From an uncultured Pseudomonadales bacterium (lineage in GTDB: Bacteria; Patescibacteriota; Microgenomatia; UBA1400): a stretch of 64,000 nt of DNA. The position numbers and the translations under genes are program-made. The notes beneath the pieces are model-generated. The model was not told the DNA's origin. It saw only the letters and a program-made list of their open reading frames with translations, and ran no database searches. Where the stretch lies: contig CAZPUR010000003.1 in assembly GCA_964589815.1 (NCBI GenBank), positions 42,554 through 106,553 on the forward strand. Direction: 5' to 3'. Of this stretch, positions 1 to 64,000 are shown one piece after another (positions within the stretch are counted from its first letter, which is position 1; every line of letters starts with the position of its first letter).

Positions 1-1708
1 CTTCTACGCCAGCCTCTTCATGTTCGGCTTCATAAGTTTTAAGTTTGTCAAAAAATTTGGCAATGTTGCCGGCCTGGACTTCTTCTTTTTGATTTTTAAC
101 CTCTGCTAATTTTTGGAGCAGACCGCTATCGTCAAGAAAGTAATAAAGGATTTGGCCAGCTGTTTCCTTAGGAATGAGTTTTAAATGGCGGTAGATCATT
201 TTAACAATTTTTTTTATTTTTTCCTTGCTTTTTTCTGAAATTAAAATCTTGTCAACCTGCTCTGCAGCCTCAAACAAAGAAAGATTTATTTTTTTAGCCA
301 GATTCCGCAAAGCAGCAATGTCCCGGGCAGAAATCTTAAAAATATCCAAAGACAAAATTCTGAAAAAAGCGACGTTATCTTCAAAATTATAAATGACTTT
401 AAGATAGGCGATGAGATCTTTAACTTCTTCCTGGCGAAGAAGTTTACCCGGGCCTAAAAATTGGAAAGGAATTCCTTGACGAATAAAGCTTCGGACAAAA
501 GCATCAGCATGATTATTAGCTCGAACCAAAATGGCGACATCTTTATATTGATAAGAGGCTTGCCCTGAATCGTGTTTGCTCTGGTTCAGGCTTAGTTTTT
601 TGATTTCTTGAGCGACTAAATCAGCCTCGTTTTCTACTCGGTCGGTTAAGAAAAACTTGATTTTTTCTCCCTGCCTGCCTGCCGGCAGGCTTTTAATTCT
701 TCTAACAGAGATGAGTTTTTTATCAATATTTTCTTTGATTTCCAAACGGTCAGGGTTATTATGCTGAATTAAATCATAAGCCCGATTTAAAATTTCCTGA
801 GTGGAACGGTAATTTTGGGTTAAAGTAATAATTTTGGCTTGAGGATAGGCTTTTTTGAATTGGAGAACATTGGAAATAGCCGCTCCCCGCCATTTATAAA
901 TAGATTGATCATCGTCGCAAACAACGGTGAGGTTGGCTTTTTTACCTGCCAAGAGTTTTACCAATTGATTCTGGGCAATATTAGTATCTTGGTATTCATC
1001 AACTAGGATATATTTAAATCTTTGACCGTATTGGCGCAAAACATTTTTTCTAGTTCTAAAAAGCTTTAAAGTGTTACTAATTAAATCCCCAAAATCCATC
1101 ACTCCTTCTTTAATTTTCAATTCTTCATATTTTTGATAAGCCTTAGCCAATTCCAAATTTTTCTTCATCTCTTCATTTTGCTCTTTTCGTTTTGCTCTTT
1201 GCTCTTGAGCCCAATGAAGGTAATCATTGGGCGATACGTCCTCGTCTTTCAACCGGCTAAAATGGTTTAATAAACCATTTAAAAATTTGGTGGGATTACC
1301 AGCCGGTCGAAAATAATCTAATTTAAAGTCAAACAAATGTTTTTTTAAAAAAAGCAAAGTTTCTGCCTCGGTCATTAAAACATAATGGGGATCAAGACCG
1401 ATGTGTAGAGCTTCATCTCTGAGAATTCGATCGCAAAAAGAATGAAAAGTAGAAATCCACATTTGGAAAAAGCCGTAGGGCATAATTTGATCAACTCTTT
1501 CTTCCATTTCCAGAGCCGCTTTTTCGGTAAAAGTTAAAGCCAGAATTTCTTGAGGTTTAGCCTGTTTAGAAGAGATAAGATACTTTATTCTTTCGGTGAC
1601 GACGGTCGTTTTTCCTGTTCCCGCGCCGGCAATAATTAAAAGCGGATCTTGACCAAATTTAATTGCCTGAAGTTGTTCTTTGTTTAATTTCTTTTTTTCC
1701 TTGTCCAT
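1..1708 (-). CDS. UvrD/PcrA-family ATP-dependent DNA helicase, N-terminal ~569 codons (C-terminus beyond window start)
   Basis: Absent from the ORF track because it is open to the window edge. Own minus-strand translation from ATG at 1708 gives MDKEKKKLNKEQLQAIKFGQDPLLIIAGAGTGKTTVVTERIKYL (Walker A). ILVDEYQDTN motif lies near 985-1012. Confidence 0.85.
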   Translation of the reverse strand, partial: MDKEKKKLNKEQLQAIKFGQDPLLIIAGAGTGKTTVVTERIKYLISSKQAKPQEILALTFTEKAALEMEERVDQIMPYGFFQMWISTFHSFCDRILRDEALHIGLDPHYVLMTEAETLLFLKKHLFDFKLDYFRPAGNPTKFLNGLLNHFSRLKDEDVSPNDYLHWAQEQRAKRKEQNEEMKKNLELAKAYQKYEELKIKEGVMDFGDLISNTLKLFRTRKNVLRQYGQRFKYILVDEYQDTNIAQNQLVKLLAGKKANLTVVCDDDQSIYKWRGAAISNVLQFKKAYPQAKIITLTQNYRSTQEILNRAYDLIQHNNPDRLEIKENIDKKLISVRRIKSLPAGRQGEKIKFFLTDRVENEADLVAQEIKKLSLNQSKHDSGQASYQYKDVAILVRANNHADAFVRSFIRQGIPFQFLGPGKLLRQEEVKDLIAYLKVIYNFEDNVAFFRILSLDIFKISARDIAALRNLAKKINLSLFEAAEQVDKILISEKSKEKIKKIVKMIYRHLKLIPKETAGQILYYFLDDSGLLQKLAEVKNQKEEVQAGNIAKFFDKLKTYEAEHEEAGVE

Positions 1709-1716
1709 TATAAATG

Positions 1717-2757
1717 CTAAACTTCTTTTTTAAGTTGTTTGGGTTTTTCTGTAGTTTCCTCAATGGTTTCTGAGAGAGCTTGAGTTGAAGAGAGTTTCTG
1801 GCCCAAAAGGGAAAAGCTTTGCAGGGCATTGGAAAACTGGTTATAAGCATTATTAATATGTCTACCTAGCACTTGAAGGACACCTTCTGTTTTTTCATAA
1901 TCTTTGTTAATGGCCCTTAACATTGTAAAGACTTGGCGGGAGCGGGCCTCAATTTTCTTACCCTCAAAAGATAAAAGTATCATTTGTAAATGAGCATAAA
2001 GGGTGGTCGGCGAGACCGGATAAACCCGATTTTGGCGGGCAAAATCAGTCAGATCAGGAATATTGGCAATTTCATAATAAACTGGTTCTGAAGGCACATA
2101 CATTAAAGCAAAATCCATCGTACCTTCTTCAGGTAAAATATATTTTTTAGAAATATCCCTAATATGTTTTTTAACATCAGCCGTAAAAGTCCTTTTTATT
2201 TTTATTCTTTCTGTTTTTGTTTCTGCTTTCACCATTCTTTGGAAATTCTCCATAGGAAATTTAGAGTCTATGGGTAAAAGGCCGGCATCGGTTTTTAAAG
2301 CCGCATCCACTTTTTCTCCTGATTTAAAAGAATATTGGAGATGAAAGCTATTCTTAGGAAACATTTGGGAGATCAGGTCCTTTAGCACTTCTTCACCAAT
2401 ATTGCCTCTAAGTTTGGGACTTTTTAGAAATTCTTGCAGGTCTTTCATCGAACGGCCAATTTCGCTCATTTGACCGACTTCTTTACTAACTTGGGCAATA
2501 AAGCGAGCGGCATTATCTAACCTTTCGTTTAAAGTTTTAGTAGATTGATGGAGGGTGTTAGAAATAGTTTTTGATTGATTCTGCAACCCTTTTTGTAGGT
2601 CTGAAGTGCCTTTTTGCAGGGTTTCAATGACTTTTAACAAATTTTCGTCAGATTTAACACTTTCACTTAAACGGCTTAATTTATGATTAATCAACCAGGC
2701 AATCAAACCTAAGCCGGCAATAATTAAAGCAGCGATCAGATATATTTCATTTGTCAT
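1717..2757 (-). CDS. rmuC: DNA recombination protein RmuC
   Basis: ORF-track protein has an N-terminal TM helix, a coiled-coil and a RmuC-like C-terminal nuclease-type domain (MYVPSEPVYYE, YPVSPTTLYAHLQ). ATG at 2757 preferred over the TTG at 2763. Confidence 0.8.
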   Translation of the reverse strand: MTNEIYLIAALIIAGLGLIAWLINHKLSRLSESVKSDENLLKVIETLQKGTSDLQKGLQNQSKTISNTLHQSTKTLNERLDNAARFIAQVSKEVGQMSEIGRSMKDLQEFLKSPKLRGNIGEEVLKDLISQMFPKNSFHLQYSFKSGEKVDAALKTDAGLLPIDSKFPMENFQRMVKAETKTERIKIKRTFTADVKKHIRDISKKYILPEEGTMDFALMYVPSEPVYYEIANIPDLTDFARQNRVYPVSPTTLYAHLQMILLSFEGKKIEARSRQVFTMLRAINKDYEKTEGVLQVLGRHINNAYNQFSNALQSFSLLGQKLSSTQALSETIEETTEKPKQLKKEV

Positions 2758-2783
2758 TAACAATATTATACAATGAGATTAAG

Positions 2784-3122
2784 ATGGTTAAAAGACGACG
2801 TAAAAATTTTTTCCCAGCCTTAATTCTGATATTTTTCTTTTGGACGACCCTAATTCTAATGATTTTTTTTGTTGAACCAAGTTTAGTAAAAGACATCTTA
2901 ATTCCCGGTTTTTATTTACCTTTTTTTCTTAACCTGTTTTTGGCTTTATTTTTTACTTTAGCCATAATTTTTGGTCATTCCAAAAAAGGTTTTTTATGGT
3001 CTTTGGGAGTAATAATTTTTCTAATTCTACGTTTGTTTGATTTGGGAAATATTTTAAATATTATCTTAATAGCCGGTTTAATTTTTGCCCTTGATTATCA
3101 CTTTACCCAACGCCATAGTTAG
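2784..3122 (+). CDS. small integral membrane protein, unknown function
   Basis: ORF 2751..3122 trimmed to the ATG at 2784 (MVKRRRKNFFPAL). Three to four hydrophobic segments. Confidence 0.5.
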   Translation: MVKRRRKNFFPALILIFFFWTTLILMIFFVEPSLVKDILIPGFYLPFFLNLFLALFFTLAIIFGHSKKGFLWSLGVIIFLILRLFDLGNILNIILIAGLIFALDYHFTQRHS

Positions 3123-3214
3123 GAATTGGGTTTTCATGGCTCCTTGATATATTAAGAATAATGTGATACTAATTTAATTGATTAAACCAACTTCTGCCCA
3201 GGAAAGGAATTTTA

Positions 3215-3577
3215 ATGCAAATCTCCAAAAATAGACTTAATCACCAGGTTAAGATACAAATTAGGAATATTTTTTGTCAGACTTTGGCAGATTTAAAAAG
3301 AAGAGGAGATGTAGAGATTTTTATCCGCGATTTTCTTAGTCCCACAGAACAGTCGGTGCTGACCAAACGGTTGGCCATTGCCATGTATTTAGAGAAGGGT
3401 CGTTCCTATGAGCAAATAAAGTCAACTTTGAAAGTTTCTTCAGCCACGATTGCCAATGTAGATAAGATGATGAATGAGAAAAGTGAAGGTTTTGTTTTAG
3501 CTTTACGCCGGATCGAAGCCGAAGAATGGGCCGACAAACTGACGAAAAGGATTACAGGTTTTCTTAAAAAGCCTTAA
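3215..3577 (+). CDS. TrpR-like YerC/YecD-family DNA-binding protein
   Basis: LSPTEQSVLTKRLAIAMYLEKGRSYEQIKSTLKVSSATIANV matches the YerC/YecD HTH pattern. Confidence 0.7.
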   Translation: MQISKNRLNHQVKIQIRNIFCQTLADLKRRGDVEIFIRDFLSPTEQSVLTKRLAIAMYLEKGRSYEQIKSTLKVSSATIANVDKMMNEKSEGFVLALRRIEAEEWADKLTKRITGFLKKP

Positions 3578-3604
3578 TTAGTTAAACTTCTTTTTTTTCT
3601 CCTC

Positions 3605-3631
3605 GTCATTCCGGATTTGGTCCGGAATGAC
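3605..3631. repeat. GTCATTCC-type hairpin repeat (GTCATTCCGGA-TTTGG-TCCGGAATGAC)
   Basis: Perfect 11-bp stem read directly. Related GTCATYC hairpins at 26893, 38718, 39795 and 45578. Confidence 0.8.
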
Positions 3632-3655
3632 AAAAGGTTTCTGTCTTGATAAAAT
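3627..3655 (+). promoter_or_regulatory. putative metG promoter (-35 ATGACA, 17 nt, extended -10 TGaTAAAAT)
   Basis: -35 lies in the 3' arm of the hairpin. -10 at 3650-3655, only 9 nt before the ATG at 3665 (very short leader). Confidence 0.5.
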
Positions 3656-3664
3656 ATCCTTACG

Positions 3665-5128
3665 ATGACTAAAAAATTTTATATTACTGCTGCTATTCCT
3701 TATGTTAATGCCGCGCCCCATATTGGACATACCTTAGAGTTTGTTCAGGCTGATGTGATGGCACGCTATCATGAATTATTGGGAGAAGAGGTAATTTTTT
3801 TATCTGGAGCTGATGAAAATGCTCAAAAGAATGTCCAAGCCGCTAAAGAAAACAATACTACTCCTAAAAAATGGTGTGATATTAATTCACAAAAATTTTT
3901 CAATCTTAAAGAGCTTCTTAATTTAACTAATAATTTTGTCTTTCAAAGAGCAACTGATAAGAAACATCACCACGCCTCACAAAAATTATGGCAACTTTGT
4001 AAAAAAGAAGATATCGAGCCTAGAAAATATAAAGGTCTATATTGTGTTGGTTGTGAAGAATTCAAAACAAACAAAGATTTAATTAAAGGCAGGTGTCCAG
4101 AACACCCGAATGAAAATCTTGAAAAAGTTGAAGAAGAAAACTATTTTTTTAAACTTACTCATTACCAAACTTTTTTAAAAGACTTAATCTGTAATGATAA
4201 ACTAGAGATTATTCCTGAGCAAAGAAAAAATGAGGTCTTGTCTTTTATAGAGCTTGGTTTAAAAGATTTTAGCATTTCCAGGTCAGCTAAGCGTATGGGT
4301 GGTTGGGGAATTCCTGTCCCTGGCGACCCCTCTCAAGTAATGTATGTTTGGTTTGACGCTCTCAATGTTTATCAATCTGGTGTTGGTTTTGGTTGGGATG
4401 AAAAGAAATACCAAAAATGGTGGCCAGCAGACGTTCACTGTATTGGTAAAGGGATTCTTCGCTTTCATGCTATCTATTGGCCAGCGATTTTAAAATCAGC
4501 CGGTCTAAAATTGCCAAAAAAGATTTTTGTCCATGGTTACTTAACCATTGAAGGCCAAAAAATTTCTAAAAGCCTAGGGAATGTGATTAATCCTGAAGAC
4601 GTAGTGGAAAAATATGGTACAGATGCTTTACGCTACTTTTTATTAAAAACAATTCATCCTTATCAGGATGGAGATTTTAGTTGGAAGCTTTTTAAAGAAG
4701 TTTACAATGCTGATTTGGCTAATGGGATTGGGAATTTAATACAACGAGTTGCTAAATTAGCAGAAAAAGTTGATTTAAGGAATTTTAAAAGAATAGCTTG
4801 GAAGGATTCTAGTTTAGGATTAGGGGTGCGTACTGTTATTAATCTTTTTGAGTTCCATACTGCCCTTGGTCTTATCTGGGAACAGATTACTAAATTAGAT
4901 AAATATATAGATACTACTAAACCGTGGGGAAAAGAAGGTAATGAATTGAAAAAGCTTTTACAAAAACCAATTGAGCAACTTTTGGAGATTGCTTATTTAT
5001 TAAAACCCTTTTTACCAGCCACAGCAGAGAAAATTGAAAAGATCTTTATCCCGCACCAAAAAGGTACGGGACAAGCTGCTAGCGAGATTAAAGCCCCTCA
5101 AAAACCCCTCTTTCCCCGTTTAAAATAA
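3665..5128 (+). CDS. metG: methionine--tRNA ligase
   Basis: N-terminus YITAAIPYVNAAPHIGH (HIGH motif) and KISKSLGN (KMSKS motif). Confidence 0.95.
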   Translation: MTKKFYITAAIPYVNAAPHIGHTLEFVQADVMARYHELLGEEVIFLSGADENAQKNVQAAKENNTTPKKWCDINSQKFFNLKELLNLTNNFVFQRATDKKHHHASQKLWQLCKKEDIEPRKYKGLYCVGCEEFKTNKDLIKGRCPEHPNENLEKVEEENYFFKLTHYQTFLKDLICNDKLEIIPEQRKNEVLSFIELGLKDFSISRSAKRMGGWGIPVPGDPSQVMYVWFDALNVYQSGVGFGWDEKKYQKWWPADVHCIGKGILRFHAIYWPAILKSAGLKLPKKIFVHGYLTIEGQKISKSLGNVINPEDVVEKYGTDALRYFLLKTIHPYQDGDFSWKLFKEVYNADLANGIGNLIQRVAKLAEKVDLRNFKRIAWKDSSLGLGVRTVINLFEFHTALGLIWEQITKLDKYIDTTKPWGKEGNELKKLLQKPIEQLLEIAYLLKPFLPATAEKIEKIFIPHQKGTGQAASEIKAPQKPLFPRLK

Positions 5129-5147
5129 AGTGAAATAATAAAAATTA

Positions 5148-5984
5148 ATGCTAGTTGATACTCATTGCCATCTTAATTTTCAGATTTTTAAGGGTAGAGT
5201 TAGAGAAGTTATTGAGGGGGCGAAAAAAGCGGGTGTGGAGAAAATGATTGTGCCAGGAACAGACTTGGAGACTAGTAAAAAAGCAGTAGAACTGGCTGAA
5301 AAATATCAAGAGGTTTATGCGGCCGTAGGCATTCATCCCCACCATGCTAGAATTAAGAATTTAGAATTAAGAATTAAGAATAAGTTAAAAGCATTAGCTA
5401 GAAATAAGTCTGTGGTGGCCATTGGAGAATGTGGTCTGGATTATTATCAATATCAGAAAACAAAATACAAAGATTATAAAATTAATGATCAGTTCAAACA
5501 AAAGCAAAAAGAAGTCTTCAAAATACAGATAGATTTAGCTAGGGAGCTAAAACTTCCTTTAATTATTCATAATCGTAAAGCTTCTGAGGACATTTTAGAA
5601 ATAATTGGAAATTGGAAACCTGCCCGTCCGGCAGGCGGGTTGGAAATTGGAAATTTTAATGGCGTTTTCCATTGTTTTGAAGGTGACGAGAAATTATTAA
5701 CCTGGGGACTAAAACACAATTTTTATTTTGGTATTACCGGGAATGTAACTTATAATGAAAAGATCAAGCAATCAATTAGAAAAATTCCTTTAAAGAATCT
5801 ATTAACCGAAACTGATACTCCTTATTTAGTTCCGGAACCTTTACATTCTCAAAAAATCTTTCCAAATGAACCTAAAAATGTTAAAATACTGGCCAAACGA
5901 ATCGCTGAGATAAAAGGCGATTCTTTTTTAAGAATAGAAGAACAAACAACCAAGAATGCAGTTCAATTATTTAAATTAGAATAA
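5148..5984 (+). CDS. tatD: TatD-family metal-dependent hydrolase/DNase
   Basis: MLVDTHCHLNF start, GECGLDYY and LIIHNR motifs. Confidence 0.9.
   Translation: MLVDTHCHLNFQIFKGRVREVIEGAKKAGVEKMIVPGTDLETSKKAVELAEKYQEVYAAVGIHPHHARIKNLELRIKNKLKALARNKSVVAIGECGLDYYQYQKTKYKDYKINDQFKQKQKEVFKIQIDLARELKLPLIIHNRKASEDILEIIGNWKPARPAGGLEIGNFNGVFHCFEGDEKLLTWGLKHNFYFGITGNVTYNEKIKQSIRKIPLKNLLTETDTPYLVPEPLHSQKIFPNEPKNVKILAKRIAEIKGDSFLRIEEQTTKNAVQLFKLE
5605..5653 (+). repeat. 21-nt GC palindrome (CCTGCCCGTCCGGCAGGCGGG) flanked by 14-nt perfect direct repeats TTGGAAATTGGAAA, inside tatD
   Basis: Read directly: left repeat 5605-5618, core 5619-5639, right repeat 5640-5653. The ORF stays open (KPARPAGGLEIGN). Confidence 0.85.
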
Positions 5985-5987
5985 ATT

Positions 5988-7475
5988 ATGATTAGAGCAT
6001 TTATTGAAAAGCACGAAAAAAAGGTTCATCGTCTTTTAGAAATTTTACCCGGAGTTTTCTCTTGGTCTTTAATTTTATTTCCTTTTTGGGGTTCTTTTGT
6101 GATCCCAGTAGTAGTCGCTTATTATATTATTGCCTTTGATGTTTATTGGTTTTACCGTTCGGCTTCGGTAATGTTTTTAGCCTTAGGATCATATTTTAAA
6201 ATTAGGGCTGCTCAAAGATATAATTGGATGAGCGATGTTAGAGATTTTGGTGACTGGGGTCGTGTTCATCATATCGTGGTGATTCCTACTTATCAAGAAC
6301 CCTTATACATTCTACGTCGGACTTTAACGGCTTTGAAAAATCAAACTTTTCCTACTAAAAAGATTTCTATTGTTTTGGGCTTTGAAAAAAGAGAAGGTCA
6401 GCCAGCAAGGAAAAAATCAAGAATTTTATCCCAAGAGTATAAAAATTTTTTTGCTAACCTTTTAACTACTTTTCATCCTGATATGCCAGGAGAAGTGAAA
6501 GGTAAATCTTCAAATATTGCCTATGCCGCCAAAATTGCCCAAAAAGAAATTGTTAATAGACAAAAGAAAAAGCTTGACTATATTTTAGTCACCTCAGCTG
6601 ATGCTGATGCTCGGTTCCACCAATCATATTTTGCCTGCTTGAGTTATAAGTTTTTAGATAATCCCCAACGTTATCATCTCATTTTTCAACCAGCAATTAT
6701 GTATTACAACAATATCTGGCGAGCACCTGCTCCGGTAAGGGTTTTTTCTAGTGCTTCAAGCCTGGTACAAACAGGTCTTTTAAATAGGAAAGATAGACTG
6801 ATTAATTTTTCTACTTACTCAACCAGTCTTAGGTTGGTTGAGGCGGTTGGTTATTGGGACGTCGACGTTATTCCTGAAGATTACCGCTTCTTTTTTAAAG
6901 CCTATTTTGCTTTAAAAGGCAAAGTAGAAGTAGAGCCAATATTCTTACCTGTTTATGCTGACGCGGTCCTTTCCACTTCTTTCTTAAAGACAATGAAGAA
7001 TCAATATGAACAAGTTAAACGTTGGGCCTGGGGAGTTTCTGATGACGCTTATATTATTAAAAAATGGTTAACTGTTCCCGGTTTGCCTTTCTGGGATAAA
7101 ACCTTAAGGGTTTTAAAAGTACTTGAGGATCATTTTTTGTGGCCGGTCAACTGGTTTGCCATCACCTTGGGAGCAACTTTGCCCCCCTTGTTAAACGAAG
7201 ATTTTGCCAGAACTATTATAGGTAAAAGATTACCTCAGACTGCTTCTTTAATCCTCAGTTTTTCTTTAATCGCTTTAATTATTGCTATTTATATTGATTT
7301 AAAACAACGACCCAAGATAGAAACATTGCCTTTCTGGCGTCGAATAGTGACACCCTTTGAATTTATTCTTTTACCAATAGTAGGGTTCTTTTTTACTGCT
7401 TTACCAGGATTAGATGCTCACACGAGGTTAATGTTGGGTAAGTATATTGAATATCGGGTGACAGAAAAAGTTTAG
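5988..7475 (+). CDS. membrane-bound family-2 glycosyltransferase, processive synthase type
   Basis: Multi-TM protein with GT2 core (VVIPTYQE, TSADADA) and Q-x-x-R-W-like motif QVKRWAWG. Confidence 0.75.
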   Translation: MIRAFIEKHEKKVHRLLEILPGVFSWSLILFPFWGSFVIPVVVAYYIIAFDVYWFYRSASVMFLALGSYFKIRAAQRYNWMSDVRDFGDWGRVHHIVVIPTYQEPLYILRRTLTALKNQTFPTKKISIVLGFEKREGQPARKKSRILSQEYKNFFANLLTTFHPDMPGEVKGKSSNIAYAAKIAQKEIVNRQKKKLDYILVTSADADARFHQSYFACLSYKFLDNPQRYHLIFQPAIMYYNNIWRAPAPVRVFSSASSLVQTGLLNRKDRLINFSTYSTSLRLVEAVGYWDVDVIPEDYRFFFKAYFALKGKVEVEPIFLPVYADAVLSTSFLKTMKNQYEQVKRWAWGVSDDAYIIKKWLTVPGLPFWDKTLRVLKVLEDHFLWPVNWFAITLGATLPPLLNEDFARTIIGKRLPQTASLILSFSLIALIIAIYIDLKQRPKIETLPFWRRIVTPFEFILLPIVGFFFTALPGLDAHTRLMLGKYIEYRVTEKV

Positions 7476-7492
7476 TTGGTTATAATGAGTTT

Positions 7493-8812
7493 ATGAACCA
7501 ACTGACCACTTCACTTTGGGGAGATGAAAGTTTTACCGCCGTCGCCGTGCAAGAAAACTTCTTCCGGATGCTGGAAATTGTCATCAAAGATACGGCCCCG
7601 CCTCTTTACTATATCCTTCTTTTCATTTGGACCAGGATTTTTGGCCATTCAGAAGTAGCCATCCGGAGTCTATCAGTTTTACTTTATTTAGGGACGGTTT
7701 TTTTAGTTTACTTAATTGCCAAACATATTTGGCATAAAAAAGCGGGTTTATTAGCGGTTTTACTTTGTTTGGCCAATCCTTTTTTATTTCCTTTTGCTTT
7801 TGAAGCTAGAATGTACGCTATTTTGGTTTTTACCGTCACCTTGTCTTTTTACTTTTTTATTAAAAATAATTTTTGGGGCTATGTGTTAGGTTCAACCGCG
7901 GCCATTTATTCACACCACTATGCTGTTTTACCTTTAATTTTTCAGTTTGGCTGGAGATTATTTACTACTAAAAAAATAAAGAAAAATTGGTTTAGGTTTT
8001 TAAAACCATATTTATTTATTGGCCTTTTTTATCTTCCCTGGCTTTATCCTCTATATAAACAGGTAACCATGGTATCTGGAGGCTTTTGGCTGGGCAAACC
8101 AAAATTAATAGATCTCTTTGGGCTTTTTGTTAAATATTTAATTGGAGGGAATATTGTTTTTCAATGGCAGAAATATCTGTTGGTTTTGGCTGTTTTAATT
8201 CTAGTTTTGAAAAAATGGAAATTTAAACTTAAAGAAAATTCAATTTTAATTGGCTGGGTATTGGCTCCTGTTTTATTAGCCTTTCTTTTATCTCAGGGGA
8301 AAACCTCGCTTTTTTATGATCGCTATTTGATTTTTATCATTCCCGGATTAATGTTGCTTTTAACTGGGGGCTTAAGAAAAATCTCTCTAGTTTTAATTTT
8401 ATTATTTTGCCTGCCCTTATTTTATGTTAATTTTTATTATTTTAATCACCCCACTAAAAGACCTTTTCGTCAGTTGGTGGCCTATATAAAAAAAGAAATT
8501 AAAAAGGATGATTTTTTAATTAATTTTAATGGTGGAGCTCATCACTTGTGGGAAACAAAATATTATGGTCTTGAGGCTCCTTTATACGTTCCCGAAGGCG
8601 ATTTGCCCTTTTATGTAGGTACGGCTCAAATGAGTGATGAGGATATAATTCGTCAGCTGCCTGATAAGGAAAGAATAGGAGTGATTAGCAGCGAAGAACC
8701 TGAATCTATGCAAATTAATGGTTTTGCGTTAAAATCTTATCAAGAATTCGGAGAGCTTTCTTTTTCTTGGTTTTCGCGCCAAATGAGACTTGAAAAAAAT
8801 GGACAAGAATAA
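7493..8812 (+). CDS. GT-C fold glycosyltransferase (family 39 / ArnT-PMT-like)
   Basis: Polytopic membrane protein with an N-terminal loop DE motif (LWGDESFTAV), as in ArnT/PMT enzymes. Confidence 0.65.
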   Translation: MNQLTTSLWGDESFTAVAVQENFFRMLEIVIKDTAPPLYYILLFIWTRIFGHSEVAIRSLSVLLYLGTVFLVYLIAKHIWHKKAGLLAVLLCLANPFLFPFAFEARMYAILVFTVTLSFYFFIKNNFWGYVLGSTAAIYSHHYAVLPLIFQFGWRLFTTKKIKKNWFRFLKPYLFIGLFYLPWLYPLYKQVTMVSGGFWLGKPKLIDLFGLFVKYLIGGNIVFQWQKYLLVLAVLILVLKKWKFKLKENSILIGWVLAPVLLAFLLSQGKTSLFYDRYLIFIIPGLMLLLTGGLRKISLVLILLFCLPLFYVNFYYFNHPTKRPFRQLVAYIKKEIKKDDFLINFNGGAHHLWETKYYGLEAPLYVPEGDLPFYVGTAQMSDEDIIRQLPDKERIGVISSEEPESMQINGFALKSYQEFGELSFSWFSRQMRLEKNGQE

Positions 8813-10274
8813 AAGAATAAATAAAACAAAATTTTTGCTGATTTTAGTCCTTATTTTAAATATTTTACTGCGTTTTCCTTCTCTTTTTGACCCTGTTTCT
8901 TATGGCGATGAGTGTATTTATTTAACCTTAGGTAATGCTTTAAAAAAAGGTTTAGTTTTTTATCGGGATATCCATGATAATAAACCACCTTTGCTTTATT
9001 TAATGGCGGCTTTAGCCGGAGGAAAACAATTTTGGCTGCGCTTGTTTATGACTTTATGGAATACAGTTAATGTCTGGTTGATCTATCAGGTAGTTAAGAA
9101 ATTACTGAAAGACGAACAATCAGGAGTTTTGGCAGCCTTTTTATTTGTTATTTTTGCTCTATTGCCTGAGGGTCGAATTGCTAATGGTGAGGTTTTTATG
9201 ATTATGCCCGCCACTTTAGGTTTACTTCTAACTTTGGTGGTTTTAGGAAGAGAGAGAAGAAAAAAACAAAAGGTCTTTTTATGGTTTTTGGCTGGTCTGA
9301 GTTTTAGCCTAGCCTTTTTATTTAAGGTGCCGGTGGTCTTTGACTTTTTAGGTTTGATTTTAGCTATTTTTGTTTTTGGGAAAAAGAAACTAAAAGAATC
9401 TTATCTAGTTTTAAAGGATAAGAGGTTTTATTTAACGATGCTTGGTTTTATTCTGCCTATTGGTTTAAGTATAATTTATTATGCTTCAAAAGGAACTTTT
9501 ACGCCCTACTTTCGTTCAGCTCTACTGCAAAATGTAGGCTATCTTTCTTCTTGGGGAAGGTCAGACCTCGGCCTTTATTATCGAGCTCTAATTTTATTCT
9601 TAGTTGCCGCTTTAATTTTCATTTGGCGGCAGAGACTTAAACCAGCTTTCTTTTTTCCTGCCTTACTAACTGCTTTTGGTCTATATGGTGTTTTTTTATC
9701 CCAAAGGCCTTATCCTCATTATTTGATAGAGATTACCCCTTGGGCGGCCATTTTAATCACAGTTTTCCTAAAACAAAGAAAAAAACTGCAGTTAGTTATT
9801 ATTCTCTTGTTGGTTTTTCTAGGATTGATTGGAGTGAATAAATATCAATATTGGTGGTATCCGCATTTGCCGTATTATAAAAATTTTTTGAGCTTTGCTT
9901 TCAAACAAATCAGTAAAAAAAGATTTTTTTCCTATTTTGGAAGCAAGGTTTTAAACGACTACGAGGTAGCTAAGTTCTTAAAAACCCATACCAAGGATGA
10001 TGAACGGGTTTTCATTTGGGGAGACGGAGCTTGTATTTATGCTTTATCAGAGAGGTTGCCGCCAGGCAGATATACAGTTAATTATCATATTTATGATTTT
10101 GATGGTTTTGAGGAAACATTGACAGCCATTGAAGAAAAACAACCGCCAATTATTGTGATGTTGGAGCCTGCTAAAAAAGACTTTCCTCAATTAGAAAGTT
10201 TACTCTCAACAGTTTTTATTAAAACTACTCAAATCGGAGAAGCGGAAATTTACCAGCGACTTAATATCAAATGA
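8799..10274 (+). CDS. GT-C fold glycosyltransferase (ArnT-like), second paralogue
   Basis: Polytopic membrane protein with YGDECIYLTLG loop motif. ATG at 8799 preferred over TTG at 8790. Confidence 0.6.
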   Translation: MDKNKRINKTKFLLILVLILNILLRFPSLFDPVSYGDECIYLTLGNALKKGLVFYRDIHDNKPPLLYLMAALAGGKQFWLRLFMTLWNTVNVWLIYQVVKKLLKDEQSGVLAAFLFVIFALLPEGRIANGEVFMIMPATLGLLLTLVVLGRERRKKQKVFLWFLAGLSFSLAFLFKVPVVFDFLGLILAIFVFGKKKLKESYLVLKDKRFYLTMLGFILPIGLSIIYYASKGTFTPYFRSALLQNVGYLSSWGRSDLGLYYRALILFLVAALIFIWRQRLKPAFFFPALLTAFGLYGVFLSQRPYPHYLIEITPWAAILITVFLKQRKKLQLVIILLLVFLGLIGVNKYQYWWYPHLPYYKNFLSFAFKQISKKRFFSYFGSKVLNDYEVAKFLKTHTKDDERVFIWGDGACIYALSERLPPGRYTVNYHIYDFDGFEETLTAIEEKQPPIIVMLEPAKKDFPQLESLLSTVFIKTTQIGEAEIYQRLNIK

Positions 10275-10630
10275 AAGAGATAGAACAATTTAAGATTCTT
10301 TTTAGCGATAAATATGTTCAAGGGGTAGTTTATTTAAGTTCTGCTTTTTTTATTTTGGTTTTAATTATGGTTTTGTTGAGTTGGACTAAATTGCCCCCTC
10401 AAGTGCCTTTTTTCTATTCCCGACCTTGGGGAGAAGAGCAGTTAGCTACTAAAACTTGGTTTTTATATCTGCTTTTAATCGGCTTTGGTTTAACGGTTTT
10501 TAATTTGAGGGTTAGTAGTATAATTTTTAAAAAAGAACCTTTTTTGGCAAAGATTTTGGTTTGGACTTCAGCCTTAGGCATATTTTTAGCCGGGACAACG
10601 ATTATAAAAGTTTTATGGCTTATAATTTAA
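10271..10630 (+). CDS. small membrane protein, unknown function
   Basis: Three predicted TM segments. ATGA overlap with the upstream gene. Confidence 0.5.
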   Translation: MKEIEQFKILFSDKYVQGVVYLSSAFFILVLIMVLLSWTKLPPQVPFFYSRPWGEEQLATKTWFLYLLLIGFGLTVFNLRVSSIIFKKEPFLAKILVWTSALGIFLAGTTIIKVLWLII

Positions 10631-10631
10631 G

Positions 10632-11729
10632 ATGGCATTTTTTCCTTTATTGAAAATTTTTCTTTTTACCGCCTTAGTTTCTTTTTTTACCACCCCTTTA
10701 GTTATTCGGCTTTATAGTCGTTTTCATTGGTTAGACGACCCTAAAATCACCAAGAGAAGAAAAAATACTCATACTTATCCTGTCCCTCGCGGAGGAGGAA
10801 TTTCTCTTTTTTTAGCTGTTTTTTTAGCCTCTTTGATTTTTCTAAATCTAGACAAGCATTTATTGGGTATTCTGGCGGGAGCTTTAGTGATTCTCGCCAT
10901 GGGAGTTTTAGATGATATTTTTGACCTTAATCCTTATTTAAGATTAATCGGTGGTTTTTTAGCCGCCTTATGTGTTGTGGGTGCAGGTATTGGTATTCCT
11001 TTTATTACCAACCCTTTTAACGGTATTGTCAAACTGAATCAACCGCAGATACCTATTTTTATATTAGGAAAATGGCGGACGATTTGGGTTTTAGCTGATT
11101 TATTTGCTCTTTTTTGGATTAACTGGTGTATGAATTTTGTTAATTGGTCTAAGGGGTTAGATGGCCAACTGCCGGGCATTGTCGTGGTGGCGGCTTTAAC
11201 TATTAGTATTTTAAGTTTGCGTTTTAGTGCTGATATTACTCAATGGCCGGTAATTATCCTGGCTTTAATCACGGCTGGAGCCTATTTTGGTTTTTTGCCT
11301 TGGAATTTTTATCCCCAAAAAATTATGCCTGGTTATGGTGGCGGCGCCTTAGCAGGATATTTATTAGCAGTTTTAACTATTCTTTCGACCACCAAGGTGG
11401 GCACGGCCATGATGGTTTTAGGCGTGCCTTTAATTGATGCCGTTTATGCCTTGCTCCGTCGGCTTAAAAAAGGTAAGTCGCCGGTCTGGGGAGACAGAGG
11501 TCATCTGCATCATAAATTACTTGATTTAGGCTGGGGTAAAAGAAGAGTGGCTGTTTTTTATTGGCTAATTACTGCTTTTCTGGGACTACTGGCTTTAAAA
11601 TTGAATGCTCAGGCCAAATTTTATACAATAATTCTACTGGCTGTTTGTTTTGCTGGAGTAGTTTTATGGCTCAATTACCTTTCCTTATTTTTAAATCCGC
11701 CCGGCCGACGCAGTGGATTAAAAACTTAA
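10632..11729 (+). CDS. MraY/WecA-family polyprenyl-phosphate sugar-1-phosphate transferase (GT4)
   Basis: GVLDDIFDLNP and NFVNWSKGLDGQ motifs in a polytopic protein. Confidence 0.8.
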   Translation: MAFFPLLKIFLFTALVSFFTTPLVIRLYSRFHWLDDPKITKRRKNTHTYPVPRGGGISLFLAVFLASLIFLNLDKHLLGILAGALVILAMGVLDDIFDLNPYLRLIGGFLAALCVVGAGIGIPFITNPFNGIVKLNQPQIPIFILGKWRTIWVLADLFALFWINWCMNFVNWSKGLDGQLPGIVVVAALTISILSLRFSADITQWPVIILALITAGAYFGFLPWNFYPQKIMPGYGGGALAGYLLAVLTILSTTKVGTAMMVLGVPLIDAVYALLRRLKKGKSPVWGDRGHLHHKLLDLGWGKRRVAVFYWLITAFLGLLALKLNAQAKFYTIILLAVCFAGVVLWLNYLSLFLNPPGRRSGLKT

Positions 11730-12598
11730 GTTTATTTACCGGCCTGGTTTTTACCGGTTGGGTTTTTTATCCTGGAAAATTTTTACGTGTGGTTTTAGCT
11801 TTTTTGGCCTTTTCTATTTTAAGTTCTGCCGTTTATATTTTTAATGATATCCTAGATGCCTCTTCTGATAGGATACATCCTTTAAAGAAAAAAAGACCTA
11901 TTGCTTCAGGGGCATTACCGATTCCCATCGCCCTATTTGTGGCCGTGACGGGCTTTGTGACGAGTTTGTTTTTTGCCATCAATCTTTCCTTCTTCTTTTT
12001 TTTACTTTGCCTTCTTTATTTATTGATTCATATTGTCTATACAGTTATCTTAAAGAAGATTCCTCTTTTAGATGTATTAACAATTGCTTCTGGTTTTATT
12101 ATCAGGGTCTGGGCCGGAGCGGTAGTGATTGACACCCATATTAATATTTGGCTTTTATTGTGTGTTATTTCTTTTTCTTTATTTTTGGCAGTGGGAAAGA
12201 GAAGGAGCGAATTAACTTTGCTCAAAGGTCTTTTAACTGATAAAAGCAGAGTGGTGCTTTTTTCTTACCCGGAAAAACTTTTGGATTTATATATTTCTAT
12301 GTTTGCCAACACTACTTGGTTGACCTATGCTTGGTTCACCTTTGTTCAACCAGTAGGTGAGTTAAGAGGAGTATTTTTAACTGTTATTACGGATTTACCT
12401 TTGGCCTTCAGAAGTAGGAAATGGTTGATGTTGACCATCCCCTTGGTAATTTATGGAGTGATGAGATATTTATGGTTGATTTATGAGAAAAACGAAGGTG
12501 AATCTCCAGCCAAAGTAATTATTTCTGACAAACCTCTTTTAATCGCCATTGTTTTATGGGGCTTAATGGTTATGGGAATTATTTATGGGTTAGGATAG
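11666..12598 (+). CDS. UbiA-family prenyltransferase, decaprenyl-phosphate phosphoribosyltransferase-like
   Basis: KSARPTQWIKN and NDILDASSDRIHPLKKKRPIASG match the DPPRT-type UbiA signature. ATG at 11666 chosen inside ORF 11561..12598. Confidence 0.7.
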   Translation: MAQLPFLIFKSARPTQWIKNLSLFTGLVFTGWVFYPGKFLRVVLAFLAFSILSSAVYIFNDILDASSDRIHPLKKKRPIASGALPIPIALFVAVTGFVTSLFFAINLSFFFFLLCLLYLLIHIVYTVILKKIPLLDVLTIASGFIIRVWAGAVVIDTHINIWLLLCVISFSLFLAVGKRRSELTLLKGLLTDKSRVVLFSYPEKLLDLYISMFANTTWLTYAWFTFVQPVGELRGVFLTVITDLPLAFRSRKWLMLTIPLVIYGVMRYLWLIYEKNEGESPAKVIISDKPLLIAIVLWGLMVMGIIYGLG

Positions 12599-12624
12599 AG
12601 AAGTAGTTTAGTAAAAAATAAAAA

Positions 12625-13575
12625 TTACTGATAGACGGTAGTATATTTGCCAGAGACCCAGCCTTGCTTGCCTTCTTCATATTCAATTTTATTCCAGCCA
12701 TTTTCATCTTGTTCTATAAATTTATAAACTTCGCCCGGATGAACTTCTGTAAGCACTGTTTTTTTGTCGCCGCTAGGAGAAGGTTCAGAGCGGACATTTA
12801 ACCATCCCCATTGGTTGTTATCTATTTTGACATAAGGCCTTTCCATTTCATCAGCGGCTTCAGTCGCTTCTTCATCTTCTTCTAATTCGGGAGAAGGAGA
12901 GGGTTTGGGAGAAGGTTTAGGAGAAGCTTTTGTTTCTTCTTCCTTGACTTCCTCTTTTTCTTCCTCTGTCTCTCCACCAGCTGGCGGATTTTCTTCTAAC
13001 TCTTTAGCCAGCTGGACATTGATCATTAACTTATGACCCTTAATAGTTTTAGCTTTAATAGTTTCTTCCTTAAACCCAGGAGAAGAGATAATCAGTAGAT
13101 GTTCGCCTTCTTCAATGCCTTCTAAGGTGAGTGGAGTAAAACCTTTAGGTTCGCCATTTAAAGAAACGACCACACTATCAGGGTTGCTAATAATAGAAAT
13201 TTTGGCTTCGTCTTTTTCAGTAATTGGTTCTAAACTAAGAACATAGCCGCTTGATTCTTCTTCCGTTGCTCCTAGGTTGCGGTTGACCACGGTTAAAATT
13301 CCTGAACTGAGCTTAACTATGCCTTGCCAAGAAATTATTTGGGATTCAGAAGAATCAGGGACGATTTTTAAAGTATATTCTCCTTCTTTTAAGTTTTCGT
13401 CAAAATAAGGGGTTTGACCAATATGGTCTTCGTTTAAAAAAACAGTGGCCTTAGGATTAGAAGTAACCTGCAAAGCCGCCTTCTTTCTACTGGAAATAAA
13501 AGGAAGGTTGCAAGCCGTAAGAATTAAAGCGGCAACCACGAGGCAGGAAAATGAAACAATTCTGAAGAGCTTCAT
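12625..13575 (-). CDS. lipoprotein with PEGA repeats and C-terminal SH3b-like domain
   Basis: Signal peptide plus Cys (LILTAC), two PEGA-like segments, acidic/Pro-rich linker, C-terminal WLNVRSEPS...GWVSGKY. Confidence 0.65.
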   Translation of the reverse strand: MKLFRIVSFSCLVVAALILTACNLPFISSRKKAALQVTSNPKATVFLNEDHIGQTPYFDENLKEGEYTLKIVPDSSESQIISWQGIVKLSSGILTVVNRNLGATEEESSGYVLSLEPITEKDEAKISIISNPDSVVVSLNGEPKGFTPLTLEGIEEGEHLLIISSPGFKEETIKAKTIKGHKLMINVQLAKELEENPPAGGETEEEKEEVKEEETKASPKPSPKPSPSPELEEDEEATEAADEMERPYVKIDNNQWGWLNVRSEPSPSGDKKTVLTEVHPGEVYKFIEQDENGWNKIEYEEGKQGWVSGKYTTVYQ

Positions 13576-13582
13576 TAAATTT

Positions 13583-13611
13583 AATATACCATATTAGAGG
13601 AAAATTAACAA
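13583..13611 (-). promoter_or_regulatory. putative promoter (-35 TTGTTA, 17 nt, TGgTATATT) giving a leaderless or near-leaderless mRNA
   Basis: The -10 ends 7 nt before the ATG at 13575. No SD. Confidence 0.5.
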
Positions 13612-13642
13612 GGAGACACTAATTTGATTTATTAAAGTAATT

Positions 13643-13651
13643 TGTTAAAAT
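13643..13651 (+). promoter_or_regulatory. extended -10 element TGTTAAAAT upstream of the GIY-YIG/tRNA-Cys unit
   Basis: Read directly. Ends 12 nt before the upstream copy of the tRNA 5' segment. Confidence 0.45.
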
Positions 13652-13733
13652 AAGGCTATTAAGTGGCCTAGTGGTCTGGCAAAGCCAGATCTGGCTCTTG
13701 CCAGACGAAGTGATCCTGTTAGAATTAATTTTA

Positions 13734-13985
13734 ATGTTTTATGTTTATGTTTTGAAAAGTCGCACTAATGGAGATATTTACGTTGGTTACTCAAGAGATT
13801 TAAGGACAAGGATTGATGCACACAACAAAGGTAAAGTAAAATCAACTAAAGCTTATAAACCCTGGATACTGGTTTATTATGAAGCTTATAAAGGTAAAAA
13901 AGACGCTACCAAACGAGAGAAAGAGTTAAAATTACACGCGGCGAAGAAATTGTTAATCGAACATCTAAAAGAAAGTCTTAAGTAA
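13734..13985 (+). CDS. small GIY-YIG nuclease-family protein (URI domain only)
   Basis: MFYVYVLKSRTNGDIYVGYSRDLRTRIDAHN has GIY..YIG-type motifs plus a conserved R and KREKELK. The caller's GTG at 13671 lies inside hairpins. Confidence 0.8.
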   Translation: MFYVYVLKSRTNGDIYVGYSRDLRTRIDAHNKGKVKSTKAYKPWILVYYEAYKGKKDATKREKELKLHAAKKLLIEHLKESLK

Positions 13986-13988
13986 CAT

Positions 13989-14061
13989 GGCCTAGTGGCG
14001 AAGAAGCTAACGCAGCTGTCTGCAAAACAGCTATACGCCGGTGCAACTCCGGCCTAGGCCT
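13989..14061 (+). tRNA. tRNA-Cys (anticodon GCA), atypical D- and T-loops
   Basis: Manual cloverleaf: acceptor GGCCTAG/CTAGGCC, anticodon stem GCTGT/ACAGC with loop CTGCAAA, T stem GCCGG/CCGGC. T-loop is TGCAACT (G where U55 is expected) and the D-loop lacks GG. Confidence 0.7.
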
Positions 14062-14104
14062 CTTTTTTATAACCTAAGATAGTGGATAGGATTGTGAATA
14101 GGAC

Positions 14105-14133
14105 TTGACAAAAAATTTTCAAAATGTTATAAA
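14105..14133 (+). promoter_or_regulatory. putative rpoBC promoter (TTGACA, 17 nt, TATAAA)
   Basis: Consensus -35 at 14105-14110 and -10 at 14128-14133. Confidence 0.6.
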
Positions 14134-14238
14134 GTCTTCAAGTCTAAAGAAAGTAGGCATACTTTTTGTATGTCTATTTTTGCAATCTTGAAAACTACCT
14201 TGATCAAGCAATTAATTAACCACTTAAAAAAATAAAAA

Positions 14239-14266
14239 TTCAGGCAAGAACCAGCCTGAATTTTTT
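14239..14266 (+). terminator. terminator-like hairpin in the rpoB leader (TTCAGGC-N8-GCCTGAA + T6)
   Basis: 7-bp stem followed by TTTTTT, 17 nt upstream of the rpoB ATG. A-run on the 5' side. Confidence 0.55.
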
Positions 14267-14283
14267 GTTAGATAAATTTTAAA

Positions 14284-17200
14284 ATGAGCCCTTATTTATC
14301 TGGTGCAAAAAGAACTTTCTTGGGTAAAAAATACAAAAAATTACCCGAACTTGATCTTTTGGAAGTTCAAAAAGAATCTTACCAACAGTTTTTGACTCAA
14401 GATATTAATAAATGCTTAGAAGAGATTTTCCCCATAGAAGATTTTACAGGTAAAAACTGGCTTTTAGAGTTTAAAGAATATTTTTTTGGCACCCCAAAAT
14501 ATAATCCCGAAGAGGCCAGAGAAAAAGGGCTTAACTTTGAGATTCCCCTCAAGATTAAAGTTACTCTTTTTAACAAACAGACCAAGGAAAAAGTCACAGA
14601 AGAAGTGTTTTTAGGCGATTTGCCGCAAATGACAGAAAATGGCACTTTTATTATTAATGGCATTGAAAGGGCAGTGGTTAATCAATTAGTGCGTAGTCCA
14701 GGAATTTTTTATTCGGGTGAACTTGACCCTTCTAGTAGCAGAATGTTTTATCGAGGTGAACTCCGTCCCCTTAATGGTTCTTGGTTAGAATTTGTGGTTT
14801 CTCATAATAACGTTTTGGTGGTGAAGATTGATCGCCGTAGAAAATTTGCCGCTACTACTTTTTTAAGAGCAGCAGGGATTTCAGAAGATGAAGAAATAAT
14901 TAATCTTTTCAAAGATGTAGATACCGATTCTAAGTATCAATATATTAAAACTACTTTGAGCAAAGATCCTTCCAAAAATACAGCAGAAGCTTTAGTAGAA
15001 ATTCACAAAAAAATGCGACCTTCGGAGCCAGCGGTGTTAGAGAATGCGCGGCAACTTTTTCGCAGTATGTTTTTCGACCCTCGCCGTTATAACTTAGGGA
15101 CAGTCGGACGTTTTAAACTCAATAAACGCTTGGATTTAAATATTGATGAAGATATAACTGTTTTAACTCAAGAAGACTTGGTGGCGGCTATTAAATATTT
15201 AATTAAGATTCAAAACAAAGAAGGCAGAGTTGATGATATCGACCATCTTTCAAACAGAAGAGTAAGAAGAGTAGGCGAGTTGGTTTTAGGCAATGCTTTT
15301 AGGATTGGATTAGTAAGGTTGGAGCGCTCTATCAGAGAAAAAATGAGCTTAGCTAAAATTGATTCTTTAGTAACCCCTTCAAGTCTTATTAATCCCCGAC
15401 CAATGATTGCCGTAATAAATGATTTTTTTAGAAGAAATAGACTTTCCACGATTTTAGACCAAACAAATTTACTTTCTGAATTAGACAATTTAAGGAGGTT
15501 TTCAGTAATGGGTCGAGGAGGAGTAACTAAAGAAAGAGCCTCCTTTTCTATGAGGGATATAAATTCTTCCCAGTATGCTCGGATTTGTCCAGTTAGGTCA
15601 CCGGAGGGGCCCAATATTGGTTTAGTTACTTATATGGCCCTTTATACCAGAGTAAATAAATATGGATTTTTAGAAGCTCCTTATCGTAAAGTAGAAAAAA
15701 ATAGTCGTAATGGCAAGACGAAAATGAAGGTGCTTAATGAAATTGTTTACCTTACAGCTGATGATGAGGAAAACTACTATATTACCCATGCAGAAGTAGA
15801 AATTGATAAAAATGGCTATATTATCGATGAATGGGTGCCAGTGAGATACAAAGGAGAATTTAAGGAGGCCCCCGTAACCCAGGTACAATTAATTGACTGT
15901 GTTTCTCGTCAAGTAGTGGGTACTTCTGCTTCTTTAATTCCTTTTTTAGCTCATGATGAAGCTAATCGTGCCTTAATGGGCACCCACATGCAATGTCAGG
16001 CAGTGCCATTAGTGAAGCCTGACTCTCCCATTATTGGTACTGGTATGGAAGAGGTTATTCCTCAAGCAATGAAGCGAGTAGTGAACTCTGATTTTGCGGG
16101 AAGAGTAGTTTATGTTGATGCTTCCAAAGTAATAATTAAGATTGACAAATCAGAGACAAAACGACTTAAGGAAAAACAAAATCAATTATCAAAATCAGTC
16201 AGTATTTATACTGATAAAGTAACATATAAAATTGAGAAATTTAGGCGCACTTCGCAAAGCACTTGTTATTCTCAAAGACCTATTGTTAGCGTAGGGCAAA
16301 GGATAAAAAGAAATCAAGTGATTATCGATGGACCTGCTTGTAAAGATGGTGAGCTAGCTTTAGGTCAAAATCTCTTGATTACCTATTCTTTTTTTGAAGG
16401 ATTAGGTTATGAAGACGCCATTATTATCTCGGACAGATTAGTCAAAGATGATAGCCTAACTTCTATTCATATTAATGAATACGAGGCAGCAGTTATGGAT
16501 ACTAAATTGGGCCCAGAAGAATTGACTCGTGATATTCCTAATATTGGTGAGGCAGATTTAGCTAACTTAGCTGAAGACGGAATTGTAGTTACTGGAAGTG
16601 AGGTCGGGCCTAATGATGTTTTAGTGGGGAAAATTGCCCCCAAAGGAGAAACGGAATTAAGTGCCGAAGAGAGACTCCTACGGGCTATTTTTGGGGAGAA
16701 AGCAAGAGAAGTAAGGGATACTTCTTTAAGAATGCCTCATGGAGAAAGAGGAATTGTTATTGACGTTCAAATTCTAGATAGAGAAAAAGATGATGAACTA
16801 GACCCAGGAGTTAATAAGTTAGTTAAAGTAAAAGTGGCTCAAATGAGAAAAGTAGTTGTGGGTGATAAGCTAGCTGGCAGACACGGGAATAAGGGAGTAA
16901 TTTCTAAGATTGTGCCCATGTCAGACATGCCCTATTTAAAAGATGGCACTCCAGTAGATATTATTATTTCTCCTCTTTCTGTTTTGGCCAGAATGAATCT
17001 AGGTCAGCTTTTAGAGGCTCACCTTGGTTGGGCAGCAGAAAGATTGGGTGAAAAACTAGCCCTACCAGTCTTTGAAAAATTTTCTGAAACAGAGATTAAG
17101 AAATATCTTAAAAAAGCTGGTTTGCCGACAGAAGGGAAGGTTCAACTTTATGATGGAAAGACAGGTGAGCCTTTCAAAGAAAAAACCGTGGTGGGGATTG

Positions 17201-17622
17201 GTTATATTCTAAAGCTTGTTCATATGGTTGAGGATAAGACTCATGCTCGTTCCACCGGGCCATACTCCCTTGTGACGCAACAACCATTAGGAGGTAAAGC
17301 CCAGCGCGGTGGTCAGAGATTAGGAGAAATGGAAGTTTGGGCCCTAGAAGCGCATAAGGCAGCTCATACTTTACAGGAAATGTTGACTATTAAGAGTGAT
17401 GATGTAGTGGGACGGGGAAAGGCCTTTGAAGCCATTGTTAAAGGCGTCGATATCCCCCATGCTACTGTTCCTGAATCATTTAAAGTCTTAGTTAAGGAGT
17501 TAAACAGTTTATGTTTGAATGTTATTCCTGGGGGAGTTGAAGAATTAAAAGCAAAAACAGAAAGTCCAACTTCAGAAGAAAAACAAAAGGATAAAAAAAC
17601 TATTAAAAAAACCAAAAAATGA
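14284..17622 (+). CDS. rpoB: DNA-directed RNA polymerase subunit beta
   Basis: 1112-aa ORF with beta-subunit motifs ([34 protein letters not shown]). Confidence 0.98.
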
Positions 17623-20600
17623 AGAACATTATGGATTTTAAAAGCCTAACTATTAAATTAGCTTCGCCAGAAGAAATTAAGAGCTGGTCCCATGGCGAAG
17701 TAACTAAGCCAGAAACGATTAATTATAGGACACTGAAACCTGAAAAAGATGGTCTTTTTTGCGAACGGACTTTTGGTCCTACTAAAGATTATGAATGTTA
17801 TTGTGGTAAATATAAAAGAATAAGATACAGAGGTATTATTTGCGATAAATGTGGTGTTGAAGTAACTCAATCTCGGGTAAGGAGAGAGAGGATGGGTCAT
17901 ATTACTCTTGCTTCTCCCGTGGCCCATGTTTGGTTTTTCAAAGGAGCGCCTTCAAAACTTTCATTATTATTAGATATTAGTCCTCGTAATTTAGGCGGCA
18001 TCATCTATTTCGCTCGCTATCTGGTTTTAGAAGTTGACGAAAATAAAAGAAAAGAAGTTCTAAAAAAGCTTAAACTTGATCTTAAGAAAACTAAAGACAA
18101 ATTAGAATTAGAGGCAAAAAAAGAAACAGATCAGATAGAAAAAGAAGGGGAGAAGGATATTAAGGAGATCAAACAAAAAATTAAAACCAAAGAACAACAA
18201 GATTTAGCCCTAGAAGAAGCCAGAATCAGAACGAAACAAAAAATAAACAATATTAGAGATAATCTTTTTTCAGAAAAGGAAACGGCAGAAGAAATTTATA
18301 AAACCATTATTGATATGGTAAGAAGGGTTAAAATAAAAAGTGTTTTATCAGAAGAGGAATATTTAAGGCTTTCTGATTATAAAGCCATTTCTTTTATTAA
18401 AACTGGCATGGGAGCAGAAAGCCTTTTGGATTTAATTAAAAGTCTTGATTTAGCTAAATTAACCGCTAGTTTAAGAAAAACAATTCACAAATCCAGTGGT
18501 CAAAAGAAGGTTAAAGCCATTAAAAGATTAAGAGTAGTTGAGGGGATGAATAAGGTTTCTATTAGCCCCAACTGGATGATTTTAAGGGTTTTACCCGTAA
18601 TTCCACCCGACCTGAGACCGATGGTGCAGCTTTCCGGCGGCCGCTTTGCCACTTCTGACCTTAATGATCTTTATCGTCGAGTAATTAATCGTAATAATCG
18701 TTTAAAACACCTGATTAATCTCGGCGCTCCGGAGATTATTTTACATAATGAAAAAAGAATGCTTCAGGAAGCGGTAGATACTTTAATTGATGCCTCTCAA
18801 TCTCGTCAATCAAGAAGAAGAGGAACTAAAGAACTTAAGTCTCTTTCTGATATGTTGAGGGGAAAACAAGGTCGTTTTCGACAGAATTTATTAGGAAAAA
18901 GAGTTGACTACTCAGGCAGAAGCGTTATCATCGTCGGGCCCGAGTTAAAACTTGATCAATGCGGTTTACCTAAGGAAATGGCTTTAGAGATGTTTAAACC
19001 TTATATTCTCCATGAAATTATTGCTACTGGTTTGGCTCCTAATGTTAAAAGTGCCAAACATGTTTTAGAACGGCGGCCAGAAGAAGTATTTGATATTTTA
19101 GAGAAAATTACCCGCGACCATCCGGTGTTGTTAAACCGAGCGCCGACCTTACACAAGCTCGGAATTCAGGCCTTTAAACCCGTGCTTATTGAAGGTGATG
19201 CGATTCAAATTCATCCTTGTGTCTGCGCTGGTTATAATGCTGATTTTGATGGCGACCAAATGGCCGTTCATGTGCCTTTAACTAAGGATGCTATCAAAGA
19301 ATGCTATGAGTTGATGACTCCGGTTCATAATTTACTTAAGCCTGCCGATGGTTCACCGATCACTTTGCCCAATAAGGAAATGGCTTTAGGTTGTTATTAT
19401 CTTACTAGCATTGATAGTCGTTTACAATTTAATGAAGAAAAAGTTTACGCTTCAGAAGAGGCAATTTTAGCTTTACAGCAGGGCAAAATTGAATTACGCC
19501 AAGCAATAAAAGTAAGAATTGATAAAAAGATTATTAAAACCACTTCTGGTAGAATTTTGTTCAACCAGGCCCTACCTGAAGAGTTTGGTTTTTTCAATAG
19601 GGCCATTGATGCCGGTGTTTTAAAAGAGATTATTAAGGAGGGTTTTGAAGAACTAGATCAAGAGAAAATTAGTAAAATAATTGACGACCTTAAGGACTTA
19701 GGTTTTAAAGCGGCCACGGTGGCGGGAATTTCTATTTCTACGACTGACTGTAAAATTATTCCGGAAAAAGAACAGATCATTAAGCAAGCCAATAAAAAGG
19801 CGGCTGAAATAGAAGAAAATTATTCTCAAGGCCTTTTGACTTCAGAAGAAAAGCAGCGGCTTTCTAATGAGTTATGGATGGATACCACGGAGATAATTGC
19901 TGAGAAAACTTGGGAAGCTTTTGGTTCGCAAAACGCAGTTAAACTTGTCATTAATTCTGGTGGCACCCGAGCTTCTAAAGATCAAGTGAAGCAACTTTCG
20001 GCTATGCGAGGCTTAGTGGTTGATCCCCTGGGAAAAATAGTAGAACTACCTACCAAATCCAATTTTAAGGAAGGTTTGTCAGTTTTTGAATATGTTTCTT
20101 CCAGTCGGGGCTCAAGAAAGGGTTTAACCGATTCAGCCATTAAGACTGCTGATGCAGGTTATTTGACTCGCCGTTTGGTGGATGTAGCCCATGAAGTGAT
20201 TATTAGAGAGAAAGATTGCGGTACTGACGAAGGCATTATGATTAAAAAAGAAGGTCTTAGAGCCAAATCCTTTTTCAGTCGCATTTTAGGTCGGGTTTTA
20301 CTTCAGGACATTAAAGATCCTAAAACCAAAAAGATAATTCTAAAAAAAGGAGAATTGGTTAAAGAAAAACATTTGGAATCTTTAAATAAGGCTAAAATTA
20401 CTCAAGTTAAAATTAGGTCGCCTTTAACCTGCAATACTAAACATGGTCTTTGCCAACAGTGTTATGGTTGGAATTTAGCCTACAAAAAATTGGTTGAACT
20501 AGGTGACCCAATAGGAGTAATGGCCGCCCAAAGTATTGGCGAGCCCGGGACACAATTAACCATGAGGGTGAAACATACAGGCGGGATTGTGGGTTTAGAC

Positions 20601-21383
20601 GTCACTCAAGGTTTACCAAGAGTGGAAGAACTATTTGAGGCCCGGATTCCTAAATTTTTATCACCTATCTCAGAAATTAATGGGAAAGTGAGCATTAAAC
20701 AAACACCTCAGGGTTATGAAGTCACGGTCAAAAGCGTGGCCATTAAACCCCAAGAAGAAAGAAGTTATTTAGTGCCTTTAACTAGTACCCTAAAAGTAAA
20801 AAATAATCAGCTAATTAATATTGGTACTCAACTTGCTTCTGGCAGTTTGGACCTTAAGGAGATTTTGAAAGTTAAAGGCTTAAGAGAAGTTCAATGTTAT
20901 CTAATTGAGGAAATCCAAAAAGTATATGAATCTCAGGGAATTCCGATTAATGATCGTCATTTTGAAGTTATTGTCAGAAAAATGTGTGATAAAGTAAAAC
21001 TTGACCATCCCGGCGATACCTCTTTGCTTCCGGGAGAATTGGTTCCCAGATACCATTTTGAGGAAGAAAACGCAGCTTGTCTGGCTAAAGGCGGGAGTCC
21101 GGCCACGGCCAAACTAGTGATTTTAGGCATTACTCGGGCCTCGCTCTATACTGAGTCTTGGCTATCCGCCGCTTCCTTCCAAGAAACATCGAATGTTTTA
21201 ACTGAGGCCTCGATACAAGCCCAAGAAGACCACCTTTTAGGTCTAAAGGAAAACGTGATTATTGGTAGATTGATTCCCACTATGGTAAAATCGGAGAAAC
21301 CTAAGGAGAAAAAAAAGGAGAAAGATGCCAACCATCAATCAACTAGTAAAAAAAGGCAGGAAAAAAAGAAAAAAGAGAATTAA
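17619..21383 (+). CDS. rpoC: DNA-directed RNA polymerase subunit beta'
   Basis: Zn-finger [20 protein letters not shown] and catalytic [16 protein letters not shown] overlap with rpoB. Confidence 0.98.
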
Positions 21384-21813
21384 AGCGACTGCCTTGCACC
21401 GTTCTTTTAACAGTATCAGGAGACAACACATTAAAACTGTTAATCCCCAAAAACGGGGGGTCTGTACTGTGGTCAAGACAGCGACACCTAAAAAACCCAA
21501 CTCGGCCTTAAGAAAAGTAGCCAGAGTTAGGCTTTCCAATAAACAGGAAGTGACTGCCTATATTCCGGGTGAAGGCCATAATTTAGCCGAACACTCCATT
21601 GTTTTAGTCCGGAGTGGTCGGGTTAAAGACCTACCCGGAGTTAAATATCATATTATTAGAGGAAAATATGATTGTTTAGGGGTGGAAGGTCGATTGAAAG
21701 GTCGATCTAAATATGGCACTAGGGCCGGCGGCAAAGTAGGCGTAGTGACGGGCACGGCTACTGTTGCTGCCAGTGACCAAGCAGCACCAACACCAGCCCA
21801 GAAAAGTGAATAA
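21325..21813 (+). CDS. rpsL: 30S ribosomal protein S12 (uS12), with C-terminal extension
   Basis: [14 protein letters not shown]-terminus and [10 protein letters not shown] motif. SD AAGGAGAAAG upstream. Confidence 0.95.
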
Positions 21814-21815
21814 TT

Positions 21816-22298
21816 ATGCCAAGATCAGGAAGAATTAGGAAACAATTATTGATTCCAGATCCGATTTACGGTAATCGCCAAATAATGCGTTTGGTTAATC
21901 GAGTGATGCAAGATGGCAAAAAACAAATTGCCTTTAAAGAGGTGTATCAGGCTTTAAAGATTGTTAAACAAAAGACTAAAACTGATGAGCCAGTAGAAGT
22001 TTTTCATCAAGCTTTGGAAAATATTAAACCCAATTTAGAGGTCAGGTCGCGAAGAGTTGGCGGGGCTGCCTATCAAGTCCCCATGCCTGTTAAAGGTGAT
22101 CGCCGAGAGGCTTTGGCCATCAGGTGGTTAATTTTTGCCGCTCGCAAAAGACCTAACAAGGAATATCATAGCTTTAGCGAAAAATTGGCAGCGGAAATGA
22201 TCGATGCTTCTAAAAATGAAGGTGGGGCGATTCAGAAAAAACAAGAAACCCAACGTATGGCCGATGCCAACAAAGCCTTCAGTCATTTCCGATGGTAA
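21816..22298 (+). CDS. rpsG: 30S ribosomal protein S7 (uS7)
   Basis: MPRSGRIRKQLLIPDPIYGN ... RVGGAAYQVP family pattern; str-operon position. Confidence 0.95.
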   Translation: MPRSGRIRKQLLIPDPIYGNRQIMRLVNRVMQDGKKQIAFKEVYQALKIVKQKTKTDEPVEVFHQALENIKPNLEVRSRRVGGAAYQVPMPVKGDRREALAIRWLIFAARKRPNKEYHSFSEKLAAEMIDASKNEGGAIQKKQETQRMADANKAFSHFRW

Positions 22299-22750
22299 AA
22301 ATAATCAAATTAATTTTTTCTATTTTTCTTTGCCAACTGGTAGGCTTAATTGGTTCTGTCTTTACCACCCCGGCCATTTCCAGTTGGTATGCTTATCTGA
22401 ATAAACCCAGTTTTAGTCCACCTAATTGGCTTTTCGGGCCAGTTTGGCTGAGTCTTTATACTTTAATGGGCATGAGTTTTTATTTAGTTTGGCAAAAGAA
22501 AAATAATCAAGTTGCCATTAAAGTTTTTCTTGCCCAGCTGGTCTTAAACAGTCTTTGGTCAATTATTTTCTTTGGCTTGCGTCAGCCCTTTTGGGCCTTG
22601 GTGGAAATTATTTTCCTTTGGTTTTTGATTTTACTCACGATTTTAAAATTTAAAAAAATTTCTCGATTAGCCAGCCTACTTCTGATTCCCTATCTTTTAT
22701 GGGTCAGTTTCGCCAGCCTTCTTAATTTTTATATTTTTAAGTTAAATTAA
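22292..22750 (+). CDS. tspO: TspO/MBR-family tryptophan-rich sensory membrane protein
   Basis: WYAYLNKPSFSPPNWLFGPVWLSLYTLMGMSFYLVW is the canonical TspO signature. Five TM segments. Confidence 0.85.
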   Translation: MVKIIKLIFSIFLCQLVGLIGSVFTTPAISSWYAYLNKPSFSPPNWLFGPVWLSLYTLMGMSFYLVWQKKNNQVAIKVFLAQLVLNSLWSIIFFGLRQPFWALVEIIFLWFLILLTILKFKKISRLASLLLIPYLLWVSFASLLNFYIFKLN

Positions 22751-22939
22751 TGAGAGTTTGGGATTTAAATCCAAGTCTGTATGGATTACGATCGGTGATT
22801 TATGCCAAACCTTCAGGAACTAGATGTGCAGAGGTTGGAGGGAAAGTAGAAAAAGATGCTTCTCGGGAGATGATGGTAAACAACTAGTTCTAACTTCCTC
22901 TCCACCAAAGGCGGACAGGTACTGCGGGGAGCAAAATCC

Positions 22940-22968
22940 TTGCCTTCTCAAGAGTTTTTTGTTACAAT
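22940..22968 (+). promoter_or_regulatory. putative fusA-tuf promoter (TTGCCT, 17 nt, extended -10 TGtTACAAT)
   Basis: Read directly in the 336-nt tspO-fusA gap. Confidence 0.45.
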
Positions 22969-23006
22969 ATCTTTTAGTTGTAATTCACTAAGTTAGAAGC
23001 CTATTG

Positions 23007-23059
23007 ATGCTTCCTTTAGGGGTCTTTGACCTTGAGCTTAGACCGAAAGGAAGCATTTT
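23007..23059 (+). terminator. long hairpin plus U-tract in the fusA leader (attenuator-like)
   Basis: ATGCTTCCTTT pairs with AAAGGAAGCAT (11 bp), inner GGTCT/AGACC, followed by TTTTGGTTG. Ends 27 nt before the fusA ATG. Confidence 0.5.
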
Positions 23060-23086
23060 GGTTGAAAAAAGGTTAAAATAAAAAAG

Positions 23087-25246
23087 ATGCCAGTACAACA
23101 AGACGACTATACCAAAACCAAAGACATCATCCCGATCGATCGGGTGCGTAACATTGGCATTATTGCCCATATTGATGCGGGTAAAACCACCACCACCGAA
23201 CGGATTCTGTATTACACTGGTAAAACATACAAGATAGGCGATATTGACGAGGGCACGACTCAGATGGACTGGATGGAACAGGAAAAGGAAAGAGGCATTA
23301 CTATTCAATCGGCCGCTACCACTTGCTTCTGGCCACCCGCAGACAAAGTGAAAGATAAAAACAAAATTCACCGGATTAACATTATTGATACTCCTGGCCA
23401 CGTTGATTTTACTGCTGAAGTAGAAAGGTCCTTGCGTGTTTTAGATGGTGGGATTGTGGTTTTTGATGCTGAAGAAGGAGTTCAATCCCAATCAGAAACA
23501 GTCTGGCGCCAGGCAGATAAATACAATGTTCCTCGAATTTGTTTTGTTAATAAAATGGACAAGCTGGGGGCGGATTTTATGATGACCATCGGCATGATTA
23601 AAGACAGATTGGGAGCCAATCCAGCCATTATGTCCTTGCCTATTGGGGCAGAGAAAGATTTTAAAGGGATGGTGTTACTTTTAGAAAAAAAAGCCCTTAT
23701 TTGGTTGGGCGATGAGACCGGAGCCAAATATCAAGAAAAAGAGATTCCTCAAGCAATGGAAAAAGAAGTAGAAAAATACCGCAGTTTATTAATCGAACAG
23801 ATTTGTGAACAGGCATCAGATGATAAACTTTTAGAACAATTTCTCGAAGGCAAGGAGCCCTCTTTAACAGAACTTAAAAAAGGTTTACGTCAGGCAACCA
23901 TTGTTTATAAATTGGTGCCTACTTTTTGCGGTTCTTCTTTGCGCAATAAAGGCGTTCAACCTTTACTTGATGCGGTGATAGATTATTTGCCTTCGCCGCT
24001 TGACATCCCGCCTGTTGCTGGCTATAATTCAAAACAGAAAGCGGAAGAAAAACGAGAAGCTAGAGCTGACCAGCCGCTGGCCGCTTTAGCGTTCAAAGTT
24101 CAAACCGACCCCCACGTGGGCCGTTTGACTTATATTCGGATTTATTCTGGCACTTTAACATCTGGCAGTTATGTTTATAATGCCACTAAAGAGAAACAAG
24201 AAAGAGTCGGCCGCCTCTTATTAATGCATGCTAACAAACGGGAAGAAATCAAAAAAGCGGAGGCTGGAGAAATTGTCGCCATTGTAGGCTTAAAAGATAC
24301 GGCTACAGGCGATACTCTGGCTCATGAGGCTAAACCAATTATTTTAGAGTCAATTAGTTTTCCCGAACCAGTGATTTCTTTAGCGATTGAACCCAAAACT
24401 AGGGCTGACCAAGAAAAATTAAGCTATTCTTTAAGAAAACTAGCTGAAGAAGACCCGACTTTTCGAATCAAAAGCGACCGGGAGACTGGTCAAACCGTGA
24501 TTTCCGGCATGGGAGAGCTTCACTTAGAAATTTTAGTTGACCGGATGAAGCGAGAATTTAAAGTTAGCGCCAATACCGGCCAACCCCAAGTAGCCTATAA
24601 AGAGACAATTACTAAGATAGCCGAAGGGGAAGGTAAATACATTCGTCAATCCGGCGGTCGGGGTCAATACGGTCACTGTCTCTTAAGAGTTGAACCTCAA
24701 GAGCGAGGGCAAGGTTATGAATTTATCAATGAGATTAAGGGGGCGGCTATTCCTAGAGAATTTATCCCCGCTATAGGAAAAGGGGTTAAAGAATCGATGG
24801 AAAATGGTGTTTTAGCTGGTTATCCTTTGGTGGACATGAAAGTAGCCGTTTATGACGGTAGTTATCATGAAGTTGATTCTTCAGAGATAGCCTTTAAAAT
24901 TGCTGGTTCTATCGCCCTACAAACAGCAGTAAAACTGGCTAACCTGGTTTTGTTAGAACCAATTATGAAGTTGGAGGTAACCACTCCTGAAGAACACCTG
25001 GGCGAAGTCATCGGCGATTTATCTAGTAAGAGGGCTAAAATTTTAGGCACAGAAACCAAGCATAAAACTAAAATTATTAGTGCTTTAGTCCCCCTAGCCG
25101 AAATGGCTCAATATGCCACCAGATTAAGGACTTTGACTGCCGGTAGAGCCTCATTTTATATGGAACCAAGCCATTATGAGGAAGTTCCGGCTAACATAAC
25201 TGAACAGATAATCAATAAAAATAAAGCTAAAGAAGAAAGTAAATAA
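23087..25246 (+). CDS. fusA: elongation factor G
   Basis: [19 protein letters not shown] and DTPGHVDF G-domain motifs; 719 aa. Confidence 0.97.
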
Positions 25247-25280
25247 AAATTAAATTATTTAGACATTTAGGAGGTCTATT

Positions 25281-26459
25281 ATGGCGACATTTCAACGCAC
25301 TAAGCCACATGTGAATATTGGTACCATTGGTCATGTTGACCATGGCAAAACTACCCTTTCGGCCGCTATTACTCAATTTTTAGCCAAGAAAGGCCAGGCA
25401 GAAGCTTTAAAGTTCGAAGACATTGATAAAGCTCCTGAAGAAAAGGAAAGGGGAATTACTATTTCCATTACTCATTTAGAGTACGAGACTGATAAAAGAC
25501 ACTACGCCCATATCGACTGTCCCGGCCACAAAGATTATATTAAAAATATGATTACGGGCGCCGCCCAGATGGATGGCGCCATTTTAGTCGTGGCCGCCAC
25601 TGATGGCCCTATGCCTCAAACTAGAGAGCATATTCTTTTAGCCCGCCAGGTTAATGTGCCGGCAGTGGTGGTTTTTCTTAATAAAGTTGATGCGGTTGAG
25701 GACAAAGAACTACTGGATTTGGTAGAGATGGAGATTAGAGAGCTTTTGAAAAAATATAAATTCCCCGGAGACAAGATTCCTATCATTAAAGGCTCGGCCC
25801 TAAAGGCCTTACAAGGAGATGAGGAAGCTCAAAAATCAATAGAAGAACTGCTTAAAGCCATAGACGATTATATTCCTACTCCCGAAAGGCCGATTGACAA
25901 ACCATTCTTAATGCCCATTGAAGACGTTTTCTCTATTAAAGGAAGAGGAACAGTAGTCACTGGCAGGATTGCCCGAGGAAAAGTCAAGGTAGGCGAGGAA
26001 GTAGAGATTGTGGGTATTAAAGATACCAAAAAAACTACCGTCACCGGCGTGGAAATGTTTAGAAAACAACTTGATGAAGGTCAGGCTGGTGATAATGTAG
26101 GGATTTTATTAAGAGGGGTTGATAAAAAGGACGTAGAAAGAGGTCAAGTTTTAGCCAAACCTGGAACGACCAAGCCTCATACTGAGTTTGAGTCAGAGGT
26201 TTACATTCTCACTAAGGAAGAGGGCGGTCGTCATACACCTTTCTTTACTGGTTACAAACCTCAATTCTATGTTGGCACTACTGATGTTACCGGCGAAGTG
26301 CAGCTACCTAAGGGAGTGGAGATGGTAATGCCTGGTGATAATGCCAAAATGACAGTTAAGTTAATTGTTCCTGTGGCCATGGAGGAAAGCCTGAGATTTG
26401 CTATCCGTGAGGGGGGCAAGACTGTGGGCGCTGGAGTTATCTCAAAAATTTTAAAATAA
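25281..26459 (+). CDS. tuf: elongation factor Tu
   Basis: [18 protein letters not shown] and NKVD motifs. SD AGGAGG upstream. Confidence 0.98.
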
Positions 26460-26470
26460 AATATCTAAAT

Positions 26471-26493
26471 CCCCCCGACGTAACATCGGGGGG
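26471..26493 (+). repeat. GC hairpin CCCCCCGA-CGTAACA-TCGGGGGG overlapping the rpsJ SD
   Basis: 8-bp stem. The 3' arm runs into GGAG, 9 nt before the ATG at 26505. Inverted relative at 32112-32129. Confidence 0.75.
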
Positions 26494-26504
26494 AGCACTT
26501 TCAA

Positions 26505-26813
26505 ATGGCAAAACAGAGGATTAGGGTCAAATTAAAAGCTTTTGATCACCGGATTATCGATGAATGTTGTCAGAAAATATTACAGACGGCTTTATCTACC
26601 GGAGCTAAAGTTATTGGGCCAGTGCCTTTACCCACAAGGAGAAAGACGATTACAGTGACCACTAGTCCACACACTGATAAAGATGCCCGAGAGCATTTTC
26701 AGATTCTAACTCATAAACGGTTGATTGATATTATCCAGCCGACGGATAAAACAATTGATAGTTTAATGCATTTGGAATTGCCGGCGGGAGTCGGGATTGA
26801 AATTAAGATGTGA
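26505..26813 (+). CDS. rpsJ: 30S ribosomal protein S10 (uS10)
   Basis: [17 protein letters not shown] ... [16 protein letters not shown] family pattern. Confidence 0.95.
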
Positions 26814-26833
26814 TAAATTAAACACTCAAAATT

Positions 26834-26859
26834 TGGCCCGGTTTAAGGGCCATTTTTTT
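26834..26859 (+). terminator. intrinsic-terminator-like hairpin between rpsJ and rplC (TGGCCC-N7-GGGCCA + T7)
   Basis: 6-bp GC stem followed directly by seven T. Confidence 0.55.
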
Positions 26860-26892
26860 AGAGAGTTTATAGTGTCGTTACGGAGCGAATTT

Positions 26893-26950
26893 GTCATTCT
26901 GGAGCGAAGCGATAGAATCCCTTGGGATCCTTTGCTGTGCTCAGGATGAT
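26893..26950 (+). repeat. head-to-head pair of GTCATYCTG-type repeats forming one long hairpin
   Basis: GTCATTCTGGAGCGAAGCGATAGAATCCC / GGGATCCTTTGCTGTGCTCAGGATGAT. Arm differences are mostly T-versus-C (G.U in the sense RNA). The 3' arm covers the ATG at 26946. Confidence 0.75.
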
Positions 26951-26960
26951 TAATCATTCC

Positions 26961-27521
26961 ATGATTAATCAATTTTATGGATTTAAGATAGACCAACAAC
27001 AAACCTTTAATAATGAGGACAAGCGGTTAGTGGTGACCAAAATTAAAGTAGAGCCTTTAGAAGTCAAGCGGGTGAAAAATGAGGCTAAAGATGGCTATTG
27101 GGCTTTACAAGTTAAGGTGGGTAAGTTTCTCAGAGAGTTAAGATTAAATGAAGAACTTAAAATCAAGCCAGGAGAAAAAATCAATCCTGGCTCGGTTTTT
27201 AAAAAAGCTGATCGAGTTCAAGTAAAAGGCATAACTAAAGGCAGAGGTTTTGCAGGCGTGGTTAAACGCTGGGGTTTTCATGGAGGACCTAAAACCCATG
27301 GACAGTCTGATAGAGCGAGAGCTCCGGGTTCAATTGGTCAAGGAACTAGCCCGGGTCGGGTTTGGAAAGGCAAAAAAATGCCCGGCCATATGGGGAATAA
27401 ACCTAAAACTATTAAAGGCCTTAAGGTTTTTAAAATAGATGAAGATAAAGGCGAACTTTGGTTGGCTGGAGTAGTTCCAGGCAATAAAGGAGGACTACTC
27501 AAAATTAGCAAAATAGGCTAA
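26961..27521 (+). CDS. rplC: 50S ribosomal protein L3 (uL3)
   Basis: KGRGFAGVVKRWGFHGGPKTHGQSDRARAPGSIG motif. Start set at ATG 26961 by alignment logic to L3 N-termini; 26946 is possible. The caller's TTG at 26922 lies in the hairpin. Confidence 0.9.
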   Translation: MINQFYGFKIDQQQTFNNEDKRLVVTKIKVEPLEVKRVKNEAKDGYWALQVKVGKFLRELRLNEELKIKPGEKINPGSVFKKADRVQVKGITKGRGFAGVVKRWGFHGGPKTHGQSDRARAPGSIGQGTSPGRVWKGKKMPGHMGNKPKTIKGLKVFKIDEDKGELWLAGVVPGNKGGLLKISKIG

Positions 27522-27626
27522 TTTTGAGTAATAGCCAAATAATCCAATAAACGAATACTCAAATACTCAAAAAAATAATTTGTTTATTGGAAATATTGGA
27601 AATATTAGTTTATTTGAGTATTAATT
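27522..27626 (+). repeat. rplC-rplD spacer module with reciprocal TTTGAGTA / TACTCAAA and CCAATAAAC / GTTTATTGG complements
   Basis: TTTGAGTA at 27523 and 27613; TACTCAAA at 27555 and 27564; 9-bp complement 27544-52 / 27581-89. TATTGGAAA x2. Confidence 0.65.
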
Positions 27627-28262
27627 ATGCAAATTGATGTTATTAGTATCAGCGGCAGAAAATTAAGCCAGATGACCATTCCGGCAGAGATTTTTAATGC
27701 CAAAATTAATAATGTCTTAATGGTTCAGGCGGCTCGTGTTTTTTCAAGCAATCAACGCCAAAGTCCAGCCAAGACCAAAAGACGGGGAGAAATTAATCTT
27801 TCTGGTAGAAAAATTTACCGCCAGAAAGGTACAGGTCGGGCCAGACACGGAGACAAAAAGCCCGGCATTTTTGTTAAAGGTGCTAAAGCCCATGGTCCGA
27901 CCGGCGAGCAGAATTTTAAACTCAAAATAAGCAAAAAAATGAGAAGATTAGCCTTATACAGCGCCTTAAGTTATAAATTTAAAGAGAAAGAAGTAATGGT
28001 GATGAGCGGATTAGATAAAATTGAACCTAAAACCAAACAAATGACTAAAGTTATTAATCATCTAATCAATAAATCCCGCAAATTCACTTTTGTATTGCCA
28101 TCTAAATTGGAAAATGTAATTCGGGCAGGAAGAAATATAGCCGGAGTAAATTTAATCCAGGCAAGACAGCTAAACGCTTATCAGGTTTTAAATGCTGGCC
28201 AATTAGTTTTTATGAAAGAAAGTATTGAAGTTTTAAAAGACACGTTTATTAAGAAAAGATGA
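27627..28262 (+). CDS. rplD: 50S ribosomal protein L4 (uL4)
   Basis: RQKGTGRARHG motif; operon position. Confidence 0.95.
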   Translation: MQIDVISISGRKLSQMTIPAEIFNAKINNVLMVQAARVFSSNQRQSPAKTKRRGEINLSGRKIYRQKGTGRARHGDKKPGIFVKGAKAHGPTGEQNFKLKISKKMRRLALYSALSYKFKEKEVMVMSGLDKIEPKTKQMTKVINHLINKSRKFTFVLPSKLENVIRAGRNIAGVNLIQARQLNAYQVLNAGQLVFMKESIEVLKDTFIKKR

Positions 28263-28609
28263 ATATCAATCAAGTTATTAAAAAACCACTAATTACAGAA
28301 AAAGCGATGGCGTTAGCTAAGGAGGGTAAGTATACTTTTATAGTTGATATCAAGGCTGATAAAAAAAAGGTTAAACAAGCCCTAGGAGTTTTATTTGGCG
28401 TTCAGGCAATTAAGGTTAATCTTTTAAAATATAAGGGAAAGAAAAAAAGAGCTTTTCGAATGCGCAAATTGATTAAAAAATCAGATTATAAAAAAGCAAT
28501 AGTGCAACTGAAAGAGGGTCAAAAAATAGAATTTTTTGAAGAAATTTCTGGAAAGAAGAAGGATAAATCCCGGCGCAAAGGCCGAGGATCGTCCTCTGGA
28601 CGAAAATGA
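28259..28609 (+). CDS. rplW: 50S ribosomal protein L23 (uL23)
   Basis: [11 protein letters not shown] start. ATGA overlaps on both sides. Confidence 0.93.
28587..28605 (+). repeat. GATCGTCCTCTGGACGAAA hairpin element forming the rplW tail and abutting the rplB ATG
   Basis: TCGTCC-TCT-GGACGA stem. Same core as 44211-44230 and 55047-55066. Confidence 0.7.
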
Positions 28610-29442
28610 AGGATTTTAAAATTTACAAACCAGTGACTGCCGGCAGAAGAAACCGGCTGGATCTTGTCAGTCGAGCCTTAAAAGTGAAGCCAGAGAAAAA
28701 ATTACTGGAAATTTTACCTAAAAGGTCAGGTCGAAACAATGCCGGTAAAATAACCGTTAGACATCAAGGTGGTCGGCAAAAAAGATTTTTGAGAAAAATT
28801 GATTTTAAACGCGAAAAACGTGGAATTTCCGCTAAAGTGTTCAGTATTGAATACGATCCTAACCGCTCAGCTAACATTGCCTTGATAGTTTATGAAGATG
28901 GAGAAAAAAGCTATATTCTGGCGCCTAAAGGACTAAAAATTGGAGCGAAAATTGAGACTGGTAAAAATGCTGATTTAAAGATAGGCAATGCCCTGCCTTT
29001 GAGAAAAATCCCTTTAGGAATGCCGATTCATAATTTGGAATTAAGCCCGGGTAAAGGGGCTCAGATAGTCAGAGGAGCCGGCACCGCCGCCCTGATCCAG
29101 TCAAAAGAAAAAAATTATGCCAGCGTCAAGCTACCTTCAGGAGAATTAAGGAAAATAAGCCTTGATTGTATGGCTACTTTGGGACAGATAGGCAATATTC
29201 ATGTTAAAGATGTATCTTTAGGTAAAGCTGGTAGAAAAAGACATCGAGGTATTAGACCATCAGTTCGGGGAGTAGCCATGCATCCTGGAGCTCATCCTCA
29301 TGGAGGCGGTGAAGGTCGGTCTGGTATAGGTATGCCCTCACCTAAGTCGCCTTGGGGTAAAAGGACTTTGGGAAAGAAAACCAGGAAAAAGAAGAAATAC
29401 TCTGATAAATATATTCTTAGAGACAGGAGAAAAAAATTATGA
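28606..29442 (+). CDS. rplB: 50S ribosomal protein L2 (uL2)
   Basis: [17 protein letters not shown] motif. Confidence 0.97.
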
Positions 29443-29723
29443 GCCGTTCATCTAAAAAAGGACCATATATTGACCAAAAACTTTTGAAAAAAGTTATGGC
29501 CCAGAAAAACTTAGCTAAAAAAGAACCGATTAAAACTTGGGCGAGAGCTTCTCAGATCCCACCTGAATTTGTTGGTCATAGTTTTAAAGTCCATAATGGC
29601 AGGACTTTTATCGAAGTTTTTATTAATGAAGCTATGGTTGGCCATCGTTTAGGAGAATTTGCTCCTACTCGAACCTTTAGGGGTCATGGTAAAGTGGTCA
29701 AAAGGGTAATAACTAAAACATAA
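29439..29723 (+). CDS. rpsS: 30S ribosomal protein S19 (uS19)
   Basis: [11 protein letters not shown] ... HNGRTF ... [11 protein letters not shown]. Confidence 0.96.
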
Positions 29724-29730
29724 AGGAGAA

Positions 29731-29834
29731 TTGTTACATTGTTACATTGTTACATTGTTGATAGTTTTTTGTAATACAAATCGGAAGGCTACTGTTAGCA
29801 ATGAAGCAATGAAGCAATGAAGCAATGAAGCAAT
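29731..29834 (+). repeat. foldback spacer: (TTGTTACA)x3 + TTGTTGAT on the 5' arm, (GCAATGAA)x4 on the 3' arm
   Basis: Units pair in register (per 8 nt: 6 Watson-Crick, 1 G.U, 1 A.A). Helix base at 29731/29833. Confidence 0.8.
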
Positions 29835-30221
29835 TTGTTAATTAAGGCGGAACAAAAATACGTTAGAATAAGCCCTCAAAAAATGAGGTTGGTGGCGACT
29901 GCGGTTAAAAACCTTGTTCCTGAAGAAGCTTTAGACAAATTAAAATTTTTAAATAAAAGAGCCGCCCAGCCTTTGGCTAAAGTTATTAAGCAGGCCTTGG
30001 CCAATGCAACCAATAATTTTAAATTAAAAAAAGAAAGCTTAAAATTTAAAAGTATTCAAATAAGAAAAGGATCAACTTATAAACGATGGAGATCAGTTTC
30101 TCGGGGTAGAGCCCATTCAATATTTAAAAGAACGAGTCATATCAGGGTGATATTGGAGAGCAAAGAGCGAAACGAAAAGAGCAAAGATGCAGATCAAATA
30201 TCAAAAAGAAAAGGCAAATAA
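29835..30221 (+). CDS. rplV: 50S ribosomal protein L22 (uL22), TTG start
   Basis: (M)LIKAEQKYVRISPQKMRLVA matches the L22 N-terminus. The TTG is the end of the last degenerate repeat unit. Confidence 0.92.
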   Translation: MLIKAEQKYVRISPQKMRLVATAVKNLVPEEALDKLKFLNKRAAQPLAKVIKQALANATNNFKLKKESLKFKSIQIRKGSTYKRWRSVSRGRAHSIFKRTSHIRVILESKERNEKSKDADQISKRKGK

Positions 30222-30222
30222 T

Positions 30223-30354
30223 GGAATTACAAATCACAAGCACCAAATATCAAATAAATTCAAAGCACCAAATTAAAAATTCTAAACGTTTTGAATTTAA
30301 AAATTTTAATTTGAATATTGTTTGGAGTTTGGAGTTTGGAGTTTGGAGTTTTCC
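30223..30354 (+). repeat. foldback spacer, ACCAAAT/ATTTGGT family copy C1, with (TTTGGAG)x4
   Basis: GGAATT..(A)GTTTTCC closing pairs, AAATTCAAA/TTTGAATTT core. Shares AATTACAAATCACAA (15 nt) with 33910-33924. Confidence 0.7.
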
Positions 30355-30371
30355 GACAGAAGGGAGGCAAT

Positions 30372-31028
30372 TTGGGTCAAAAAATTCACCCTTTCGGTTT
30401 TCGGTTGGGTAAACTTTACTCTTGGAAATCAAGATGGTTTGCCCAAAAACAGAATTACCAAAAGTTTTTATTAGAGGATTTTAATTTAAGAAAGTTTCTG
30501 GAAGACAAGCTCCAATTGGCGGGTTTGGTTAGAGCAGAAATTGAGCGTTCAATTAATACTATTAAGATTATTCTTTATGTTTCTCGTCCGGGAGTGGTTA
30601 TTGGTCGAGGCGGTTCCGGTCTGGAAACCTTGAAAAAAGAAATTAATAAAAAATTAAAAATTGATCCCAAAGACCCCAAGCAACTAAAAGTTGATTTGGA
30701 AGTCAGAGAGGTAAAAAATCCCGAGCTTTCAGCCCGATTAATAGCTCAAAGGATAGCCTTTCAGCTTAAAAAAAGGTATCCTCATCGTCGAGCGGTGGCT
30801 CAGGCAATGGAAAGAGTTATGGCCGCTGGTGCTAAAGGAGTAAAAATTGTTCTCGCTGGCCGAATCGCTGGCGCGGAAATTTCTAGAACAGAAAAGTATT
30901 CTAAAGGAAGGGTGCCTTTGCAAACCTTAAGAGCAGACATTGATTATGCTCAAATGCCAAGCCTGACCAAATCTGGCTATATTGGCATAAAAATTTGGAT
31001 TTATAAAGGAGAAGAAGAAGTTAAGTAA
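30372..31028 (+). CDS. rpsC: 30S ribosomal protein S3 (uS3), TTG start
   Basis: (M)GQKIHPFGFRLG is the canonical S3 N-terminus. SD GGGAGG sits 5 nt upstream. The caller's upstream extension is repeat-encoded. Confidence 0.93.
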   Translation: MGQKIHPFGFRLGKLYSWKSRWFAQKQNYQKFLLEDFNLRKFLEDKLQLAGLVRAEIERSINTIKIILYVSRPGVVIGRGGSGLETLKKEINKKLKIDPKDPKQLKVDLEVREVKNPELSARLIAQRIAFQLKKRYPHRRAVAQAMERVMAAGAKGVKIVLAGRIAGAEISRTEKYSKGRVPLQTLRADIDYAQMPSLTKSGYIGIKIWIYKGEEEVK

Positions 31029-31068
31029 AAGTTGACTATCAATAAACAACTTAATCAACTAAAAAACA
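31029..31068 (+). repeat. short copy (3' part) of the TTAAGTAGTTGATTA...CTATCAATAAACAACTTAATCAACTAAAAAACA family
   Basis: 31035-31068 is identical over 34 nt to 33058-33091 and ends at the rplP ATG. Confidence 0.8.
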
Positions 31069-31479
31069 ATGTTACAGCCAAAAAAATTAAAATACCGAAA
31101 GCATTTTCGTGGCACTAGAGCAGGAATAGCCACGGCCGGTAACGCTTTAGAGTTTGGTGAATATGGACTTAAAAGCTTAGGTAGGGGCTGGTTGAAAAGT
31201 GCTCAAATTGAGGCGGCTAGGAAAACAATAGCTCATTATACCAAAAGACAGGCTAAGCTTTGGATTAGAGTTTTTCCTGACAAAACTTATACCCAGAAAT
31301 CAGCTGGGAGCAGAATGGGGCAAGGAAAAGGCGATTTGCAGGGTTATGTAGCCGTAGTCAAACCAGGCCGGATTATTTTTGAGTTGGCAGGGGTAGAAAA
31401 AGAAATTGCCCAGGAAGCCATTAGACGGGCTGGTGCCAAATTACCTTTTAAAACGCGGTTTATAGAAAGAGAGCAGTAG
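31069..31479 (+). CDS. rplP: 50S ribosomal protein L16 (uL16)
   Basis: [15 protein letters not shown] start. Confidence 0.96.
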
Positions 31480-31502
31480 ACAAACGTTATTGAATATAAA
31501 AT

Positions 31503-31718
31503 ATGGCTAAAAAATCAAAAGCAGATAACAAGCTTGAATTACAAAAGCTCTCAATTCCCGAGCTTAACAAGTTGTTAAGACAAAGTCAGACAGAATGGCT
31601 AAAGCTAAAATTGGAACTGAAAACAGGTAAATTAAAAAACCTTCATCAGTCCAGACAAAAAAGAAAAGAGATTGCTCGGATTAAAACAATTATTAGAGAA
31701 AAGGAATTAGTAAAATAG
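31503..31718 (+). CDS. rpmC: 50S ribosomal protein L29 (uL29)
   Basis: Size, position and the [20 protein letters not shown] pattern. Confidence 0.88.
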
Positions 31719-31797
31719 AAATAAGTTCAAAAGTTCATTAAGTTCATAGAGTTAATAGTAAAAAATTACTCATAACTTGTTGAGCTCATAACTAATT
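31719..31797 (+). repeat. foldback spacer, GTTCATTAAGTTCAT family copy A1
   Basis: Alignable to 34454-34547 and 41368-41463. Ends ...ATAACTAATT directly at the rpsQ GTG. Confidence 0.75.
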
Positions 31798-32025
31798 GTG
31801 AAACAATTAACCGGTACAGTTGTCAGCATTAAGATGCAAAAAAGTGCGGTGGTCAAAGTTGACAGAACCTACCGTCATCCTTTATATAAAAAAACCATTA
31901 AAAAAAGTAAAAAATATTTAGTTGATAATCAACTTAAGGTTAAAAAAGGAGATAAAGTGATTATTCAAGAGTGCCGGCCAATAAGTAAGAGTAAGAGGTT
32001 TAGAATCATTAGAGTTATTAAGTAG
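31798..32025 (+). CDS. rpsQ: 30S ribosomal protein S17 (uS17), GTG start
   Basis: LTGTVVSIKMQKSAVVKVDRTYRHPLYKK pattern. Confidence 0.93.
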   Translation: MKQLTGTVVSIKMQKSAVVKVDRTYRHPLYKKTIKKSKKYLVDNQLKVKKGDKVIIQECRPISKSKRFRIIRVIK

Positions 32026-32173
32026 TGTATTAAGTAGTTGATTAGGTCCGACGCGATGGTCGGACCGTTAACTGATAGTTAACTGATAGTTTCTACCCAG
32101 TCAACGCGAGTCCTGACGTTACGTCGGGGCGAGCTAGTTAACCATAAATTAACTACTTAATTGACTATAAACG
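32026..32173 (+). repeat. foldback spacer, TTAAGTAGTTGATTA family copy with nested GC hairpins
   Basis: ATTAAGTAGTT (32030-40) is complementary to AACTACTTAAT near 32147-57. Nested GGTCCGAC-N6-GTCGGACC (32045-66) and CCTGACGTTACGTCGGGG (32112-29). (TTAACTGATAG)x2. Confidence 0.7.
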
Positions 32174-32548
32174 ATGATCCAATTACACACCATTTTAAAA
32201 CCAGCAGATAATTCTGGCGCCAAACGTTTAAGGGTGATTCATATCCATGGCGGCTCAACCCGCCCTTTTGGTTCTATTGGTGATATTACTACTTGTGCGG
32301 TTGACCAGGCTGATCCGCAGGGAATAGTTAAAGACTCACAATTGGTTAAAGTGGTTATCGTTAGAACCAAAAAAGAGATTAGAAGACCAGATGGTTCTTA
32401 TATTCGTTTTGATGATAATGCGGGTGTGGTGATCGAGAGTTTAAAAAATAAAGTGCCGGTGGGAACAAGAATTTTTGGTCCTATTGCCAGAGAGATAAAA
32501 GATTTAGGTTATAGCAAGATTGTTTCTATGGCATCGGAGGTGTTGTGA
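32174..32548 (+). CDS. rplN: 50S ribosomal protein L14 (uL14)
   Basis: [19 protein letters not shown] start. Confidence 0.96.
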
Positions 32549-32567
32549 TTCAAAGAATCACAACACC
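32539..32567 (+). repeat. perfect 13-bp hairpin (GGTGTTGTGATTC-AAA-GAATCACAACACC) containing the rplN stop codon
   Basis: Read directly. TGA at 32546-48 lies in the 5' arm. Confidence 0.8.
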
Positions 32568-32601
32568 CTGACCCCGTATTTATGCGGGAGAAGGATCTCA
32601 A

Positions 32602-32940
32602 ATGAAAAAGAATAAGCCAATTAGATTGAAAATGAAAATCCGCAAAGGAAATACTGTTAAAGTTATGGCTGGAAAAGATAAAGGTAAAACCGGCAAGGTG
32701 GAAAAAGTTTTACCTAAAGTTGCTGCAGTCTTAGTAGAAGGAGTTAATAAGTATAAAAAACATCTTAAACCCCAGGGTGAAGGTAAACCTGGTGGTATTG
32801 TAGAGATAAGTAAACCTTTACCTGTGGCTAATGTGGTTTTGCTCTGTCCCAAGTGCCAAAAACCAACCCGTGTGGGTTACCAAACAGACAGGAGTAATAA
32901 AAAATATAGAATTTGTAAAAAATGCAAGGAGGCAATATAA
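32602..32940 (+). CDS. rplX: 50S ribosomal protein L24 (uL24), with C-terminal CxxC..CxxC zinc-ribbon-like tail
   Basis: KGNTVKVMAGKDKGKTGKV KOW motif. Tail CPKCQKPTRVGYQTDRSNKKYRICKKC. Confidence 0.92.
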   Translation: MKKNKPIRLKMKIRKGNTVKVMAGKDKGKTGKVEKVLPKVAAVLVEGVNKYKKHLKPQGEGKPGGIVEISKPLPVANVVLLCPKCQKPTRVGYQTDRSNKKYRICKKCKEAI

Positions 32941-33091
32941 GTGTTAATTAAGTAGTTGATTAACTCGTTAACGCTCGTGTTAATTAGGTAGTTAATTAAC
33001 TAGTTTAATATAGTCCTATCAATCAACATGATCCGCCAGCTGGCGGAGAATAAATTAACTATCAATAAACAACTTAATCAACTAAAAAACA
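32941..33091 (+). repeat. foldback spacer, TTAAGTAGTTGATTA family, full copy
   Basis: 33015-33089 is identical over 75 nt to 41177-41251. TAGTTGATTA (32952-61) pairs with TAATCAACTA (33075-84). Carries palindrome TCCGCCAGCTGGCGGA (33032-47). Confidence 0.85.
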
Positions 33092-33646
33092 ATGAGTCGT
33101 TTACAACAAAAATACCAAAAAGAAATTGTTCCGGAGTTAAAAAAGGAATTTAAGATTAAAAATGATCTGGCTGTGCCTAAGGTAGCAAAAGTGGTACTTA
33201 ATGTGGGGATTGGCGAAATCGCTCATGATAAACAGGCTTTGGAAAAAGCCAAAAATACTTTAGCGGCCATTACCGGTCAGAAACCTTTAATTCGTCCGGC
33301 CAAAAAAGCAATTGCTGATTTTAAGATTAGAAAAGGCAATTCAGTCGGTCTTAAAGTAACTTTAAGAAGGAAAAGAATGTATGATTTTTTAGATAAACTA
33401 TTCTCTTTGGTTTTACCCTTGGTGCGTGATTTTCAGGGAGCTAAGCAGAATGCCTTTGATCAAGATGCCAATTATACCTTAGGCTTAAAAGAGCAGGTTA
33501 TTTTTCCTGAGGTGGACTATGATAAAATTGACAAGGTTCGAGGGATGGAGATTAGTATTGTTATCTCGACTAAAGACAAGAAAAAAGCAGCTAGATTGTT
33601 AGAATTAATGGGAATGCCGTTTACTAAGGAGGAATTAGGAAATTAG
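33092..33646 (+). CDS. rplE: 50S ribosomal protein L5 (uL5)
   Basis: SRLQQKYQKEIVPELKKEF start and the NVGIGE region. Confidence 0.95.
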   Translation: MSRLQQKYQKEIVPELKKEFKIKNDLAVPKVAKVVLNVGIGEIAHDKQALEKAKNTLAAITGQKPLIRPAKKAIADFKIRKGNSVGLKVTLRRKRMYDFLDKLFSLVLPLVRDFQGAKQNAFDQDANYTLGLKEQVIFPEVDYDKIDKVRGMEISIVISTKDKKKAARLLELMGMPFTKEELGN

Positions 33647-33653
33647 GATAAAA

Positions 33654-33705
33654 GTGATTAGTCAAAAAAAGACTAATCACTAATCACTAATCACTAATCA
33701 CTAAA
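33654..33705 (+). repeat. 10-bp perfect hairpin (GTGATTAGTC-A7-GACTAATCAC) followed by (TAATCAC)x4
   Basis: The heptamer array 33674-33701 places TAA in all three frames just before the S14 start position. Confidence 0.8.
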
Positions 33706-33891
33706 ATCGCTAAAGTTTCTAAATTTGCTAAACAGCAAAAAAAACCAAAATTTTCTAGCCGGAAGCACAACCGCTGTAAAATTTGCGGTCGACCCAGGGC
33801 CTATATTAGGCTTTTTGGCCTTTGCCGTTTATGTTTTCGTCAAATGGCCCATAAAGGAGAATTACCAGGGGTAACTAAAGCCAGCTGGTAA
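33706..33891 (+). CDS. rpsZ: 30S ribosomal protein S14 type Z (uS14), apparent ATC start
   Basis: Absent from the ORF track. Own translation: (I)[60 protein letters not shown]. 61 codons, CxxC..CxxC, collinear with Zn-type S14. No ATG/GTG/TTG in frame after the stop at 33688-90. Confidence 0.85.
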
Positions 33892-34034
33892 GCTTTAAAG
33901 AAATGACCAAATTACAAATCACAAATTCCAAACAATATCAAAACACCAAATTCAAAATCCAAAACTGTTTTGAATTTGAATATTTGAATTTAGGATTTAT
34001 TTGTCATTTGGTATTTGGTGCTTGGAATTTAAGC
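33892..34034 (+). repeat. foldback spacer, ACCAAAT/ATTTGGT family copy C2
   Basis: Base pairs GCTT/AAGC (33892-95 / 34031-34), ACCAAAT/ATTTGGT (33906-12 / 34013-19), and further pairing along the arms by manual tracing. Confidence 0.75.
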
Positions 34035-34054
34035 ATTAGTGAACGGAGTGAACA

Positions 34055-34453
34055 ATGCTGACAGATCCTATTGCTGATATGTTAATCAGAATCAAAAATG
34101 CCTGCTTGGCTAAGAAAAACCAGGCAGTACTGCCTTATTCTAAAATCAAAGAAAAAATCGCTAAAATTTTTCTTAGTCAAGGCTATCTTAATCAGGTTAA
34201 AAAAGAAAGCTTAAAGAATAAACAAGGAGAGGTTTTGATTTGTGACTTAAAGTATGAAAAAAACAGTTCAGTTATAAGAAACATACAAAGGGTTTCCAAA
34301 CCAGGGATGAGGGTTTATTTATCTTGGAAAAAATTACCCAGGCCTAGTTTTGGTATGGGGATAAGTATTATTTCTACCTCTAAAGGGTTAATGACCAATG
34401 CTGAGGCAATTAAGAAGAGACTAGGAGGAGAAGTAGTCTGTAAAATTTGGTAA
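34055..34453 (+). CDS. rpsH: 30S ribosomal protein S8 (uS8)
   Basis: MLTDPIADMLIRIKNA start. Confidence 0.96.
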   Translation: MLTDPIADMLIRIKNACLAKKNQAVLPYSKIKEKIAKIFLSQGYLNQVKKESLKNKQGEVLICDLKYEKNSSVIRNIQRVSKPGMRVYLSWKKLPRPSFGMGISIISTSKGLMTNAEAIKKRLGGEVVCKIW

Positions 34454-34547
34454 ATAAAGAGAAATAAGAAAAGAGTTCATTAAGTTCATGGAGTTAATAG
34501 TAAAAAAAATTACTCATAACTCATAACTTGTTGAACTAATAACTAAT
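34454..34547 (+). repeat. foldback spacer, GTTCATTAAGTTCAT family copy A2
   Basis: GAGTTAAT/ATTACTC top stem and GTTCAT units opposite ATAAC units. Ends ...ATAACTAATT at the rplF TTG. Confidence 0.75.
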
Positions 34548-35102
34548 TTGTCTAAAGTTGGAAAGCAACCTATTAAAATACCCGAAGGAGTAACGGTTGA
34601 GATTAAACCTAGTCAAGTGATCGTTAGTGGTCCCAGGGGAAGTTTGACTCAGGAAATCAGGTCGGAGATAAAAGTTGAAAAAAAGGAAAACCAGATTTTA
34701 GTTCAACCAAACTCGCAAAGTAAACTGGTTAAGTCTTTACACGGTTTACTAAGAAGCCTGATTGCCAACATGATTCAGGGAGTGACTAAAGGTTTTGAAA
34801 AAACTTTAGAACTACAGGGAGTCGGCTACCGCGTCAATTTAGAACAGGAAAATTTAACCTTAGCTTTAGGTTTTTCTCATCCGGTAGTAGTTAAACCACC
34901 TGAAGGAATTAAATTTCAGGTAGAAGGCAATAATTTGATTAGAGTTTTAGGTATTGATAAACAATTAGTTGGTCAGATAGCCGCTGGAATTAGAAGGATT
35001 AGACCGCCGGACAGCTACAAAGGCAAAGGCATAAGATACGAGGGTGAAGTGATTAAGTTAAAGCCTGGCAAGGCGGCCAAGACAGAAGCAGCCGCAACAT
35101 AA
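34548..35102 (+). CDS. rplF: 50S ribosomal protein L6 (uL6), TTG start
   Basis: (M)SKVGKQPIKIPEGV is the canonical L6 N-terminus. Confidence 0.95.
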   Translation: MSKVGKQPIKIPEGVTVEIKPSQVIVSGPRGSLTQEIRSEIKVEKKENQILVQPNSQSKLVKSLHGLLRSLIANMIQGVTKGFEKTLELQGVGYRVNLEQENLTLALGFSHPVVVKPPEGIKFQVEGNNLIRVLGIDKQLVGQIAAGIRRIRPPDSYKGKGIRYEGEVIKLKPGKAAKTEAAAT

Positions 35103-35114
35103 GGAGTCTAAATA

Positions 35115-35528
35115 ATGATTAAACGTTACAAGCATAAAACGCTTAAAAGAAAAATCAAGATCAGGGCCAAACTTTTGAAAATAGGTCGAAGACCCAGGTT
35201 ATCTGTTTTTCGTTCTAATAAATATATTTATGCCCAGATTATTGATGACCAAAAAGGAAAAACACTGGCGGCGGCTAGTGAAAAAGACATAAAAGAAAAC
35301 TCCAATCCGCCAGCTGGCGGACCAAAACTCCCCCGACCTCGCCTCGGCTCGGCCGAGGGCGGGCAAAACTCCAAGATTAACAGAGCGTTTCAGGTGGGTC
35401 AAATCTTGGCCAAGAAAGCCTTAAAAATAAAGATTAAAAAAGTATATTTTGACCGCGGCGGCTATAAATATCATGGCCTGATTAAAGCCTTAGCTGAGGG
35501 TGCCAGAAAAGGAGGACTGGAGTTCTAA
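35115..35528 (+). CDS. rplR: 50S ribosomal protein L18 (uL18) with a 23-codon GC-rich insertion
   Basis: RLSVFRSNKYIYAQIIDD and GGYKYHG motifs. Insertion NPPAGGPKLPRPRLGSAEGGQNS. Confidence 0.93.
   Translation: MIKRYKHKTLKRKIKIRAKLLKIGRRPRLSVFRSNKYIYAQIIDDQKGKTLAAASEKDIKENSNPPAGGPKLPRPRLGSAEGGQNSKINRAFQVGQILAKKALKIKIKKVYFDRGGYKYHGLIKALAEGARKGGLEF
35295..35371 (+). repeat. two adjacent GC palindromes, each bounded by the 8-nt direct repeat AAAACTCC (three copies)
   Basis: AAAACTCC at 35295, 35323 and 35364. Cores TCCGCCAGCTGGCGGA (35305-20) and CCCGACCTCGCCTCGGCTCGGCCGAGGGCGGG. Periods 28 + 41 = 69 nt. Confidence 0.85.
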
Positions 35529-35582
35529 TCCGCCAGCCTCGCTGAGCGGGGCCAGCTGGCAGACTAATTCCTAATTTCTAAA

Positions 35583-36071
35583 ATGCAAAGACAGAGACAG
35601 AGAGAATTTGATAATAAGCAATTCTGGGGCAAGAAGGAATTTGAAGAAAAGGTAGTTCAAGTTAAAAGAGTTTCAAAGAAAACTAAAGGCGGTAATCAAA
35701 TTAGATTTACAGCTTTGGTAGTAGCAGGGAATAAAAAGGGGAAGGTAGGCGTGGGCTTAGGTAAAGCCCCAGATGTTCTATCAGCCATTCAAAAAGGCAC
35801 CCGTTTAGCCAAAAAAAATCTGATTAATGTTCCTATACAAGCAGGAACCATCAGCCATGATGTTTATGTTAAAAGGGGGGCGGCTAAAGTTTTATTAAGG
35901 TCTGCGCCCGAGGGTACGGGTGTGATTGCTGGCGGGCCGGTAAGATATGTAGTTGAGGCAGCTGGAGTGAGGAATATTGTTTCTAAAATTTTAGGCACCA
36001 AAAATAAAGCTAGCAATATTTATGCCACTATAGAGGCATTGAAGCAGTTAAAGAGGAGAAAGGATAAATGA
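35583..36071 (+). CDS. rpsE: 30S ribosomal protein S5 (uS5)
   Basis: VVQVKRVSKKTKGGNQIRFTALVVAGN pattern. Confidence 0.95.
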   Translation: MQRQRQREFDNKQFWGKKEFEEKVVQVKRVSKKTKGGNQIRFTALVVAGNKKGKVGVGLGKAPDVLSAIQKGTRLAKKNLINVPIQAGTISHDVYVKRGAAKVLLRSAPEGTGVIAGGPVRYVVEAAGVRNIVSKILGTKNKASNIYATIEALKQLKRRKDK

Positions 36072-36700
36072 AACTCAACAAACTATCCCAAACAACCAAA
36101 ACAACCAAAAAAAGAGTTGGCCGCGGTTATGGTTCAGGCAAGGGCGGTCATACAGCTGGTCGAGGCCAGAAAGGCCAAAAATCACGAAGTAAAGTAGGCT
36201 TGCTTTTTGAAGGCACGAAAATGCGCAAGTCTTTAATCAGGCGTCTACCAATGCAGAGAGGCAAAGGTAAATTTAAGTCTTTTAAAAGCAAACCAATTAT
36301 TTTGAATGTTAAATATTTGAATCTTTTGAAAAGTGGGACTAAAGTAGATGTGGAAGTTTTAATTAAAGAAGGTTTGGTGGCCAAAGAAGCCTTAACCTTA
36401 GGAATGAAAATTCTAGGTGATGGGGTTTTAGAGAAGAAACTGACAGTAGTTTTGCCAGTTTCTCAGGGAGCCAAGAAAAAAATCGAAAAAGCTGGAGGCA
36501 AGGTGATAAACGCGAAAGACGCTAAAAAAAGAGAGGCGAAAAAACCTAAAATTCGTAAGCAGATTAAAAAATCACAAAAATCCTCAAAGACCAAAGAAAC
36601 CAGAACTACCCGAAAAAAACCAACCACAAAAACTAAAATAAAAAGAGGCAGTCCCGCCTTGACTCAGACTCGGCGAGGCAGGCAAAAAAAAACTAAATGA
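36068..36700 (+). CDS. rplO: 50S ribosomal protein L15 (uL15) with a long Lys-rich C-terminal extension
   Basis: [28 protein letters not shown] motif. Overlaps rpsE by 4 nt, so no rpmD between them. Confidence 0.93.
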
Positions 36701-37986
36701 ATCGCATTCTTCAGCCCATTATCAACGCCTTTAAGGTTTCCGAACTGAGAAAGAAAATTGTTTTTACCTTGCTAATGTTCATTGTTTTCAGGTTGACAGC
36801 CCATATTCCCGTTCCTGGAGTTGACCTGGAAGCTTTAAAAATGCTTTTTTCCCGTAATCAATTTTTAGGCCTTTTAGATATTTTCTCTGGCGGTACTTTA
36901 ACCAATTTTTCCATTATTGCCATCGGCCTTTCTCCCTATATTAACGCTTCCATTATTTTACAGCTTTTAACTATGGTTTTCCCCAAATTAGAAGAATTAA
37001 GTAAAGAGGGTGAATTAGGAAGAGAAAGAATTAATCAATACACTCGTTTTTTAACCATTCCTTTAGCTATTTTTCAGTCCGTGGGAATGATGGCGATTTT
37101 AAAAAAGCAGCAGATTTTTACCAGCTTAAATTTTCTCAATCTGGGTTTAATTGTGGTAACCATGACCAGCGGTTGTTTATTTTTAATGTGGTTAGGAGAA
37201 CTGATTACCCGTTATGGAATTGGTAACGGTATTTCTTTATTGATTTTTGGTGGGATTGTGGGTCGTCTACCGGTTTCTTTAGCGCAAACAGTTTCTTTAG
37301 TGGAAACAGTTAGTTTTTTTAATCTCTTGGTTTTTGTGGTTATGGCGATTGGGGTTATCGCCGCCATTTGTTTTGTCAATGAAGCCCAAAGGCAAATTAC
37401 AGTTTCTTATGCCCGCAGGGTTCAGGGCCGAAAGATGTATGGCGGTTCCAGTACTCATCTGCCTTTAAGAGTAAATCAAGCAGGAGTTATTCCTATTATT
37501 TTTGCTGTTTCTTTGGTCTTGATTCCCAATATGCTGGCCACTTGGTTGCAGACCTTGCCTAATCAAAAACTGGCCAATTTGGCCGTTTTTATGGCTCGGC
37601 TTTTTGATCCTCAAAGCCTTTTTTATAATCTTTTTTACTTTCTACTGGTAATTGCTTTTACTTATTTTTATACCGCCGTCACTTTTAATCCTGAAAAAAT
37701 CGCCGAAGAAATTAAAAAACATGGCGGTTTTATTCCAGGCATTAGACCCGGCAAACCTACGGCCGAGTACCTGAATTATATTTTAACCCGGATCACTTTG
37801 GCTGGCGCAGTTTTTTTAGGTCTGGTGGCGATTTTACCTTCTCTAGCCCGAGTTTTAACCGGCGTCACCACCATGATGATTGGCGGCACTGGTATTTTAA
37901 TCGTGGTTTCAGTCATTTTAGAAACCAGCAAATCTTTGGAAGCTCAACTTTTAATGAGAAATTATGATGGATTTTTAAAGGAGTAA
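36697..37986 (+). CDS. secY: preprotein translocase subunit SecY
   Basis: 429-aa polytopic protein with SecY motifs ([23 protein letters not shown]). Confidence 0.96.
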
Positions 37987-38136
37987 ATTTTCAATTTTCA
38001 AATCCCAATTTTCATTGAATTTTCAAATCCCAATTTTCAAACTGCATTTAAAAAGATCAAAAAAGTTTGAGAATTAAAAAATTGTAAATTAATTATTCAT
38101 TGTAAATTGAAAATTGTTAAATTGAAAATTAAAATT
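37986..38136 (+). repeat. foldback spacer between secY and adk with (ATTTTCAAATCCCAATTTTCA)x2
   Basis: 37986-38001 pairs with 38122-38136 (15 bp, one bulged C at 37992) by manual pairing. The helix base joins the last nt of the secY TAA to nt -1 of the adk ATG. Confidence 0.75.
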
Positions 38137-38727
38137 ATGTACATAATTTTCTACGGTCCTGAAGGTTCAGGTAAAACCACCCAGGCCAAATTGCTGGCCG
38201 AAAAATTAAACCTGCCTTATTTAGGTTCAGGCGATTTAGTCCGCCATTATGCTGCCCGGGATAAAGGCATTATGGGTGATGTTTGCCGCGAAGCCTTATC
38301 CATCGGCCATTATGTGCCTGATTCAGAAATGTTTGTTTTATGGAAACAGCGTTTAAAAGAGTCGGATGTCCAAAGTGGTTGGATTTTAGATGGTTTCCCG
38401 CGCAACGACACTCAAGCAGATTTTTTAGATGATAAATTAGATAAATATGGAAAAAAAGTAGATGCGGTTTTTTATATCAAAGTTAAGGAGAGTACTTCGA
38501 TTAAACGTCTGACCAAACGCGGCCGCCGCAATCCGGATGGCAGTTTACATGATGATCCTAAAAAAGTCCGGGAGAGACTGCGGATTTATAAAAAGGGCGA
38601 AAAGGGTGTTTTAGATTTATATAAGAAAAGAGGCGTCTTGTATGCTATTGATGGCGAGCCCAGCATTGAGCAGATTCACAAAGAGGTTTTACAGAGGGTA
38701 GAAAAACTGACTCTGGCGTCATCCTGA
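38137..38727 (+). CDS. adk: adenylate kinase
   Basis: MYIIFYGPEGSGKTTQAKLLAEKL P-loop start. The caller's TTG at 38107 lies in the repeat arm. Confidence 0.92.
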   Translation: MYIIFYGPEGSGKTTQAKLLAEKLNLPYLGSGDLVRHYAARDKGIMGDVCREALSIGHYVPDSEMFVLWKQRLKESDVQSGWILDGFPRNDTQADFLDDKLDKYGKKVDAVFYIKVKESTSIKRLTKRGRRNPDGSLHDDPKKVRERLRIYKKGEKGVLDLYKKRGVLYAIDGEPSIEQIHKEVLQRVEKLTLASS

Positions 38728-38743
38728 GCGCAGCGTAGGATCT
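38718..38743. repeat. GTCATCCTGAGCGCAGCGTAGGATCT repeat overlapping the adk stop codon
   Basis: The adk TGA (38725-27) is the TGA inside the GTCATCCTGA motif. Confidence 0.75.
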
Positions 38744-38745
38744 AT

Positions 38746-39444
38746 ATGAAAATTCTTAAAAAAAACTTACAAATCGCTATTGATGGATTAGTTGGCGCCG
38801 GCAAAAGTGTCGGCGCTCATCGTTTGGCCCAACGTTTAGGGATTTTGTATGTTTATACTGGCGCCATGTATCGGGCGACTGCTCTTTTAGGCATTCAAAA
38901 CAACACTGATCTTAAAGACGAAGCCAAACTTATAGCTTTGTTAAAAAAAAGCACCATTAAACTAATGCCTGCTTCCAAAAAAAGCCGGGTTTGCGATGTT
39001 TTTATTGACGCTAAGGACGTGACCGATGAACTCTTTTCTTCTCAAGTGAATTGGGGATCTTCAGTCGTAGGTCTTTTGCCCAGGGTAAGAAAATATTTGG
39101 TTAAACTTCAGCAGGAAATTGCTAAAGGTCAGGCAGTGGTCATGGAGGGCAGAGATATTACCACCGTAGTTTTGCCCCAAGCTGACCTCAAAATTTTTCT
39201 GACAGCTGAGCTTAAAATTAGAGCCAAAAGAAGACTTAAAGACTTGCGCCAAAGAGGAGAAAAAAAGACCTTAGAACAAGTGATTGAGGAAACAGTTAAA
39301 AGAGATTACCAAGATTCGCACCGTCAAGCTGATCCCCTAAGAATTGTCAAAGGCGCTTGGGTTTTAGACACTAGCAACCTTACCATTGATCAAGAAGTAG
39401 ATCTGATGATCAAACGCCTAAAAGCCAAGAAACTAGTTAGTTAG
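38746..39444 (+). CDS. cmk: cytidylate kinase
   Basis: IAIDGLVGAGKSVGAHRLAQRLG and GRDITTVV motifs. Confidence 0.9.
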   Translation: MKILKKNLQIAIDGLVGAGKSVGAHRLAQRLGILYVYTGAMYRATALLGIQNNTDLKDEAKLIALLKKSTIKLMPASKKSRVCDVFIDAKDVTDELFSSQVNWGSSVVGLLPRVRKYLVKLQQEIAKGQAVVMEGRDITTVVLPQADLKIFLTAELKIRAKRRLKDLRQRGEKKTLEQVIEETVKRDYQDSHRQADPLRIVKGAWVLDTSNLTIDQEVDLMIKRLKAKKLVS

Positions 39445-39445
39445 C

Positions 39446-40246
39446 ATGAAAATTCCTATAAAAACTCCTCAGCAAATTCAAATTATGAAGCAAGGTGGCT
39501 ATAAGCTGGGTCGGATTTTAGGTCAGCTAGTTAAAATGGCCCAGCCTGGAGTTAACCTTTTAGATATTGAAAAAAAAGCGATGGTTTTAATTAAAAAAAC
39601 TGGAGGAGAAGCTGGATTTGCCCGGGTACCTAATTATCATTGGGCCACTTGCCTTAATATTAATGAGGAAATTGTTCATGGTGTTCCTAAAGATTATTTA
39701 CTTAAAAGCGGTGATGTTTTAAATATAGACATTGGTTTATATTACCGAGGCTTTAATACAGATATGAGCAGTACCATTTATATAAAAAATCCTCGTCATC
39801 CTGAACTCGTTTCAAGATCTATAAAAAAATTCCTTTCTACTGGTAAAAAAGCTCTCCAAGAAGCTATCAAACAAGCTCAACCTGGCAATCGGGTCGGTCA
39901 TATTTCCCAAAAAATTCAAGAGATTATAGAAGGAGCTGGTTATTCTTGCGCCCGTACTCTTACTGGCCATGGAATTGGCAAACAATTGCATCAGCCGCCT
40001 TCGATTCCCTGTTTTCTTAGGGATTCAATAGAAGAAACGCCCATTTTAAAAGAAAAAATGGCTCTGGCAATTGAGGTGATTTATTGTCTGGGAAAACCAG
40101 AGTTAGTGATTGATCCTCAAGATAGATGGACAATTAGAACCAAAGATGGTCGGTTAACGGCAGTTTTTGAAAAAACTATCGCTGTAACTGAAAAAGGGCC
40201 AGTAATTATCACTCCGTTTGAGGGAAAAGAGTCCCATAATATTTAA
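39446..40246 (+). CDS. map: type I methionine aminopeptidase with a 13-codon repeat-derived insertion
   Basis: VHGVP, DIGLYYRGFNTDMS, GHGIG and AIEV metal-site motifs. Confidence 0.94.
   Translation: MKIPIKTPQQIQIMKQGGYKLGRILGQLVKMAQPGVNLLDIEKKAMVLIKKTGGEAGFARVPNYHWATCLNINEEIVHGVPKDYLLKSGDVLNIDIGLYYRGFNTDMSSTIYIKNPRHPELVSRSIKKFLSTGKKALQEAIKQAQPGNRVGHISQKIQEIIEGAGYSCARTLTGHGIGKQLHQPPSIPCFLRDSIEETPILKEKMALAIEVIYCLGKPELVIDPQDRWTIRTKDGRLTAVFEKTIAVTEKGPVIITPFEGKESHNI
39781..39830 (+). repeat. GTCATCCTGAACTCGTTTCAAGATC element flanked by the direct repeat TATAAAAAA, in-frame in map
   Basis: Direct repeats at 39781-89 and 39820-28, period 39 nt. Encodes NPRHPELVSRSIK. Confidence 0.85.
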
Positions 40247-40283
40247 CAGAAGGTAGAGTTGGGATATAATATATTTTATTATT

Positions 40284-40454
40284 ATGGAAGAAAAGATAAA
40301 AATAAGGAGTTCCCTTACTCTTCATGCTCCAGAAGGTAACGTAAAAACAGTTCCTATAAGAGAAGGGGGTTTAAAATGGTTGGCCCAAGCAGCTGATAAG
40401 AGGATGCAAAGATTGCGTGATGAGGGGGCAACTCCTGAAAGCAATCCTTTTTAG
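40284..40454 (+). CDS. hypothetical 56-aa protein (possibly the 5' part of a frameshifted gene)
   Basis: Own translation MEEKIKIRSSLTLHAPEGNVKTVPIREGGLKWLAQAADKRMQRLRDEGATPESNPF. TATAAT at 40265-70 upstream. Below the ORF-track size cutoff. Confidence 0.4.
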   Translation: MEEKIKIRSSLTLHAPEGNVKTVPIREGGLKWLAQAADKRMQRLRDEGATPESNPF

Positions 40455-40498
40455 AAGATTTAAATAGCCTTATACATGTAAGTGGGCAGCCGTTTCCT

Positions 40499-40753
40499 TT
40501 GGAACCACTTGAACCCTCAGGGGAAGAGATATTTGTAGAGAAAGCAGTAAATATTGTTGGTGAAGTAATGGCAGTAATAGAATCAGTTGATGATTCAACT
40601 CTTCCTAAATGGCAAAGAGCGCTTTTAAAAACACCAGAAGGAGAAGAGCAACTTCGAGACTTAAAAATTCAGGCTTTTGACCAGATGGCTAGTTTAATTA
40701 GAGAGGGTCTTGGGCTTAGTGAAGGAGAGAGTATTTTGGAGCTGTTGGATTAA
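40499..40753 (+). CDS. hypothetical acidic 84-aa protein (frame is open upstream to 40443)
   Basis: ORF-track entry with a TTG start and no SD. Its frame is the -1 frame of ORF 40284..40454 and opens 12 nt before that ORF's stop. Confidence 0.4.
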   Translation: MEPLEPSGEEIFVEKAVNIVGEVMAVIESVDDSTLPKWQRALLKTPEGEEQLRDLKIQAFDQMASLIREGLGLSEGESILELLD

Positions 40754-40860
40754 GACTAATTATATTCAAGCTATCAGGCTAGACAATTAGAGCCACTTCT
40801 GATAAAATAACCCTGTTATTATAAACCATCGCTATTATGGTGATGGTTGTTTAGTTTTGC

Positions 40861-40889
40861 TTGTTAACAGGCTAATTTTTTGCTAAAAT
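40861..40889 (+). promoter_or_regulatory. putative infA promoter (TTGTTA, 17 nt, extended -10 TGcTAAAAT)
   Basis: The -10 ends 11 nt before the ATG at 40901. Confidence 0.5.
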
Positions 40890-40900
40890 AGTTTCAATTT

Positions 40901-41119
40901 ATGTCACAACCCAAAGGAGAAGTAGTTGAAGGCGAAGTTTTAGAAGCTTTGCCTAATGCTATGTTTCGGGTTAAAACGACCGAAGGACAATTGTTGCTTT
41001 GTACTTTATCAGGCAAAATGAGAATTAATCGGATTCGGGTTTTGCCTGGAGATCAAGTCAAGCTGGAAACTACTCCTTATGATGAAACTAGGGGTAGAAT
41101 TGTTTATAGAACCAAGTAA
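40901..41119 (+). CDS. infA: translation initiation factor IF-1
   Basis: [33 protein letters not shown]...[12 protein letters not shown] (S1-like IF-1 pattern). Confidence 0.96.
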
Positions 41120-41253
41120 ATATAGTTATTAAGTGGTTGATTAGCTCGCAACGCTCGCGTTAATTAGGTAGTTAATCCTATCAATCAACATGATCCGCCA
41201 GCTGGCGGAGAATAAATTAACTATCAATAAACAACTTAATCAACTAAAAAATC
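41120..41253 (+). repeat. foldback spacer, TTAAGTAGTTGATTA family, second full copy
   Basis: 41177-41251 is identical to 33015-33089. Lacks ~18 nt present in the other copy. Ends at the rpmJ ATG. Confidence 0.85.
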
Positions 41254-41367
41254 ATGAAAGTCAAAGCCTCAGTTAAAAAACGATGTAAAAAATGTAAGGT
41301 AGTAAAGCGCCGCGGCCGCATTTATATTGTTTGTAGTAATAAGCGCCATAAGCAAAGACAAGGATAA
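41254..41367 (+). CDS. rpmJ: 50S ribosomal protein L36 (bL36)
   Basis: Absent from the ORF track (37 aa). Own translation [37 protein letters not shown]. Confidence 0.95.
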
Positions 41368-41463
41368 AAAAGAGAAATAAGAAATAAGTTCATTAAGTTA
41401 TTAAGTTAATAGTAAAAGAAAAAAATTACTAATAACCAATAACCTGTTGAACCAATAACTAAT
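41368..41463 (+). repeat. foldback spacer, GTTCATTAAGTTCAT family copy A3
   Basis: GTTATTA pairs perfectly with TAATAAC where copy A2 has GTTCAT/ATAAC with a bulged C. Ends ...ATAACTAATT at the rpsM TTG. Confidence 0.75.
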
Positions 41464-41883
41464 TTGCCTAGAATATCCGGGGTTAACTTACCAGAACAGA
41501 AAAAAATAAAAATTGCTTTACAAAGCATTTATGGTATTGGTAAAAAAAATAGTTTTTTAGTTCTTAATCAAGCCCAAATAGACCCGGAGAAAAGAACTGA
41601 AGATTTAAATGATCAAGATATGGTGAGATTGCAAAAAGCGGTCGAAGCCATTCCTATGGAGGGAGCTTTAAGGAAAGTGGTCATGGAGAATATTAAACGG
41701 CTTAAACAAATAAATACTTATCGAGGTTTAAGACATGTGGCCAACCTGCCGGTTCGAGGACAAAGGACTCGTGTTAACGCTAGAACCAAAAGGGGCAAAA
41801 GAGTTACTGTGGGAGCGATGAAAAAAGAATTAGCCCAAAAACTAGAAGGAGCCCGGAAAATTAAAGGCCAGGAGGAGAAATAA
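41464..41883 (+). CDS. rpsM: 30S ribosomal protein S13 (uS13), TTG start
   Basis: (M)[25 protein letters not shown] is the canonical N-terminus. Confidence 0.95.
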
Positions 41884-42245
41884 TGGAAAGAAAAGCTAGA
41901 ATTGAGAAAGGCAGAATTTATATCAATGCTACTTTTAACAACACTTTAATCACGGTGACTGATGATAAAGGGAATACCATTGTTTGGGGTTCAGCAGGAA
42001 CGGCTGGTTTTAAAGGAGCGAGAAAATCAACTCCTTTTGCCGCCATTAGTGCCATAGAAAAAGTTATCAAAAAAGCCACCAGCGCTGGTCTAAATCAAGC
42101 CCAGTGCTTTATTAAAGGGCCAGGTTCGGGAAGAGATGCAGCCTTAAGGGTTTTAAGAGGCAGCGGTATCAGAATTTCTATGATTGCCGATGTTACTCCT
42201 ATTCCTCATAATGGCTGCCGACCTAAGAAAAGGAGAAGGGTCTAA
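41883..42245 (+). CDS. rpsK: 30S ribosomal protein S11 (uS11)
   Basis: [18 protein letters not shown] and [13 protein letters not shown] motifs. Confidence 0.96.
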
Positions 42246-42865
42246 TGGCTAAATATACAGACGCAAAATGTAGACTTTGTCGCCGCGAAGGCGAAAAATT
42301 GTTCTTAAAAGGCGAACGTTGTTATTCTACCAAGTGCCCGATTGAAAAAAAAGGAGCGGTATCCCCAGGAGTTCACGGTCCTAGAAGAAGGGGTAAAGTT
42401 TCAGAATACGGTCTTCAATTAAGAGAAAAACAGAAGGCCAAAAGAACTTATGGGATTTTAGAAAGACAATTTAAAAATTATTTTAAAAAATCCTCTACTC
42501 AGAAAAAAGATACTGGTTTGAGATTACTACAGCTGTTGGAGACTAGGTTGGATAATGTGGTGTTTCGGGGCGGGTTGCTTTTTTCTCGCTCTTCGGCTCG
42601 GCAGGTAATCCGTCATGGTTTTTGTTTGGTAGATGGTAAAAAAGTAGATATACCTAGTTTCTCAGCTAAGCCAAGCCAGATAGTTAGCTTGAACTCCAAA
42701 GGATTAAAAATTAAAGAGGTCAAAAGCGCTTTGGCCGCTAAAATTGATATTCCTAAATGGTTAAAAAGAAAAGCCGCTCTGGTTAAAGTTGAGCGCCTGC
42801 CAGAAAGAGAAGAAATGGAAAAAAATATTAATGAACAATTAATTATTGAGTTTTATTCTCGATAA
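42245..42865 (+). CDS. rpsD: 30S ribosomal protein S4 (uS4)
   Basis: AKYTDAKCRLCRREGEKLFLKGERC start. S4 RNA-binding domain. Confidence 0.96.
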   Translation: MAKYTDAKCRLCRREGEKLFLKGERCYSTKCPIEKKGAVSPGVHGPRRRGKVSEYGLQLREKQKAKRTYGILERQFKNYFKKSSTQKKDTGLRLLQLLETRLDNVVFRGGLLFSRSSARQVIRHGFCLVDGKKVDIPSFSAKPSQIVSLNSKGLKIKEVKSALAAKIDIPKWLKRKAALVKVERLPEREEMEKNINEQLIIEFYSR

Positions 42866-42881
42866 AAAGAAGGAGGTTTAA

Positions 42882-43799
42882 ATGTTAAAACCCACTTTTA
42901 AAATTACTGCTCTCAAAAAAAAGAAAGATTACGGCAAGTTTGTTTTGGAACCCTTGCCTCAAGGTTATGGTGATACCCTCGGCAATTCTTTACGTCGTTG
43001 TCTTTTAGGTAGTTTGCCCGGAGCCGCCATTACTCGAGTTAAAATCGATGGTATCCGTCACCAGTTTTCCACCTTGCCTGGTTTGAAAGAAGACATGGTG
43101 GAGTTGATTTTAAACTTAAAACAGGTGAAGGTAATTTATCAAGGCAAGAAAGAAGTTAAAGCCATCCTCGAAACCAAAGGTTCAAAGGTAATTAAGGCTG
43201 GCGATATTAAAGCTCCGCCTGAGGTAGAAATTATCAATAAAGACCTATATTTAGCTACTTTAACAGACAGCAAGTCAAAATTAAAAATAAGCCTATGGGT
43301 TAGTTCTGGATTTGGTTATTCACCGGCGGAGGAAAGAAAATCAAGCACTTTAGGGATTATTCCGGTTGATGCCAGTTTTTCCCCGGTTTTGAGGGTTAAT
43401 TACAATGTTAAACCGACTCGTCTTGGCCGCCGGACTGACCTTGATAAGCTAATTTTTGAAATCTGGACTGACAGCAGCGCTAAACCAAAAGAAATTTTAG
43501 AATACGGCGCTAAAGTTTTGGTTAAGTTCTTTAGGCAGATTTACAAACCAGTATTTGCCGCCAAAGAGAAAAAGAAAGAAGTTAAAGATGAAAATAATGA
43601 ACTGATGAATTTGACGGTGGAAGAATTAGATTTGCCTACCAGAATTGCCAACGCTTTGCGTCGGGGTGGTTTTGGCACAGTTAAGGGTTTAGTCAAAGTG
43701 AAAAAGGATGACATTGCCAAAGTTAAAAACTTAGGTAAAAAATCCATTGATATCATTTATCAGAAGTTGGCTAAAAAAGGAGTAGGGGTTAAATTATGA
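42882..43799 (+). CDS. rpoA: DNA-directed RNA polymerase subunit alpha
   Basis: GKFVLEPLPQGYGDTLGNSLRRCLL and C-terminal LDLPTRIANALRR. Confidence 0.95.
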   Translation: MLKPTFKITALKKKKDYGKFVLEPLPQGYGDTLGNSLRRCLLGSLPGAAITRVKIDGIRHQFSTLPGLKEDMVELILNLKQVKVIYQGKKEVKAILETKGSKVIKAGDIKAPPEVEIINKDLYLATLTDSKSKLKISLWVSSGFGYSPAEERKSSTLGIIPVDASFSPVLRVNYNVKPTRLGRRTDLDKLIFEIWTDSSAKPKEILEYGAKVLVKFFRQIYKPVFAAKEKKKEVKDENNELMNLTVEELDLPTRIANALRRGGFGTVKGLVKVKKDDIAKVKNLGKKSIDIIYQKLAKKGVGVKL

Positions 43800-44197
43800 G
43801 ACATCGGAAAAAGATGAAAAAATTAAATCGTAATACTAAGCAAAGAAAAGCCTTATTCAAAAACTTAATTAGGGCTTTAGTTATCCATGAAGAAATCAAG
43901 ACCACTTTACCTAAAGCTAAAGCAGTTAAAAGGCTAGTTGATAAGCTGGTCACTAGGGCCAAAGCAGGTAGCTTGCATGCCAGAAGGCAAATTATGGCTT
44001 TTTTACCGGATAAAAAAGCAGTTAATAAATTATTTGATGAAATCACCTTGCGTTTTAAAAAAAGAAGCAGCGGTTTTACCCGTTTTGTTCGTTTGGGCAA
44101 AAGACGAGGTGATGATGCCATGATGGTGAAATTGTCCTGGGTGGAAAAAAATAAAGTAGGAGAGATAGAGAAGGTAGAGAAAAGTAGAAAAGGGTAG
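43796..44197 (+). CDS. rplQ: 50S ribosomal protein L17 (bL17)
   Basis: MRHRKKMKKLNRNTKQRKALFKNL start. Confidence 0.95.
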   Translation: MRHRKKMKKLNRNTKQRKALFKNLIRALVIHEEIKTTLPKAKAVKRLVDKLVTRAKAGSLHARRQIMAFLPDKKAVNKLFDEITLRFKKRSSGFTRFVRLGKRRGDDAMMVKLSWVEKNKVGEIEKVEKSRKG

Positions 44198-44200
44198 AAT

Positions 44201-44230
44201 CAGCCAGAGGCTGATCGTCCTTTGGACGAA
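44201..44230 (+). repeat. double-hairpin element CAGCCAGAGGCTGATCGTCCTTTGGACGAA abutting the rplM ATG
   Basis: CAGCC-AGAG-GCTG and TCGTCC-TTTG-GACGA. Near-identical copy at 55036-55066. Confidence 0.8.
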
Positions 44231-44644
44231 ATGAAAACAAAAATTACCAGAGCCAAAGACATCAAAAGAAGTTGGCACTTAGTTGATCTTGAAGGTCAAA
44301 TTTTAGGCAGGCAGGCCAGTAAAATAGCTCAACTTTTGATGGGTAAAAACAAAGTTTATTATACGGCTGCTTTGGATTGCGGTGACTATGTGGTAGCTAT
44401 TAACGCCGCCAAGATCCAAGTCACTGGTAGAAAAAACCAGCAGAAAATGTATTTCCGCCATTCAGGTTATCCTGGGGGTTTGAAAAAATTGACTTTTAGC
44501 CAGCTTTTAAAGAAAGATCCCAGAAAAATTATTGAATTGGCGGTCAAAAATATGCTGTCCAAAAATAAACTGCGGGACCCGCGTTTAGCTCGGCTCAAAG
44601 TTTTTCCTGGCCCAGAACATGATTATAAGGATAAATTTAAATAA
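44231..44644 (+). CDS. rplM: 50S ribosomal protein L13 (uL13)
   Basis: MKTKITRAKDIKRSWHLVD start. The caller's TTG at 44222 lies in the repeat. Confidence 0.94.
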   Translation: MKTKITRAKDIKRSWHLVDLEGQILGRQASKIAQLLMGKNKVYYTAALDCGDYVVAINAAKIQVTGRKNQQKMYFRHSGYPGGLKKLTFSQLLKKDPRKIIELAVKNMLSKNKLRDPRLARLKVFPGPEHDYKDKFK

Positions 44645-44647
44645 ATT

Positions 44648-45148
44648 ATGCCAACTAAATCAAAAAAAACCACTAAAAAAACTGCAAAGACCACCAAAAA
44701 GACTAAGTTAAAAAAGTCAACCAAAAAATCTCAATTGAAAAAAACTTTAAAAGCCAAGTTCATCCGGGCCATTGGCCGCCGCCGCACCGCCGTTGCTCGG
44801 GTTCGGCTTTATCCTCATAAAAAAGGCGACCTCGAAGTTAATGGTCAAAGCATTGAAAAATATTTTCCCGGAAAGGTCTATGAACAAATATATTTAGCTC
44901 CCTTAAAAACCTGCAATGTTCTTGGCAACTATTTAATTACCATTAAAGTCCAAGGTTCAGGATTAAAGGGGCAATTGGATGCAGTGGTCCATGGCCTAGC
45001 TCGAGTTTTAGAAAAACTCAATCAGGAAAAATTCAGACCAATTTTGAAAAAAAGAGGTTTTTTAACCCGTGATTCTCGTAAAAGAGAACCTCGCAAAGCC
45101 GGCATGGGCGGTAAAGCAAGACGAAAGAGACAATCGCCTCGGCGATAG
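44648..45148 (+). CDS. rpsI: 30S ribosomal protein S9 (uS9) with a Lys-rich N-terminal extension
   Basis: GRRRTAVARVRLYP ... GGKARRKRQSPRR. Confidence 0.94.
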   Translation: MPTKSKKTTKKTAKTTKKTKLKKSTKKSQLKKTLKAKFIRAIGRRRTAVARVRLYPHKKGDLEVNGQSIEKYFPGKVYEQIYLAPLKTCNVLGNYLITIKVQGSGLKGQLDAVVHGLARVLEKLNQEKFRPILKKRGFLTRDSRKREPRKAGMGGKARRKRQSPRR

Positions 45149-45304
45149 TTTCTTGAGCTGCAGTCCTGAACTTGACATGTCTGTAAGTAGAGGCTGTAAG
45201 CCCTTTTACAGGCAGGAATAGTTTAGGGCAAAACAAATAAGGCAGGCTCCAAGGAGATAAAGATTAGCTTTTTCCGACGCAGTCCCTCTTAAATTCCCAT
45301 TTTT

Positions 45305-45565
45305 TTATCTTCCAATATTCTGGAGTAAATCATTAAACATATCTTCTTGCTGTTTACTGGTTTCCGAAACCGAAGAAACATTTTCCAAAATTTGCTGCGT
45401 ATTTTCCAGTTGTTTTTTCAAAGCCGGCAACACTTGGACATAAAAACCCCAAACACTGATGATAATGCTCAGAAAAATTAAAATTTTAAAAACCACGGCC
45501 AAGCGATACTGCCAGATTTGAATCTTCAACCACTTTTGCAGTAATTCCTCAGTTTCCAGCTCCAT
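45305..45565 (-). CDS. small membrane-anchored hypothetical protein
   Basis: ATG at 45565 is preceded by GAGGAGG. One TM segment plus a coiled region. The caller's extra 8 codons are repeat-encoded. Confidence 0.5.
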   Translation of the reverse strand: MELETEELLQKWLKIQIWQYRLAVVFKILIFLSIIISVWGFYVQVLPALKKQLENTQQILENVSSVSETSKQQEDMFNDLLQNIGR

Positions 45566-45577
45566 TTTTCCTCCTCT

Positions 45578-45602
45578 GTCATTCCGCACCTGATGCGGAA
45601 TC
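45578..45602. repeat. GTCATTCCGCA-CCTGA-TGCGGAATC hairpin repeat
   Basis: 8-bp stem; GTCATTCC family. Confidence 0.75.
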
Positions 45603-45648
45603 TATACAAATAAAATCCTCTAATAATAAAATAACCACTACCATTATT

Positions 45649-45657
45649 TGATATAAT
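45649..45657 (+). promoter_or_regulatory. extended -10 element TGATATAAT upstream of the GIY-YIG/tRNA-Pro unit
   Basis: Read directly. Confidence 0.45.
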
Positions 45658-45719
45658 AGAAGTATTGTCAATATTTTCGGGCGCCGCCCAGAGGGCTCTG
45701 CCCGGCGGGGCGTGCAAAT

Positions 45720-46001
45720 ATGGCATTTGTTTATTTATCAAAAAGCTTAAAAGATAATAAGAAATATATTGGTTCAACAAATAATTTACAAAGACGTATA
45801 AAAGAACATCAAAATGGTTTAGTAAGGTCAACAAAATATAGACGGCCGTTAATTTTACTAGGTTATCAGATTTGCAACGATGTTAAAGAAGCAGCTTTTT
45901 TGGAAAGAAAATATAAAAGAAGCCATAATGTTCTTGGGAGAGCAATACAAAGAGGGAGTTTTAGATTAGTTCATTCGGGGCGTGGTGCAGTGGTAGCATA
46001 G
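45720..46001 (+). CDS. small GIY-YIG nuclease-family protein; 3' end of the ORF runs into tRNA-Pro
   Basis: MAFVYLSKSLKDNKKYIGSTNNLQRRIKEHQNG... GIY-YIG-like core. The last ~9 codons overlap the tRNA, so the true stop and length are uncertain. Confidence 0.7.
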   Translation: MAFVYLSKSLKDNKKYIGSTNNLQRRIKEHQNGLVRSTKYRRPLILLGYQICNDVKEAAFLERKYKRSHNVLGRAIQRGSFRLVHSGRGAVVA

Positions 46002-46046
46002 GCGCATGGGGTGCGTCTGGCCCCGGTTCAATCCCGGGCGCCCCGA
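45976..46046 (+). tRNA. tRNA-Pro (anticodon GGG)
   Basis: Manual cloverleaf: acceptor CGGGGCG/CGCCCCG, D-loop AGTGGTA, anticodon stem GGCGC/GCGTC with loop ATGGGGT, T arm CCCGG-TTCAATC-CCGGG, discriminator A. Confidence 0.85.
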
Positions 46047-46052
46047 CAAAGA

Positions 46053-46529
46053 TTATATTATACCTAGAATAGGTAATTTAAACTTCTTCTTTTTCCACCT
46101 CAAATAAAGTTGAATCGTTTCCCAATGGTCAAAGGCCACTTTTTCTTTAGAAGGAATTTTATCCAAGTCAAACCACTTCACTTCACTTACTTCTTTATCT
46201 GGTTGACCTATCTTTTTAATAGCCTTGACTAAGTAGACGAAATCCACATTTTGCCAATCTTCTCCTTCTCTATAAGGCGTGTCCACGATTCTAAATAATT
46301 TGATTATTTTACCGCTATAACCGCTTTCTTCTAGGAACTCCCTCAAAACCCCTTCTTTTATTGTTTCATTTTGTTCTAAAAAACCACCGGGAAAAGCGTA
46401 TTTTCCGCCTTCTCTTAAATGATTAGCTCTTTTAATTAACAGCAGCTTATTATTGTTGACACAAAGAGCGTCAAAAACCACATGTCTTAGATGTGCCTTT
46501 GTTCCTGATTCAAACTGACAAGTAATCAT
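46053..46529 (-). CDS. NUDIX-family hydrolase
   Basis: Nudix box GGFLEQNETIKEGVLREFLEESGY. Confidence 0.85.
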   Translation of the reverse strand: MITCQFESGTKAHLRHVVFDALCVNNNKLLLIKRANHLREGGKYAFPGGFLEQNETIKEGVLREFLEESGYSGKIIKLFRIVDTPYREGEDWQNVDFVYLVKAIKKIGQPDKEVSEVKWFDLDKIPSKEKVAFDHWETIQLYLRWKKKKFKLPILGII

Positions 46530-46852
46530 ATTTTCCCAACCAAAGGATAAATATCAATCGCTGGTTCTTCGTAAGCATGGACTTTCTTAATCGCTTTGAT
46601 TACCTTTTTCAAATCCTTTCTAAAACAAACTGCTTCGATTCTTTCTTCTTTAACTTTTTCCAATCTGTTGATTTGGCCAATGGCCGGTTTGGCTCCTTGA
46701 AGCGGTCTGAATCTGCCCATACCTTTAACCGAAAAACTGCAAAAATCATAATGACCCATTTTACCTGCCCCTGCTTCTCCCAAGGCTTGCCGGATTTTAT
46801 CCGCCTCTTTTTCCGGGGTAAAAACAACTATTTTGACCAATTCGTTTTTCAT
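46526..46852 (-). CDS. Nif3-associated PII-like small protein (YqfO C-terminal-domain-like)
   Basis: VKIVVFTPEKEADKIRQALGEAGAGKMGHYDFCSF... pattern recalled from COG3323-type proteins. Confidence 0.55.
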   Translation of the reverse strand: MKNELVKIVVFTPEKEADKIRQALGEAGAGKMGHYDFCSFSVKGMGRFRPLQGAKPAIGQINRLEKVKEERIEAVCFRKDLKKVIKAIKKVHAYEEPAIDIYPLVGKI

Positions 46853-46951
46853 TTATAACTGTTATTATATAATGAACCTATGAAGAAATTCCTGCTCAAA
46901 AAATTCATTTTACCTGGTTTTGTACCGAGGCCGAAGCTCAGGAGGCTGGTT

Positions 46952-47149
46952 TTACTCGGGCCAAGAATTGTCCAAAACCATAGTTTCTTTTAATTGCTCT
47001 AAAACGGTTTTTCTTCCACCGGTTAATTCTTCTAGCCTTTCCATTACCGTTTTTTTTCCTATAATTGCCTCTAAAATCTCCAGAGTTGTTTCTCCTGGTT
47101 GGCGCGGCAGATAGAGAACTGGATTAGGAGTAGTATGTTTTTTTTCCAT
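46952..47149 (-). CDS. hypothetical 65-aa protein
   Basis: ORF only; no recognisable motif. Confidence 0.35.
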   Translation of the reverse strand: MEKKHTTPNPVLYLPRQPGETTLEILEAIIGKKTVMERLEELTGGRKTVLEQLKETMVLDNSWPE

Positions 47150-47261
47150 CGTGGCTTTTGTTTATGTACACCCCCTGTAGAATTATTTTATCAAATTTTT
47201 TTATAATTTTATGATATTTATAATTTTTCGCCCTAAATTTCGCGTTTTTAGTGTCAACCAT

Positions 47262-47290
47262 TTGCCTTTATTTTTTATTTTCAGTAGAAT
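47262..47290 (+). promoter_or_regulatory. putative promoter (TTGCCT, 17 nt, TAGAAT)
   Basis: Read directly upstream of ORF 47341/47365. Confidence 0.45.
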
Positions 47291-47364
47291 TGAGGTAGTA
47301 AAATTTAGAAGCCACACTTCTCCCGCCAAATTGGCGGGATATGGCGAGGCAAAGGAAGGAAAAT

Positions 47365-47964
47365 ATGCCCAATAATCAACCAGCAACCACCCAAACTACC
47401 CCAGTTTCTCCAAATTCAACCAAAGCAAAAAGCAGTGGGGTTAATAAATTTTTAGTTATCGTTCTTTTTATGATGACGGCTTTACTGTTTTTTGTAGTAG
47501 GCGCTTTTGCTTTATGGTTTTTCCAGGATAAGTTGCCTGACAAACTTAGATTTTCACCCAGCCCCAGTCCTTTAGTCCAGGCTAGCGCCGAACCAGAAGT
47601 TTCTCCAGAAGAGATGGTCCCTTCTCCCCAGGTTTCCGCTGCGCCCCAAGCCTCACCCGAGATTCCGGCCAAATCAGATCTTGAATTACTCAGAGAAGCT
47701 TTTGCCACAAAATATAGTCATACTCTGGCCGAAACCGAGGTCAATATTGGCAAACAAGCAGGTCCTTATGTTTCTGGTGGCATTCATTTTAGCGGAGAAA
47801 TGGGGGGCGGCTGGTTTTTGGCTTATAAAGGAGCTGATGGCTGGATTATTGTGGCTGACGGCAATGGTACTGTTCCTTGTGAGGCGATTGAACCCTATGA
47901 TTTTCCGGTTGATATGGTGCCGGAATGCTGGGATGACAGCACCAGCACCTTAATTACCAGATAG
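47365..47964 (+). CDS. membrane-anchored hypothetical protein with a Pro/Ser-rich linker
   Basis: ATG at 47365 has an AAGGAAGGA SD; 47341 is an alternative. One TM segment, then SPSPSPLVQASAEPEVSPEE. Confidence 0.55.
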   Translation: MPNNQPATTQTTPVSPNSTKAKSSGVNKFLVIVLFMMTALLFFVVGAFALWFFQDKLPDKLRFSPSPSPLVQASAEPEVSPEEMVPSPQVSAAPQASPEIPAKSDLELLREAFATKYSHTLAETEVNIGKQAGPYVSGGIHFSGEMGGGWFLAYKGADGWIIVADGNGTVPCEAIEPYDFPVDMVPECWDDSTSTLITR

Positions 47965-47995
47965 AAAATAATAAAAGAAAGAGAGGTGATGGGAA

Positions 47996-48040
47996 ATGGA
48001 TTGTGGCAGTTGTGGTGGCGGTGATGATGACGATAAGTAA
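47996..48040 (+). CDS. 14-aa micro-ORF MDCGSCGGGDDDDK
   Basis: SD GAGAGGTGA sits 7 nt upstream. Lies 27 nt before the arsR-like gene. Confidence 0.35.
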   Translation: MDCGSCGGGDDDDK

Positions 48041-48067
48041 TCACCAAGATTAACTATTTAATGAAAA

Positions 48068-48331
48068 ATGAAAACTACTTATTTAAAATGTAATTGTTGT
48101 GGTTGTTTTCGAACCATGGCTTGTCCTTCCAGATTTAAGATTTTTAATCATCTTAAAAAAAAGGGCAGAGTTACAGTTTCTTCTTTGGTGAAATTTTTAG
48201 GTCTGCGTCAACCGACCGTGAGTTTCCATATTAATAAACTAAGGAAACAAGGCTTACTGAAAAAAGTGAAGATCGGTCGGGAAGTCTATTGTCAGCTTCA
48301 TAAAAAATGCGACCCCTGCCCCTTGTTTTAA
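48068..48331 (+). CDS. ArsR/SmtB-family metalloregulator, Cys-rich termini
   Basis: ACPSRFKIFNHL...VSSLVKFLGLRQPTVSFHINKLRKQGLLKKVKIGREVYCQL (wHTH). N-terminal CNCCGC and C-terminal CQLHKKCDPCP. Confidence 0.8.
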   Translation: MKTTYLKCNCCGCFRTMACPSRFKIFNHLKKKGRVTVSSLVKFLGLRQPTVSFHINKLRKQGLLKKVKIGREVYCQLHKKCDPCPLF

Positions 48332-48524
48332 TCCGCCTTCGCGAAAATCCGAGGGCTAATAGGCCTCGGCTGGATAGCATTTATAAAGTTTTATGATTTT
48401 CGCTTCGGCAGGATTTCAGCTATAATTCAAGATTAAGGTTGACAAATCAGAGGAAGAATCCGAGGCTTTTTAAGCCTCGGAGCTTCAATTTCCTTTTTGT
48501 CCTTGAAAATTTTCTCTTTGGGGC

Positions 48525-48553
48525 TTGACATAAATACTCTTACATAGTATTAT
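48525..48553 (+). promoter_or_regulatory. near-consensus promoter (TTGACA, 17 nt, TATTAT) for the Cys-rich peptide gene
   Basis: Read directly. Confidence 0.65.
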
Positions 48554-48559
48554 ATAGAC

Positions 48560-48591
48560 AGTTATCTATACAATAACCAGTATAGATAACT
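48560..48591 (+). promoter_or_regulatory. perfect 12-8-12 inverted repeat AGTTATCTATAC-N8-GTATAGATAACT (candidate ArsR operator)
   Basis: Starts 7 nt after the -10, so it overlaps the predicted transcription start. Confidence 0.6.
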
Positions 48592-48634
48592 ATAAAAATT
48601 CAATTAAGGTAAAACAAGCAAGGAGGTGAGCAAA

Positions 48635-48697
48635 ATGTGCGGATGCGGCAGTAAAGACAAAGACAGCTGTAGCTGTTTACATTGCGGTTGTCAATAA
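48635..48697 (+). CDS. 20-aa Cys-rich peptide MCGCGSKDKDSCSCLHCGCQ (metallothionein-like candidate)
   Basis: SD AGGAGGTGA sits 5 nt upstream. 7 Cys plus 1 His in 20 residues. Own promoter and operator upstream, hairpin downstream. Confidence 0.6.
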   Translation: MCGCGSKDKDSCSCLHCGCQ

Positions 48698-48709
48698 TCA
48701 GCTTTAAAA

Positions 48710-48748
48710 AAAGACTTGCTCAGCTGAGTCCCAGCTCGGCAAGTCTTT
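48710..48748 (+). terminator. terminator-like hairpin (AAAGACTTGC ... GCAAGTCTTT)
   Basis: 10-bp outer stem, inner palindrome CTCAGCTGAG, weak U-tail TTTATT. Confidence 0.45.
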
Positions 48749-48775
48749 ATTGGAAAAAATGATAAAATAAGGAAA

Positions 48776-49654
48776 ATGACTAAGGTTAGTTTAGTGAGAC
48801 ACCAACAATCATATGAGGGGACTTTAAAAGTTTTAAAACCTTTAGAAAATGATTTGAAGAAAAAAATTATCTCTCTGGATAAGTTAGTAATTAAGATTAA
48901 TTTTGTCACCACTTTAAACCGGTTGGCCACCACCCCTCTAACTAGCGTTAAAGGCTTTATTGATTTTATTAAGCCTTTTTATCAAGGCAAAATTATTATT
49001 GCTGAAGAAGCCAGTATGGGCAGTACTGACAAAGGCTTTAAACGTTATGGATTCAAAAAATTGGCAGATCAAGACCCTCAAACAGAGATTTTTGATTCCA
49101 GTGAAGATAGACCTCAATTGGTCAAAATTAAATATCCTGGTGGTAGAATTTACCTACCTTTGGCCAAAATTTATACCGGATCCGACTTTATCGTTTCCAT
49201 TACTCGAGCCAAAACCCATGATGCGGTCGTGGTCACCCTAGGTATTAAAAATCTTTTAATTGGTGCCATTCAAGGTGGTTTAAATGAACGAATGAAAATC
49301 CCTCATGACAAAAATCTTCATTGGATTATGACAGGGATCGCCCAAAATGCTTATCCTGATTTTGTTTTAATTGATGCCACCGAAGCAATGGAAGGTAGAG
49401 GTCCAGACAAAGGCGTCGCCATTAAAGCCAATTTTTTGGCCGCCGGCTTTGATGCTTTGGCCGTTGATTCTCTGGTTACTTATTTGATGGGTTTTGATAT
49501 TAAAGACGTCGGTTACCTGAATTTATTGCGCCAAAAAAAATTTGGTCGGCTTTATCCTCAAGATAAAATCCAAATTATTGGCTCTGATCCAAAAAGATTA
49601 GTTATTCCTTTTAAACCTCATCCTACTTTTGAATATCAGCGTCAGTGGCATTAA
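48776..49654 (+). CDS. DUF362-like protein
   Basis: Overall pattern (KINFVT..., SITRAKTHD, GIKNLLIG, IDATEAMEGRGP) recalled from DUF362 proteins; not verified by search. Confidence 0.5.
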   Translation: MTKVSLVRHQQSYEGTLKVLKPLENDLKKKIISLDKLVIKINFVTTLNRLATTPLTSVKGFIDFIKPFYQGKIIIAEEASMGSTDKGFKRYGFKKLADQDPQTEIFDSSEDRPQLVKIKYPGGRIYLPLAKIYTGSDFIVSITRAKTHDAVVVTLGIKNLLIGAIQGGLNERMKIPHDKNLHWIMTGIAQNAYPDFVLIDATEAMEGRGPDKGVAIKANFLAAGFDALAVDSLVTYLMGFDIKDVGYLNLLRQKKFGRLYPQDKIQIIGSDPKRLVIPFKPHPTFEYQRQWH

Positions 49655-50040
49655 TGATGATGTTCTTCTTTCTCAGCCTTCATTGCTTCAGCTAAAGTTT
49701 TATGAATGGTGCCATCCGGATGGTTGGGGGGAGAATAAATGGTATAGAGTTTCAAATCTTCAGTTTGGGAGCTGTTAATCACATTATGTTGGGCTCCGGC
49801 CGGGACAATCACCGCATCGCCGTCTTTAGCCATAAACTCTTGACCGTCAATCACAAATTTGGCTTCACCCTGATCCAAGCGGAAAAACTGGTCTACGGTT
49901 TTATGGACTTCTGTACCGATTTCTTCACCCGACTTTAGACTCATCAAGACTAGTTGGCAGTATTTACCGGTCCAAAGCACCTGGCGAAAATATGAATTTT
50001 TCAGAGTTAATTCTTCAATATGACCAAAATATGGTTTCAT
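49651..50040 (-). CDS. cupin-domain protein
   Basis: GEEIGTEVHKTVDQFF...GDAVIVPAGAQHNV cupin motifs. His-rich C-terminus. Confidence 0.75.
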   Translation of the reverse strand: MKPYFGHIEELTLKNSYFRQVLWTGKYCQLVLMSLKSGEEIGTEVHKTVDQFFRLDQGEAKFVIDGQEFMAKDGDAVIVPAGAQHNVINSSQTEDLKLYTIYSPPNHPDGTIHKTLAEAMKAEKEEHHH

Positions 50041-50058
50041 TTTTTATCACCTCCTTTA

Positions 50059-50538
50059 TTAAGTCAACATTTTTTCTTCTTTTTTTATCCAATCCTTGTA
50101 TTTTTCTTCGATTATCTCTTTTTCTTTTTCAATTCTTTGATGCTTTTCTTGCAAATCTTCAGGGATTTTTCTTTTGTTTTTGCTTAAATAATCATAAATG
50201 GCTTCTGCTAAAGCATCACTGGCCAAAACAGAACAATGGATTTTAACCGGCGGTAAACCGCCCAAACTTTTGACCACTTTATCCTTGTTTATATTTAAAG
50301 CCTTAGTTAGTGTTTTTCCTTTGGCTAAATCAGTGATAATACTGCTGGTCGCCAGAGCGGCGACACAACCAAAAGTTTGGAATTTTATATCCTTGATTTT
50401 GTCTTTTTCTACTTTAATATAAAGATGCATCACGTCACCGCAGACAATATTGCCCGCTTTGCCTACGCCGTCCGGGTTTTTCATTTTGCCAAAATTATGC
50501 GGCTTTTGAAAATGTTTTAAAACTTTTTGATTATACAT
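50059..50538 (-). CDS. nifU: Fe-S cluster scaffold protein, NifU/IscU N-terminal type
   Basis: GKAGNIVCGDVMHLYI, FQTFGCVAALATSS and KIHCSVLA (three conserved Cys). Confidence 0.9.
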   Translation of the reverse strand: MYNQKVLKHFQKPHNFGKMKNPDGVGKAGNIVCGDVMHLYIKVEKDKIKDIKFQTFGCVAALATSSIITDLAKGKTLTKALNINKDKVVKSLGGLPPVKIHCSVLASDALAEAIYDYLSKNKRKIPEDLQEKHQRIEKEKEIIEEKYKDWIKKEEKMLT

Positions 50539-51685
50539 AGGGTGAAATCCTCCTCAAATCTTTAATCACTTTGGGTAAAACCTTCAAGACATAGTCTATT
50601 TCTTCTTCTTTAGTCCATCTGCCCAAACTAAACCTGATTGAACCCTGAATTTCTTCTGGTCTAAGACCCATAGCCAAAAGGACATGGGATGGCTCTAAAC
50701 TTTGTGAAGAGCAAGCAGAACCAGTCGAAACCGCGATTCCCAGTTGATTTAATTTTAGCATGATGGCTTCGCCCTCAATATAAGAGAATCTAAGATTGGC
50801 ATTATTAGCCAATCTTTTTTCAGGATGACCATTTAAATATGAATCCGGAATTTTATCTAAAATTCCTTTAATTAACTTATTTCTTAGTTTAGTTAATCGG
50901 ATTGTTTCTTGGGACATTTCTTTTTGGCAAATTTCCACTGCCTTAGCCAAGCCAGCAATAACAGGAACATTAACAGTTGAAGACCGAAAACCGGATTCAT
51001 GGCCGCCGCCGTGAAGCAGGGGCTCAATTTTTACTCCTTTTCTGAGGTATAAAAGAGCCACCCCTTTTGGTCCGTAGATTTTATGAGAAGAGGCGGTTAG
51101 AAAATCAATTTTCATTTTTTTAACATTAATCGGGATTTTACCAAAGGATTGAGAAGCATCAGTATGGAAAGGGACATTTTTCTGTTTGCAGATGCGAGCT
51201 AATTCTTCAATTGGCTGAATGGTGCCGACTTCATTATTAGCCTGCATCATGGAAACTAAAATAGTTTTTTTACTGACGGCTTTTTTTAGATTTTGAGGGC
51301 TAATCAATCCATATTTATCCACCGCAAGTTTGATGATCTCAAAACCTTGCTTTTCCAGCCATTGGCTGCTTTTAAGAACACAATCATGCTCAATTGAAGA
51401 GACGATGATTTGGTTGCCTTTATGTTTATTAGCCCAAGCCACTCCTTTTAAAACCGTGTTATTACTTTCTGTAGCTGAAGAAGTAAAAATAATTTCTTCG
51501 GGATTGGCCTTTAAAGCTTGAGCCACGATTTGCCTGCTTTTTTCCACCACCGCCTGAGCCTCTTGACCAAAAGAGTGCAGAGAGGAAGAATTGGCAAAAG
51601 TAGTTTTTAAATGTTGGTTAACTACTTTTAAAACCCGAGGGTCGATTGGGGTAGAAGCAGCATAGTCTAAATATACTTTTTTCAT
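50531..51685 (-). CDS. nifS: cysteine desulfurase (NifS/IscS type)
   Basis: YLDYAASTP, SSHKIYGPKG (PLP Lys) and STGSACSS active-site loop. Confidence 0.92.
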   Translation of the reverse strand: MKKVYLDYAASTPIDPRVLKVVNQHLKTTFANSSSLHSFGQEAQAVVEKSRQIVAQALKANPEEIIFTSSATESNNTVLKGVAWANKHKGNQIIVSSIEHDCVLKSSQWLEKQGFEIIKLAVDKYGLISPQNLKKAVSKKTILVSMMQANNEVGTIQPIEELARICKQKNVPFHTDASQSFGKIPINVKKMKIDFLTASSHKIYGPKGVALLYLRKGVKIEPLLHGGGHESGFRSSTVNVPVIAGLAKAVEICQKEMSQETIRLTKLRNKLIKGILDKIPDSYLNGHPEKRLANNANLRFSYIEGEAIMLKLNQLGIAVSTGSACSSQSLEPSHVLLAMGLRPEEIQGSIRFSLGRWTKEEEIDYVLKVLPKVIKDLRRISPYV

Positions 51686-52074
51686 AGCAAGCCACTTAAC
51701 TTAATTTTTTCCAATTCTTGATTTAAGATCTTTTGTAATTTGAGCCAGATTTTTTTATGAAAACATTTTTTTTCCATTGGGCATTGGCCGCTGATGCAGG
51801 AAACCAGACCTTTTTCTCCCTCCACCGCCTTAATAATCATGCATAAACTAATTTCTTTTGGCTTTTTCTTGAGCTGATAGCCGCCGCCAACCCCTTCTTT
51901 GCTTTTAACAATACCGGCCTTTTTTAAATCCAAAACAATTCGGGAAAGAAATTTATAGGGCAGGCCGGTTTTACCGGTAATATTTTTTAATTTAACCGGT
52001 TGATCTTCCTGGTTCTTGGCTAAATGGGCTAAGAACAAGATACCATACTCGCTTGCCTTAGAAATCTTAAACAT
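51682..52074 (-). CDS. Rrf2-family transcriptional regulator (IscR-like)
   Basis: SKASEYGILFLAHLA... wHTH and a Cys cluster CISGQCPMEKKC. Confidence 0.85.
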   Translation of the reverse strand: MFKISKASEYGILFLAHLAKNQEDQPVKLKNITGKTGLPYKFLSRIVLDLKKAGIVKSKEGVGGGYQLKKKPKEISLCMIIKAVEGEKGLVSCISGQCPMEKKCFHKKIWLKLQKILNQELEKIKLSGLL

Positions 52075-52081
52075 AGTTTAC

Positions 52082-52137
52082 AGTGAATCCTGCGTGGTTC
52101 ACTAAGAAATTCTACCTTTTATGTAGAAGTTTGTCAA
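52082..52137 (-). promoter_or_regulatory. promoter (TTGACA, 17 nt, TAGAAT) plus inverted repeat AGTGAA-N10-TTCACT in the leader of the rrf2-nifS-nifU operon
   Basis: -35 at 52132-37, -10 at 52109-14, inverted repeat 52082-87 / 52098-103 (plus-strand coordinates). Confidence 0.55.
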
Positions 52138-53216
52138 GAAGCTGAAATTTTTCCTCCCCCCAAACATAGCTTACCATCATAAAAAACGGCAAATTGGCCT
52201 GGAGTAATAGCTCTTTGAGGTTGATTAAAAACAAGCTTGAGTTGTTTATTTTGGGGAGGGTAAAGAACAGCTGGTTGTTCTTGGTGACCATACCTGATTT
52301 TTGCCCTTACTTTAATTGTTTTTATGGGTGTTTTTCCAGAGATAAAATTAAAAGGCGAAAGCTCTATTTCTTTTTGAAGCAAATCTTTTTCATTTTGAGT
52401 CACAATAACTTGGTTGTTTCGAGAATCCAGTTGTTTAACAAAATATGGTCCTCCGGAAAGACCAATTCTTTTTCTTTGACCAATAGTATAAAAATGTAAA
52501 CCCTGATGTTTACCCAAAACATTACCTTGAGTATTAATGATTTTTCCTGGTTTTTGACCCAGCCTTGTTTTCAAAAACTCAGTAATTTTTTTGCTCGGAC
52601 AATAACAAAAATCCTGACTTGACTTTACTATAATTGAACTGCGCCTGCCTGCCGGCAAGGCAGGGCCGCTATTAAATAATAGTAATTTTCTAGCCATTTT
52701 TATTACTTGTTTTTTAGTATATTCTCCTAAAGGGAAAACAATATGTTTTAATTGTTCCCGGGTTAAAAAAGAAAGATAATAGGTTTGATCCTTGGCTCTA
52801 TCCTTGGCTTTCAAGAGTTGATAGCTTTTAGCTTTTAGCTTTAAGCTTTCAGCTATTCTCGCGTAGTGTCCTGTTGCCACATAATTTATTTTTCTTTTTT
52901 TAGCCAATTCCAAAAGCTTTTTAAATTTAAGTTGGGGATTACAGATAATACAAGGATTGGGTGTCCGGCCATTTTTATATTCATTAATAAAATAATCCAC
53001 TACCTTTTGTTTAAATTCTTTTTTAACATCCAAAATATAATGGGGAATTTTTAACATTTGGCAGACTTTTTTTGCACTTGCGAAAGATCTTTTGTTTTGC
53101 CAGGCAGGGATATCTAAAGAAACGCCAATCGGCTCCCAACCGTGTTTTTTCAAAAAAAAAGCGGCCATGGAAGAATCAACTCCGCCAGATAGTCCCACAA
53201 TAATTTTTTCCTTCAT
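52134..53216 (-). CDS. mnmA: tRNA 2-thiouridine(34) synthase MnmA, with a GC-palindrome insertion
   Basis: VGLSGGVDSS PP-loop and NPCIICN motifs. Insertion GPALPAGRRSS at 52641-52669. Confidence 0.93.
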   Translation of the reverse strand: MKEKIIVGLSGGVDSSMAAFFLKKHGWEPIGVSLDIPAWQNKRSFASAKKVCQMLKIPHYILDVKKEFKQKVVDYFINEYKNGRTPNPCIICNPQLKFKKLLELAKKRKINYVATGHYARIAESLKLKAKSYQLLKAKDRAKDQTYYLSFLTREQLKHIVFPLGEYTKKQVIKMARKLLLFNSGPALPAGRRSSIIVKSSQDFCYCPSKKITEFLKTRLGQKPGKIINTQGNVLGKHQGLHFYTIGQRKRIGLSGGPYFVKQLDSRNNQVIVTQNEKDLLQKEIELSPFNFISGKTPIKTIKVRAKIRYGHQEQPAVLYPPQNKQLKLVFNQPQRAITPGQFAVFYDGKLCLGGGKISAS

Positions 53217-53298
53217 CTTTTATATTTTACCTTATACCCTCTATAGCTCCTATACTCTCCATTATTATTTCTGCTAAAATGTTTTAAAGGAGGTTCTT

Positions 53299-53685
53299 AT
53301 GACTCAATTAAATCAAATTTATAGATGTAATGTTTGCGGCAATATTGTTGAAGTTTTACATACTGGTGTTGGTGAACTGGTTTGTTGTGGTCAGCCGATG
53401 GAATTACTGCAGGCAAAGACCGAGGATGAGGGTTTAGAAAAGCATGTGCCGGTTATAGAAAAGACCGACAAAGGTTTTAAGGTCAAAGTCGGCTCTGTGC
53501 CTCATCCCATGGAAGAAAAGCACTATATTGAATGGGTTAGTGTCGAAATAGCTGGCAGGCAGGGAAGGAAGTTTTTTAAGCCCGGAGAACCTCCTGAGGC
53601 CGAGTTTTTCTACCCTATCAATGAGATTACTGAAGTCAAAGCCAGAGAATACTGCAATGTTCATGGCTTATGGAGATCAGCATGA
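53299..53685 (+). CDS. dfx: desulfoferrodoxin (2Fe superoxide reductase)
   Basis: N-terminal [12 protein letters not shown]...VCCGQPM desulforedoxin-like site. [20 protein letters not shown] and CNVHGLW SOR site. Confidence 0.9.
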
Positions 53686-54209
53686 AAAATCAGAGCTCAC
53701 CCATAGCCTTAGATAATAAGGCGATGTTATTAACTTTTACTCTTGTTAGTTTTTTGGCCTTTACTCTTCCTTTTTCTTTAGGCCATCCTCAGTTATTAGT
53801 AGGAACAATTGTTAATGCCTGTTTGTTTTTAGGCGCCAGTTTTTTTCCCAAAAAGCTTATTTATCCTTTAATCTTCTTTCCTAGCCTAGGGGTTTTAACG
53901 AGGGGCGTTATTTTTGGGCCCCTAACCCCCTTTTTGTTTTTAATGATTCCTTTTATTTGGATGGCTAATTGGCTTTTAGTTTTTGGCTTTAGAATGATGT
54001 TTAATAAGCTCAAGAGCGGGGTTTTAAGTTTAATCGCAGCCGCGATTTTAAAAGCGGGGTTTTTATTTGGCTGTGCTTTTGTTTTAGTTAATCTAAAAAT
54101 ACTGCCCAAGGTTTTTTTAACCAGCATGGGTATAATTCAACTTTGGACTGCTCTTTTAGGCGGAAGCCTAAGTTTATTGGGAAGAAAGATTTATGCTAGA
54201 AACAACTGA
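53682..54209 (+). CDS. polytopic membrane protein, unknown function
   Basis: Five to six TM segments. ATGA overlap with dfx. Confidence 0.5.
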
Positions 54210-54993
54210 AATTAAACAACTGCTTTCACTTTTAGAGCAGAAAGTTCCTTTAACCGCCATGCTGGCTCCTTCCTTTCCCATTGATTTTTCTTATCCGGAA
54301 ATAGTAGGCCAGTTAAAAAGGGTCGGTTTTAAATATGTAGTTGAAGTGGCGCGAGGAGCAGTAGAAACCAATCGTCAGGTAGTTGAGGATTTAAAAAATA
54401 ACCCTCAAAAAAGAGTCATTACCAGCCCTTGTCCTAGTTGCGTTGGTTATATTAAAACTCAACGGCCTGCATTGACGTCTTTTTTAAGCCAAGCGGATTC
54501 GCCCATGACCGCCACCGCCAAATTGGTCAGACAAATGTTTCCTGGTAGCCAACCTCTTTTTATTGGTCCCTGTTTGACCAAAAAACTTGAAGCTAAAGAT
54601 TATCCTGAACTTAATATTTTAGCCATTACTTTTAAGGAATTAAGCCAGCTTTTTACTGCTTTAAAGATAGAAGATTCTACTGAAGACTTAAACGCTCGTT
54701 TCGATCTTTTAGGTCCGCAGACCCGGCTTTATCCTATTTCCGGAGGTTTATGTCAAACAGCTGGGATTGATGAACTTTTAACTGATGAAGAATGGCGGAT
54801 GGTTTCCGGCCTGAAAAACTTAAACGAGGCCCTGGGTGAATTTGTCCAAGATAAAAAGATCAGGCTCTTGGATATTTTGTTTTGTGATGGTGGCTGTATT
54901 AATGGTCCAGGCTTAATTTCCCAAGCAAGCATCAAAGAAAAAAGACATCAGGTGATTAAATTTTGGTCGACCCATCTACCACAGGAAAAATAA
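54193..54993 (+). CDS. [FeFe]-hydrogenase H-cluster-domain-like protein (short, no ferredoxin domain)
   Basis: ITSPCPSCV, IGPCLTKKLEA and LFCDGGCINGPG resemble H-cluster motifs L1-L3, but L1 deviates from TSCCP. Confidence 0.55.
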   Translation: MLETTEIKQLLSLLEQKVPLTAMLAPSFPIDFSYPEIVGQLKRVGFKYVVEVARGAVETNRQVVEDLKNNPQKRVITSPCPSCVGYIKTQRPALTSFLSQADSPMTATAKLVRQMFPGSQPLFIGPCLTKKLEAKDYPELNILAITFKELSQLFTALKIEDSTEDLNARFDLLGPQTRLYPISGGLCQTAGIDELLTDEEWRMVSGLKNLNEALGEFVQDKKIRLLDILFCDGGCINGPGLISQASIKEKRHQVIKFWSTHLPQEK

Positions 54994-55035
54994 CTTGTAA
55001 TTTTTCCTTCTTTATGTTTCAATTTAATTAATTAT

Positions 55036-55066
55036 CAGCCAAAGGCTGATCGTCCTTTGGACGAAA
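55036..55066 (+). repeat. double-hairpin element CAGCCAAAGGCTGATCGTCCTTTGGACGAAAT upstream of recA
   Basis: Differs from 44201-44230 at one position in the first loop. Confidence 0.8.
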
Positions 55067-55092
55067 TTCTCCTGCCCAAGGAAAGGACTTTT

Positions 55093-56130
55093 ATGAAAGT
55101 AGATTCCCAAAAAGCCCAAGCCATTAAAATTGCTATGGATCAAATTGAAAAACAATATGGTAAGGGTGCAATTATGAGGCTTGGCGAAAGCGGTCAGAGT
55201 TTAAAAGTTGATGTTATTCCCACTGGTTCCATTGCTTTGGATTTAGCTTTGGGAGTCGGTGGTCTGCCGCGCGGTCGGATTAGCGAAATTTATGGTCCTG
55301 AAGCTTCAGGCAAAACCACCATTGGTCTTCATGTCATTGCCGAAGCGCAGAAACACGGCGGCACCGCCGCTTTTATTGACGCTGAACACGCTCTCGATCC
55401 GATGAGGGCGGAATCAATTGGAGTTAATTTAGATGATTTGATTATTTCCCAGCCGGATACCGGAGAACAGGCTTTAGAGATTTGTGAGACCTTAATTCGT
55501 TCCGGAGCCATTGATGTTATTTGTGTTGATTCTGTAGCCGCTTTGGTGCCCAAGGCCGAGATCGAAGGCGAAATGGGCGACGCCATGATTGGGGTTCAGG
55601 CTCGGTTAATGAGTCAGGCGATGAGGAAGCTAGCCGGCGCCATTGCTAAATCTAAGACCGTAATGATTTTTACCAATCAGATTAGAATGAAGATCGGCGT
55701 TATGTTCGGTAATCCGGAGACAACTGCTGGCGGTCAGGCTTTAAAGTTTTATTCTTCGGTTAGATTGGATACGCGCCGGATTGGTAAAATCCAAGACGGA
55801 GAAAAAGTAATTGGTTCCCGCCACCGGGTGAAAGTAGTTAAAAATAAAATCGCTCCACCTTTTCGGGTGGCGGAGTTTGACATTATGAACGTCGGCGGCA
55901 TTTCCCGGACTGGTGGACTTTTGGACGTAGGCGTTGAATTAGATGTGATTGAGAAATCCGGTTCGTTTTTCAAATATAAGGGTGAAGTTTTAGGCCAAGG
56001 CAGAGAAGGCGTAAAAATTACCTTAGAGGAAAAAGAAAAACTGGGTAAGGAAATTGAAGCCGCCATTTGGAAAAGTGTTAAAGCCAGCAAACATCCACCT
56101 AAAGAAATGGGTGAACAAAAAGAAGAATAA
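55093..56130 (+). CDS. recA: recombinase RecA
   Basis: [14 protein letters not shown] and [12 protein letters not shown] (Walker A). ATG at 55093 with an AAGGAAAGGA SD. The caller's TTG at 55057 lies in the repeat. Confidence 0.97.
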
Positions 56131-56773
56131 GTTGCCAATTATTACTAAGCTTAAAAGTCAGAAGAATAGAAACAGGGTTAATTTATACTTAGATCATAAA
56201 TTTGCTTTTGGTCTAAGTTTAAATCAAGTAGTCAAATTAGGCCTAAAAACTGGTCAAGAATTGAACCAGGGTGAGGTAGAAAAACTTCTTTTCTCCAGTC
56301 AAGCAGAAAAGCTTTACCAGAAAACTTTAAATTTTCTTTCTTACCGCCCTCGGAGTGAAAAAGAAATAAAAGATTATTTAAGAAAAAATCTTAATAAATC
56401 GCCTCAATTATTAAGAAAAATCCAAACCAAAATCATTAAAAAACTTAAAAAACTTAACTTAGTTAATGATAAAGAATTTGCCCTCTGGTGGATAGAACAA
56501 AGGCTGAGTTTCAAACCTCGAGGCAAAAGAGGGTTAAAAGCGGAACTTTTCCAAAAAGGTGTAGACAGAGACATTATTGATTCTCAGATCAGCCAAATCA
56601 GCCAAATCAGCCAAATAAATTCTGCCAAAAAAATTATTACTAAAAAGAAGAAATTCTATCAAAATTTAGCTCCTCAAAAAATGAAACAGCGTCTTTTTGC
56701 CTTACTGGCTCGTCGGGGTTTTGACTTCGATACGATTAAAAGAGCGATTGACGAAGAAACAAAAAAAGAATAA
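56111..56773 (+). CDS. recX: recombination regulator RecX
   Basis: [20 protein letters not shown] and [12 protein letters not shown] repeat architecture. Start uncertain (GTG 56111 versus TTG 56054). Confidence 0.8.
56588..56614 (+). repeat. 3 x 9-nt perfect tandem repeat ATCAGCCAA inside recX (QISQISQIS)
   Basis: Read directly. Confidence 0.9.
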
Positions 56774-56896
56774 AATACCTTTAAGTAATAACTGAAGTTA
56801 TAAATTTAAATGGATTGTCAAATCAATTTCTTTTCTATCTTAATCAACGCCCCTAAAGGGGTTTAACTTCTTTTATCACTTCATTGGAGGTTTATC

Positions 56897-58435
56897 ATGT
56901 CCTTTTTAACTAATTTGCAAAAAATGTTTCAAGCTCCTTCTGTGGCTAAAAAGCCTAGAAGAAAGCAAGTAACAAAACCTAGTAGGCGAAAGCCTGGTAA
57001 AGTTTACTCTGCCAAACAAGTTTTATTAAACCAGCAAGAAATTGAGAAAGCTCAAACCAGAGCTAGAGAAATTATTCTGGAAGCCAGAGACGAAGCTTTT
57101 AAAATAAAATCCGATGCCTCAGAACAAGCCAGAAAAACAGAACAACAGGCACAGGTCTTAAAAGACAGAATTTCTCAGAAAGAGTTAGAAACCAGAGAAA
57201 AAAGCGCCGCCCTTCAGGAAAGAGAAAAGCTTTTAATAGAAAGAAATAAGGATTTAAATCAGAGATTAGAAGAAGTGGAGAAAATAAAAAAACAGCAGTT
57301 GGAAAAACTAGAGAGAGCCGCTAGTCTTACTCGTGAAGAAGCAAAAAAATTAATCCTGGTGGCCGTAGAGAAAAAGCTGACTCCGGAGATTGCTAGAAAA
57401 ATAAAAGAAAGCGAAGAAAAAGCCAGGGAGGAATCGGAAAAGAAAGGAAGGGAAATTTTAGTTGAAGCGATGCATCAAGGTGCCACTGATTATGTCCCGG
57501 AATATACTGTTTCCAGTGTCAAGATTACCGATGAAGATATGAAAGGTCGGGTGATTGGTCGCGAAGGTAGAAATATTAGAACTTTTGAAAAAACCACCGG
57601 CGTTGATGTGGACTTAGATGAAGAAGGGATGATTAGACTTTCTTCTTTTGATTCTGTCCGTCGGGAAATTGCCCGGGTAGCTTTGGAAAAACTAATTGCT
57701 GATGGTCGGATTCAACCTTCTAGGATCGAGGAAATAGTTGACAAGACGAAGAAAGATATTGAAAGACTGATGTATCAAGCAGGCGAGGATTTATGCCATC
57801 GGCTTAAGGTTTATAACTTGCCTCGGGAAGTAGTGGCCATGTTGGGCCGTTTTAAATACCGTTTTTCTTATGGCCAAAATATGATTGCCCATACTTTAGA
57901 GGAAACAAAAATAGGAGTTAAATTGGCCTATGAAGTAGGCGCCGATGTTAATATTGTTCGTTTGGGTTGTTTGCTCCATGATATTGGTAAAGTCATTACT
58001 GAAGAAGAAGGTACCCATGTTCAGGTAGGGGTGAACTTTTTACGTAAATATAATATGCCTCAGCCAGTTTTGGATTGTGTCGCTCAACATCATGAGGATG
58101 AAGCTTTTTCTTCCAGTGAAGCGGTTCTGGTTTATATTGCCGATGCTATTTCCGGCTCTCGACCAGGAGCCAGATACGAGGATTATGAAGAATACGTTTC
58201 CCGCATGGACAAACTGGAAAAATTAGCTAAGTCTTTTAAAGGGGTTAAGAATACTTATGCCATCCAGGCAGGCAGAGAAGTGAGAGTGATTGTTAATCCA
58301 GATAAACTAGACGATGCCGCTATAATTAAACTGGCCAGCGACCTGCGTGATAAAATTAAAAAAGAAATGACCTATCCTGGTCAGGTTAAAGTGACAGTGA
58401 TTCGGGAAAAAAGAGCAGAAAAGATAGCCAAGTAA
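56897..58435 (+). CDS. rny: ribonuclease Y
   Basis: N-terminal coiled coil, KH domain (GRVIGREGRNIRTFE) and HD domain (LHDIGK). Confidence 0.94.
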   Translation: MSFLTNLQKMFQAPSVAKKPRRKQVTKPSRRKPGKVYSAKQVLLNQQEIEKAQTRAREIILEARDEAFKIKSDASEQARKTEQQAQVLKDRISQKELETREKSAALQEREKLLIERNKDLNQRLEEVEKIKKQQLEKLERAASLTREEAKKLILVAVEKKLTPEIARKIKESEEKAREESEKKGREILVEAMHQGATDYVPEYTVSSVKITDEDMKGRVIGREGRNIRTFEKTTGVDVDLDEEGMIRLSSFDSVRREIARVALEKLIADGRIQPSRIEEIVDKTKKDIERLMYQAGEDLCHRLKVYNLPREVVAMLGRFKYRFSYGQNMIAHTLEETKIGVKLAYEVGADVNIVRLGCLLHDIGKVITEEEGTHVQVGVNFLRKYNMPQPVLDCVAQHHEDEAFSSSEAVLVYIADAISGSRPGARYEDYEEYVSRMDKLEKLAKSFKGVKNTYAIQAGREVRVIVNPDKLDDAAIIKLASDLRDKIKKEMTYPGQVKVTVIREKRAEKIAK

Positions 58436-58453
58436 CGATAAAATCGTTACCTG

Positions 58454-58491
58454 GCTATCCCGAATCCGCCTTTAGCGGAGATCGGGATAGC
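58454..58491 (+). repeat. nested hairpin GCTATCCCGA-A-TCCGC-CTTTA-GCGGA-GA-TCGGGATAGC after rny
   Basis: 10-bp outer plus 5-bp inner stem. No clear U-tract. Confidence 0.7.
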
Positions 58492-58504
58492 TAAATAATT
58501 TCTA

Positions 58505-58516
58505 CCTGCCGGCAGG
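58505..58516. repeat. intergenic copy of the palindrome CCTGCCGGCAGG
   Basis: Same core as 677-690, 5619-39 and 52641-69. Confidence 0.85.
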
Positions 58517-58619
58517 CAGGTTTCGCGTCTAAAAGTTTAGCGCTATTTAGTGTTAATTTTTAGTGTTATTTCGTGTTTAGAAATTTAGCGTATTTCGTGT
58601 CTAGGAGGTGAGATAATTA

Positions 58620-58895
58620 GTGAAAAAATCCAACTTAGTCGAAGTAGTAGCTAAAAAAGCCCATCTGACCAAAAATGCGGCCAAAGAAGCGATGGATGTT
58701 TTTTTAGATGAACTTAAGAGACTCTTACAAAAAGGAGAAAAAATAACTTTGTCCGGCTTTGGCACTTTCAAGGTTAAAAAAGTTGCCAATAAAACAGGTA
58801 GGAAAAGCCCTAAAGACCCGACGCCAATGGTGCACAAGTCTCATCGAGTAGTTCGTTTTATTGTCAGCAAAACCCTCCGCAAGTCCGTTAAATAA
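58620..58895 (+). CDS. hup: HU/IHF-family DNA-binding protein, GTG start
   Basis: KSNLVEVVAKKAHLTKNAAKEAMDVFLDELK...LSGFGTFKVKK. SD AGGAGGTGA. Confidence 0.92.
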   Translation: MKKSNLVEVVAKKAHLTKNAAKEAMDVFLDELKRLLQKGEKITLSGFGTFKVKKVANKTGRKSPKDPTPMVHKSHRVVRFIVSKTLRKSVK

Positions 58896-58961
58896 TAAAA
58901 TATTTTTCGTGTCTTTTGCGCCAGTGTGTTCGTATCTTTCGGGCTTAGAATTGAAGAAGTT

Positions 58962-59945
58962 ATGAGCGTTATTTCAGTAAAAAACTTAAAAAAATACTAC
59001 CAAGTTCATCAAAAAGAACCAGGGCTTAAGGGTTCAATCAAATCTTTATTCAAAAGAAAATATGAGGATGTTAAAGCCGTTAACAACATTTCTTTTGAGA
59101 TTGACGAAGGCGAACTGGTTGGTTTTATCGGCCCCAACGGCGCCGGTAAAACTACGACTTTAAAATGTCTTTCCGGCCTGTTATATCCCACTTCCGGCCA
59201 GATTGAGGTTTTAGGTTTTAACCCTTGGGACAGAAAACACGAATTTCTTAAACAGATATCCTTGGTTATGGGGCAGAAAAACCAGCTTTGGTGGGATTTG
59301 CCGGCCATGGAAACCTTTATTTTAAACAAAGAGATTTATGAAATTCCAGAGGCTCAATACGCGAAAACTTTAAATGACTTGGTTGATTTATTACAAGTTC
59401 AAGATATCCTTAAGATCCAAGTCCGCAAGCTTTCTTTAGGCCAAAGAATGAAATGCGAACTTATTGCCGCCTTGCTTCATTCACCCCAAATTTTATTTTT
59501 AGACGAACCGACCATAGGTTTAGACGTGGTGATGCAGAAAAAAATGAGGGATTTTATCAAAGTTTATAATCAAAAATACCAGGCTTCGATTATTTTAACC
59601 TCTCATTATATGGGTGACGTCCAACAACTTTGTCAAAGGGTGATTATTATTGATAAAGGTAAAATTTTGTTTGACGGTCAATTATCCCAGATTGTTAAAA
59701 AATACGCTGACCACAAATTGATTAAAGTTGTTTTTGATAAAGACATTGACCCCAAAAAACTGGAAAAAATTGGTAAGGTCAAAGAATATGATTTTCCCAA
59801 GGCGGTTTTAACTGTTAAAAGAGGCGTTTCCAACGCCGCCGCCGCAGAATTACTTAAAAACTTTCCCATCGGAGACCTCAACATCGAAGAACCTTCTATT
59901 GAAGATATTATCCGCGAAGTTTTTACCGGTAAAGACGTAGCCTAG
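58962..59945 (+). CDS. ABC transporter ATP-binding protein (COG4586-like)
   Basis: GPNGAGKTTT Walker A, LSLGQRMK signature and LFLDEPT Walker B. Confidence 0.9.
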   Translation: MSVISVKNLKKYYQVHQKEPGLKGSIKSLFKRKYEDVKAVNNISFEIDEGELVGFIGPNGAGKTTTLKCLSGLLYPTSGQIEVLGFNPWDRKHEFLKQISLVMGQKNQLWWDLPAMETFILNKEIYEIPEAQYAKTLNDLVDLLQVQDILKIQVRKLSLGQRMKCELIAALLHSPQILFLDEPTIGLDVVMQKKMRDFIKVYNQKYQASIILTSHYMGDVQQLCQRVIIIDKGKILFDGQLSQIVKKYADHKLIKVVFDKDIDPKKLEKIGKVKEYDFPKAVLTVKRGVSNAAAAELLKNFPIGDLNIEEPSIEDIIREVFTGKDVA

Positions 59946-59968
59946 GAAGATTTTTGAAGGGATTAAAA

Positions 59969-59997
59969 TTGACTTCTTCCTTAAATTGTATTACTAT
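59969..59997 (+). promoter_or_regulatory. internal promoter (TTGACT, 17 nt, TACTAT) 9 nt before the ATG at 60007
   Basis: Read directly. Confidence 0.5.
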
Positions 59998-60006
59998 CTT
60001 AATACA

Positions 60007-60261
60007 ATGGATTCATTAGATGGCTACTTACCCAATCTTTTAACTCCTAAAGAAGTCAAGGTTTTTCAAAAAAGATATAGAATTGTTCAATTATTAAAAA
60101 CCAATTTAACTTACCGGAAAATTGCTCGGCAAATGGGTATCAGTACTACCACTGTTGTCCGCTTAAATCAAAGATTAAAAATCAGAACCCGCCAAAAGCA
60201 CCAAGTGCATTTAGGCGGACAAGAGAAAAAAAATAAAAAACTGCCTTGGAAGTTCGGCTAA
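60007..60261 (+). CDS. second TrpR-like YerC/YecD-family protein
   Basis: LTPKEVKVFQKRYRIVQLLKTNLTYRKIARQMGISTTTVVRLNQ. Confidence 0.65.
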   Translation: MDSLDGYLPNLLTPKEVKVFQKRYRIVQLLKTNLTYRKIARQMGISTTTVVRLNQRLKIRTRQKHQVHLGGQEKKNKKLPWKFG

Positions 60262-60266
60262 AATCT

Positions 60267-61076
60267 ATGTTCAAATTAAAAAAATATCTTCAAATCAGCA
60301 AAATGTCTTGGCAGACCAATTTTATCTATCGATTAAATTTTCTGATGTGGCGCATCCGCACCGTTATTTTGCTTCTGAGCACTTATTTTTTCTGGTATGC
60401 CGTTTATCGTTTTAATTCCCAAGTCGGTCCTTATGATGAAAAAATGATGCTGACCTATATTTTACTTAGTTCTGTTTTGCATTCCTTGGTTTTAGCTTCC
60501 CAGAGTTTTCAAATTGCCCAGGATATTGCCACCGGCAAATTAAACCGTCGTTTGGTTAAACCCATCAATTATTTAAAGACAATGATGGCTTTGGATTTTG
60601 GCGATAAAGCCTCCAATTTATTTTTTCTTTTTTTTGAGCTTTTATTGATTTTTATCATTCTGAGACCGCCATTTTTTATTCAAACCAATCCTTTTTACCT
60701 CTTCAGCTTTTTGGCGGTTTCGCTTTTAAGCCTTTTTATTTATTTTTATTTAAGTCTTTTGGTAAGTTTAGTCACTTTTTGGTATCCGGAAGATTATGGC
60801 TGGCCAGCCAGATTTTTGTTTATGGTGGTTAATAATTTTTTGTCCGGTGCCTTGTTGCCTTTAGACATTTTTCCTAGCGTTATTTTCCATTTTTTACGTC
60901 TCTTGCCGCCAGCTTATTTTATTTTCTTTCCCCTTCAAGTTTATTTGGGGAAAATCAACCACGTTCAGGTTTGGCAAGGTGTTTTAGTGATGGTGTTTTG
61001 GGTTTTTATTTTAAAGATTTTAAGCCGTTTTTTTTGGCAAAAAGGGCTTAAAAATTATAATGCCGTCGGCATATGA
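60267..61076 (+). CDS. ABC-2-type transporter permease
   Basis: Six TM segments; operon with the ATPase at 58962. Confidence 0.7.
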   Translation: MFKLKKYLQISKMSWQTNFIYRLNFLMWRIRTVILLLSTYFFWYAVYRFNSQVGPYDEKMMLTYILLSSVLHSLVLASQSFQIAQDIATGKLNRRLVKPINYLKTMMALDFGDKASNLFFLFFELLLIFIILRPPFFIQTNPFYLFSFLAVSLLSLFIYFYLSLLVSLVTFWYPEDYGWPARFLFMVVNNFLSGALLPLDIFPSVIFHFLRLLPPAYFIFFPLQVYLGKINHVQVWQGVLVMVFWVFILKILSRFFWQKGLKNYNAVGI

Positions 61077-61852
61077 ATTTTAAAAAATATTTTTCCGTCT
61101 GGCGCCAGACGACCATTTTATCTTTAGAATCAAAGCTTTCCCGTCGTTTCAGCTCGCTTATTTTTATTTTGGGCAAGTTTATCCGCTTTGGTTTTTATAT
61201 TTTTTCCCTGATAGTAATTTTAGGCAAGACCGATAAAATAGCTGGTTTTAACATCACTCAAATGATCAACTTCTTTTTGATTTTTAATTTATTTGATTTG
61301 GTAGGCCAATTTTTTTTCCGCGGTATTTACTGGCTTAAAGGCAAAATTGTTAGTGGCACCTTTGATTTGACCTTGCTCAAGCCGGCCAGTCCTCTTTTTC
61401 AAACCCTGATTACTGACACTGATCTTCTGGATTTTCCCTTGCTTTTTATGGTGGTGGTGATGTTGATTAAACAAAATCTCAATATTTCCTTAATCAACTT
61501 GCTTTTATTTTTACTTCTTTTTCTGGTAGCTTTCTCCATTATTACCTCAATCCATATTTTAATTGCTTCTTTAGGCGTGATTACCACCGAAGTCGATAAC
61601 ACCATTTGGATTTACCGCGATTTAACTTTACTGGCCCGGGTACCGGTTGATATTTATATGGATTCGGTTCGGGCTTTTCTCACTTTTGTTTTGCCCATTG
61701 CCGTGGTTTTTACTTTTCCGGCCAAAGCTCTGATGGGTCTTTTATCCTGGTCGTGGATTTTTTATTCCTTAATTTTTGCCCTTTTATTTTTTATTTTTGC
61801 TCTTAAAGTCTGGCGCTTCGCTCTGACCAAATATTCCAGTGCTTCTTCTTAA
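61073..61852 (+). CDS. ABC-2-type transporter permease, second subunit
   Basis: Polytopic protein; ATGA overlap. Confidence 0.7.
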   Translation: MNFKKYFSVWRQTTILSLESKLSRRFSSLIFILGKFIRFGFYIFSLIVILGKTDKIAGFNITQMINFFLIFNLFDLVGQFFFRGIYWLKGKIVSGTFDLTLLKPASPLFQTLITDTDLLDFPLLFMVVVMLIKQNLNISLINLLLFLLLFLVAFSIITSIHILIASLGVITTEVDNTIWIYRDLTLLARVPVDIYMDSVRAFLTFVLPIAVVFTFPAKALMGLLSWSWIFYSLIFALLFFIFALKVWRFALTKYSSASS

Positions 61853-61893
61853 AAATGACCAAATCTCAAATGGTTCTTGGTGCTTGGAATTTA
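61853..61893 (+). repeat. minimal copy C3 of the ACCAAAT/ATTTGGT foldback family (termini only)
   Basis: 61853-64 is identical to 33901-12 (12 nt). 61877-93 is identical to 34015-31 (17 nt). The ~100-nt interior is absent. Confidence 0.75.
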
Positions 61894-61950
61894 TTTAGAT
61901 TAATTAGGTTAATTAGAAATTAGATTAATTTTCTTATATAATTCATTAAT

Positions 61951-62202
61951 ATGATGGTAAAAAAATCTAAATCCTCTCCAATTTGGCTTATTGTTTTGCT
62001 TTGCGCCATTATTCTGCTTTTGTATGCGATTATCACTTCAGTTAAACATCAGAGCGCGGTTGATAGCCTTAATCAACAAATTCAAACATTAAGAGAAGAA
62101 GTTGAGGAGCAAAGAAAAGTAAAAATTGCTCCTTTACCTGAACCTGAGGTTACTCCCGAAGCTACTAGTTCGGCCAGTCTGGCTCCCAAAACATCACCTT
62201 AA
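61951..62202 (+). CDS. small membrane-anchored hypothetical protein
   Basis: One TM segment, a coiled segment and a Pro/Glu-rich tail. Confidence 0.45.
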   Translation: MMVKKSKSSPIWLIVLLCAIILLLYAIITSVKHQSAVDSLNQQIQTLREEVEEQRKVKIAPLPEPEVTPEATSSASLAPKTSP

Positions 62203-62205
62203 AAT

Positions 62206-62991
62206 TTACTCCAGTCTAGCCAGCCCTTTTTCTTTACTTTTTTTAAAACACCATTTAAAAAAGAAATAAGCAAGGGCAATATAAATTAAATTAAGTAAAA
62301 AACTTGCCGTTAAATTGATATAAGAAATTTGCCCTTTTTGGACTACCTCTCTCATGCCTTCAAAAATATAAGAAGAAGGAATAATTTGGGCAATTTTTTG
62401 GGCCCAACTAGGTAGTGAGCTGACCGGATAGTAAATGGCCGAAAAAGGCGCCAGTAAAAATACTCCTGACCAGGCAATTGTCTCAATTCTCTGACCAAAC
62501 CTTAATAAAAGACCGCCCACGATTAACCCAGCCCACCAGCCTACGATTAAAAGACTGATAAAAAAGGGAATCAACAACCAGCCAAAGGTAAACAGATTGA
62601 CTGAATATAAAAGCCAAACCAGCAAGATGGAAAAACCTATGGCGCCAATCATTTTAATCACTCCCAATAAAATCAGGGCCATTATCCATTCATTTACAGT
62701 CAAAGGCGTAGAAAAAAGATTAACTAAATTTCGATTCCATAGCTCGTCCAACAAATTAACACTAATCTCATACTGCCCTCGCCATATTATTTGCCAAAAA
62801 ACCAAACCTGAAAGCAAAACTAAAATAAGATTACTGACTTCTCCGCCGGCCTTTTGGATATATTGACTGGTTAGACCCCACAAAATAATATCCATGGCCG
62901 GCCAGTAAAAACTATCCGAAAGACGGTTTAAATTATGTTTAAAAGTATAAAAATGCCTGACAATCACTGCCAGGACCCGATTAAAATTCAT
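62206..62991 (-). CDS. ABC-2-type transporter permease
   Basis: Six TM segments; overlaps the ATPase gene. Confidence 0.75.
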   Translation of the reverse strand: MNFNRVLAVIVRHFYTFKHNLNRLSDSFYWPAMDIILWGLTSQYIQKAGGEVSNLILVLLSGLVFWQIIWRGQYEISVNLLDELWNRNLVNLFSTPLTVNEWIMALILLGVIKMIGAIGFSILLVWLLYSVNLFTFGWLLIPFFISLLIVGWWAGLIVGGLLLRFGQRIETIAWSGVFLLAPFSAIYYPVSSLPSWAQKIAQIIPSSYIFEGMREVVQKGQISYINLTASFLLNLIYIALAYFFFKWCFKKSKEKGLARLE

Positions 62992-63896
62992 GTTTTTTTT
63001 ACGATTTCTAAAAAGAAATCTTCTAAAGTTGGTCTTAGAATCTCGATTTCTTCATAACGGACTTTTTGGTCAGAGAGTTGATAAAGAACTTTGGGAATAA
63101 TTTTTTCATCTAAACTAAAAAAAACTTTTCCTTTTTTCCAGCTAAATTCAATTTTTCTGTCCTTTAAATATTTTTCCAAAACCTCTTTTCCTTGGCTAAT
63201 TATCATTTCAATCTTAGCCTTTTTAAGTTTTCTAATTAAACCCAAAGGGGTATCATGGGCAATGATTTTTCCTTTATTCAAGAATATGATTCGGTCGCAG
63301 AGTCCTTGAACCTCCATTAGATTATGAGAGGTAAAAAGCATGGCTACTTCATATTCTTTTTGCTGTTTAACTAAAAACTGCCTGACTTTAACGGCAATCT
63401 CCGGGTCTAAAGAAGCTGTAGGTTCGTCCAAAATCAGCAAACGAGGATAATTGATAAAGGCTTTGGTTAACAAAACACGGGTTTTTTGTCCAGCCGATAA
63501 TTTACTCATCGCCTTTTTTCTTAAGTGCCAAACTTCAAATTCTTGCAAAAGTTTTTTTATTCTTTTGTCCCTGTTTTTCACTTCATAAAGGCGAGCATAA
63601 ATATTTAAATTCTCCTTAACGGTTAATAACCAAGGAAGGTCAATATAAGCAGAAGAAAAATTGACTTTATGCAAAATTTCTCTGTTTTTATCACTGAATT
63701 TTTCTCCAAAATAAAAAATCTCTCCCGCCGTAGGCGTCAGCGTGCCTAAAAGCATCTGCGAGGTAGTGGTTTTACCAGCGCCATTCGGACCCAACAAACC
63801 GACAATTTCTCCTTTATTAATTTCAAAAGAAATATCATCAACGGCTTTAGTTTTACCAAAATATTTTTTTAGATTTTTTACCTGCAAAACTGCCAT
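62988..63896 (-). CDS. ABC transporter ATP-binding protein (DrrA-like)
   Basis: GPNGAGKTTT, LSAGQKTRV and LILDEPT motifs. Confidence 0.9.
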   Translation of the reverse strand: MAVLQVKNLKKYFGKTKAVDDISFEINKGEIVGLLGPNGAGKTTTSQMLLGTLTPTAGEIFYFGEKFSDKNREILHKVNFSSAYIDLPWLLTVKENLNIYARLYEVKNRDKRIKKLLQEFEVWHLRKKAMSKLSAGQKTRVLLTKAFINYPRLLILDEPTASLDPEIAVKVRQFLVKQQKEYEVAMLFTSHNLMEVQGLCDRIIFLNKGKIIAHDTPLGLIRKLKKAKIEMIISQGKEVLEKYLKDRKIEFSWKKGKVFFSLDEKIIPKVLYQLSDQKVRYEEIEILRPTLEDFFLEIVKKT

Positions 63897-63902
63897 AAAT
63901 CT

Positions 63903-63911
63903 ATTCTAGCA
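63903..63911 (-). promoter_or_regulatory. extended -10 TGCTAGAAT ending 6 nt before the ATG at 63896 (leaderless candidate)
   Basis: Read on the minus strand. Confidence 0.45.
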
Positions 63912-64000
63912 GGTATTTTTTCTTTTTGAAGTCAGAAAGAAGGATTAATTCACCCTTTTTAAGGCCGCCGAAATAATTTTTACCAATAATTTGTCATAAT

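Follow-up and report, generated by a model that had tools for sequence, protein, structure and literature searches.

The closest precedent for the repeats considered here is the TAACTGA heptamer, found as intergenic direct repeats in marine Beggiatoaceae, some cyanobacteria, and Bacteroidetes (MacGregor 2015, PMC4679880). These repeats make up 169 sets, and about 90% of the repeat-bearing leaders are without a Shine-Dalgarno (SD) sequence; horizontal or mobile spread is suspected, and translational control has been proposed (PMC4679880). Like the elements described below, they are TAA-rich, run forward, and end about 1 nucleotide (nt) from the start codon, replacing the SD region. In Nostoc PCC 7120, eight GAC(C/T)AAT heptamers overlap the recO start, and effects on LexA and NtcA binding have been reported (bioRxiv 10.1101/2022.06.06.494920). 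Bacterial MITEs and co-transcribed palindromic repeats (Correia/NEMIS, ERIC, RPE, BOX) are reviewed in PMC3184786. Finally, initiation without an SD on A/U-rich leaders, such as the E. coli rpsA leader, and structure-mediated coupling, in which the start is unmasked by an upstream ribosome, are known (PMC12548453), yet these are mechanisms rather than sequence families, and in model bacteria a UUG lacking an SD should give only weak initiation.

Within the window, i.e., the whole 64-kb stretch of DNA that was analysed, three copies of one element (family A; copies A1-A3) lie in an r-protein operon, each spanning the distance from the stop codon of one gene to the start codon of the next. Taken as a whole, the family is best explained, with confidence and doubt about evenly balanced, as a lineage-specific copy-and-paste "junction cassette" that includes its own weak start codon. 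The features of family A and of a second family (family Z) are as follows.

31719..31797, plus strand: copy A1, occupying the entire rpmC-rpsQ intergenic region (covariance model R1, 75 bits)
31741..31786, plus strand: A1 hairpin AGUUCA..GAGUUA..AGUAA / UUACU..UAACUU..UGAGCU (MFE -19.2 kcal/mol, z -3.8)
31787..31797, plus strand: A1 tail CATAACTAATT, immediately 5' of the start codon; SD absent
31798..31800, plus strand: GTG start of rpsQ (S17), the sole ATG/GTG/TTG past the in-frame TAA at 31789
33647..33705, plus strand: family Z, hairpin AGTGATTAGTC-A7-GACTAATCACT and then an (AATCACT) array up to the rpsZ start
33706..33708, plus strand: apparent ATC start of rpsZ (S14), at position 1; no ATG/GTG/TTG in the open reading frame
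34454..34547, plus strand: copy A2, occupying the entire rpsH-rplF intergenic region (96.8 bits)
34458..34468, plus strand: A2 5' box AGAGAAATAAG, right behind the rpsH stop codon; common to A3 (family D15)
34474..34537, plus strand: A2 main hairpin (-26.7 kcal/mol, z -5.1)
34538..34547, plus strand: A2 tail AATAACTAAT
34548..34550, plus strand: TTG start of rplF (L6), placed by orthologue alignment and Pfam domain fit
41368..41463, plus strand: copy A3, occupying the entire rpmJ-rpsM intergenic region (96.4 bits)
41371..41381, plus strand: A3 5' box AGAGAAATAAG, right behind the rpmJ stop codon (family D15)
41388..41452, plus strand: A3 main hairpin (-16.4 kcal/mol, z -4.8)
41453..41463, plus strand: A3 tail CAATAACTAAT
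41464..41466, plus strand: TTG start of rpsM (S13), placed by orthologue alignment and Pfam domain fit

The initial annotation described A1, A2, and A3 as alignable copies, and alignment together with folding bears this out. The three elements, 79-96 nt long, share the 3' pattern ...TGTTGA-NNNN-ATAACTAAT(T), followed by GTG, TTG, and TTG, respectively, and contain AT-rich hairpins with z scores of -3.8 to -5.1 against shuffles. The 20-nt 3' signature TGTTGANNNNATAACTAATT occurs exactly three times in the 64 kb, always on the plus strand and always terminating at a start codon, and was matched in none of 100 shuffles. The further claim that the tail is fused to the start codon holds for all three copies but not as an exact boundary: A1 ends in CATAACTAATT+GTG, and in A2 and A3 the first base of TTG is itself the final T of ATAACTAATT. 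Counting a fourth copy described below, family A is 75-105 nt in size with a G+C content of 23-25%, and its plan consists of AAGTTCA-type 9-mers as the 5' arm, a loop rich in A, (TAACTCA)n heptamers as the 3' arm, and a short tail ending in ...ATAACTAAT. In A2, for example, the hairpin pairs a period-9 array of AAGTTCA-type units with a period-7 array of TAACTCA heptamers, and the A1 hairpin includes two G.U pairs.

All start sites are putative assignments, placed by alignment. For rpsQ, rplF, and rpsM, no other ATG, GTG, or TTG lies between the conserved N-terminus and the preceding in-frame stop, and each start coincides with residue 1 of the aligned orthologues and fits the Pfam domains. 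It is extremely improbable that the true starts lie elsewhere, or that canonical sites are used and the juxtaposition arose by chance. The ATC of rpsZ is unusual and would suit such an artefact, yet the idea is largely refuted, as no other ATG, GTG, or TTG precedes the strongly conserved N-terminal residues, the same sequence is found in independent assemblies, and the 3' signature appears three times against none expected. A short upstream open reading frame ending at the TAA of the tail was also considered; there is none, and the frame is interrupted by a TGA 12 nt upstream.

As had been annotated for rpsQ, rplF, and rpsM, no adjacent SD (at least 4 nt of AGGAGGT) was found upstream of these genes, and the same search was negative for rpsZ. 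SDs are present at tuf, rpoA, rplR, rpsK, and others, and Microgenomates keep the anti-SD (PMC9297842). The TTG codons at rplV and rpsC and the ATC at rpsZ, listed in the initial annotation as related cases, are all seen. The rplV start (29835) stands directly behind a (AGCAATGA)4.8 array, but rpsC (TTG at 30372) is not an SD-less case because a good SD, GGGAGG, lies 5 nt upstream.

Compared with the TAACTGA repeats, family A shares the location inside r-protein operons, the SD-less leaders (rpsQ, rplF, rpsM, and, in family Z, rpsZ lack 4 of AGGAGGT), and the position, as an ACTAATT tail unit abuts or overlaps the start in all four copies. The repeat unit itself is different, being TAACTCA, ACTAATC, and CTAATTT in family A, family Z, and some yebC leaders, respectively; TAACTGA is present in the window only as two copies of the 11-mer GTTAACTGATA (32067-32091). 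Furthermore, the array pairs with a complementary repeat arm in a long hairpin, few copies seem to exist per genome (four found as opposed to 169 sets), the host is an uncultured CPR (Microgenomates) bacterium, and the arrays meet non-ATG starts, a link unmentioned in PMC4679880. The Nostoc heptamers are similar in unit (GACTAAT versus ACTAAT[C/T]), in overlapping the first bases of the start codon, in their non-canonical or distant SD, and in their suspected translational role. They differ in belonging to cyanobacterial promoters and leaders, in having no foldback partner, and in showing no gene-to-gene copying together with the start codon.

MITE-like repeats resemble family A as short non-coding foldbacks in operon intergenic sites that are present or absent among relatives; some give expression signals, and RPEs insert in-frame, as small repeats do here. 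Family A likewise has a foldback with an outer AGTTCA...TGAACT and a 19-pair consensus stem, and is dispersed over four loci, with empty orthologous sites in about 15 relatives; as for target-site duplication, only A-rich similarities of 4-5 nt (AATAA) were seen near both ends, and these are indistinguishable from composition. Unlike MITE-like repeats, family A has arms of tandem 7-9-mers in variable number, and its unit runs exactly from stop to start codon, start included. REP/BIME elements (20-40 bp, G+C-rich, with a GTAG/CGTC tag) do not match the longer, G+C-poor, and tagless family A; small CGTC-type hairpins in the window constitute a separate family. As in rpsA-type leaders, hairpins are followed by an A/U-rich single strand before an SD-less start, and as in coupling systems, the predicted folds of A2 and A3 pair the start with a stretch that would be opened by a ribosome terminating upstream.

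Several types of known regulatory element were compared with family A. A scan of the whole window with all Rfam families gave no hit at the gathering threshold, so the element is not a known r-protein leader or riboswitch. An autoregulatory leader of the S8/spc, S4/alpha, or L4/S10 type does not fit one element that precedes three r-protein genes as well as yebC and is missing in close relatives. No terminator-like call fell on any copy, and as for an internal promoter, only A3 has a 9/12 match, in a scan that finds fewer promoter-like sites than shuffles. Family A belongs to a wider class of foldback and short-tandem-repeat inserts at gene junctions and 5' leaders in this Microgenomates clade.

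Comparison with relatives indicates how the junctions changed. About 15 relatives, with SecY up to 83% identical, are without family A at the orthologous junctions, and the closest (L023, 83% SecY) has empty sites with ATG there. The element-free junctions are 2-10 nt long and mostly lead to ATG, some to an SD with GTG, and none to TTG. A1 is missing from the rpmC-rpsQ junction in nine relatives, and the rpsH-rplF junction is 2-8 nt, except in two relatives with unrelated inserts. From these alignments, the replacement of ancestral short TAA-N(2-8)-ATG junctions by the cassette is shown at the level of sequence comparison. Start codons in relatives are ATG in eight and GTG in one for rpsQ, nine and three for rplF, and ten and two for rpsM. 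The initial annotation had reasoned that TTG or GTG at these genes in element-free relatives would speak against a link between element and start codon; GTG was indeed found in some, so that weak starts are not exclusive to the element, but TTG was found in none. Another relative (L024) has a three-copy family of its own on TTG, GTG, and GTG.

A fourth family A copy (A4; contigs L022/L021, same samples) lies outside the operon and ends in ...CATAACTAAT+TTG at residue 1 of YebC (MSGHSKWSTIKH), with a hairpin z score of -4.1; L022 is placed in the same genome by shared samples, identical GC, and tetranucleotide similarity only. This copy is located in the 5'-UTR, downstream of a promoter-like TTGAAT-18-TATAAT site common to relatives, and the gene upstream is divergent, so initiation at yebC is independent of an upstream cistron. 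Together with the short ATG or SD+GTG junctions of element-free relatives, it upholds the earlier proposal of a portable initiation region. It also pairs an A3-type 5' arm with an A2-type 3' arm. A metagenome-wide exact search with the apical hairpin (24 specified bases) returned one further locus, in two sister samples, which suggests that family A is small or fast-diverging, and a covariance model run on 340 kb of relatives found no additional copy, only relatives of family Z. The yebC leader is likely the source of family A. In L033, yebC starts with ATG and has no insert; CTAAT+TTG is present in L029, L030, and L034. Four lineages share CTAAT-TTG at yebC, and two of these have it as the terminus of a (CTAATTT)n array. 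The TTG of L030 and L034 is formed by the final unit of a (TAATTTC)n array, which deviates from the others by one base. Gene calls on yebC homologues carry false N-terminal extensions (P0124).

Family Z, a hairpin followed by (ACTAATC)n, offers a parallel, with sites at rpsZ in the window (ATC), rpsC in L024 (TTG), and adk in L028 (TTG); rpsZ is missing from the JGI gene calls on L019. The window copy has ACTAATC x4.7 with 100% matches and a hairpin z score of -6.5. Most of its aligned columns are identical to those of the L024 copy at rplV-rpsC, and the L028 copy at secY-adk is related. The arrays stop 0-2 nt before the start in three genomes. Elsewhere adk begins with ATG, both in the window and in all other relatives with an assignable start.

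These observations raise the question of whether the inserts were copied at all. It is possible, though unlikely, that they are by-products formed in situ by slippage and template switching at AT-rich junctions, the non-ATG starts stemming from mutation or relaxed selection and the families from convergence or gene conversion. Nearly every operon junction has a distinct foldback built from its own 7-9 nt tandem units, the yebC position holds a different insert in each lineage, and the yebC TTG of L030 and L034 is a one-base variant of a repeat unit, all of which would follow from such a process. Heptamer arrays also occur in-frame within coding regions, which fits a general mutational process, and the heptamer number of the family A 3' arm ranges from one to four across copies (TAACTCA x2.4 in A2, x4 in A4) without a matching change in the 5' arm. 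However, 56 of 103 alignment columns are invariant in all four family A copies, at unrelated loci, and two genomes that carry family Z at different junctions agree in most of its aligned columns. Local slippage could not produce one long sequence at several unrelated sites, so some site-to-site copying is required.

The start codons appear to have been copied as well. In the window operon, family A leads to non-ATG starts in three of three cases as opposed to 3 of 30 other genes (p=0.004), and by family, all four A copies are followed by non-ATG starts and all three D1 copies in the window by ATG (Fisher p=0.029). Across 15 genomes, junctions of at least 40 nt precede non-ATG starts in 18 of 79 cases versus 22 of 254 for shorter ones (p=0.002). 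Since families A and Z meet non-ATG starts, D1 meets ATG, and element-free relatives never use TTG, the start codon would seem to travel with the cassette. A stronger version of this idea, in which mobile initiation modules overwrite the native ribosome-binding site (RBS) and ATG of essential genes with an SD-independent UUG/GUG/AUC mode that needs the ...ACUAAU tail, read by a dedicated RNA-binding factor or an rRNA contact in a lineage-specific regulon of S17, L6, S13, S14, YebC, and Adk, is rather unlikely.

Compensatory changes between the arms had been annotated, but RNAalifold on the four known copies gave 19 pairs with none changed on both sides (covariation term +0.81), and the mixed arms of the fourth copy break the proposed G-C to U-A swap. 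With no covariation and uncoordinated repeat numbers in the arms of these four copies, the hairpin may lack structural selection. The description of the tail as unstructured is likewise unsupported, as rpsQ, rplF, and rpsM have predicted unpaired probabilities of 0.35-0.41 across -15..+6, under the operon median of about 0.51; D1-led genes reach 0.58-0.72. The predicted folds of A2 and A3 pair the start codon with the AGAGAAAUAAG box just past the upstream stop, and in A2, the 5' box AGAGAAATAAG is predicted, in both MFE and centroid folds, to form a basal stem with CUAAUUUGUCU, which includes the rplF start.

Family A could also be a shared cis-regulatory RNA whose hairpin and tail bind S1, a cold-shock, CsrA-like, or ribosomal protein and thereby co-regulate translation-related genes (S17, L6, S13, and YebC, perhaps S14 and Adk via family Z). 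All known targets are related to translation or growth, the four copies agree throughout the tail and in several arm segments, and comparable proposals exist for the TAACTGA repeats (PMC4679880) and the Nostoc heptamers. We nevertheless consider this quite unlikely: most junctions in the data set belong to one operon, which holds three of the four copies, so the "regulon" may reflect sampling, and the element shows no covariation and no Rfam match and is unconserved at 83% SecY identity, a divergence beyond which a regulator site would be expected to last.

Neisseria Correia elements are co-transcribed and cut by RNase III. By analogy, the hairpins could be RNase III or other nuclease sites, or protective stem-loops, that segment the polycistronic r-protein mRNA and give its parts different stabilities, with the fusion to start codons being incidental. 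Long imperfect duplexes are present at almost all junctions, and the foldbacks at rpsS-rplV (-36.7 versus -15.4 kcal/mol) and rplV-rpsC (-38.0 versus -24.1 kcal/mol) are far more stable as sense than as antisense RNA, an excess that implies G.U pairs and hence structure at the RNA level. As a test of RNA structure, strand asymmetry is inconsistent within family A, however, and A3 folds better on the minus strand (-24.9 kcal/mol). A processing or stability role would also not explain why the tail is invariant, why it abuts the start exactly, or why the start codon is family-specific, and relatives do without these hairpins, making it a highly unlikely account.

We therefore return to the junction cassette, and the reading that it is tolerated and brings its own SD-less initiation site is one to which we give an even chance. 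The cassette would be transcribed as part of the mRNA, and the hairpin would pack most of the insert away. Ribosomes may then initiate on the A/U-rich ...ACUAAU-UUG end with no SD, possibly aided by the U at -1 and by S1 or a similar factor. In the operon copies, the base of the fold would set the upstream stop beside the start codon, and terminating ribosomes probably also assist initiation; in A2 and A3, the fold may keep the start hidden as long as the stop-proximal strand remains paired. Termination-reinitiation across the hairpin is rejected as the sole mechanism, since no cistron precedes the yebC copy. The element would be mainly a tolerated insert, selfish or slippage-driven, that survives through the working initiation site it brings, and it is probably not itself a dedicated regulator. 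Tuned r-protein stoichiometry or enforced coupling, as suggested in the initial annotation, is compatible with the data, and so, equally, is the view that a selfish insert, or one produced by slippage, is neutrally tolerated.

At about 100 nt plus TTG, the family A cassette is small enough to serve as a testable construct for initiation without an SD, and if the reading is correct, it would guide gene callers on leaders such as those of rpsZ and yebC, where miscalls occur. It would also inform the role of the unexplained start-adjacent heptamer arrays in Beggiatoaceae and cyanobacteria, as well as SD-less initiation in CPR bacteria, which have unusual ribosomes and cannot yet be cultured on their own. 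Above all, it would mean that a small repeat rewrote the RBS and start codon of genes that are both essential and highly expressed, and that the cell tolerates this.

The window (37% G+C) carries, on the plus strand, fusA-tuf followed by the S10-spc-alpha ribosomal protein cluster (rpsJ at 26505 to rpsI at 45148), and almost all junctions of this operon are occupied by foldbacks of their own 7-9 nt tandem units. Among species-representative genomes, the window SecY shares 72-76% identity with that of Beckwithbacteria/Shapirobacteria-type Patescibacteria MAGs; in a large protein collection the highest value is 83%. The exact sequence is present in JGI metagenome 3300031551 and run SRR9706179, and the source organism is accordingly placed among the uncultured CPR bacteria of the Microgenomates group. 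The initial annotation had singled out three alignable copies of one hairpin repeat, family A:

31719-31797, plus strand: copy A1, before rpsQ (GTG at 31798)
34454-34547, plus strand: copy A2, before rplF (TTG at 34548)
41368-41463, plus strand: copy A3, before rpsM (TTG at 41464)

The copies are indeed one family (D2 in the window repeat search), alignable end to end, and the 64 kb contain exactly three matches to their 3' signature TGTTGA-N4-ATAACTAATT, all of them plus-strand and ending at a start codon, against none in 100 shuffles; the feature is real and statistically solid. Each window copy takes up all of the intergenic space between the preceding stop codon and the start codon of the gene for S17, L6 or S13 (Pfam). 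The AT-rich hairpins of A1, A2 and A3 fold at -19.2, -26.7 and -16.4 kcal/mol (z = -3.8, -5.1 and -4.8 against shuffled sequence), with no consistent asymmetry between sense and antisense stability, and a processing or stability role for the family is very improbable. As the three start codons are the sole ATG, GTG or TTG between the in-frame stop and the conserved N-terminus and align with residue 1 of orthologues, their position directly after the element stands, and an annotation artefact is extremely unlikely. The wording of the 3' end needs correction: A1 ends in CATAACTAATT+GTG, and in A2 and A3 the final T of the decamer originally quoted is base 1 of TTG. The reported lack of an adjoining Shine-Dalgarno sequence (SD) holds, since none of the rpsQ, rplF and rpsM leaders contains at least four consecutive bases of AGGAGGT; clear SDs are found at tuf, rplR, rpsK, rpsD and rpoA of the same operon. 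The 3' end had also been called A-rich and unstructured; the tail is A/U-rich but not predicted to be unusually open, with a mean unpaired probability (-15 to +6) of 0.35-0.41 at the three genes versus an operon median of ~0.51, and the A2 and A3 start codons are predicted to pair with a AGAGAAAUAAG box directly after the upstream stop codon. Compensatory arm changes were not recovered: RNAalifold on four copies gave 19 pairs, none changed on both sides, with a positive covariation term; the fourth copy combines an A3-type 5' arm with an A2-type 3' arm, and the 3'-arm heptamer number varies from 1 to 4 with no corresponding change on the 5' side.

In ~15 related genomes, including the closest relative L023 (83% SecY), the rpsQ, rplF and rpsM junctions measure 2-10 nt and are free of family A, and a covariance model of the family returned only weaker matches, and no additional copy, in 340 kb of relatives. 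Relatives start rpsQ with 8 ATG and 1 GTG, rplF with 9 ATG and 3 GTG, and rpsM with 10 ATG and 2 GTG, the GTG starts mostly having a strong SD or unrelated inserts; TTG is absent at these starts. Use of the same weak codons by element-less relatives, which would have argued against a link, is thus seen in part for GTG and never for TTG. Family A is an insertion specific to one lineage, in which it took the place of short ATG junctions. More generally, non-ATG starts are enriched at long junctions:

Non-ATG start codons by junction length
15 genomes: junctions of at least 40 nt, 18/79; shorter, 22/254; p = 0.002
Relatives only: junctions of at least 40 nt, 12/62; shorter, 22/239; p = 0.04
Window only: junctions of at least 40 nt, 6/17; shorter, 0/15; p = 0.02

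Scanning metagenome contigs by exact pattern with the family A apical hairpin as query yielded one additional locus, represented by contigs L022 and L021 from the source metagenome and one sister sample. This fourth copy ends in ...CATAACTAAT+TTG at residue 1 of YebC/TACO1 (MSGHSKWSTIKH), whose Pfam N-terminal domain begins at residue 5 on L022. Because the upstream gene is divergent and a promoter-like TTGAAT-18-TATAAT, with a TTTTGTCAAGAGG...TATAAT core common to relatives, precedes the element, the copy lies in a 5'-UTR and cannot rely on an upstream cistron. L022 is likely, though not proven, to derive from the same genome as the window, as its G+C (0.374) equals the window's and its yebC and the window secY occur in the same two samples. 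Family A spans stop to start codon in the operon and recurs at an unlinked 5'-UTR; that its copies serve a trans-acting factor as a common regulatory site is quite improbable. Among relatives, yebC has no insert and an ATG 10 nt past TATAAT (L033), an unrelated (TGTAAAA)n foldback and then ATG (L035), a different insert and GTG (L031), a leader ending in ...ATTACTAAT+TTG (L029), or (TAATTTC)n leading into TAAT+TTG (L030, L034). CTAAT-TTG at yebC therefore predates the family A hairpin, and since the family A tail is itself one CTAATTT-type unit, the yebC leader is a plausible source of the cassette, TTG included, copied into the operon. The gene call for one yebC homologue (P0124) has a spurious N-terminal extension of 29 residues, in which the ...ATAACTAAT tail is read as ...ITN, and several short-read contigs (L030, L034, L036 and L037) break within repeat arrays.

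Further repeat families extend the association with start codons:

31029-31068: D1, a separate repeat family, before rplP (tail only)
33011-33091: D1, before rplE
41173-41253: D1, before rpmJ
~7251-7322, 7933-8011 and 15404-15478 of L024, a relative's contig (80% SecY): three-copy junction family, ends TTAAATTTGACCGAGCGAAAGCGAGGGAAC, SD-like GAGGG

One weaker covariance-model match is the window rplE-rpsZ junction (family Z), with hairpin AGTGATTAGTC-A7-GACTAATCACT, (AATCACT)n and then ATC; as first suggested, the rpsZ reading frame has no canonical start and ATC 33706 falls at S14 position 1. For this reason the JGI annotation leaves rpsZ uncalled: on the overlapping contig L019, which corresponds to the window from 31759 on, the gene falls between calls at 1334-1888 and 2297-2695. 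Another match, the secY-adk junction of L028, has a related hairpin followed by (ACTTATC)4 and ACTAAC, with residue 1 of adk encoded by TTG; adk starts with ATG in the window and all other relatives with an assignable start. The L024 rplV-rpsC cassette, which runs from the upstream TAG stop to a TTG start, is identical to the rpsZ cassette in most aligned columns. On these alignments, family Z lies at different junctions in three genomes, always on a non-ATG start. The L024 three-copy family ends in ...GAGGGAAC+TTG at rpsZ, ...GAGGGAAG+GTG at rplF and ...GAGGAAAC+GTG at rpsD. D1 consists of a GC mini-hairpin (CCGCCAGCTGGCGG) and a 45-nt A/C-rich tail, AATAAATTAACTATCAATAAACAACTTAATCAACTAAAAAA(CA/TC), ending ...CAACTAAAAAA(CA/TC) directly on ATG; its genes lack an SD and have high predicted accessibility (0.58-0.72 unpaired). 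With non-ATG starts at 4/4 family A copies and ATG at 3/3 D1 copies (p = 0.029), the start codon is family-specific and travels with the cassette family.

Other junctions carry foldbacks of different sequence. The rpsS-rplV foldback (29724-29834), (ATTGTTAC)3.8 ... (AGCAATGA)4.8, folds at -36.7 kcal/mol as sense RNA versus -15.4 as antisense, and its 3' array forms overlapping ATGAAGCAATGA mini-ORFs (ATGA start/stop overlaps); as initially described, rplV begins with TTG (29835), which comes right after the array and has no SD. The TTG start of rpsC (30372), downstream of another foldback, was likewise confirmed, but its SD (GGGAGG) is good. The long foldbacks before rpsC (30222-30345) and rpsH (33899-34030) have common segments ACAAATCACAA, CACCAAAT and GTTTTGAATTT and 3' arms of (GTTTGGA)/(TATTTGG) heptamers; the former is far stabler as sense (-38.0) than antisense RNA (-24.1), implying G.U pairs. 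A CGTC-type mini-hairpin, (C)GTCCT(C/T)TGGACGAA, occurs at 28591-28604, 44217-44230 and 55052-55065 (3 versus 0.02 expected), two copies ending 0-1 nt before ATG (rplB, rplM), and may represent CGTC-tagged REP-like repeats (compare PMC3733652); ATCAGCC-ARA-GGCTGAT precedes two of them (44199-44232, 55034-55067), and a similar pair lies upstream of family A in the L022 yebC leader. Small CGTCATCCTGAGCGCAGCGTAGGATCT-type palindromes are found at the adk end (38717-38755), inside map (39794-39832) and upstream of rplC (26875-26921; GTCATTCTGGAGCGAAGCGATAGAATCCC), with a counterpart at the L023 adk-cmk junction. By eye, L023 also has apparent reverse-complement copies of an AT-rich AATTAGA/AATTAAA-repeat element at secY-adk (5200-5323) and rplM-rpsI (11159-11262), both followed by ATG. 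The unusually long, non-ribosomal map-infA spacer (40247-40900) holds two small ORFs of 56 and 84 aa, both from the L019 gene calls and with no recorded Pfam match, a promoter-like TTAACA-16-TATAAT (40243-40270) and a terminator-like hairpin (40824-40848). In-frame arrays lie inside ORFs, TatD-like and holB-like among them, at 5349-5381, 5603-5655, 52822-52854, 56588-56616 and L022 3366-3395 (listed units AGAATTA x4.7, ATTGGAA around a GC palindrome, TAGCTTT x4.7, ATCAGCCAA x3.2 and ACTTATC x3); mini-palindromes also sit in-frame, reminiscent of the Rickettsia in-frame palindromic elements.

Both the diversity of inserts and the arrays within coding sequences accord with the main rival explanation, in which arrays and foldbacks are products of slippage or template switching and weak starts reflect local hypermutation; it is nevertheless unlikely, as such events could not give rise to one 75-105 nt sequence at several unrelated positions. 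The comparative evidence supports the earlier proposal of a portable initiation region at the 3' end of the element. The cassette would be co-transcribed, its hairpin would compact the insert, and SD-independent initiation would take place at the ...ACUAAU-UUG end; for the operon copies, terminating ribosomes would probably assist, because the predicted basal helix would bring the stop codon next to the start codon and mask the latter. This mechanism as a whole has roughly an even chance of being correct.

Of the systems described so far, the TAACTGA heptamer direct repeats known from marine Beggiatoaceae, and also from some cyanobacteria and Bacteroidetes, come nearest; the 169 sets are mostly forward-oriented, with the largest class stopping 1 nt before the start codon, ~90% without an SD and several within ribosomal protein operons (PMC4679880). 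The window elements resemble them in position, orientation, SD-lessness and TAA-rich heptamers, but lack the defining TAACTGA unit, possess a complementary repeat arm and are linked to non-ATG start codons, a link unmentioned in the Beggiatoaceae paper (PMC4679880). The recO gene of Nostoc has a GAC(C/T)AAT x8 array that extends over its start codon. In their foldback ends, empty sites and dispersed copies the window elements are MITE-like, and the only candidate target-site duplications are A-rich 4-5 nt similarities (AATAA) near both ends, which base composition could equally explain; identity as a REP, known ribosomal protein leader, terminator or promoter was ruled out. Family A belongs with a known kind of repeat, and its role in translation initiation is put forward as a proposal.

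Follow-up and report, generated by a model that had tools for sequence, protein, structure and literature searches.

Repeated palindromic spacer elements at stop-to-start junctions of a Patescibacteria ribosomal-protein gene cluster

The locus and its spacer elements

Few bacterial gene arrays are as conserved or as tightly packed as the ribosomal-protein operons. In relatives of the organism treated here, genes of these operons overlap (ATGA or TAATG), an arrangement that supports translational coupling and matched protein amounts. The DNA described here, a 64,000-nt stretch of a contig from an uncultured bacterium of the Microgenomatia (the window), contains such a cluster. Between rpsJ and rplQ, about 15 of 30 junctions are filled by hairpin-folding spacers of 40–163 nt. 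The initial annotation described two spacer elements with partial copies elsewhere in the cluster; its claims about these sequences stand, but it missed that they belong to one of several hairpin families, which occupy half of the junctions. The best-defined set, family A, comprises four copies, each of which spans the entire gap from stop to start. The flanking genes encode S3, L16, S17, L14, L24, L5, IF-1, and L36 by Pfam, in agreement with the names first given to them. The copies, with their predicted helices and folding energies, are as follows.

32941..33091, + strand: full copy, 151 nt, from the rplX (L24) stop to the rplE (L5) ATG; outer helix 32953-32963 with 33074-33084, inner helix 32987-32997 with 33053-33063, GC palindrome 33032-33047; MFE -34.1, z -5.2
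41120..41253, + strand: full copy, 134 nt, from the infA (IF-1) stop to the rpmJ (L36) ATG; 3' 76 nt equal to the L24/L5 copy, GC palindrome 41194-41209; MFE -31.8, z -3.9
32026..32173, + strand: diverged full copy, 148 nt, from the rpsQ (S17) stop to the rplN (L14) ATG; outer helix 32029-32043 with 32147-32161, GC hairpins 32045-32066 and ~32110-32130; MFE -56.3, z -5.9; nhmmer E 1.8e-35; architecture as in the other copies, hairpin sequences different
31029..31068, + strand: minimal or partial copy, 40 nt, from the rpsC (S3) stop to the rplP (L16) ATG; equal to the 3' 34 nt of the L24/L5 copy; weak stem whose 5' arm is the last S3 codons (GTTAAGT)

Identity among the copies and its reproducibility

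The copies before rplE and rpmJ share one exact block, 33014-33089 = 41176-41251 (76/76 nt by direct reading, repeat finding, and blastn). The 75-nt identity reported at the outset (33015-33089 = 41177-41251) is thus exact and lies within a true run of 76 nt. Further details of that report hold equally well. The palindrome TCCGCCAGCTGGCGGA is present in both blocks, and the 5' parts of the two copies are alike (90% identity over ~50 nt), the 41120 copy lacking 18 nt, TTAACTAGTTTAATATAG, in its 5' half. Before rplP, 31035-31068 equals 33058-33091 (34/34, blastn), and the 40-nt S3/L16 spacer as a whole resembles the L24/L5 copy over its full length, with 2 mismatches. Before rplN, the motif TTAAGTAGTTGATTA (32030-32044) and its complement AATTAACTACTTAAT (32147-32161) were both located. 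The 5' motif had also been placed at or just after the upstream stop codon. As a statement about sequence this is correct, but AAGTAA/AAGTAG is the native Lys-stop end at S3, S17, and IF-1, is found in relatives too, and lies outside the inserted motif. A degenerate 24-nt consensus of the family A 3' block matches exactly the 4 family A sites, against a chance expectation of 0.01. Differences between the L24/L5 and IF1/L36 copies are unevenly distributed, with 0 in the 76 nt and 5 substitutions in the adjoining 50 nt (non-uniform at P ~0.01, by hand arithmetic). Judged from these alignments, recent copying or homogenisation is shown for these two copies.

Identity of this kind could be produced by collapsed or chimeric reads, the outcome that the initial annotation named as fatal to the repeat. 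A 1.2-kb contig from a further JGI sample (L002) passes from infA through the repeat to rplE. It speaks for an artefact in that it shows that the two copies can be crossed, by assemblers or in real recombination. Against an artefact, a JGI contig (L001, sample 3300031551) matches the window at 100% identity along 11,888 nt and independently spans both copies together with their unique flanks, which places both in unique surroundings on a single contig in two assemblies. The L24/L5 copy is seen again in a third sample (contig L003), so that contigs from two samples besides that of L001 carry the repeat, and a diverged third copy and a 34-nt partial copy exist as well. The repeat is, across these assemblies, reproducible and no one-off assembly product; an artefactual origin of the 76-nt identity is very improbable. 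In practical terms, the marker genes on which CPR phylogeny and binning rely are the very places where these repeats cause short-read assemblies to break or to be joined wrongly.

Empty junctions in related genomes

Every junction was tabulated in 12 related Patescibacteria ribosomal-protein clusters with L5 identities of 55–83%. Among named proteins the nearest come from Candidatus Beckwithbacteria (74% L5 identity); the closest sequence overall stands at 83%, and the GTDB representatives, Patescibacteria MAGs, reach at most 65%. Genes at 32 of the 34 available counterparts of the four family A junctions overlap or lie no more than 17 nt apart (-19 to +17 nt), typically in an ATGA or TAATG overlap or abutment; the two exceptions carry unrelated spacers of 54 and 59 nt. 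The check for empty rplX/rplE and infA/rpmJ junctions, proposed with the original observation, thus returned no element in any of these relatives. Protein termini flanking the junctions are conserved, L24 ending in ...RICKKCKEAI* both in the window and in the relative L084. Empty orthologous junctions and conserved protein ends together show family A, at the level of sequence comparison, to be a set of clean lineage-specific insertions between stop and start.

Most of the relatives are compact; the exceptions are L006 and L085, in which different hairpin families occupy other junctions. L006 has a family of its own at 4 junctions, one copy of which contains an extra GC palindrome that its 3 sister copies lack, and L085 has a related hairpin copy at S3/L16. 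The same modules recur at shifting positions: (TAATCAC)n lies at L5/S14 in the window, at L22/S3 in L085, and at secY/adk in L006 and L087, and the arm motif TAGTTGATTAAG... follows the L13 stop in the relative L089. As read from these genomes, the pattern is that expected of small palindromes that undergo turnover and are mobile or prone to copying, not that of a conserved regulatory RNA. The near-identity of the copies had been attributed to recent transposition, gene conversion, or strong functional constraint. Insertion and recent copying or homogenisation survive from that list, with transposition and gene conversion inseparable; long-term functional constraint is unsupported because the nearest relative, at 83% L5 identity, lacks the element.

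In E. coli, S8 represses the spc operon at a position before rplE. The L24/L5 copy likewise precedes rplE and might for that reason be taken for a leader through which a ribosomal protein regulates its own operon, as at the S8 site, or for some other described structured RNA or ribozyme. This identification is extremely improbable: the same sequence stands ahead of rplE, rpmJ, and rplP, which are unrelated to one another, the relatives lack it, and no Rfam family matches at the gathering score across the whole window or at E<=1 across 26400-41600.

Predicted fold and modular build

RNA folding of the three full copies predicts one shared multi-branch architecture (z -3.9 to -5.9). The 5' and 3' motifs form an outer helix of 11–15 bp, inside which lie a first hairpin and then an inner helix enclosing a GC-rich hairpin. 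The outer helix starts 3–12 nt after the stop codon and ends 7–12 nt before the ATG, and the A-rich tail and the start codon are left unpaired. In the L24/L5 copy the terminal arms are TAGTTGATTAA and TTAATCAACTA (32953-63 with 33074-84); in the S17/L14 copy they extend to 15 bp. Pairing of the 5' and 3' arms, suspected from the start, is thus favoured by folding, and an 11-bp outer helix is found in 3/3 full copies. Its 11 pairs are retained in all three, and 4/4 one-sided changes yield G-U pairs on the sense strand. As this comparison involves three sequences, two of them near-identical, in which nothing beyond the outer helix and a portion of the GC hairpin aligns, the retained pairs are suggestive only as support for an RNA helix.

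According to repeat finding, the inner 5' arm at 32970-32996 repeats the outer one at 32934-32960 in direct orientation, which makes the element nested and modular. Both versions contain GTAG (32955-58 and 32988-91; AAGTAGTT and AGGTAGTT), and the arms themselves are no palindromic REPs. Borders are alike in all copies, TAA/TAG (the stop codon) on the left and ...AC-TA(A/T)-AAA on the right. TA/TAA thus stands on both sides, with the qualification that TA is ubiquitous in this AT-rich DNA and that the borders cannot be placed exactly. Comparison of sense and antisense stability gives a bias in the S17/L14 copy and a neutral result in the L24/L5 and IF1/L36 copies; within this test of strand asymmetry (G-U pairs), the mirrored-structure energies are unusable, non-canonical pairs being mis-scored.

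Other hairpin spacers in the cluster

Two further families and several unique hairpins (S10/L3, L3/L4, S19/L22, L5/S14, and secY/adk, with arms often made of tandem 7–8-nt units) occupy other junctions, and the GC palindrome of family A recurs inside a gene.

31719..31797, + strand: family B hairpin spacer, L29/S17, ending ...TAACTAATT followed by a GTG start
34454..34547, + strand: family B hairpin spacer, S8/L6, ending ...TAACTAAT followed by a TTG start; z -5.4
41368..41463, + strand: family B hairpin spacer, L36/S13, ending ...TAACTAAT followed by a TTG start; z -4.8
30222..30374, + strand: family E long hairpin spacer, L22/S3, with arms of short tandem units including (GGAGTTTG)x4; sense -38.0 versus antisense -24.1 kcal/mol
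33892..34054, + strand: second copy of family E, S14/S8 spacer
29724..29834, + strand: unique long hairpin spacer, S19/L22, with octamer tandem-repeat arms and 9 G-U pairs; MFE sense -36.7 versus antisense -15.4 kcal/mol
33647..33708, + strand: hairpin and (TAATCAC)x4 spacer, L5/S14
35306..35321, + strand: 16-nt GC palindrome TCCGCCAGCTGGCGGA of family A within the rplR (L18) coding sequence

An ORF listed at 33903-34061, overlapping the second family E spacer, is spurious. All three family B copies place ...TAACTAAT(T) immediately before TTG or GTG. Because these ends abut TTG/GTG where most relatives have ATG, the family B cassette is suggested to supply or reshape the start codon. Strand asymmetry is clear for the S19/L22, L22/S3, and S10/L3 spacers as well as for the S17/L14 copy of family A. 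For S19/L22 and L22/S3 the sense RNA is by far the more stable strand. This does not fit a plain selfish repeat and suggests that, once inserted, these sister spacers came under selection for their RNA fold. In rplR, the GC palindrome is part of a 20-aa in-frame insertion that L085, L086, and L087 lack, and L084 has an insertion of ~9 aa at the same position; the palindrome also occurs in the L006 genome (blastn). GC mini-hairpins related to it are present in the L23 tail.

Tandem short-unit arms are a recurring feature of the cluster hairpins, as in (CATTGTTA)n, (TAATCAC)4, (GGAGTTTG)4, and (GTTAACTGATA)2, and they raise the alternative of a local origin with no mobile step. Units of 7–11 nt would arise by slippage and inverted duplication at AT-rich junctions, and RecA-dependent gene conversion would then turn them into families. 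Besides the tandem arrays, the element after S17 opens with a repeat of the native 3' codons of that gene, ATTAAGTAG, which lie 3 nt upstream. The 5' arm of the S3/L16 stem consists of S3 codons, two copies are identical along a tract of 76 nt, and recA is present. Local origin leaves unexplained the 130–150 nt of similar sequence at junctions 0.9–8 kb apart with unrelated flanks. Nor does it account for the same modules at different junctions in genomes 60–78% identical in L5, or for an identical GC palindrome within the coding sequence of L18; on balance it is unlikely.

Distribution

No further copy of family A or B was found on either strand by nhmmer at maximum sensitivity in the rest of the window, in 90 other fetched loci, or in 3.9 kb beyond the window end. 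Outside the ribosomal-protein cluster, the other ~50 kb of the 68 kb examined yielded no copy of family A, B, or E. All known copies (4 of A, 3 of B, 2 of E) lie within the cluster in a single orientation, that of transcription. Confinement of the seven A and B copies to the cluster has P ~0.002 if they were randomly placed among same-size junction sets (hand arithmetic). Such clustering, unlike the dispersal of typical MITEs, fits strong selective filtering or a function tied to the operon. A metagenome scan with the 24-nt 3' block returned four loci, two from a related CPR genome (L13/S9 spacer) and two that are chance-like; the collection scanned evidently lacks the source samples, as the exact-match contigs L001-L003 were not recovered.

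Neither a promoter (-35/-10) nor a terminator has a site within 31029-31068, 32026-32173, 32941-33091, or 41120-41253, and the GC hairpins of family A precede GAATAAA, not a T-run. No transposase or RAYT was found by Pfam among the 30 non-ribosomal window proteins scanned. A gene for RNase Y is present at 56897-58435. A literature search found no report of such elements in CPR/Patescibacteria.

Start codons and initiation context

The start context of the family A copies was originally described as SD-less and A-rich. The description is accurate but not distinctive: an SD-like motif precedes just 22/63 other window genes, compared with 2/14 element-preceded genes (P = 0.2). A special role for the SD-less leader was rejected, SD-less genes being the norm in this genome. 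Start codons themselves do differ with spacing. Across 13 genomes, non-ATG starts (by automated start calls) follow 16/46 spacers of at least 50 nt and 19/215 short spacers (P = 2.6e-5), an enrichment that counts against a purely passive element, since passivity does not predict the association.

The shared block might instead encode a leader peptide, an upstream ORF that begins at ATG 33028 or 41190, extends into the downstream gene in another frame, and would control its translation. The L24/L5 copy has 41 such codons (33028-33153) and the other copy a 28-codon counterpart, with the first 21 in common. These common codons are merely the identical DNA block, and no SD-like motif stands before the ATG, which sits in an internal loop beside the GC hairpin. 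Since the S17/L14 and S3/L16 copies contain no such ORF, a coding role has very little probability.

Three other candidates were set aside. A three-frame stop cassette is supported locally, the 5' motif TAAgTAGtTGAtTAA, which packs stops in three frames as densely as possible, closing all three frames within 11–16 nt in 2 copies and stop triplets in family A exceeding those in shuffles (18 vs 9, 20 vs 12, and 14 vs 9.5). As a general principle it fails: the property is lost in the IF1/L36 copy, family E, S19/L22, and other spacers show no enrichment, and some spacers outside family A never close all three frames. For a split ribosome-binding site of the T4 gene 38/25 type, the spacing fails, as L24 alone ends in AAGGAGG, which even across the helix remains at least 25 nt from the ATG, and S17, IF-1, and S3 have no suitably placed SD. 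Integron attC sites were rejected because the cores RYYYAAC/GTTRRRY are absent (by eye) and because the genes keep their ancestral ribosomal arrangement.

Possible functions of the inserted RNA

The elements might instead be selected cis-acting RNA devices, possibly domesticated mobile hairpins. Acting as a coupling bridge, the outer helix would juxtapose stop and start and permit re-initiation across the 134–151-nt spacer; acting as punctuation for processing or stability, the hairpins would be cut by RNase III or RNase Y and divide the long operon mRNA into separately stable units. Orientation is uniform, the fit from stop to start is exact, and only the ribosomal-protein cluster is occupied. 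Because the outer helix begins 3–12 nt past the stop, a terminating ribosome must open it, and the same helix ends 7–12 nt ahead of the ATG. The ancestral junctions overlapped and were in that sense coupled, and coupling normally decays within tens of nucleotides (PMC12548453). The G-U-rich helices of sister spacers are stable solely on the sense strand, and non-ATG starts are commoner after long spacers. On the side of processing, RNase Y is encoded in the window and Correia hairpins are RNase III substrates (PMC2649163).

Other observations weigh against a selected device. The closest relatives lack the elements and manage with overlapping genes, so any function would be recent and dispensable, and the occupied junctions differ between genomes. 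Among the full copies of family A, a sense-strand bias is lacking in two out of three. In E. coli screens, structure just past the stop codon tends to lower translational coupling (PMC12548453). A selected RNA device is the main rival explanation of family A, possible but doubtful. Quite improbable is the specific proposal that the hairpin cassettes constitute an undescribed translational coupling device, whose fold would remove 80–150 nt from the ribosome path and hand a ribosome at the helix base to an SD-less, often non-AUG start across the helix. Were this scheme true, it would provide a bacterial counterpart of ribosome shunting; the cassettes would descend from mobile palindromes that were domesticated and that spread, in some CPR lineages, among the ribosomal-protein operons.

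Insertion as the preferred explanation

Inverted-repeat ends, a single orientation, and modular nesting of outer arms, inner arms, and GC mini-palindromes are all present in family A. With these features, the elements are probably, though by no means securely, small non-autonomous palindromic insertions of MITE, Correia, or REPIN type in the compact ribosomal-protein cluster of one Microgenomatia lineage resembling Beckwithbacteria. Correia elements are co-transcribed and are bound or cut by RNase III (PMC2649163), and REPINs are hairpin-forming doublets (PMC3116915).

If the family A elements are such insertions, they would be co-transcribed with the operon, and their RNA would fold on itself through the outer helix, leaving ~10–25 unpaired nt between stop and start. 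The ATG and its A-rich leader would be kept single-stranded by this fold, and the downstream gene would be translated de novo from an unstructured, SD-less leader. Insertion into essential gene pairs that ancestrally overlapped (ATGA/TAATG) was presumably tolerated because the RNA folds on itself. Coupling may contribute in addition, with the terminating ribosome opening the outer helix, along the lines of helix-opening models that have been reviewed (PMC12548453). Copies may have spread by a copy-and-paste route, via a trans-acting transposase or recombination, and could have been homogenised through gene conversion.

On this preferred explanation, small palindromic repeats can colonise even a ribosomal-protein locus in a reduced genome and leave gene order and protein ends intact, and the RNA fold, or SD-less translation, would be what makes junction insertions survivable. 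The series of filled and empty junctions across families and genomes is usable for testing the reach of coupling or of mRNA processing.

Comparison with known systems

Family A bears its closest formal resemblance to several classes of palindromic repeat. Like the Correia elements of Neisseria (CREE/NEMIS; PMC2649163, PMC2229807), its full copies fall in a range of ~100–155 nt, have terminal inverted repeats that give a long RNA hairpin when co-transcribed, often lie between co-transcribed genes, and vary in presence among related genomes. Correia elements act at the RNA level on neighbouring genes via RNase III (PMC2649163). Found in Correia elements only are 26-bp terminal inverted repeats, a TA duplication, an IHF site, promoter creation, and hundreds of copies dispersed in both orientations. 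In family A, by contrast, the arms measure 11–15 bp, a target-site duplication, promoter, or IHF site is not demonstrable, and the known copies share one orientation, abut stop and start codons, and are confined to the ribosomal-protein cluster.

REP sequences and REPINs, which RAYT (Y1 HUH) transposases mobilise (PMC3116915, PMC3337134), are non-autonomous as well and occur as near-identical families within a genome; they consist of short palindromes outside genes, set in inverted pairs so that one long hairpin results. A GTAG tetranucleotide occurs in both versions of the family A 5' arm. Family A differs in the extra GC hairpins between its arms and in its tie to stop-start junctions, and the 64-kb window revealed no RAYT gene. 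Rickettsia palindromic elements (RPE; PMC10969869, PMC1166351) provide a precedent for palindromic repeats of a reduced genome that lie both between genes and in frame within them. The trait shared with RPEs is that of the GC mini-palindrome, which is in frame in L18; RPE units measure 100–150 nt, whereas the in-frame GC mini-palindromes here measure 16–57 nt, and the AT-rich family A element itself was seen inside no gene.

A different likeness is to hairpin-dependent translational coupling, as between genes VII and IX of phage f1 or in rpmI-rplT (PMC12548453), where a hairpin between cistrons must be opened by the upstream ribosome. The known coupling hairpins have spacings of -4 to +52 nt and are conserved, gene-specific structures that mask the ribosome-binding site (PMC12548453), whereas family A consists of repeated cassettes of 134–151 nt in which the start codon is, in the predicted fold, unpaired.

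Spacers and start codons

Genes that follow spacers of 50 nt or more begin with a non-ATG codon about five times more often than those at short or overlapping junctions (16 of 46 against 19 of 215; Fisher P = 2.6e-5), a comparison that covers every rpsJ–rplQ junction in 13 genomes (the window and 12 relatives) and takes automated start calls as they stand, without individual curation. Family B is the second family of repeated hairpin spacers in the ribosomal-protein cluster.

Family B hairpin spacers, repeated elements (window positions)
31719-31797, L29/S17 junction
34454-34547, S8/L6 junction
41368-41463, L36/S13 junction

In all three copies, a GTG or TTG start directly follows the terminal ...TAACTAAT(T), whereas the same genes, those for S17, L6 and S13, begin with ATG in most relatives. 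A further family, E, comprises two spacers homologous to one another.

Family E hairpin spacers, each ~155 nt (window positions)
30222-30374, L22/S3 junction
33892-34054, S14/S8 junction

The real start of S3 is the TTG at 30372, preceded by an SD-like GGGAGG. A 52-aa ORF at 33903-34061, overlapping the S14/S8 copy, is spurious.

In the region 33647-33711, rpsN (S14) shows no in-frame ATG, GTG or TTG downstream of the preceding stop. Homology with the related cluster L085, in which the S14 counterpart begins TTG GCT AAA GTC, suggests that translation starts at ATC (AAA ATC GCT AAA GTT). This putative start lies immediately 3' of a (TAATCAC)x4 hairpin module.

GC palindromes in genes and before starts

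The GC mini-hairpin TCGTCCTYTGGACGA occurs three times in the window (28589-28603, 44199-44232 and 55034-55067), each time closely 5' of a start codon (rplB, rplM and the recA region, respectively), and is accompanied by CAGCCARAGGCTG at two of these sites. The copy at 28589-28603 falls within the extended C-terminal tail of L23, which is 116 aa long in the window and 97–101 aa in relatives. For rplM, translation truly begins at the ATG at 44231 rather than at the TTG at 44222.

In rplR (L18), an in-frame 20-aa insertion (NPPAGGPKLPRPRLGSAEGG; 35300-35358) is made up of two GC palindromes, TCCGCCAGCTGGCGGA and CCTCGGCTCGGCCGAGG. It is missing from the related clusters L085–L087; L084 has a shorter version.

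Hairpin families in relatives

Another related cluster, that of the Patescibacterium L006, has a separate hairpin family of its own (TTAGAGTTTTAGATAG...CTAAAACTCT) at four junctions, and a related hairpin is found in L085.

L006 hairpin family and relative
L006 6705-6795, family copy
L006 7080-7195, family copy
L006 8290-8378, family copy
L006 9595-9680, family copy
L085 8279-8369, related hairpin, S3/L16 junction

One L006 copy contains a nested GC palindrome, CCTGCCTGCCGGCAGGCAGG; similar GC palindromes lie at window positions 673-690, 52644-52664 and 58504-58521.

Spacer repeats and assembly

Independent short-read assemblies break in or at the edge of the spacer repeats, so that the repeats interrupt assemblies inside genes used as phylogenetic markers. 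Metagenome contig L001 begins at window position 31759, within a family B copy, and L003 at 32933, 8 nt upstream of a family A copy. The whole of a third contig, L002 (Ga0307443_1058073), leads from infA via the 5' half of the copy at the IF1/L36 junction and then the shared block to rplE. The contig is a chimera caused by the repeat, or else it spans the junction formed when the 8.2-kb rplE–infA segment is tandemly duplicated or circularised.

A possible terminator

The S10/L3 spacer (26814-26921) carries a GC stem (26834-26852) followed by the T-run TTTTTTT, and a comparable structure is present at this junction in L085. The stem and T-run resemble an intrinsic terminator or attenuator within the S10 operon.

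Follow-up and report, generated by a model that had tools for sequence, protein, structure and literature searches.

Organization of the L5–S14–S8 region

The window analysed in this study is a 64-kb stretch of DNA, and the locus of interest lies in its spc operon, where the gene for ribosomal protein S14 is found between rplE (L5) and rpsH (S8). The ORF map places these genes in an identical order in all of the relatives. The genes, and the codons that bound the S14 frame, are as follows.

33092..33646, + strand: rplE (L5), taken from the ORF list, with Pfam L5 domains on an identical protein
33688..33690, + strand: TAA in the S14 frame, closing it upstream, read from the sequence
33697..33699, + strand: second in-frame ATC, an alternative start that would give MTKI-AKV..., a 3-residue extension
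33706..33708, + strand: ATC, the proposed AUC initiation codon, aligned with the M, V or L at position 1 of all homologues
33706..33891, + strand: rpsN/rpsZ, type-Z (zinc) S14, 61 codons, with CxxC...CxxC unbroken
34055..34453, + strand: rpsH (S8), the downstream neighbour, with its own Shine–Dalgarno (SD) motif (GGAG) after another spacer hairpin

The host is best explained as a Microgenomates/Beckwithbacteria-like Patescibacterium, and the gene as a functional type-Z S14. An earlier note on this DNA had read the 61-codon ORF as a zinc-type S14, and this identification was borne out by a full-length match to the NCBIfam type-Z S14 equivalog NF005974 (model positions 1–61 of 61), which scored 108 bits against a curated cut-off of 77 bits, as well as by a match to Pfam PF00253 (E=5.6e-27). 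The translation, aligned with more than 150 homologues, retains all four cysteines of the zinc motif (C24, C27, C40 and C43) and the C-terminal KASW (...PGVxKASW). The dN/dS of S14 was 0.17 when compared to the nearest relative, L084, and its pN/pS was 0.20 when compared to L174, a second species that also carries ATC at this position. A pN/pS of about 0.2 equals the value found between ATG-bearing relatives, and indicates that purifying selection acts on both of the ATC genes. The S14 of the window is not called in any public annotation.

The start codon of S14

The earlier note had placed ATC at the position of Met1 (33706), with the frame closed by TAA at 33688–33690 and with no canonical start before the C-terminal region, and the sequence reads exactly so. 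The first ATG, GTG or TTG in the S14 frame is codon 48 (Met48), which is codon 51 of the stop-to-stop ORF at 33691–33891. Canonical starts are present in all conserved ORFs of the window except S14. On this reading of the frame, the conclusion holds that a non-canonical codon has to serve as the S14 start. Relaxed use of start codons across the genome was considered as a cause and rejected, as S14 is the single exception among conserved ORFs of the window.

A sequencing error, which the earlier note had wanted excluded, was addressed by comparison with other assemblies. The same sequence, including ATC, was present in five of these from four samples: JGI 3300031551 (L001 and L168, one contig), 3300031365 (L002), 3300031554 (L003) and Logan SRR9707468 (L169). 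Because these five other assemblies agree, ATC is not a sequencing error, and assembly error was likewise ruled out.

Ensemble folding gave the AUC at 33706 a probability of being unpaired of 0.82, and the CACUAAA that precedes it a probability of 0.71. The alternative AUC at 33697 lies within a paired 3' arm and its counterpart is absent from L174; it appears the less likely start of the two. Genuine near-cognate initiation at AUC is, as we infer from these data, the best reading of the S14 start.

S14 start codons among relatives

Comparison of the start codon between relatives, proposed in the earlier note as a check, gave a divided answer. Among the relatives listed (about 160), S14 starts at ATG in 107, GTG in 23 and TTG in 21, and ATC occupies position 1 only in the window species and in L174. 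The prevalence of ATG does not refute an ATC start, because the ATC of the window was verified and a second species shares it. L174 is 76 % identical to the window in L5 and about 70 % identical over five ribosomal proteins. Its S14 ATC lies 5 nt past a strong AAAGGAGGT SD, and the junction reads AAAGGAGGTCAAA-ATC-GCTAAAGTTTCT, with an L5/S14 overlap of 8 nt in which the L5 stop overlaps S14 codons 2–3. The L174 frame offers no alternative start, as it is closed 15 codons upstream with no canonical or near-cognate codon in between. All of the remaining ribosomal genes of L174 are called normally.

The ATC shared with L174 may be either independent or ancestral. L176 reads AAT-GGC where L174 has AAT-CGC, a difference that would favour a G-to-C substitution as the origin of ATC. 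L170 reads AAAATC-GTG-GCT, a sequence that would allow ATC to arise by a 3-nt deletion of the start codon. In further scans for homologues in metagenomes and genomes, the best new sequences among the matches listed were 82 and 65 % identical. Our literature search returned nothing on S14 starting at ATC, and one survey of CPR ribosomes did not mention S14.

An intercistronic cassette between L5 and S14

The interval upstream of the ATC is occupied by a structured element, here termed cassette D, with the following parts.

33626..33705, + strand: cassette D, intercistronic, 80 nt, consisting of the SD, a 5' arm with ATTAGGA units, the inner hairpin, a heptamer 3' arm and CACTAAA
33626..33632, + strand: AAGGAGG SD tract at the 5' base of the hairpin, 73 nt from the S14 start position
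33633..33648, + strand: (AATTAGGA)x2, the outer 5' arm, from Tandem Repeats Finder and minimum free energy structures
33653..33681, + strand: inner hairpin, an 11-bp stem and A7 loop, folding at -13.8 kcal/mol with P(unpaired) of 0.00
33654..33683, + strand: nine-codon mini-ORF (MISQKKTNH*) from GTG 33654 to TAA 33683
33672..33704, + strand: heptamer array ACTAATC x4.7, the 3' arm, from Tandem Repeats Finder (period 7, 100 % match)

The perfect 10-bp hairpin described in the earlier note at 33654–33680 (GTGATTAGTC, an A7 loop and GACTAATCAC) is present, and extends to 11 bp at 33653–33681; it starts 7 nt past the L5 stop codon. The (TAATCAC)x4 array of the same note is also present, at 33674–33701, and is equivalent to the ACTAATC array. 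Its TAAs, at 33674, 33681, 33688, 33695 and 33702, span all three frames. The last codons of L5 extend into the cassette, whose TAG at 33644–33646 is the L5 stop, and the (AATTAGGA)x2 arm both encodes the L5 C-terminus with this stop and pairs with heptamer units. The composite helix at 33634–33698 covers roughly 65 nt (-21.8 kcal/mol), and the wider fold had a z-score of -4.5, with none of 200 shuffles folding equally well. With the predicted hairpin in place, the SD-to-AUC distance falls from 73 nt (linear) to an effective 1+7 = 8 nt. The AAGGAGG tract itself had a mean P(unpaired) of 0.42, and two of its bases are predicted to be paired at the hairpin base. The pairs of the cassette hairpin are all Watson–Crick, and therefore G.U asymmetry is uninformative on whether it acts at the RNA or the DNA level.

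Screening of the window against Rfam gave no match at gathering score. No intrinsic terminator was found on the + strand of the window, and the gene-less - strand yielded just a pattern match. Repeat hairpins of several families were seen in nearly all spacers of the operon, and some of these spacers have an SD past the hairpin. RNase Y is also encoded within the window.

Two further copies of the cassette were found in relatives. One lies at the L22/S3 junction (L085:46-120); its 75 columns align without gaps at 92 % identity, its flanks are unrelated, and its heptamer unit count equals that of the window. The other, a diverged copy at the S14/S8 junction (L173:1628-1703), was found by a covariance model (E=7e-8; 83 bits with the three-sequence model). 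Judged from these copies, the hairpin and (TAATCAC)x4 array are not specific to S14 and form an intercistronic cassette shared with relatives. The species compared are far enough apart for their synonymous sites to be saturated, yet cassette D is 92 % conserved between them. The cassette is absent from L174 despite its ATC start, and ATC and array are thus separable. Copy number per genome appears low, no transposase was seen in association with cassette D, and our literature search returned nothing on repeat cassettes in Patescibacteria.

Pairing appears to be conserved across the three copies, with 94.8 % of cells paired compared to 17–54 % when the partners were slid. The 3' arm of L173 is (CACTATT)x4, with matching changes in its 5' arm. 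Among the three sequences, each of the three helices contains one pair in which both partners differ (a full swap in two cases, U-A to G-U in the third), and in the covariation test, which covers three sequences only, 22 of 500 shuffles reached the observed values. In all three copies the sole SD-like tract is at the 5' base, with no SD adjoining the start, and the start codon (TTG, ATC and TTG) follows the last pair by 3–4 nt. Other features varied. The L085 copy has GCG in place of GTG, and hence no mini-ORF, and AAA in place of the A7 loop, while TAA does not occur in every frame in L173. Because they are not conserved, the mini-ORF, the A7 loop and the all-frame TAA are probably incidental. 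The possible mini-ORF of the earlier note is thus present in the window, although it is not a conserved feature. Selection for TAA in every frame, which was also considered, was rejected, as this property is automatic for any 7-nt unit that contains TAA and is lost in L173.

Initiation of S14 and alternative explanations

The AAGGAGG tract lies 5–6 nt before the S14 start in L084, L170 and L174, and on this comparison the tract at 33626–33632 is the ancestral S14 SD. L5 and S14 overlap in the relatives, where the 3' end of L5 contains the AAGGAGG SD; this layout is taken as ancestral, and both the ATC start and the 80-nt structured cassette that separates SD from start would be changes from that state. 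The best explanation as a whole, to which we give a probability of roughly 0.68, is that a functional S14 is made from AUC with the aid of a hairpin that bridges the SD to the start and of coupling to L5. In this proposal the cassette would supply the L5 stop, as the TAG in its second ATTAGGA unit, and would fold into a composite hairpin ending in unpaired CACUAAA before the start codon. Folding of the hairpin would leave an effective spacing of about 8 nt between SD and AUC, producing a ‘split’ ribosome-binding site, and the initiator tRNA would then initiate S14 on the near-cognate AUC at 33706. A hairpin-bridged site of this kind fits the geometry of the cassette in all three copies. Ribosomes finishing L5 would transiently melt the outer helices, because the L5 stop and the SD lie within the 5' arm, and melting would expose the whole leader and so couple S14 synthesis to L5 synthesis. 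The strong SD and the coupling together would offset the weak codon. AUC use, SD bridging and coupling to L5 are, in each case, what we infer from the sequence comparison. The upstream AAGGAGG may also be a relic, retained solely for the L5 residues that it encodes. In E. coli, AUC is about 50–100 times weaker than AUG, and a ribosomal protein made in stoichiometric amounts would be hard to reconcile with such a codon without highly effective compensation. The predicted pairing of two SD bases, and the reported inhibition of reinitiation by hairpins past stops, also count against the proposal.

The AUC could also be used independently of an SD, on an open A-rich leader, with the cassette as a general intercistronic element (for processing or stability, or as an insulator against reinitiation) unrelated to the choice of start. 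A recognisable SD was found in only about one-third of window genes, with about two-thirds of starts lacking one, and therefore this organism often initiates without an SD. The repeat hairpins in nearly all operon spacers, some followed by an SD, and the presence of RNase Y are consistent with this view, as are the separability of ATC and cassette in L174 and the position of the hairpin just past a stop, which matches the insulators described as ‘ribosome termination structures’ (PMC7518266). It remains unlikely in our estimation, as a pure stability element would need neither the SD-like 5' base nor the fixed hairpin-to-start distance seen in three copies, and an AUC without an SD would be an extremely weak start for a ribosomal protein required in stoichiometric amounts. 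The earlier note had suggested a start that was either non-canonical or dependent on reinitiation; the ATC of L174 argues for the former, and the relay through mini-ORF and array loses ground since it is unconserved. Under such a relay, L5 ribosomes would restart at GTG 33654, translate the mini-ORF, stop at a TAA overlapping ATC (UAAUC) and pass via the array to S14, entering at ATC 33697 via TAA 33695–33697 or at ATC 33706 via TAA 33702–33704. This geometry is present in the sequence: AGGA lies 5 nt before the GTG, the GTG lies 7 nt past the L5 stop, each array TAA overlaps or abuts ATC, both registers end in the S14 frame, and a slippery motif, A_AAA_AAG, lies in frame within the mini-ORF. 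Scanning ribosomes are also known to reinitiate (PMC12548453). The chain of TAA and ATC is, however, an automatic product of the 7-nt period; it is missing from the (CACTATT)x4 arm of L173, the L085 cassette has lost both the GTG and the A7 loop, and L174 has the ATC start without any cassette. Two or three successive AUC restarts would multiply their inefficiencies, and efficient termination–reinitiation is reported to need very short distances, with hairpins past stops being inhibitory (PMC7518266). We consider the relay very improbable.

Decay of the gene must be weighed in the same way, as this S14 copy could be start-less and silent or decaying, with its function taken over by a second S14 gene elsewhere. 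Many bacteria have both a zinc and a non-zinc S14 paralogue, the view of this genome is restricted to 64 kb, and the gene has neither a canonical start nor an SD adjoining it. Ribosomal-protein duplicates are, in contrast, rare in the small genomes of Patescibacteria, and the copy described here occupies the canonical spc-operon position, is full length with all four cysteines and the KASW end, and has a pN/pS no different from that between ATG-bearing relatives. ATC is also shared with L174 at about 70 % identity over five ribosomal proteins. The second intact S14 that the earlier note named as a sign of decay was looked for, and none was present within the 64-kb window, nor was an annotated S14 of >89 % identity found in a collection of 5.8 billion proteins. 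Decay is accordingly rated as very unlikely. The least credible alternative, for which we see almost no likelihood, is recoding, with ribosomes shifting frame or hopping into S14 from either L5 or the mini-ORF, or else an ATC created by assembly error. The hairpin past the stop, the A-run and the repeats that recoding might employ are all present, but the resemblance to T4 gene 60 and dnaX is superficial. TAA closes all three frames between L5 and S14, a +1 or -1 shift at the A-run ends at TAA 33688 or TAA 33674, and a take-off AAT has no landing AAT into the S14 frame, every AAT being followed by CAC TAA. Assembly error is contradicted by the agreement of five independent assemblies.

Comparison with known systems

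Near-cognate AUN starts are used by infC and pcnB, both with AUU, and AUC, AUA and AUU reach about 1–2 % of AUG in E. coli. The earlier note had held that ATC can initiate at low efficiency, and this agrees with published measurements, in which AUC initiates at about 1–2 % of AUG in E. coli and N-terminal Met is produced (bioRxiv 10.1101/063800). As in other starts of this class, the S14 codon differs from AUG only at the third position, would be read by initiator tRNA and is missed by callers that accept ATG, GTG and TTG. For infC, conservation of the AUU extends across wide taxa and the codon serves an IF3 autoregulatory loop, whereas only two lineages among about 160 relatives have the S14 ATC, which belongs to a structural ribosomal protein with no evident regulatory logic.

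Split ribosome-binding sites are known from T4 genes 38 and 25, where a hairpin cuts the spacing from 22 to 5 nt and from 27 to 11 nt, respectively (PMC3014915). The S14 junction resembles these in having an SD far from the start and an intervening hairpin, which is predicted to shorten about 73 nt to 8 nt. It differs in that the cassette hairpin is much larger (~65 nt), is built of tandem repeats, precedes weak starts (TTG, ATC and TTG) and is one of a family found at junctions that differ between species.

Translational coupling by RNA unfolding has been described for E. coli rpmI–rplT at a spacing of +52 nt, and scanning ribosomes can reinitiate (PMC12548453). As in rpmI–rplT and the MS2 coat–lysis/replicase system, the downstream leader here pairs with the end of the cistron before it, and the stop-to-start distance of ~59 nt within a ribosomal-protein operon is similar to rpmI–rplT. 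This distance, from the L5 stop at 33644–33646 to the ATC, is unlike termination–reinitiation coupling, in which stop and start lie within a few nucleotides; the 8-nt overlap in L174 does fit that arrangement. Unlike in unfolding-coupled systems, the S14 start is predicted to be open even when the RNA is folded, and therefore unfolding would not unmask the start but release the leader. A stable hairpin just past a stop codon is reported to inhibit reinitiation (PMC7518266), and the cassette stem, which begins about 7 nt past the stop, resembles these ribosome termination structures. Cassette D also shares with REP/BIME, ERIC and Correia elements the property of short, repeated hairpin-forming units in operon spacers, but differs from them in carrying an SD at one end, a start at the other and the stop of the upstream gene inside.

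Implications

A broader proposal, which we regard as tentative and rather unlikely, is that cassette D is a portable, self-contained ‘structured ribosome-binding site’ that has spread among ribosomal-gene junctions in a Microgenomates clade and hands ribosomes across its hairpin. The upstream gene would end in the 5' arm, and ribosomes would reach the next cistron by SD bridging or by shunt-like transfer. If true, transfer by the cassette would be efficient enough to make an essential ribosomal protein from weak or non-canonical codons (TTG, TTG and AUC), and cassette D would be a bacterial counterpart of the shunting across hairpins to non-AUG starts known from plant pararetroviruses.

Gene callers miss S14 both here and in L174, and the protein would be falsely recorded as absent by surveys of missing ribosomal proteins or of genome completeness in Patescibacteria. 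The use of AUC for an essential, stoichiometric protein in two lineages would imply either compensation, by coupling or by SD strength, or relaxed discrimination of start codons; a codon about 50-fold weaker is what the coupling or SD strength would need to offset. The cassettes, with an SD at one end and the next start at the other, seem to have invaded otherwise compact ribosomal operons; they possibly belong to an undescribed class of intercistronic element, and may serve as a natural example of structured, modular translation-initiation regions.

S14 reading frame and start codon

We put the probability that the S14 gene of the window is functional and starts at AUC at about 0.7. Its frame matched Pfam S14 (E=5.6e-27) and, end to end, the NCBIfam type-Z S14 equivalog (108 bits, cut-off 77). 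The features bearing on its start are as follows.

33626-33705: 80-nt intercistronic cassette
33626-33632: AAGGAGG, a Shine-Dalgarno (SD) motif
33634-33698: composite helix
33653-33681: hairpin at its full extension
33688-33690: TAA closing the S14 frame upstream
33697: further in-frame ATC
33706-33708: ATC aligned with residue 1 of every homologue
33706-33891: S14 frame, translated as a 61-residue product

The earlier note had reported ATC at the Met position, in a frame closed by TAA and without ATG, GTG or TTG until the C-terminal region, and the alignments agree, Met48 being the earliest such codon. The sequencing error (ATG to ATC) that it wished to see checked is excluded, as the identical sequence, including the ATC, was found in JGI 3300031551, 3300031365 and 3300031554 and in the Logan assembly of SRR9707468. 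None of these assemblies carries an S14 gene call; S14 genes with ordinary starts are also publicly uncalled at three loci of relatives, L173:1334-1440 and L176:1100-1290 (ATG with SD) and L085:3055-3130 (TTG with SD), and a missing call alone is therefore uninformative in these data sets. The window protein, whether M- or I-initiated, was not found in a collection of 15 billion proteins, and the top S14 match among 5.8 billion cluster representatives was 89 % identical and came from another species. The pN/pS values were 0.17-0.20 for the window against L084, the window against L174 and L174 against L176; ATC-bearing S14 genes are constrained as strongly as ATG-bearing ones. Among the ribosomal genes of the window species and L174, S14 alone is affected.

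The gene lies in a str, S10, spc and alpha ribosomal cluster (EF-G, EF-Tu, S10 to L15, SecY, Adk, Cmk, Map, IF-1, L36, S13 ... S9), in which L30 is not present; GC content of the window is 37 %. Among the matches listed, the taxon-named L5 proteins nearest to that of the window came from Candidatus Beckwithbacteria and 'Patescibacteria group', which identifies the organism as a Patescibacterium of Microgenomates type. ARAGORN identified tRNA-Cys(GCA) and tRNA-Pro(GGG) at 13989-14062 and 45976-46047, and Rfam returned zero matches across the whole window at the gathering threshold. Elsewhere, 58521-58604 comprises 3.5 copies of a 24-nt unit, TTTCGTGTCTAGAAATTTAGCGCTA, just 5' of a gene beginning at 58620, and a related motif, TTTCGTGTCT, lies upstream of the following gene (58926). 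A 248-codon ORF (56027-56773), RecX-like by eye, shares ~100 nt with the 3' end of the gene before it (55057-56130) and holds an in-frame repeat, (ATCAGCCAA)x3.2, at 56588-56616.

Start codons in relatives

The comparison with relatives that the earlier note proposed gave a divided answer: the 151 S14 genes of the loci first examined began with ATG (107), GTG (23) or TTG (21), whereas a second species, L174, has ATC. Within the closest clade the S14 start codon is labile.

S14 start codons at individual loci of relatives
L084: ATG
L170 / L171: GTG
L172: ATG
L173: ATG
L174 (JGI 3300056904): ATC
L175: GTG
L176: ATG
L085: TTG
L086: ATG
L087: GTG

L174 is 76 % identical to the window in L5 and ~70 % identical over five ribosomal proteins. 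Its start region reads AAAGGAGGTCAAA-ATC-GCTAAAGTTTCT, the L5 stop TAA overlaps codons 2-3 of S14, and between the upstream closure of the S14 frame, 15 codons away, and the ATC there is no ATG, GTG, TTG, CTG or ATN. Judged by its sequence, L174 is a clean case, with a strong predicted SD at 5-nt spacing, a classic gene overlap and AUC as the sole candidate start. In a tree built by neighbour joining from five ribosomal proteins, the window grouped with L170 and L084, and L174 with L173, so that ATC has either originated twice or is ancient and was reverted, the internal branches being too short to choose between the two.

The L5-S14 cassette

The hairpin, mini-ORF and (TAATCAC)x4 array described in the earlier note are all present in the sequence. 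The hairpin has 10 bp, extendable to 11, and an A7 loop; the array is perfect and the GTG mini-ORF of the window copy has nine codons. The hairpin region folds with z=-4.5 (0/200 shuffles fold as well). Compact relatives have an L5-S14 overlap, with the S14 SD, AAGGAGG, inside the L5 3' end; the window retains this motif, but 73 nt from the ATC.

The SD and inserted stretch are 92 % identical to L085:46-120, with unrelated flanks (3/10 and 7/20 matches), and synonymous sites are saturated between the two species. The L085 copy sits between L22 and S3, the TTG start of S3 directly following CACTAAAT. A covariance model built on these two copies found a third, diverged copy at the S14/S8 junction of L173 (1628-1703; E=7e-8, and 83 bits with a three-sequence model), immediately 5' of the S8 TTG start, in which the ATTAG/CTAAT units of both arms have become (G)ATAG/CTATT. 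Across the three sequences 94.8 % of cells were paired, compared with 17-54 % for slid partners, and 22/500 shuffles reached the observed values, a control that is weak at n=3; in these three sequences, each of the three helices has one pair with both partners changed. All three copies have a purine-rich, SD-like tract at the 5' base, an upstream gene whose stop lies at or just 5' of the cassette (the window and L085 share this stop, a TAG within the second ATTAGGA unit) and a start codon 3-4 nt beyond the last predicted pair; in none does an SD adjoin the start codon. The conserved cassette looks like a new form of split ribosome-binding site or of intercistronic repeat element.

The mini-ORF and the occurrence of TAA in every frame, both raised in the earlier note, do exist in the window copy, but neither L085 nor L173 conserves them and L174 lacks them; a role for them in the start of S14 is not supported. 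The same distribution was seen for a dnaX-like A_AAA_AAG motif and for a UAAUC stop-start chain, the geometry of which the 7-nt period yields automatically. Frameshifting and hopping into S14 are excluded, as all frames are closed. No + strand terminator was found.

Repeat elements in other spacers

Tandem-repeat hairpins with periods of 7-12 nt occupy almost all spacers of the S10-spc-alpha region (26814-41463); the same junctions in L084, L086, L170, L174 and L176 are compact, with genes overlapping or abutting. It looks as though structured elements have invaded the ribosomal operon spacers in a lineage-specific manner. At least three further element families recur in the window, two of them also in L172, another species.

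Family A leader: window 32941-33091, 41120-41253, 32026-32173, 31029-31068; L172:60-218
Family B: window 31719-31797, 34470-34547, 41375-41463; L172:1430-1500

In family A, two hairpins are followed by an A/C-rich leader that lacks an SD and is strongly conserved (…AACTATCAATAAACAACTTAATCAACTAAAAAACA-ATG); the element precedes L5, L36 and L14, with only its 3' part before L16, and is also conserved before L14 in L172. Family B (AAGTTCATTAAGTT…AATAGT, an A-rich loop, ATTACTMATAAC…AACTAAT) lies directly 5' of S17, L6 and S13, which start with GTG or TTG; it also fills the L5-S14 spacer of L172 ahead of an ATG-initiated S14, and aligns loosely with the window S14 cassette. In L002 (JGI 3300031365, a 1199-nt contig; 211-1118) infA is joined straight to L5 via a family-A element, unlike the window, where L36 follows infA; this reflects either a genuine recombination or a chimera made by assembly across the repeat.

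The S19-L22 spacer (29724-29834) has AGGAG immediately after the S19 stop, and its (ATTGTTAC)x3.8 pairs with (AGCAATGA)x4.8, including 9 G.U pairs. The much stronger + strand fold (-36.7 vs -15.4 kcal/mol) indicates that the element is probably an RNA structure. Just 5' of the L22 TTG, its 8-nt array gives rise to ATGAAGCAATGA mini-ORFs that overlap one another and occupy every frame. Heptamer-repeat hairpins (GTGATCA/CTGATCA, CTAGGGA and CACTAGT), followed by a normal SD, also occur in the S17-L14, L14-L24 and L6-L18 spacers of L054, a Promineifilum sp. of the Chloroflexota (1669-1749, 2122-2210 and 4363-4447), and metagenome loci L092-L109 carry (AGCTARA)n arrays upstream of S14 that end in an SD. 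Hairpins made of repeats may be widely distributed in ribosomal-gene spacers.

Proposed mechanism

In E. coli, AUC supports ~1-2 % of AUG initiation and yields an N-terminal Met (10.1101/063800), and some compensation is therefore required; a strong SD together with coupling would be the most economical proposal. The composite helix has a predicted energy of -21.8 kcal/mol and, as a closed insertion, would reduce the SD-to-AUC spacing to 1+7=8 nt. Ensemble folding kept the helix stable, with CACUAAA (0.71) and the AUC (0.82) largely unpaired and a half-open SD (0.42). The arrangement would be that of the split sites of T4 genes 38 and 25; in these, experiments showed a hairpin to cut the spacing from 22 to 5 nt and from 27 to 11 nt, respectively (PMC3014915). 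The L5 stop is situated in the 5' arm, so a ribosome ending L5 must open the outer helices, which would leave the heptamer leader single-stranded; this step resembles the unfolding-type coupling of E. coli rpmI-rplT at +52 nt (PMC12548453).

We regard this combination of SD bridging and coupling as somewhat less likely than not, and as less certain than the AUC start itself. Only about one third of window genes have a recognizable SD, and hairpins just past stop codons are reported to insulate against reinitiation (PMC7518266). The hairpin could instead act chiefly on mRNA processing or stability, a role with which the RNase Y gene in the window is consistent.

The ATC at the Met1 position is real, and initiation of S14 at this codon is the best-supported interpretation, strengthened by the second species and the independent assemblies. 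Near-cognate initiation is a known phenomenon; what is new is an instance in an unexpected gene, S14.
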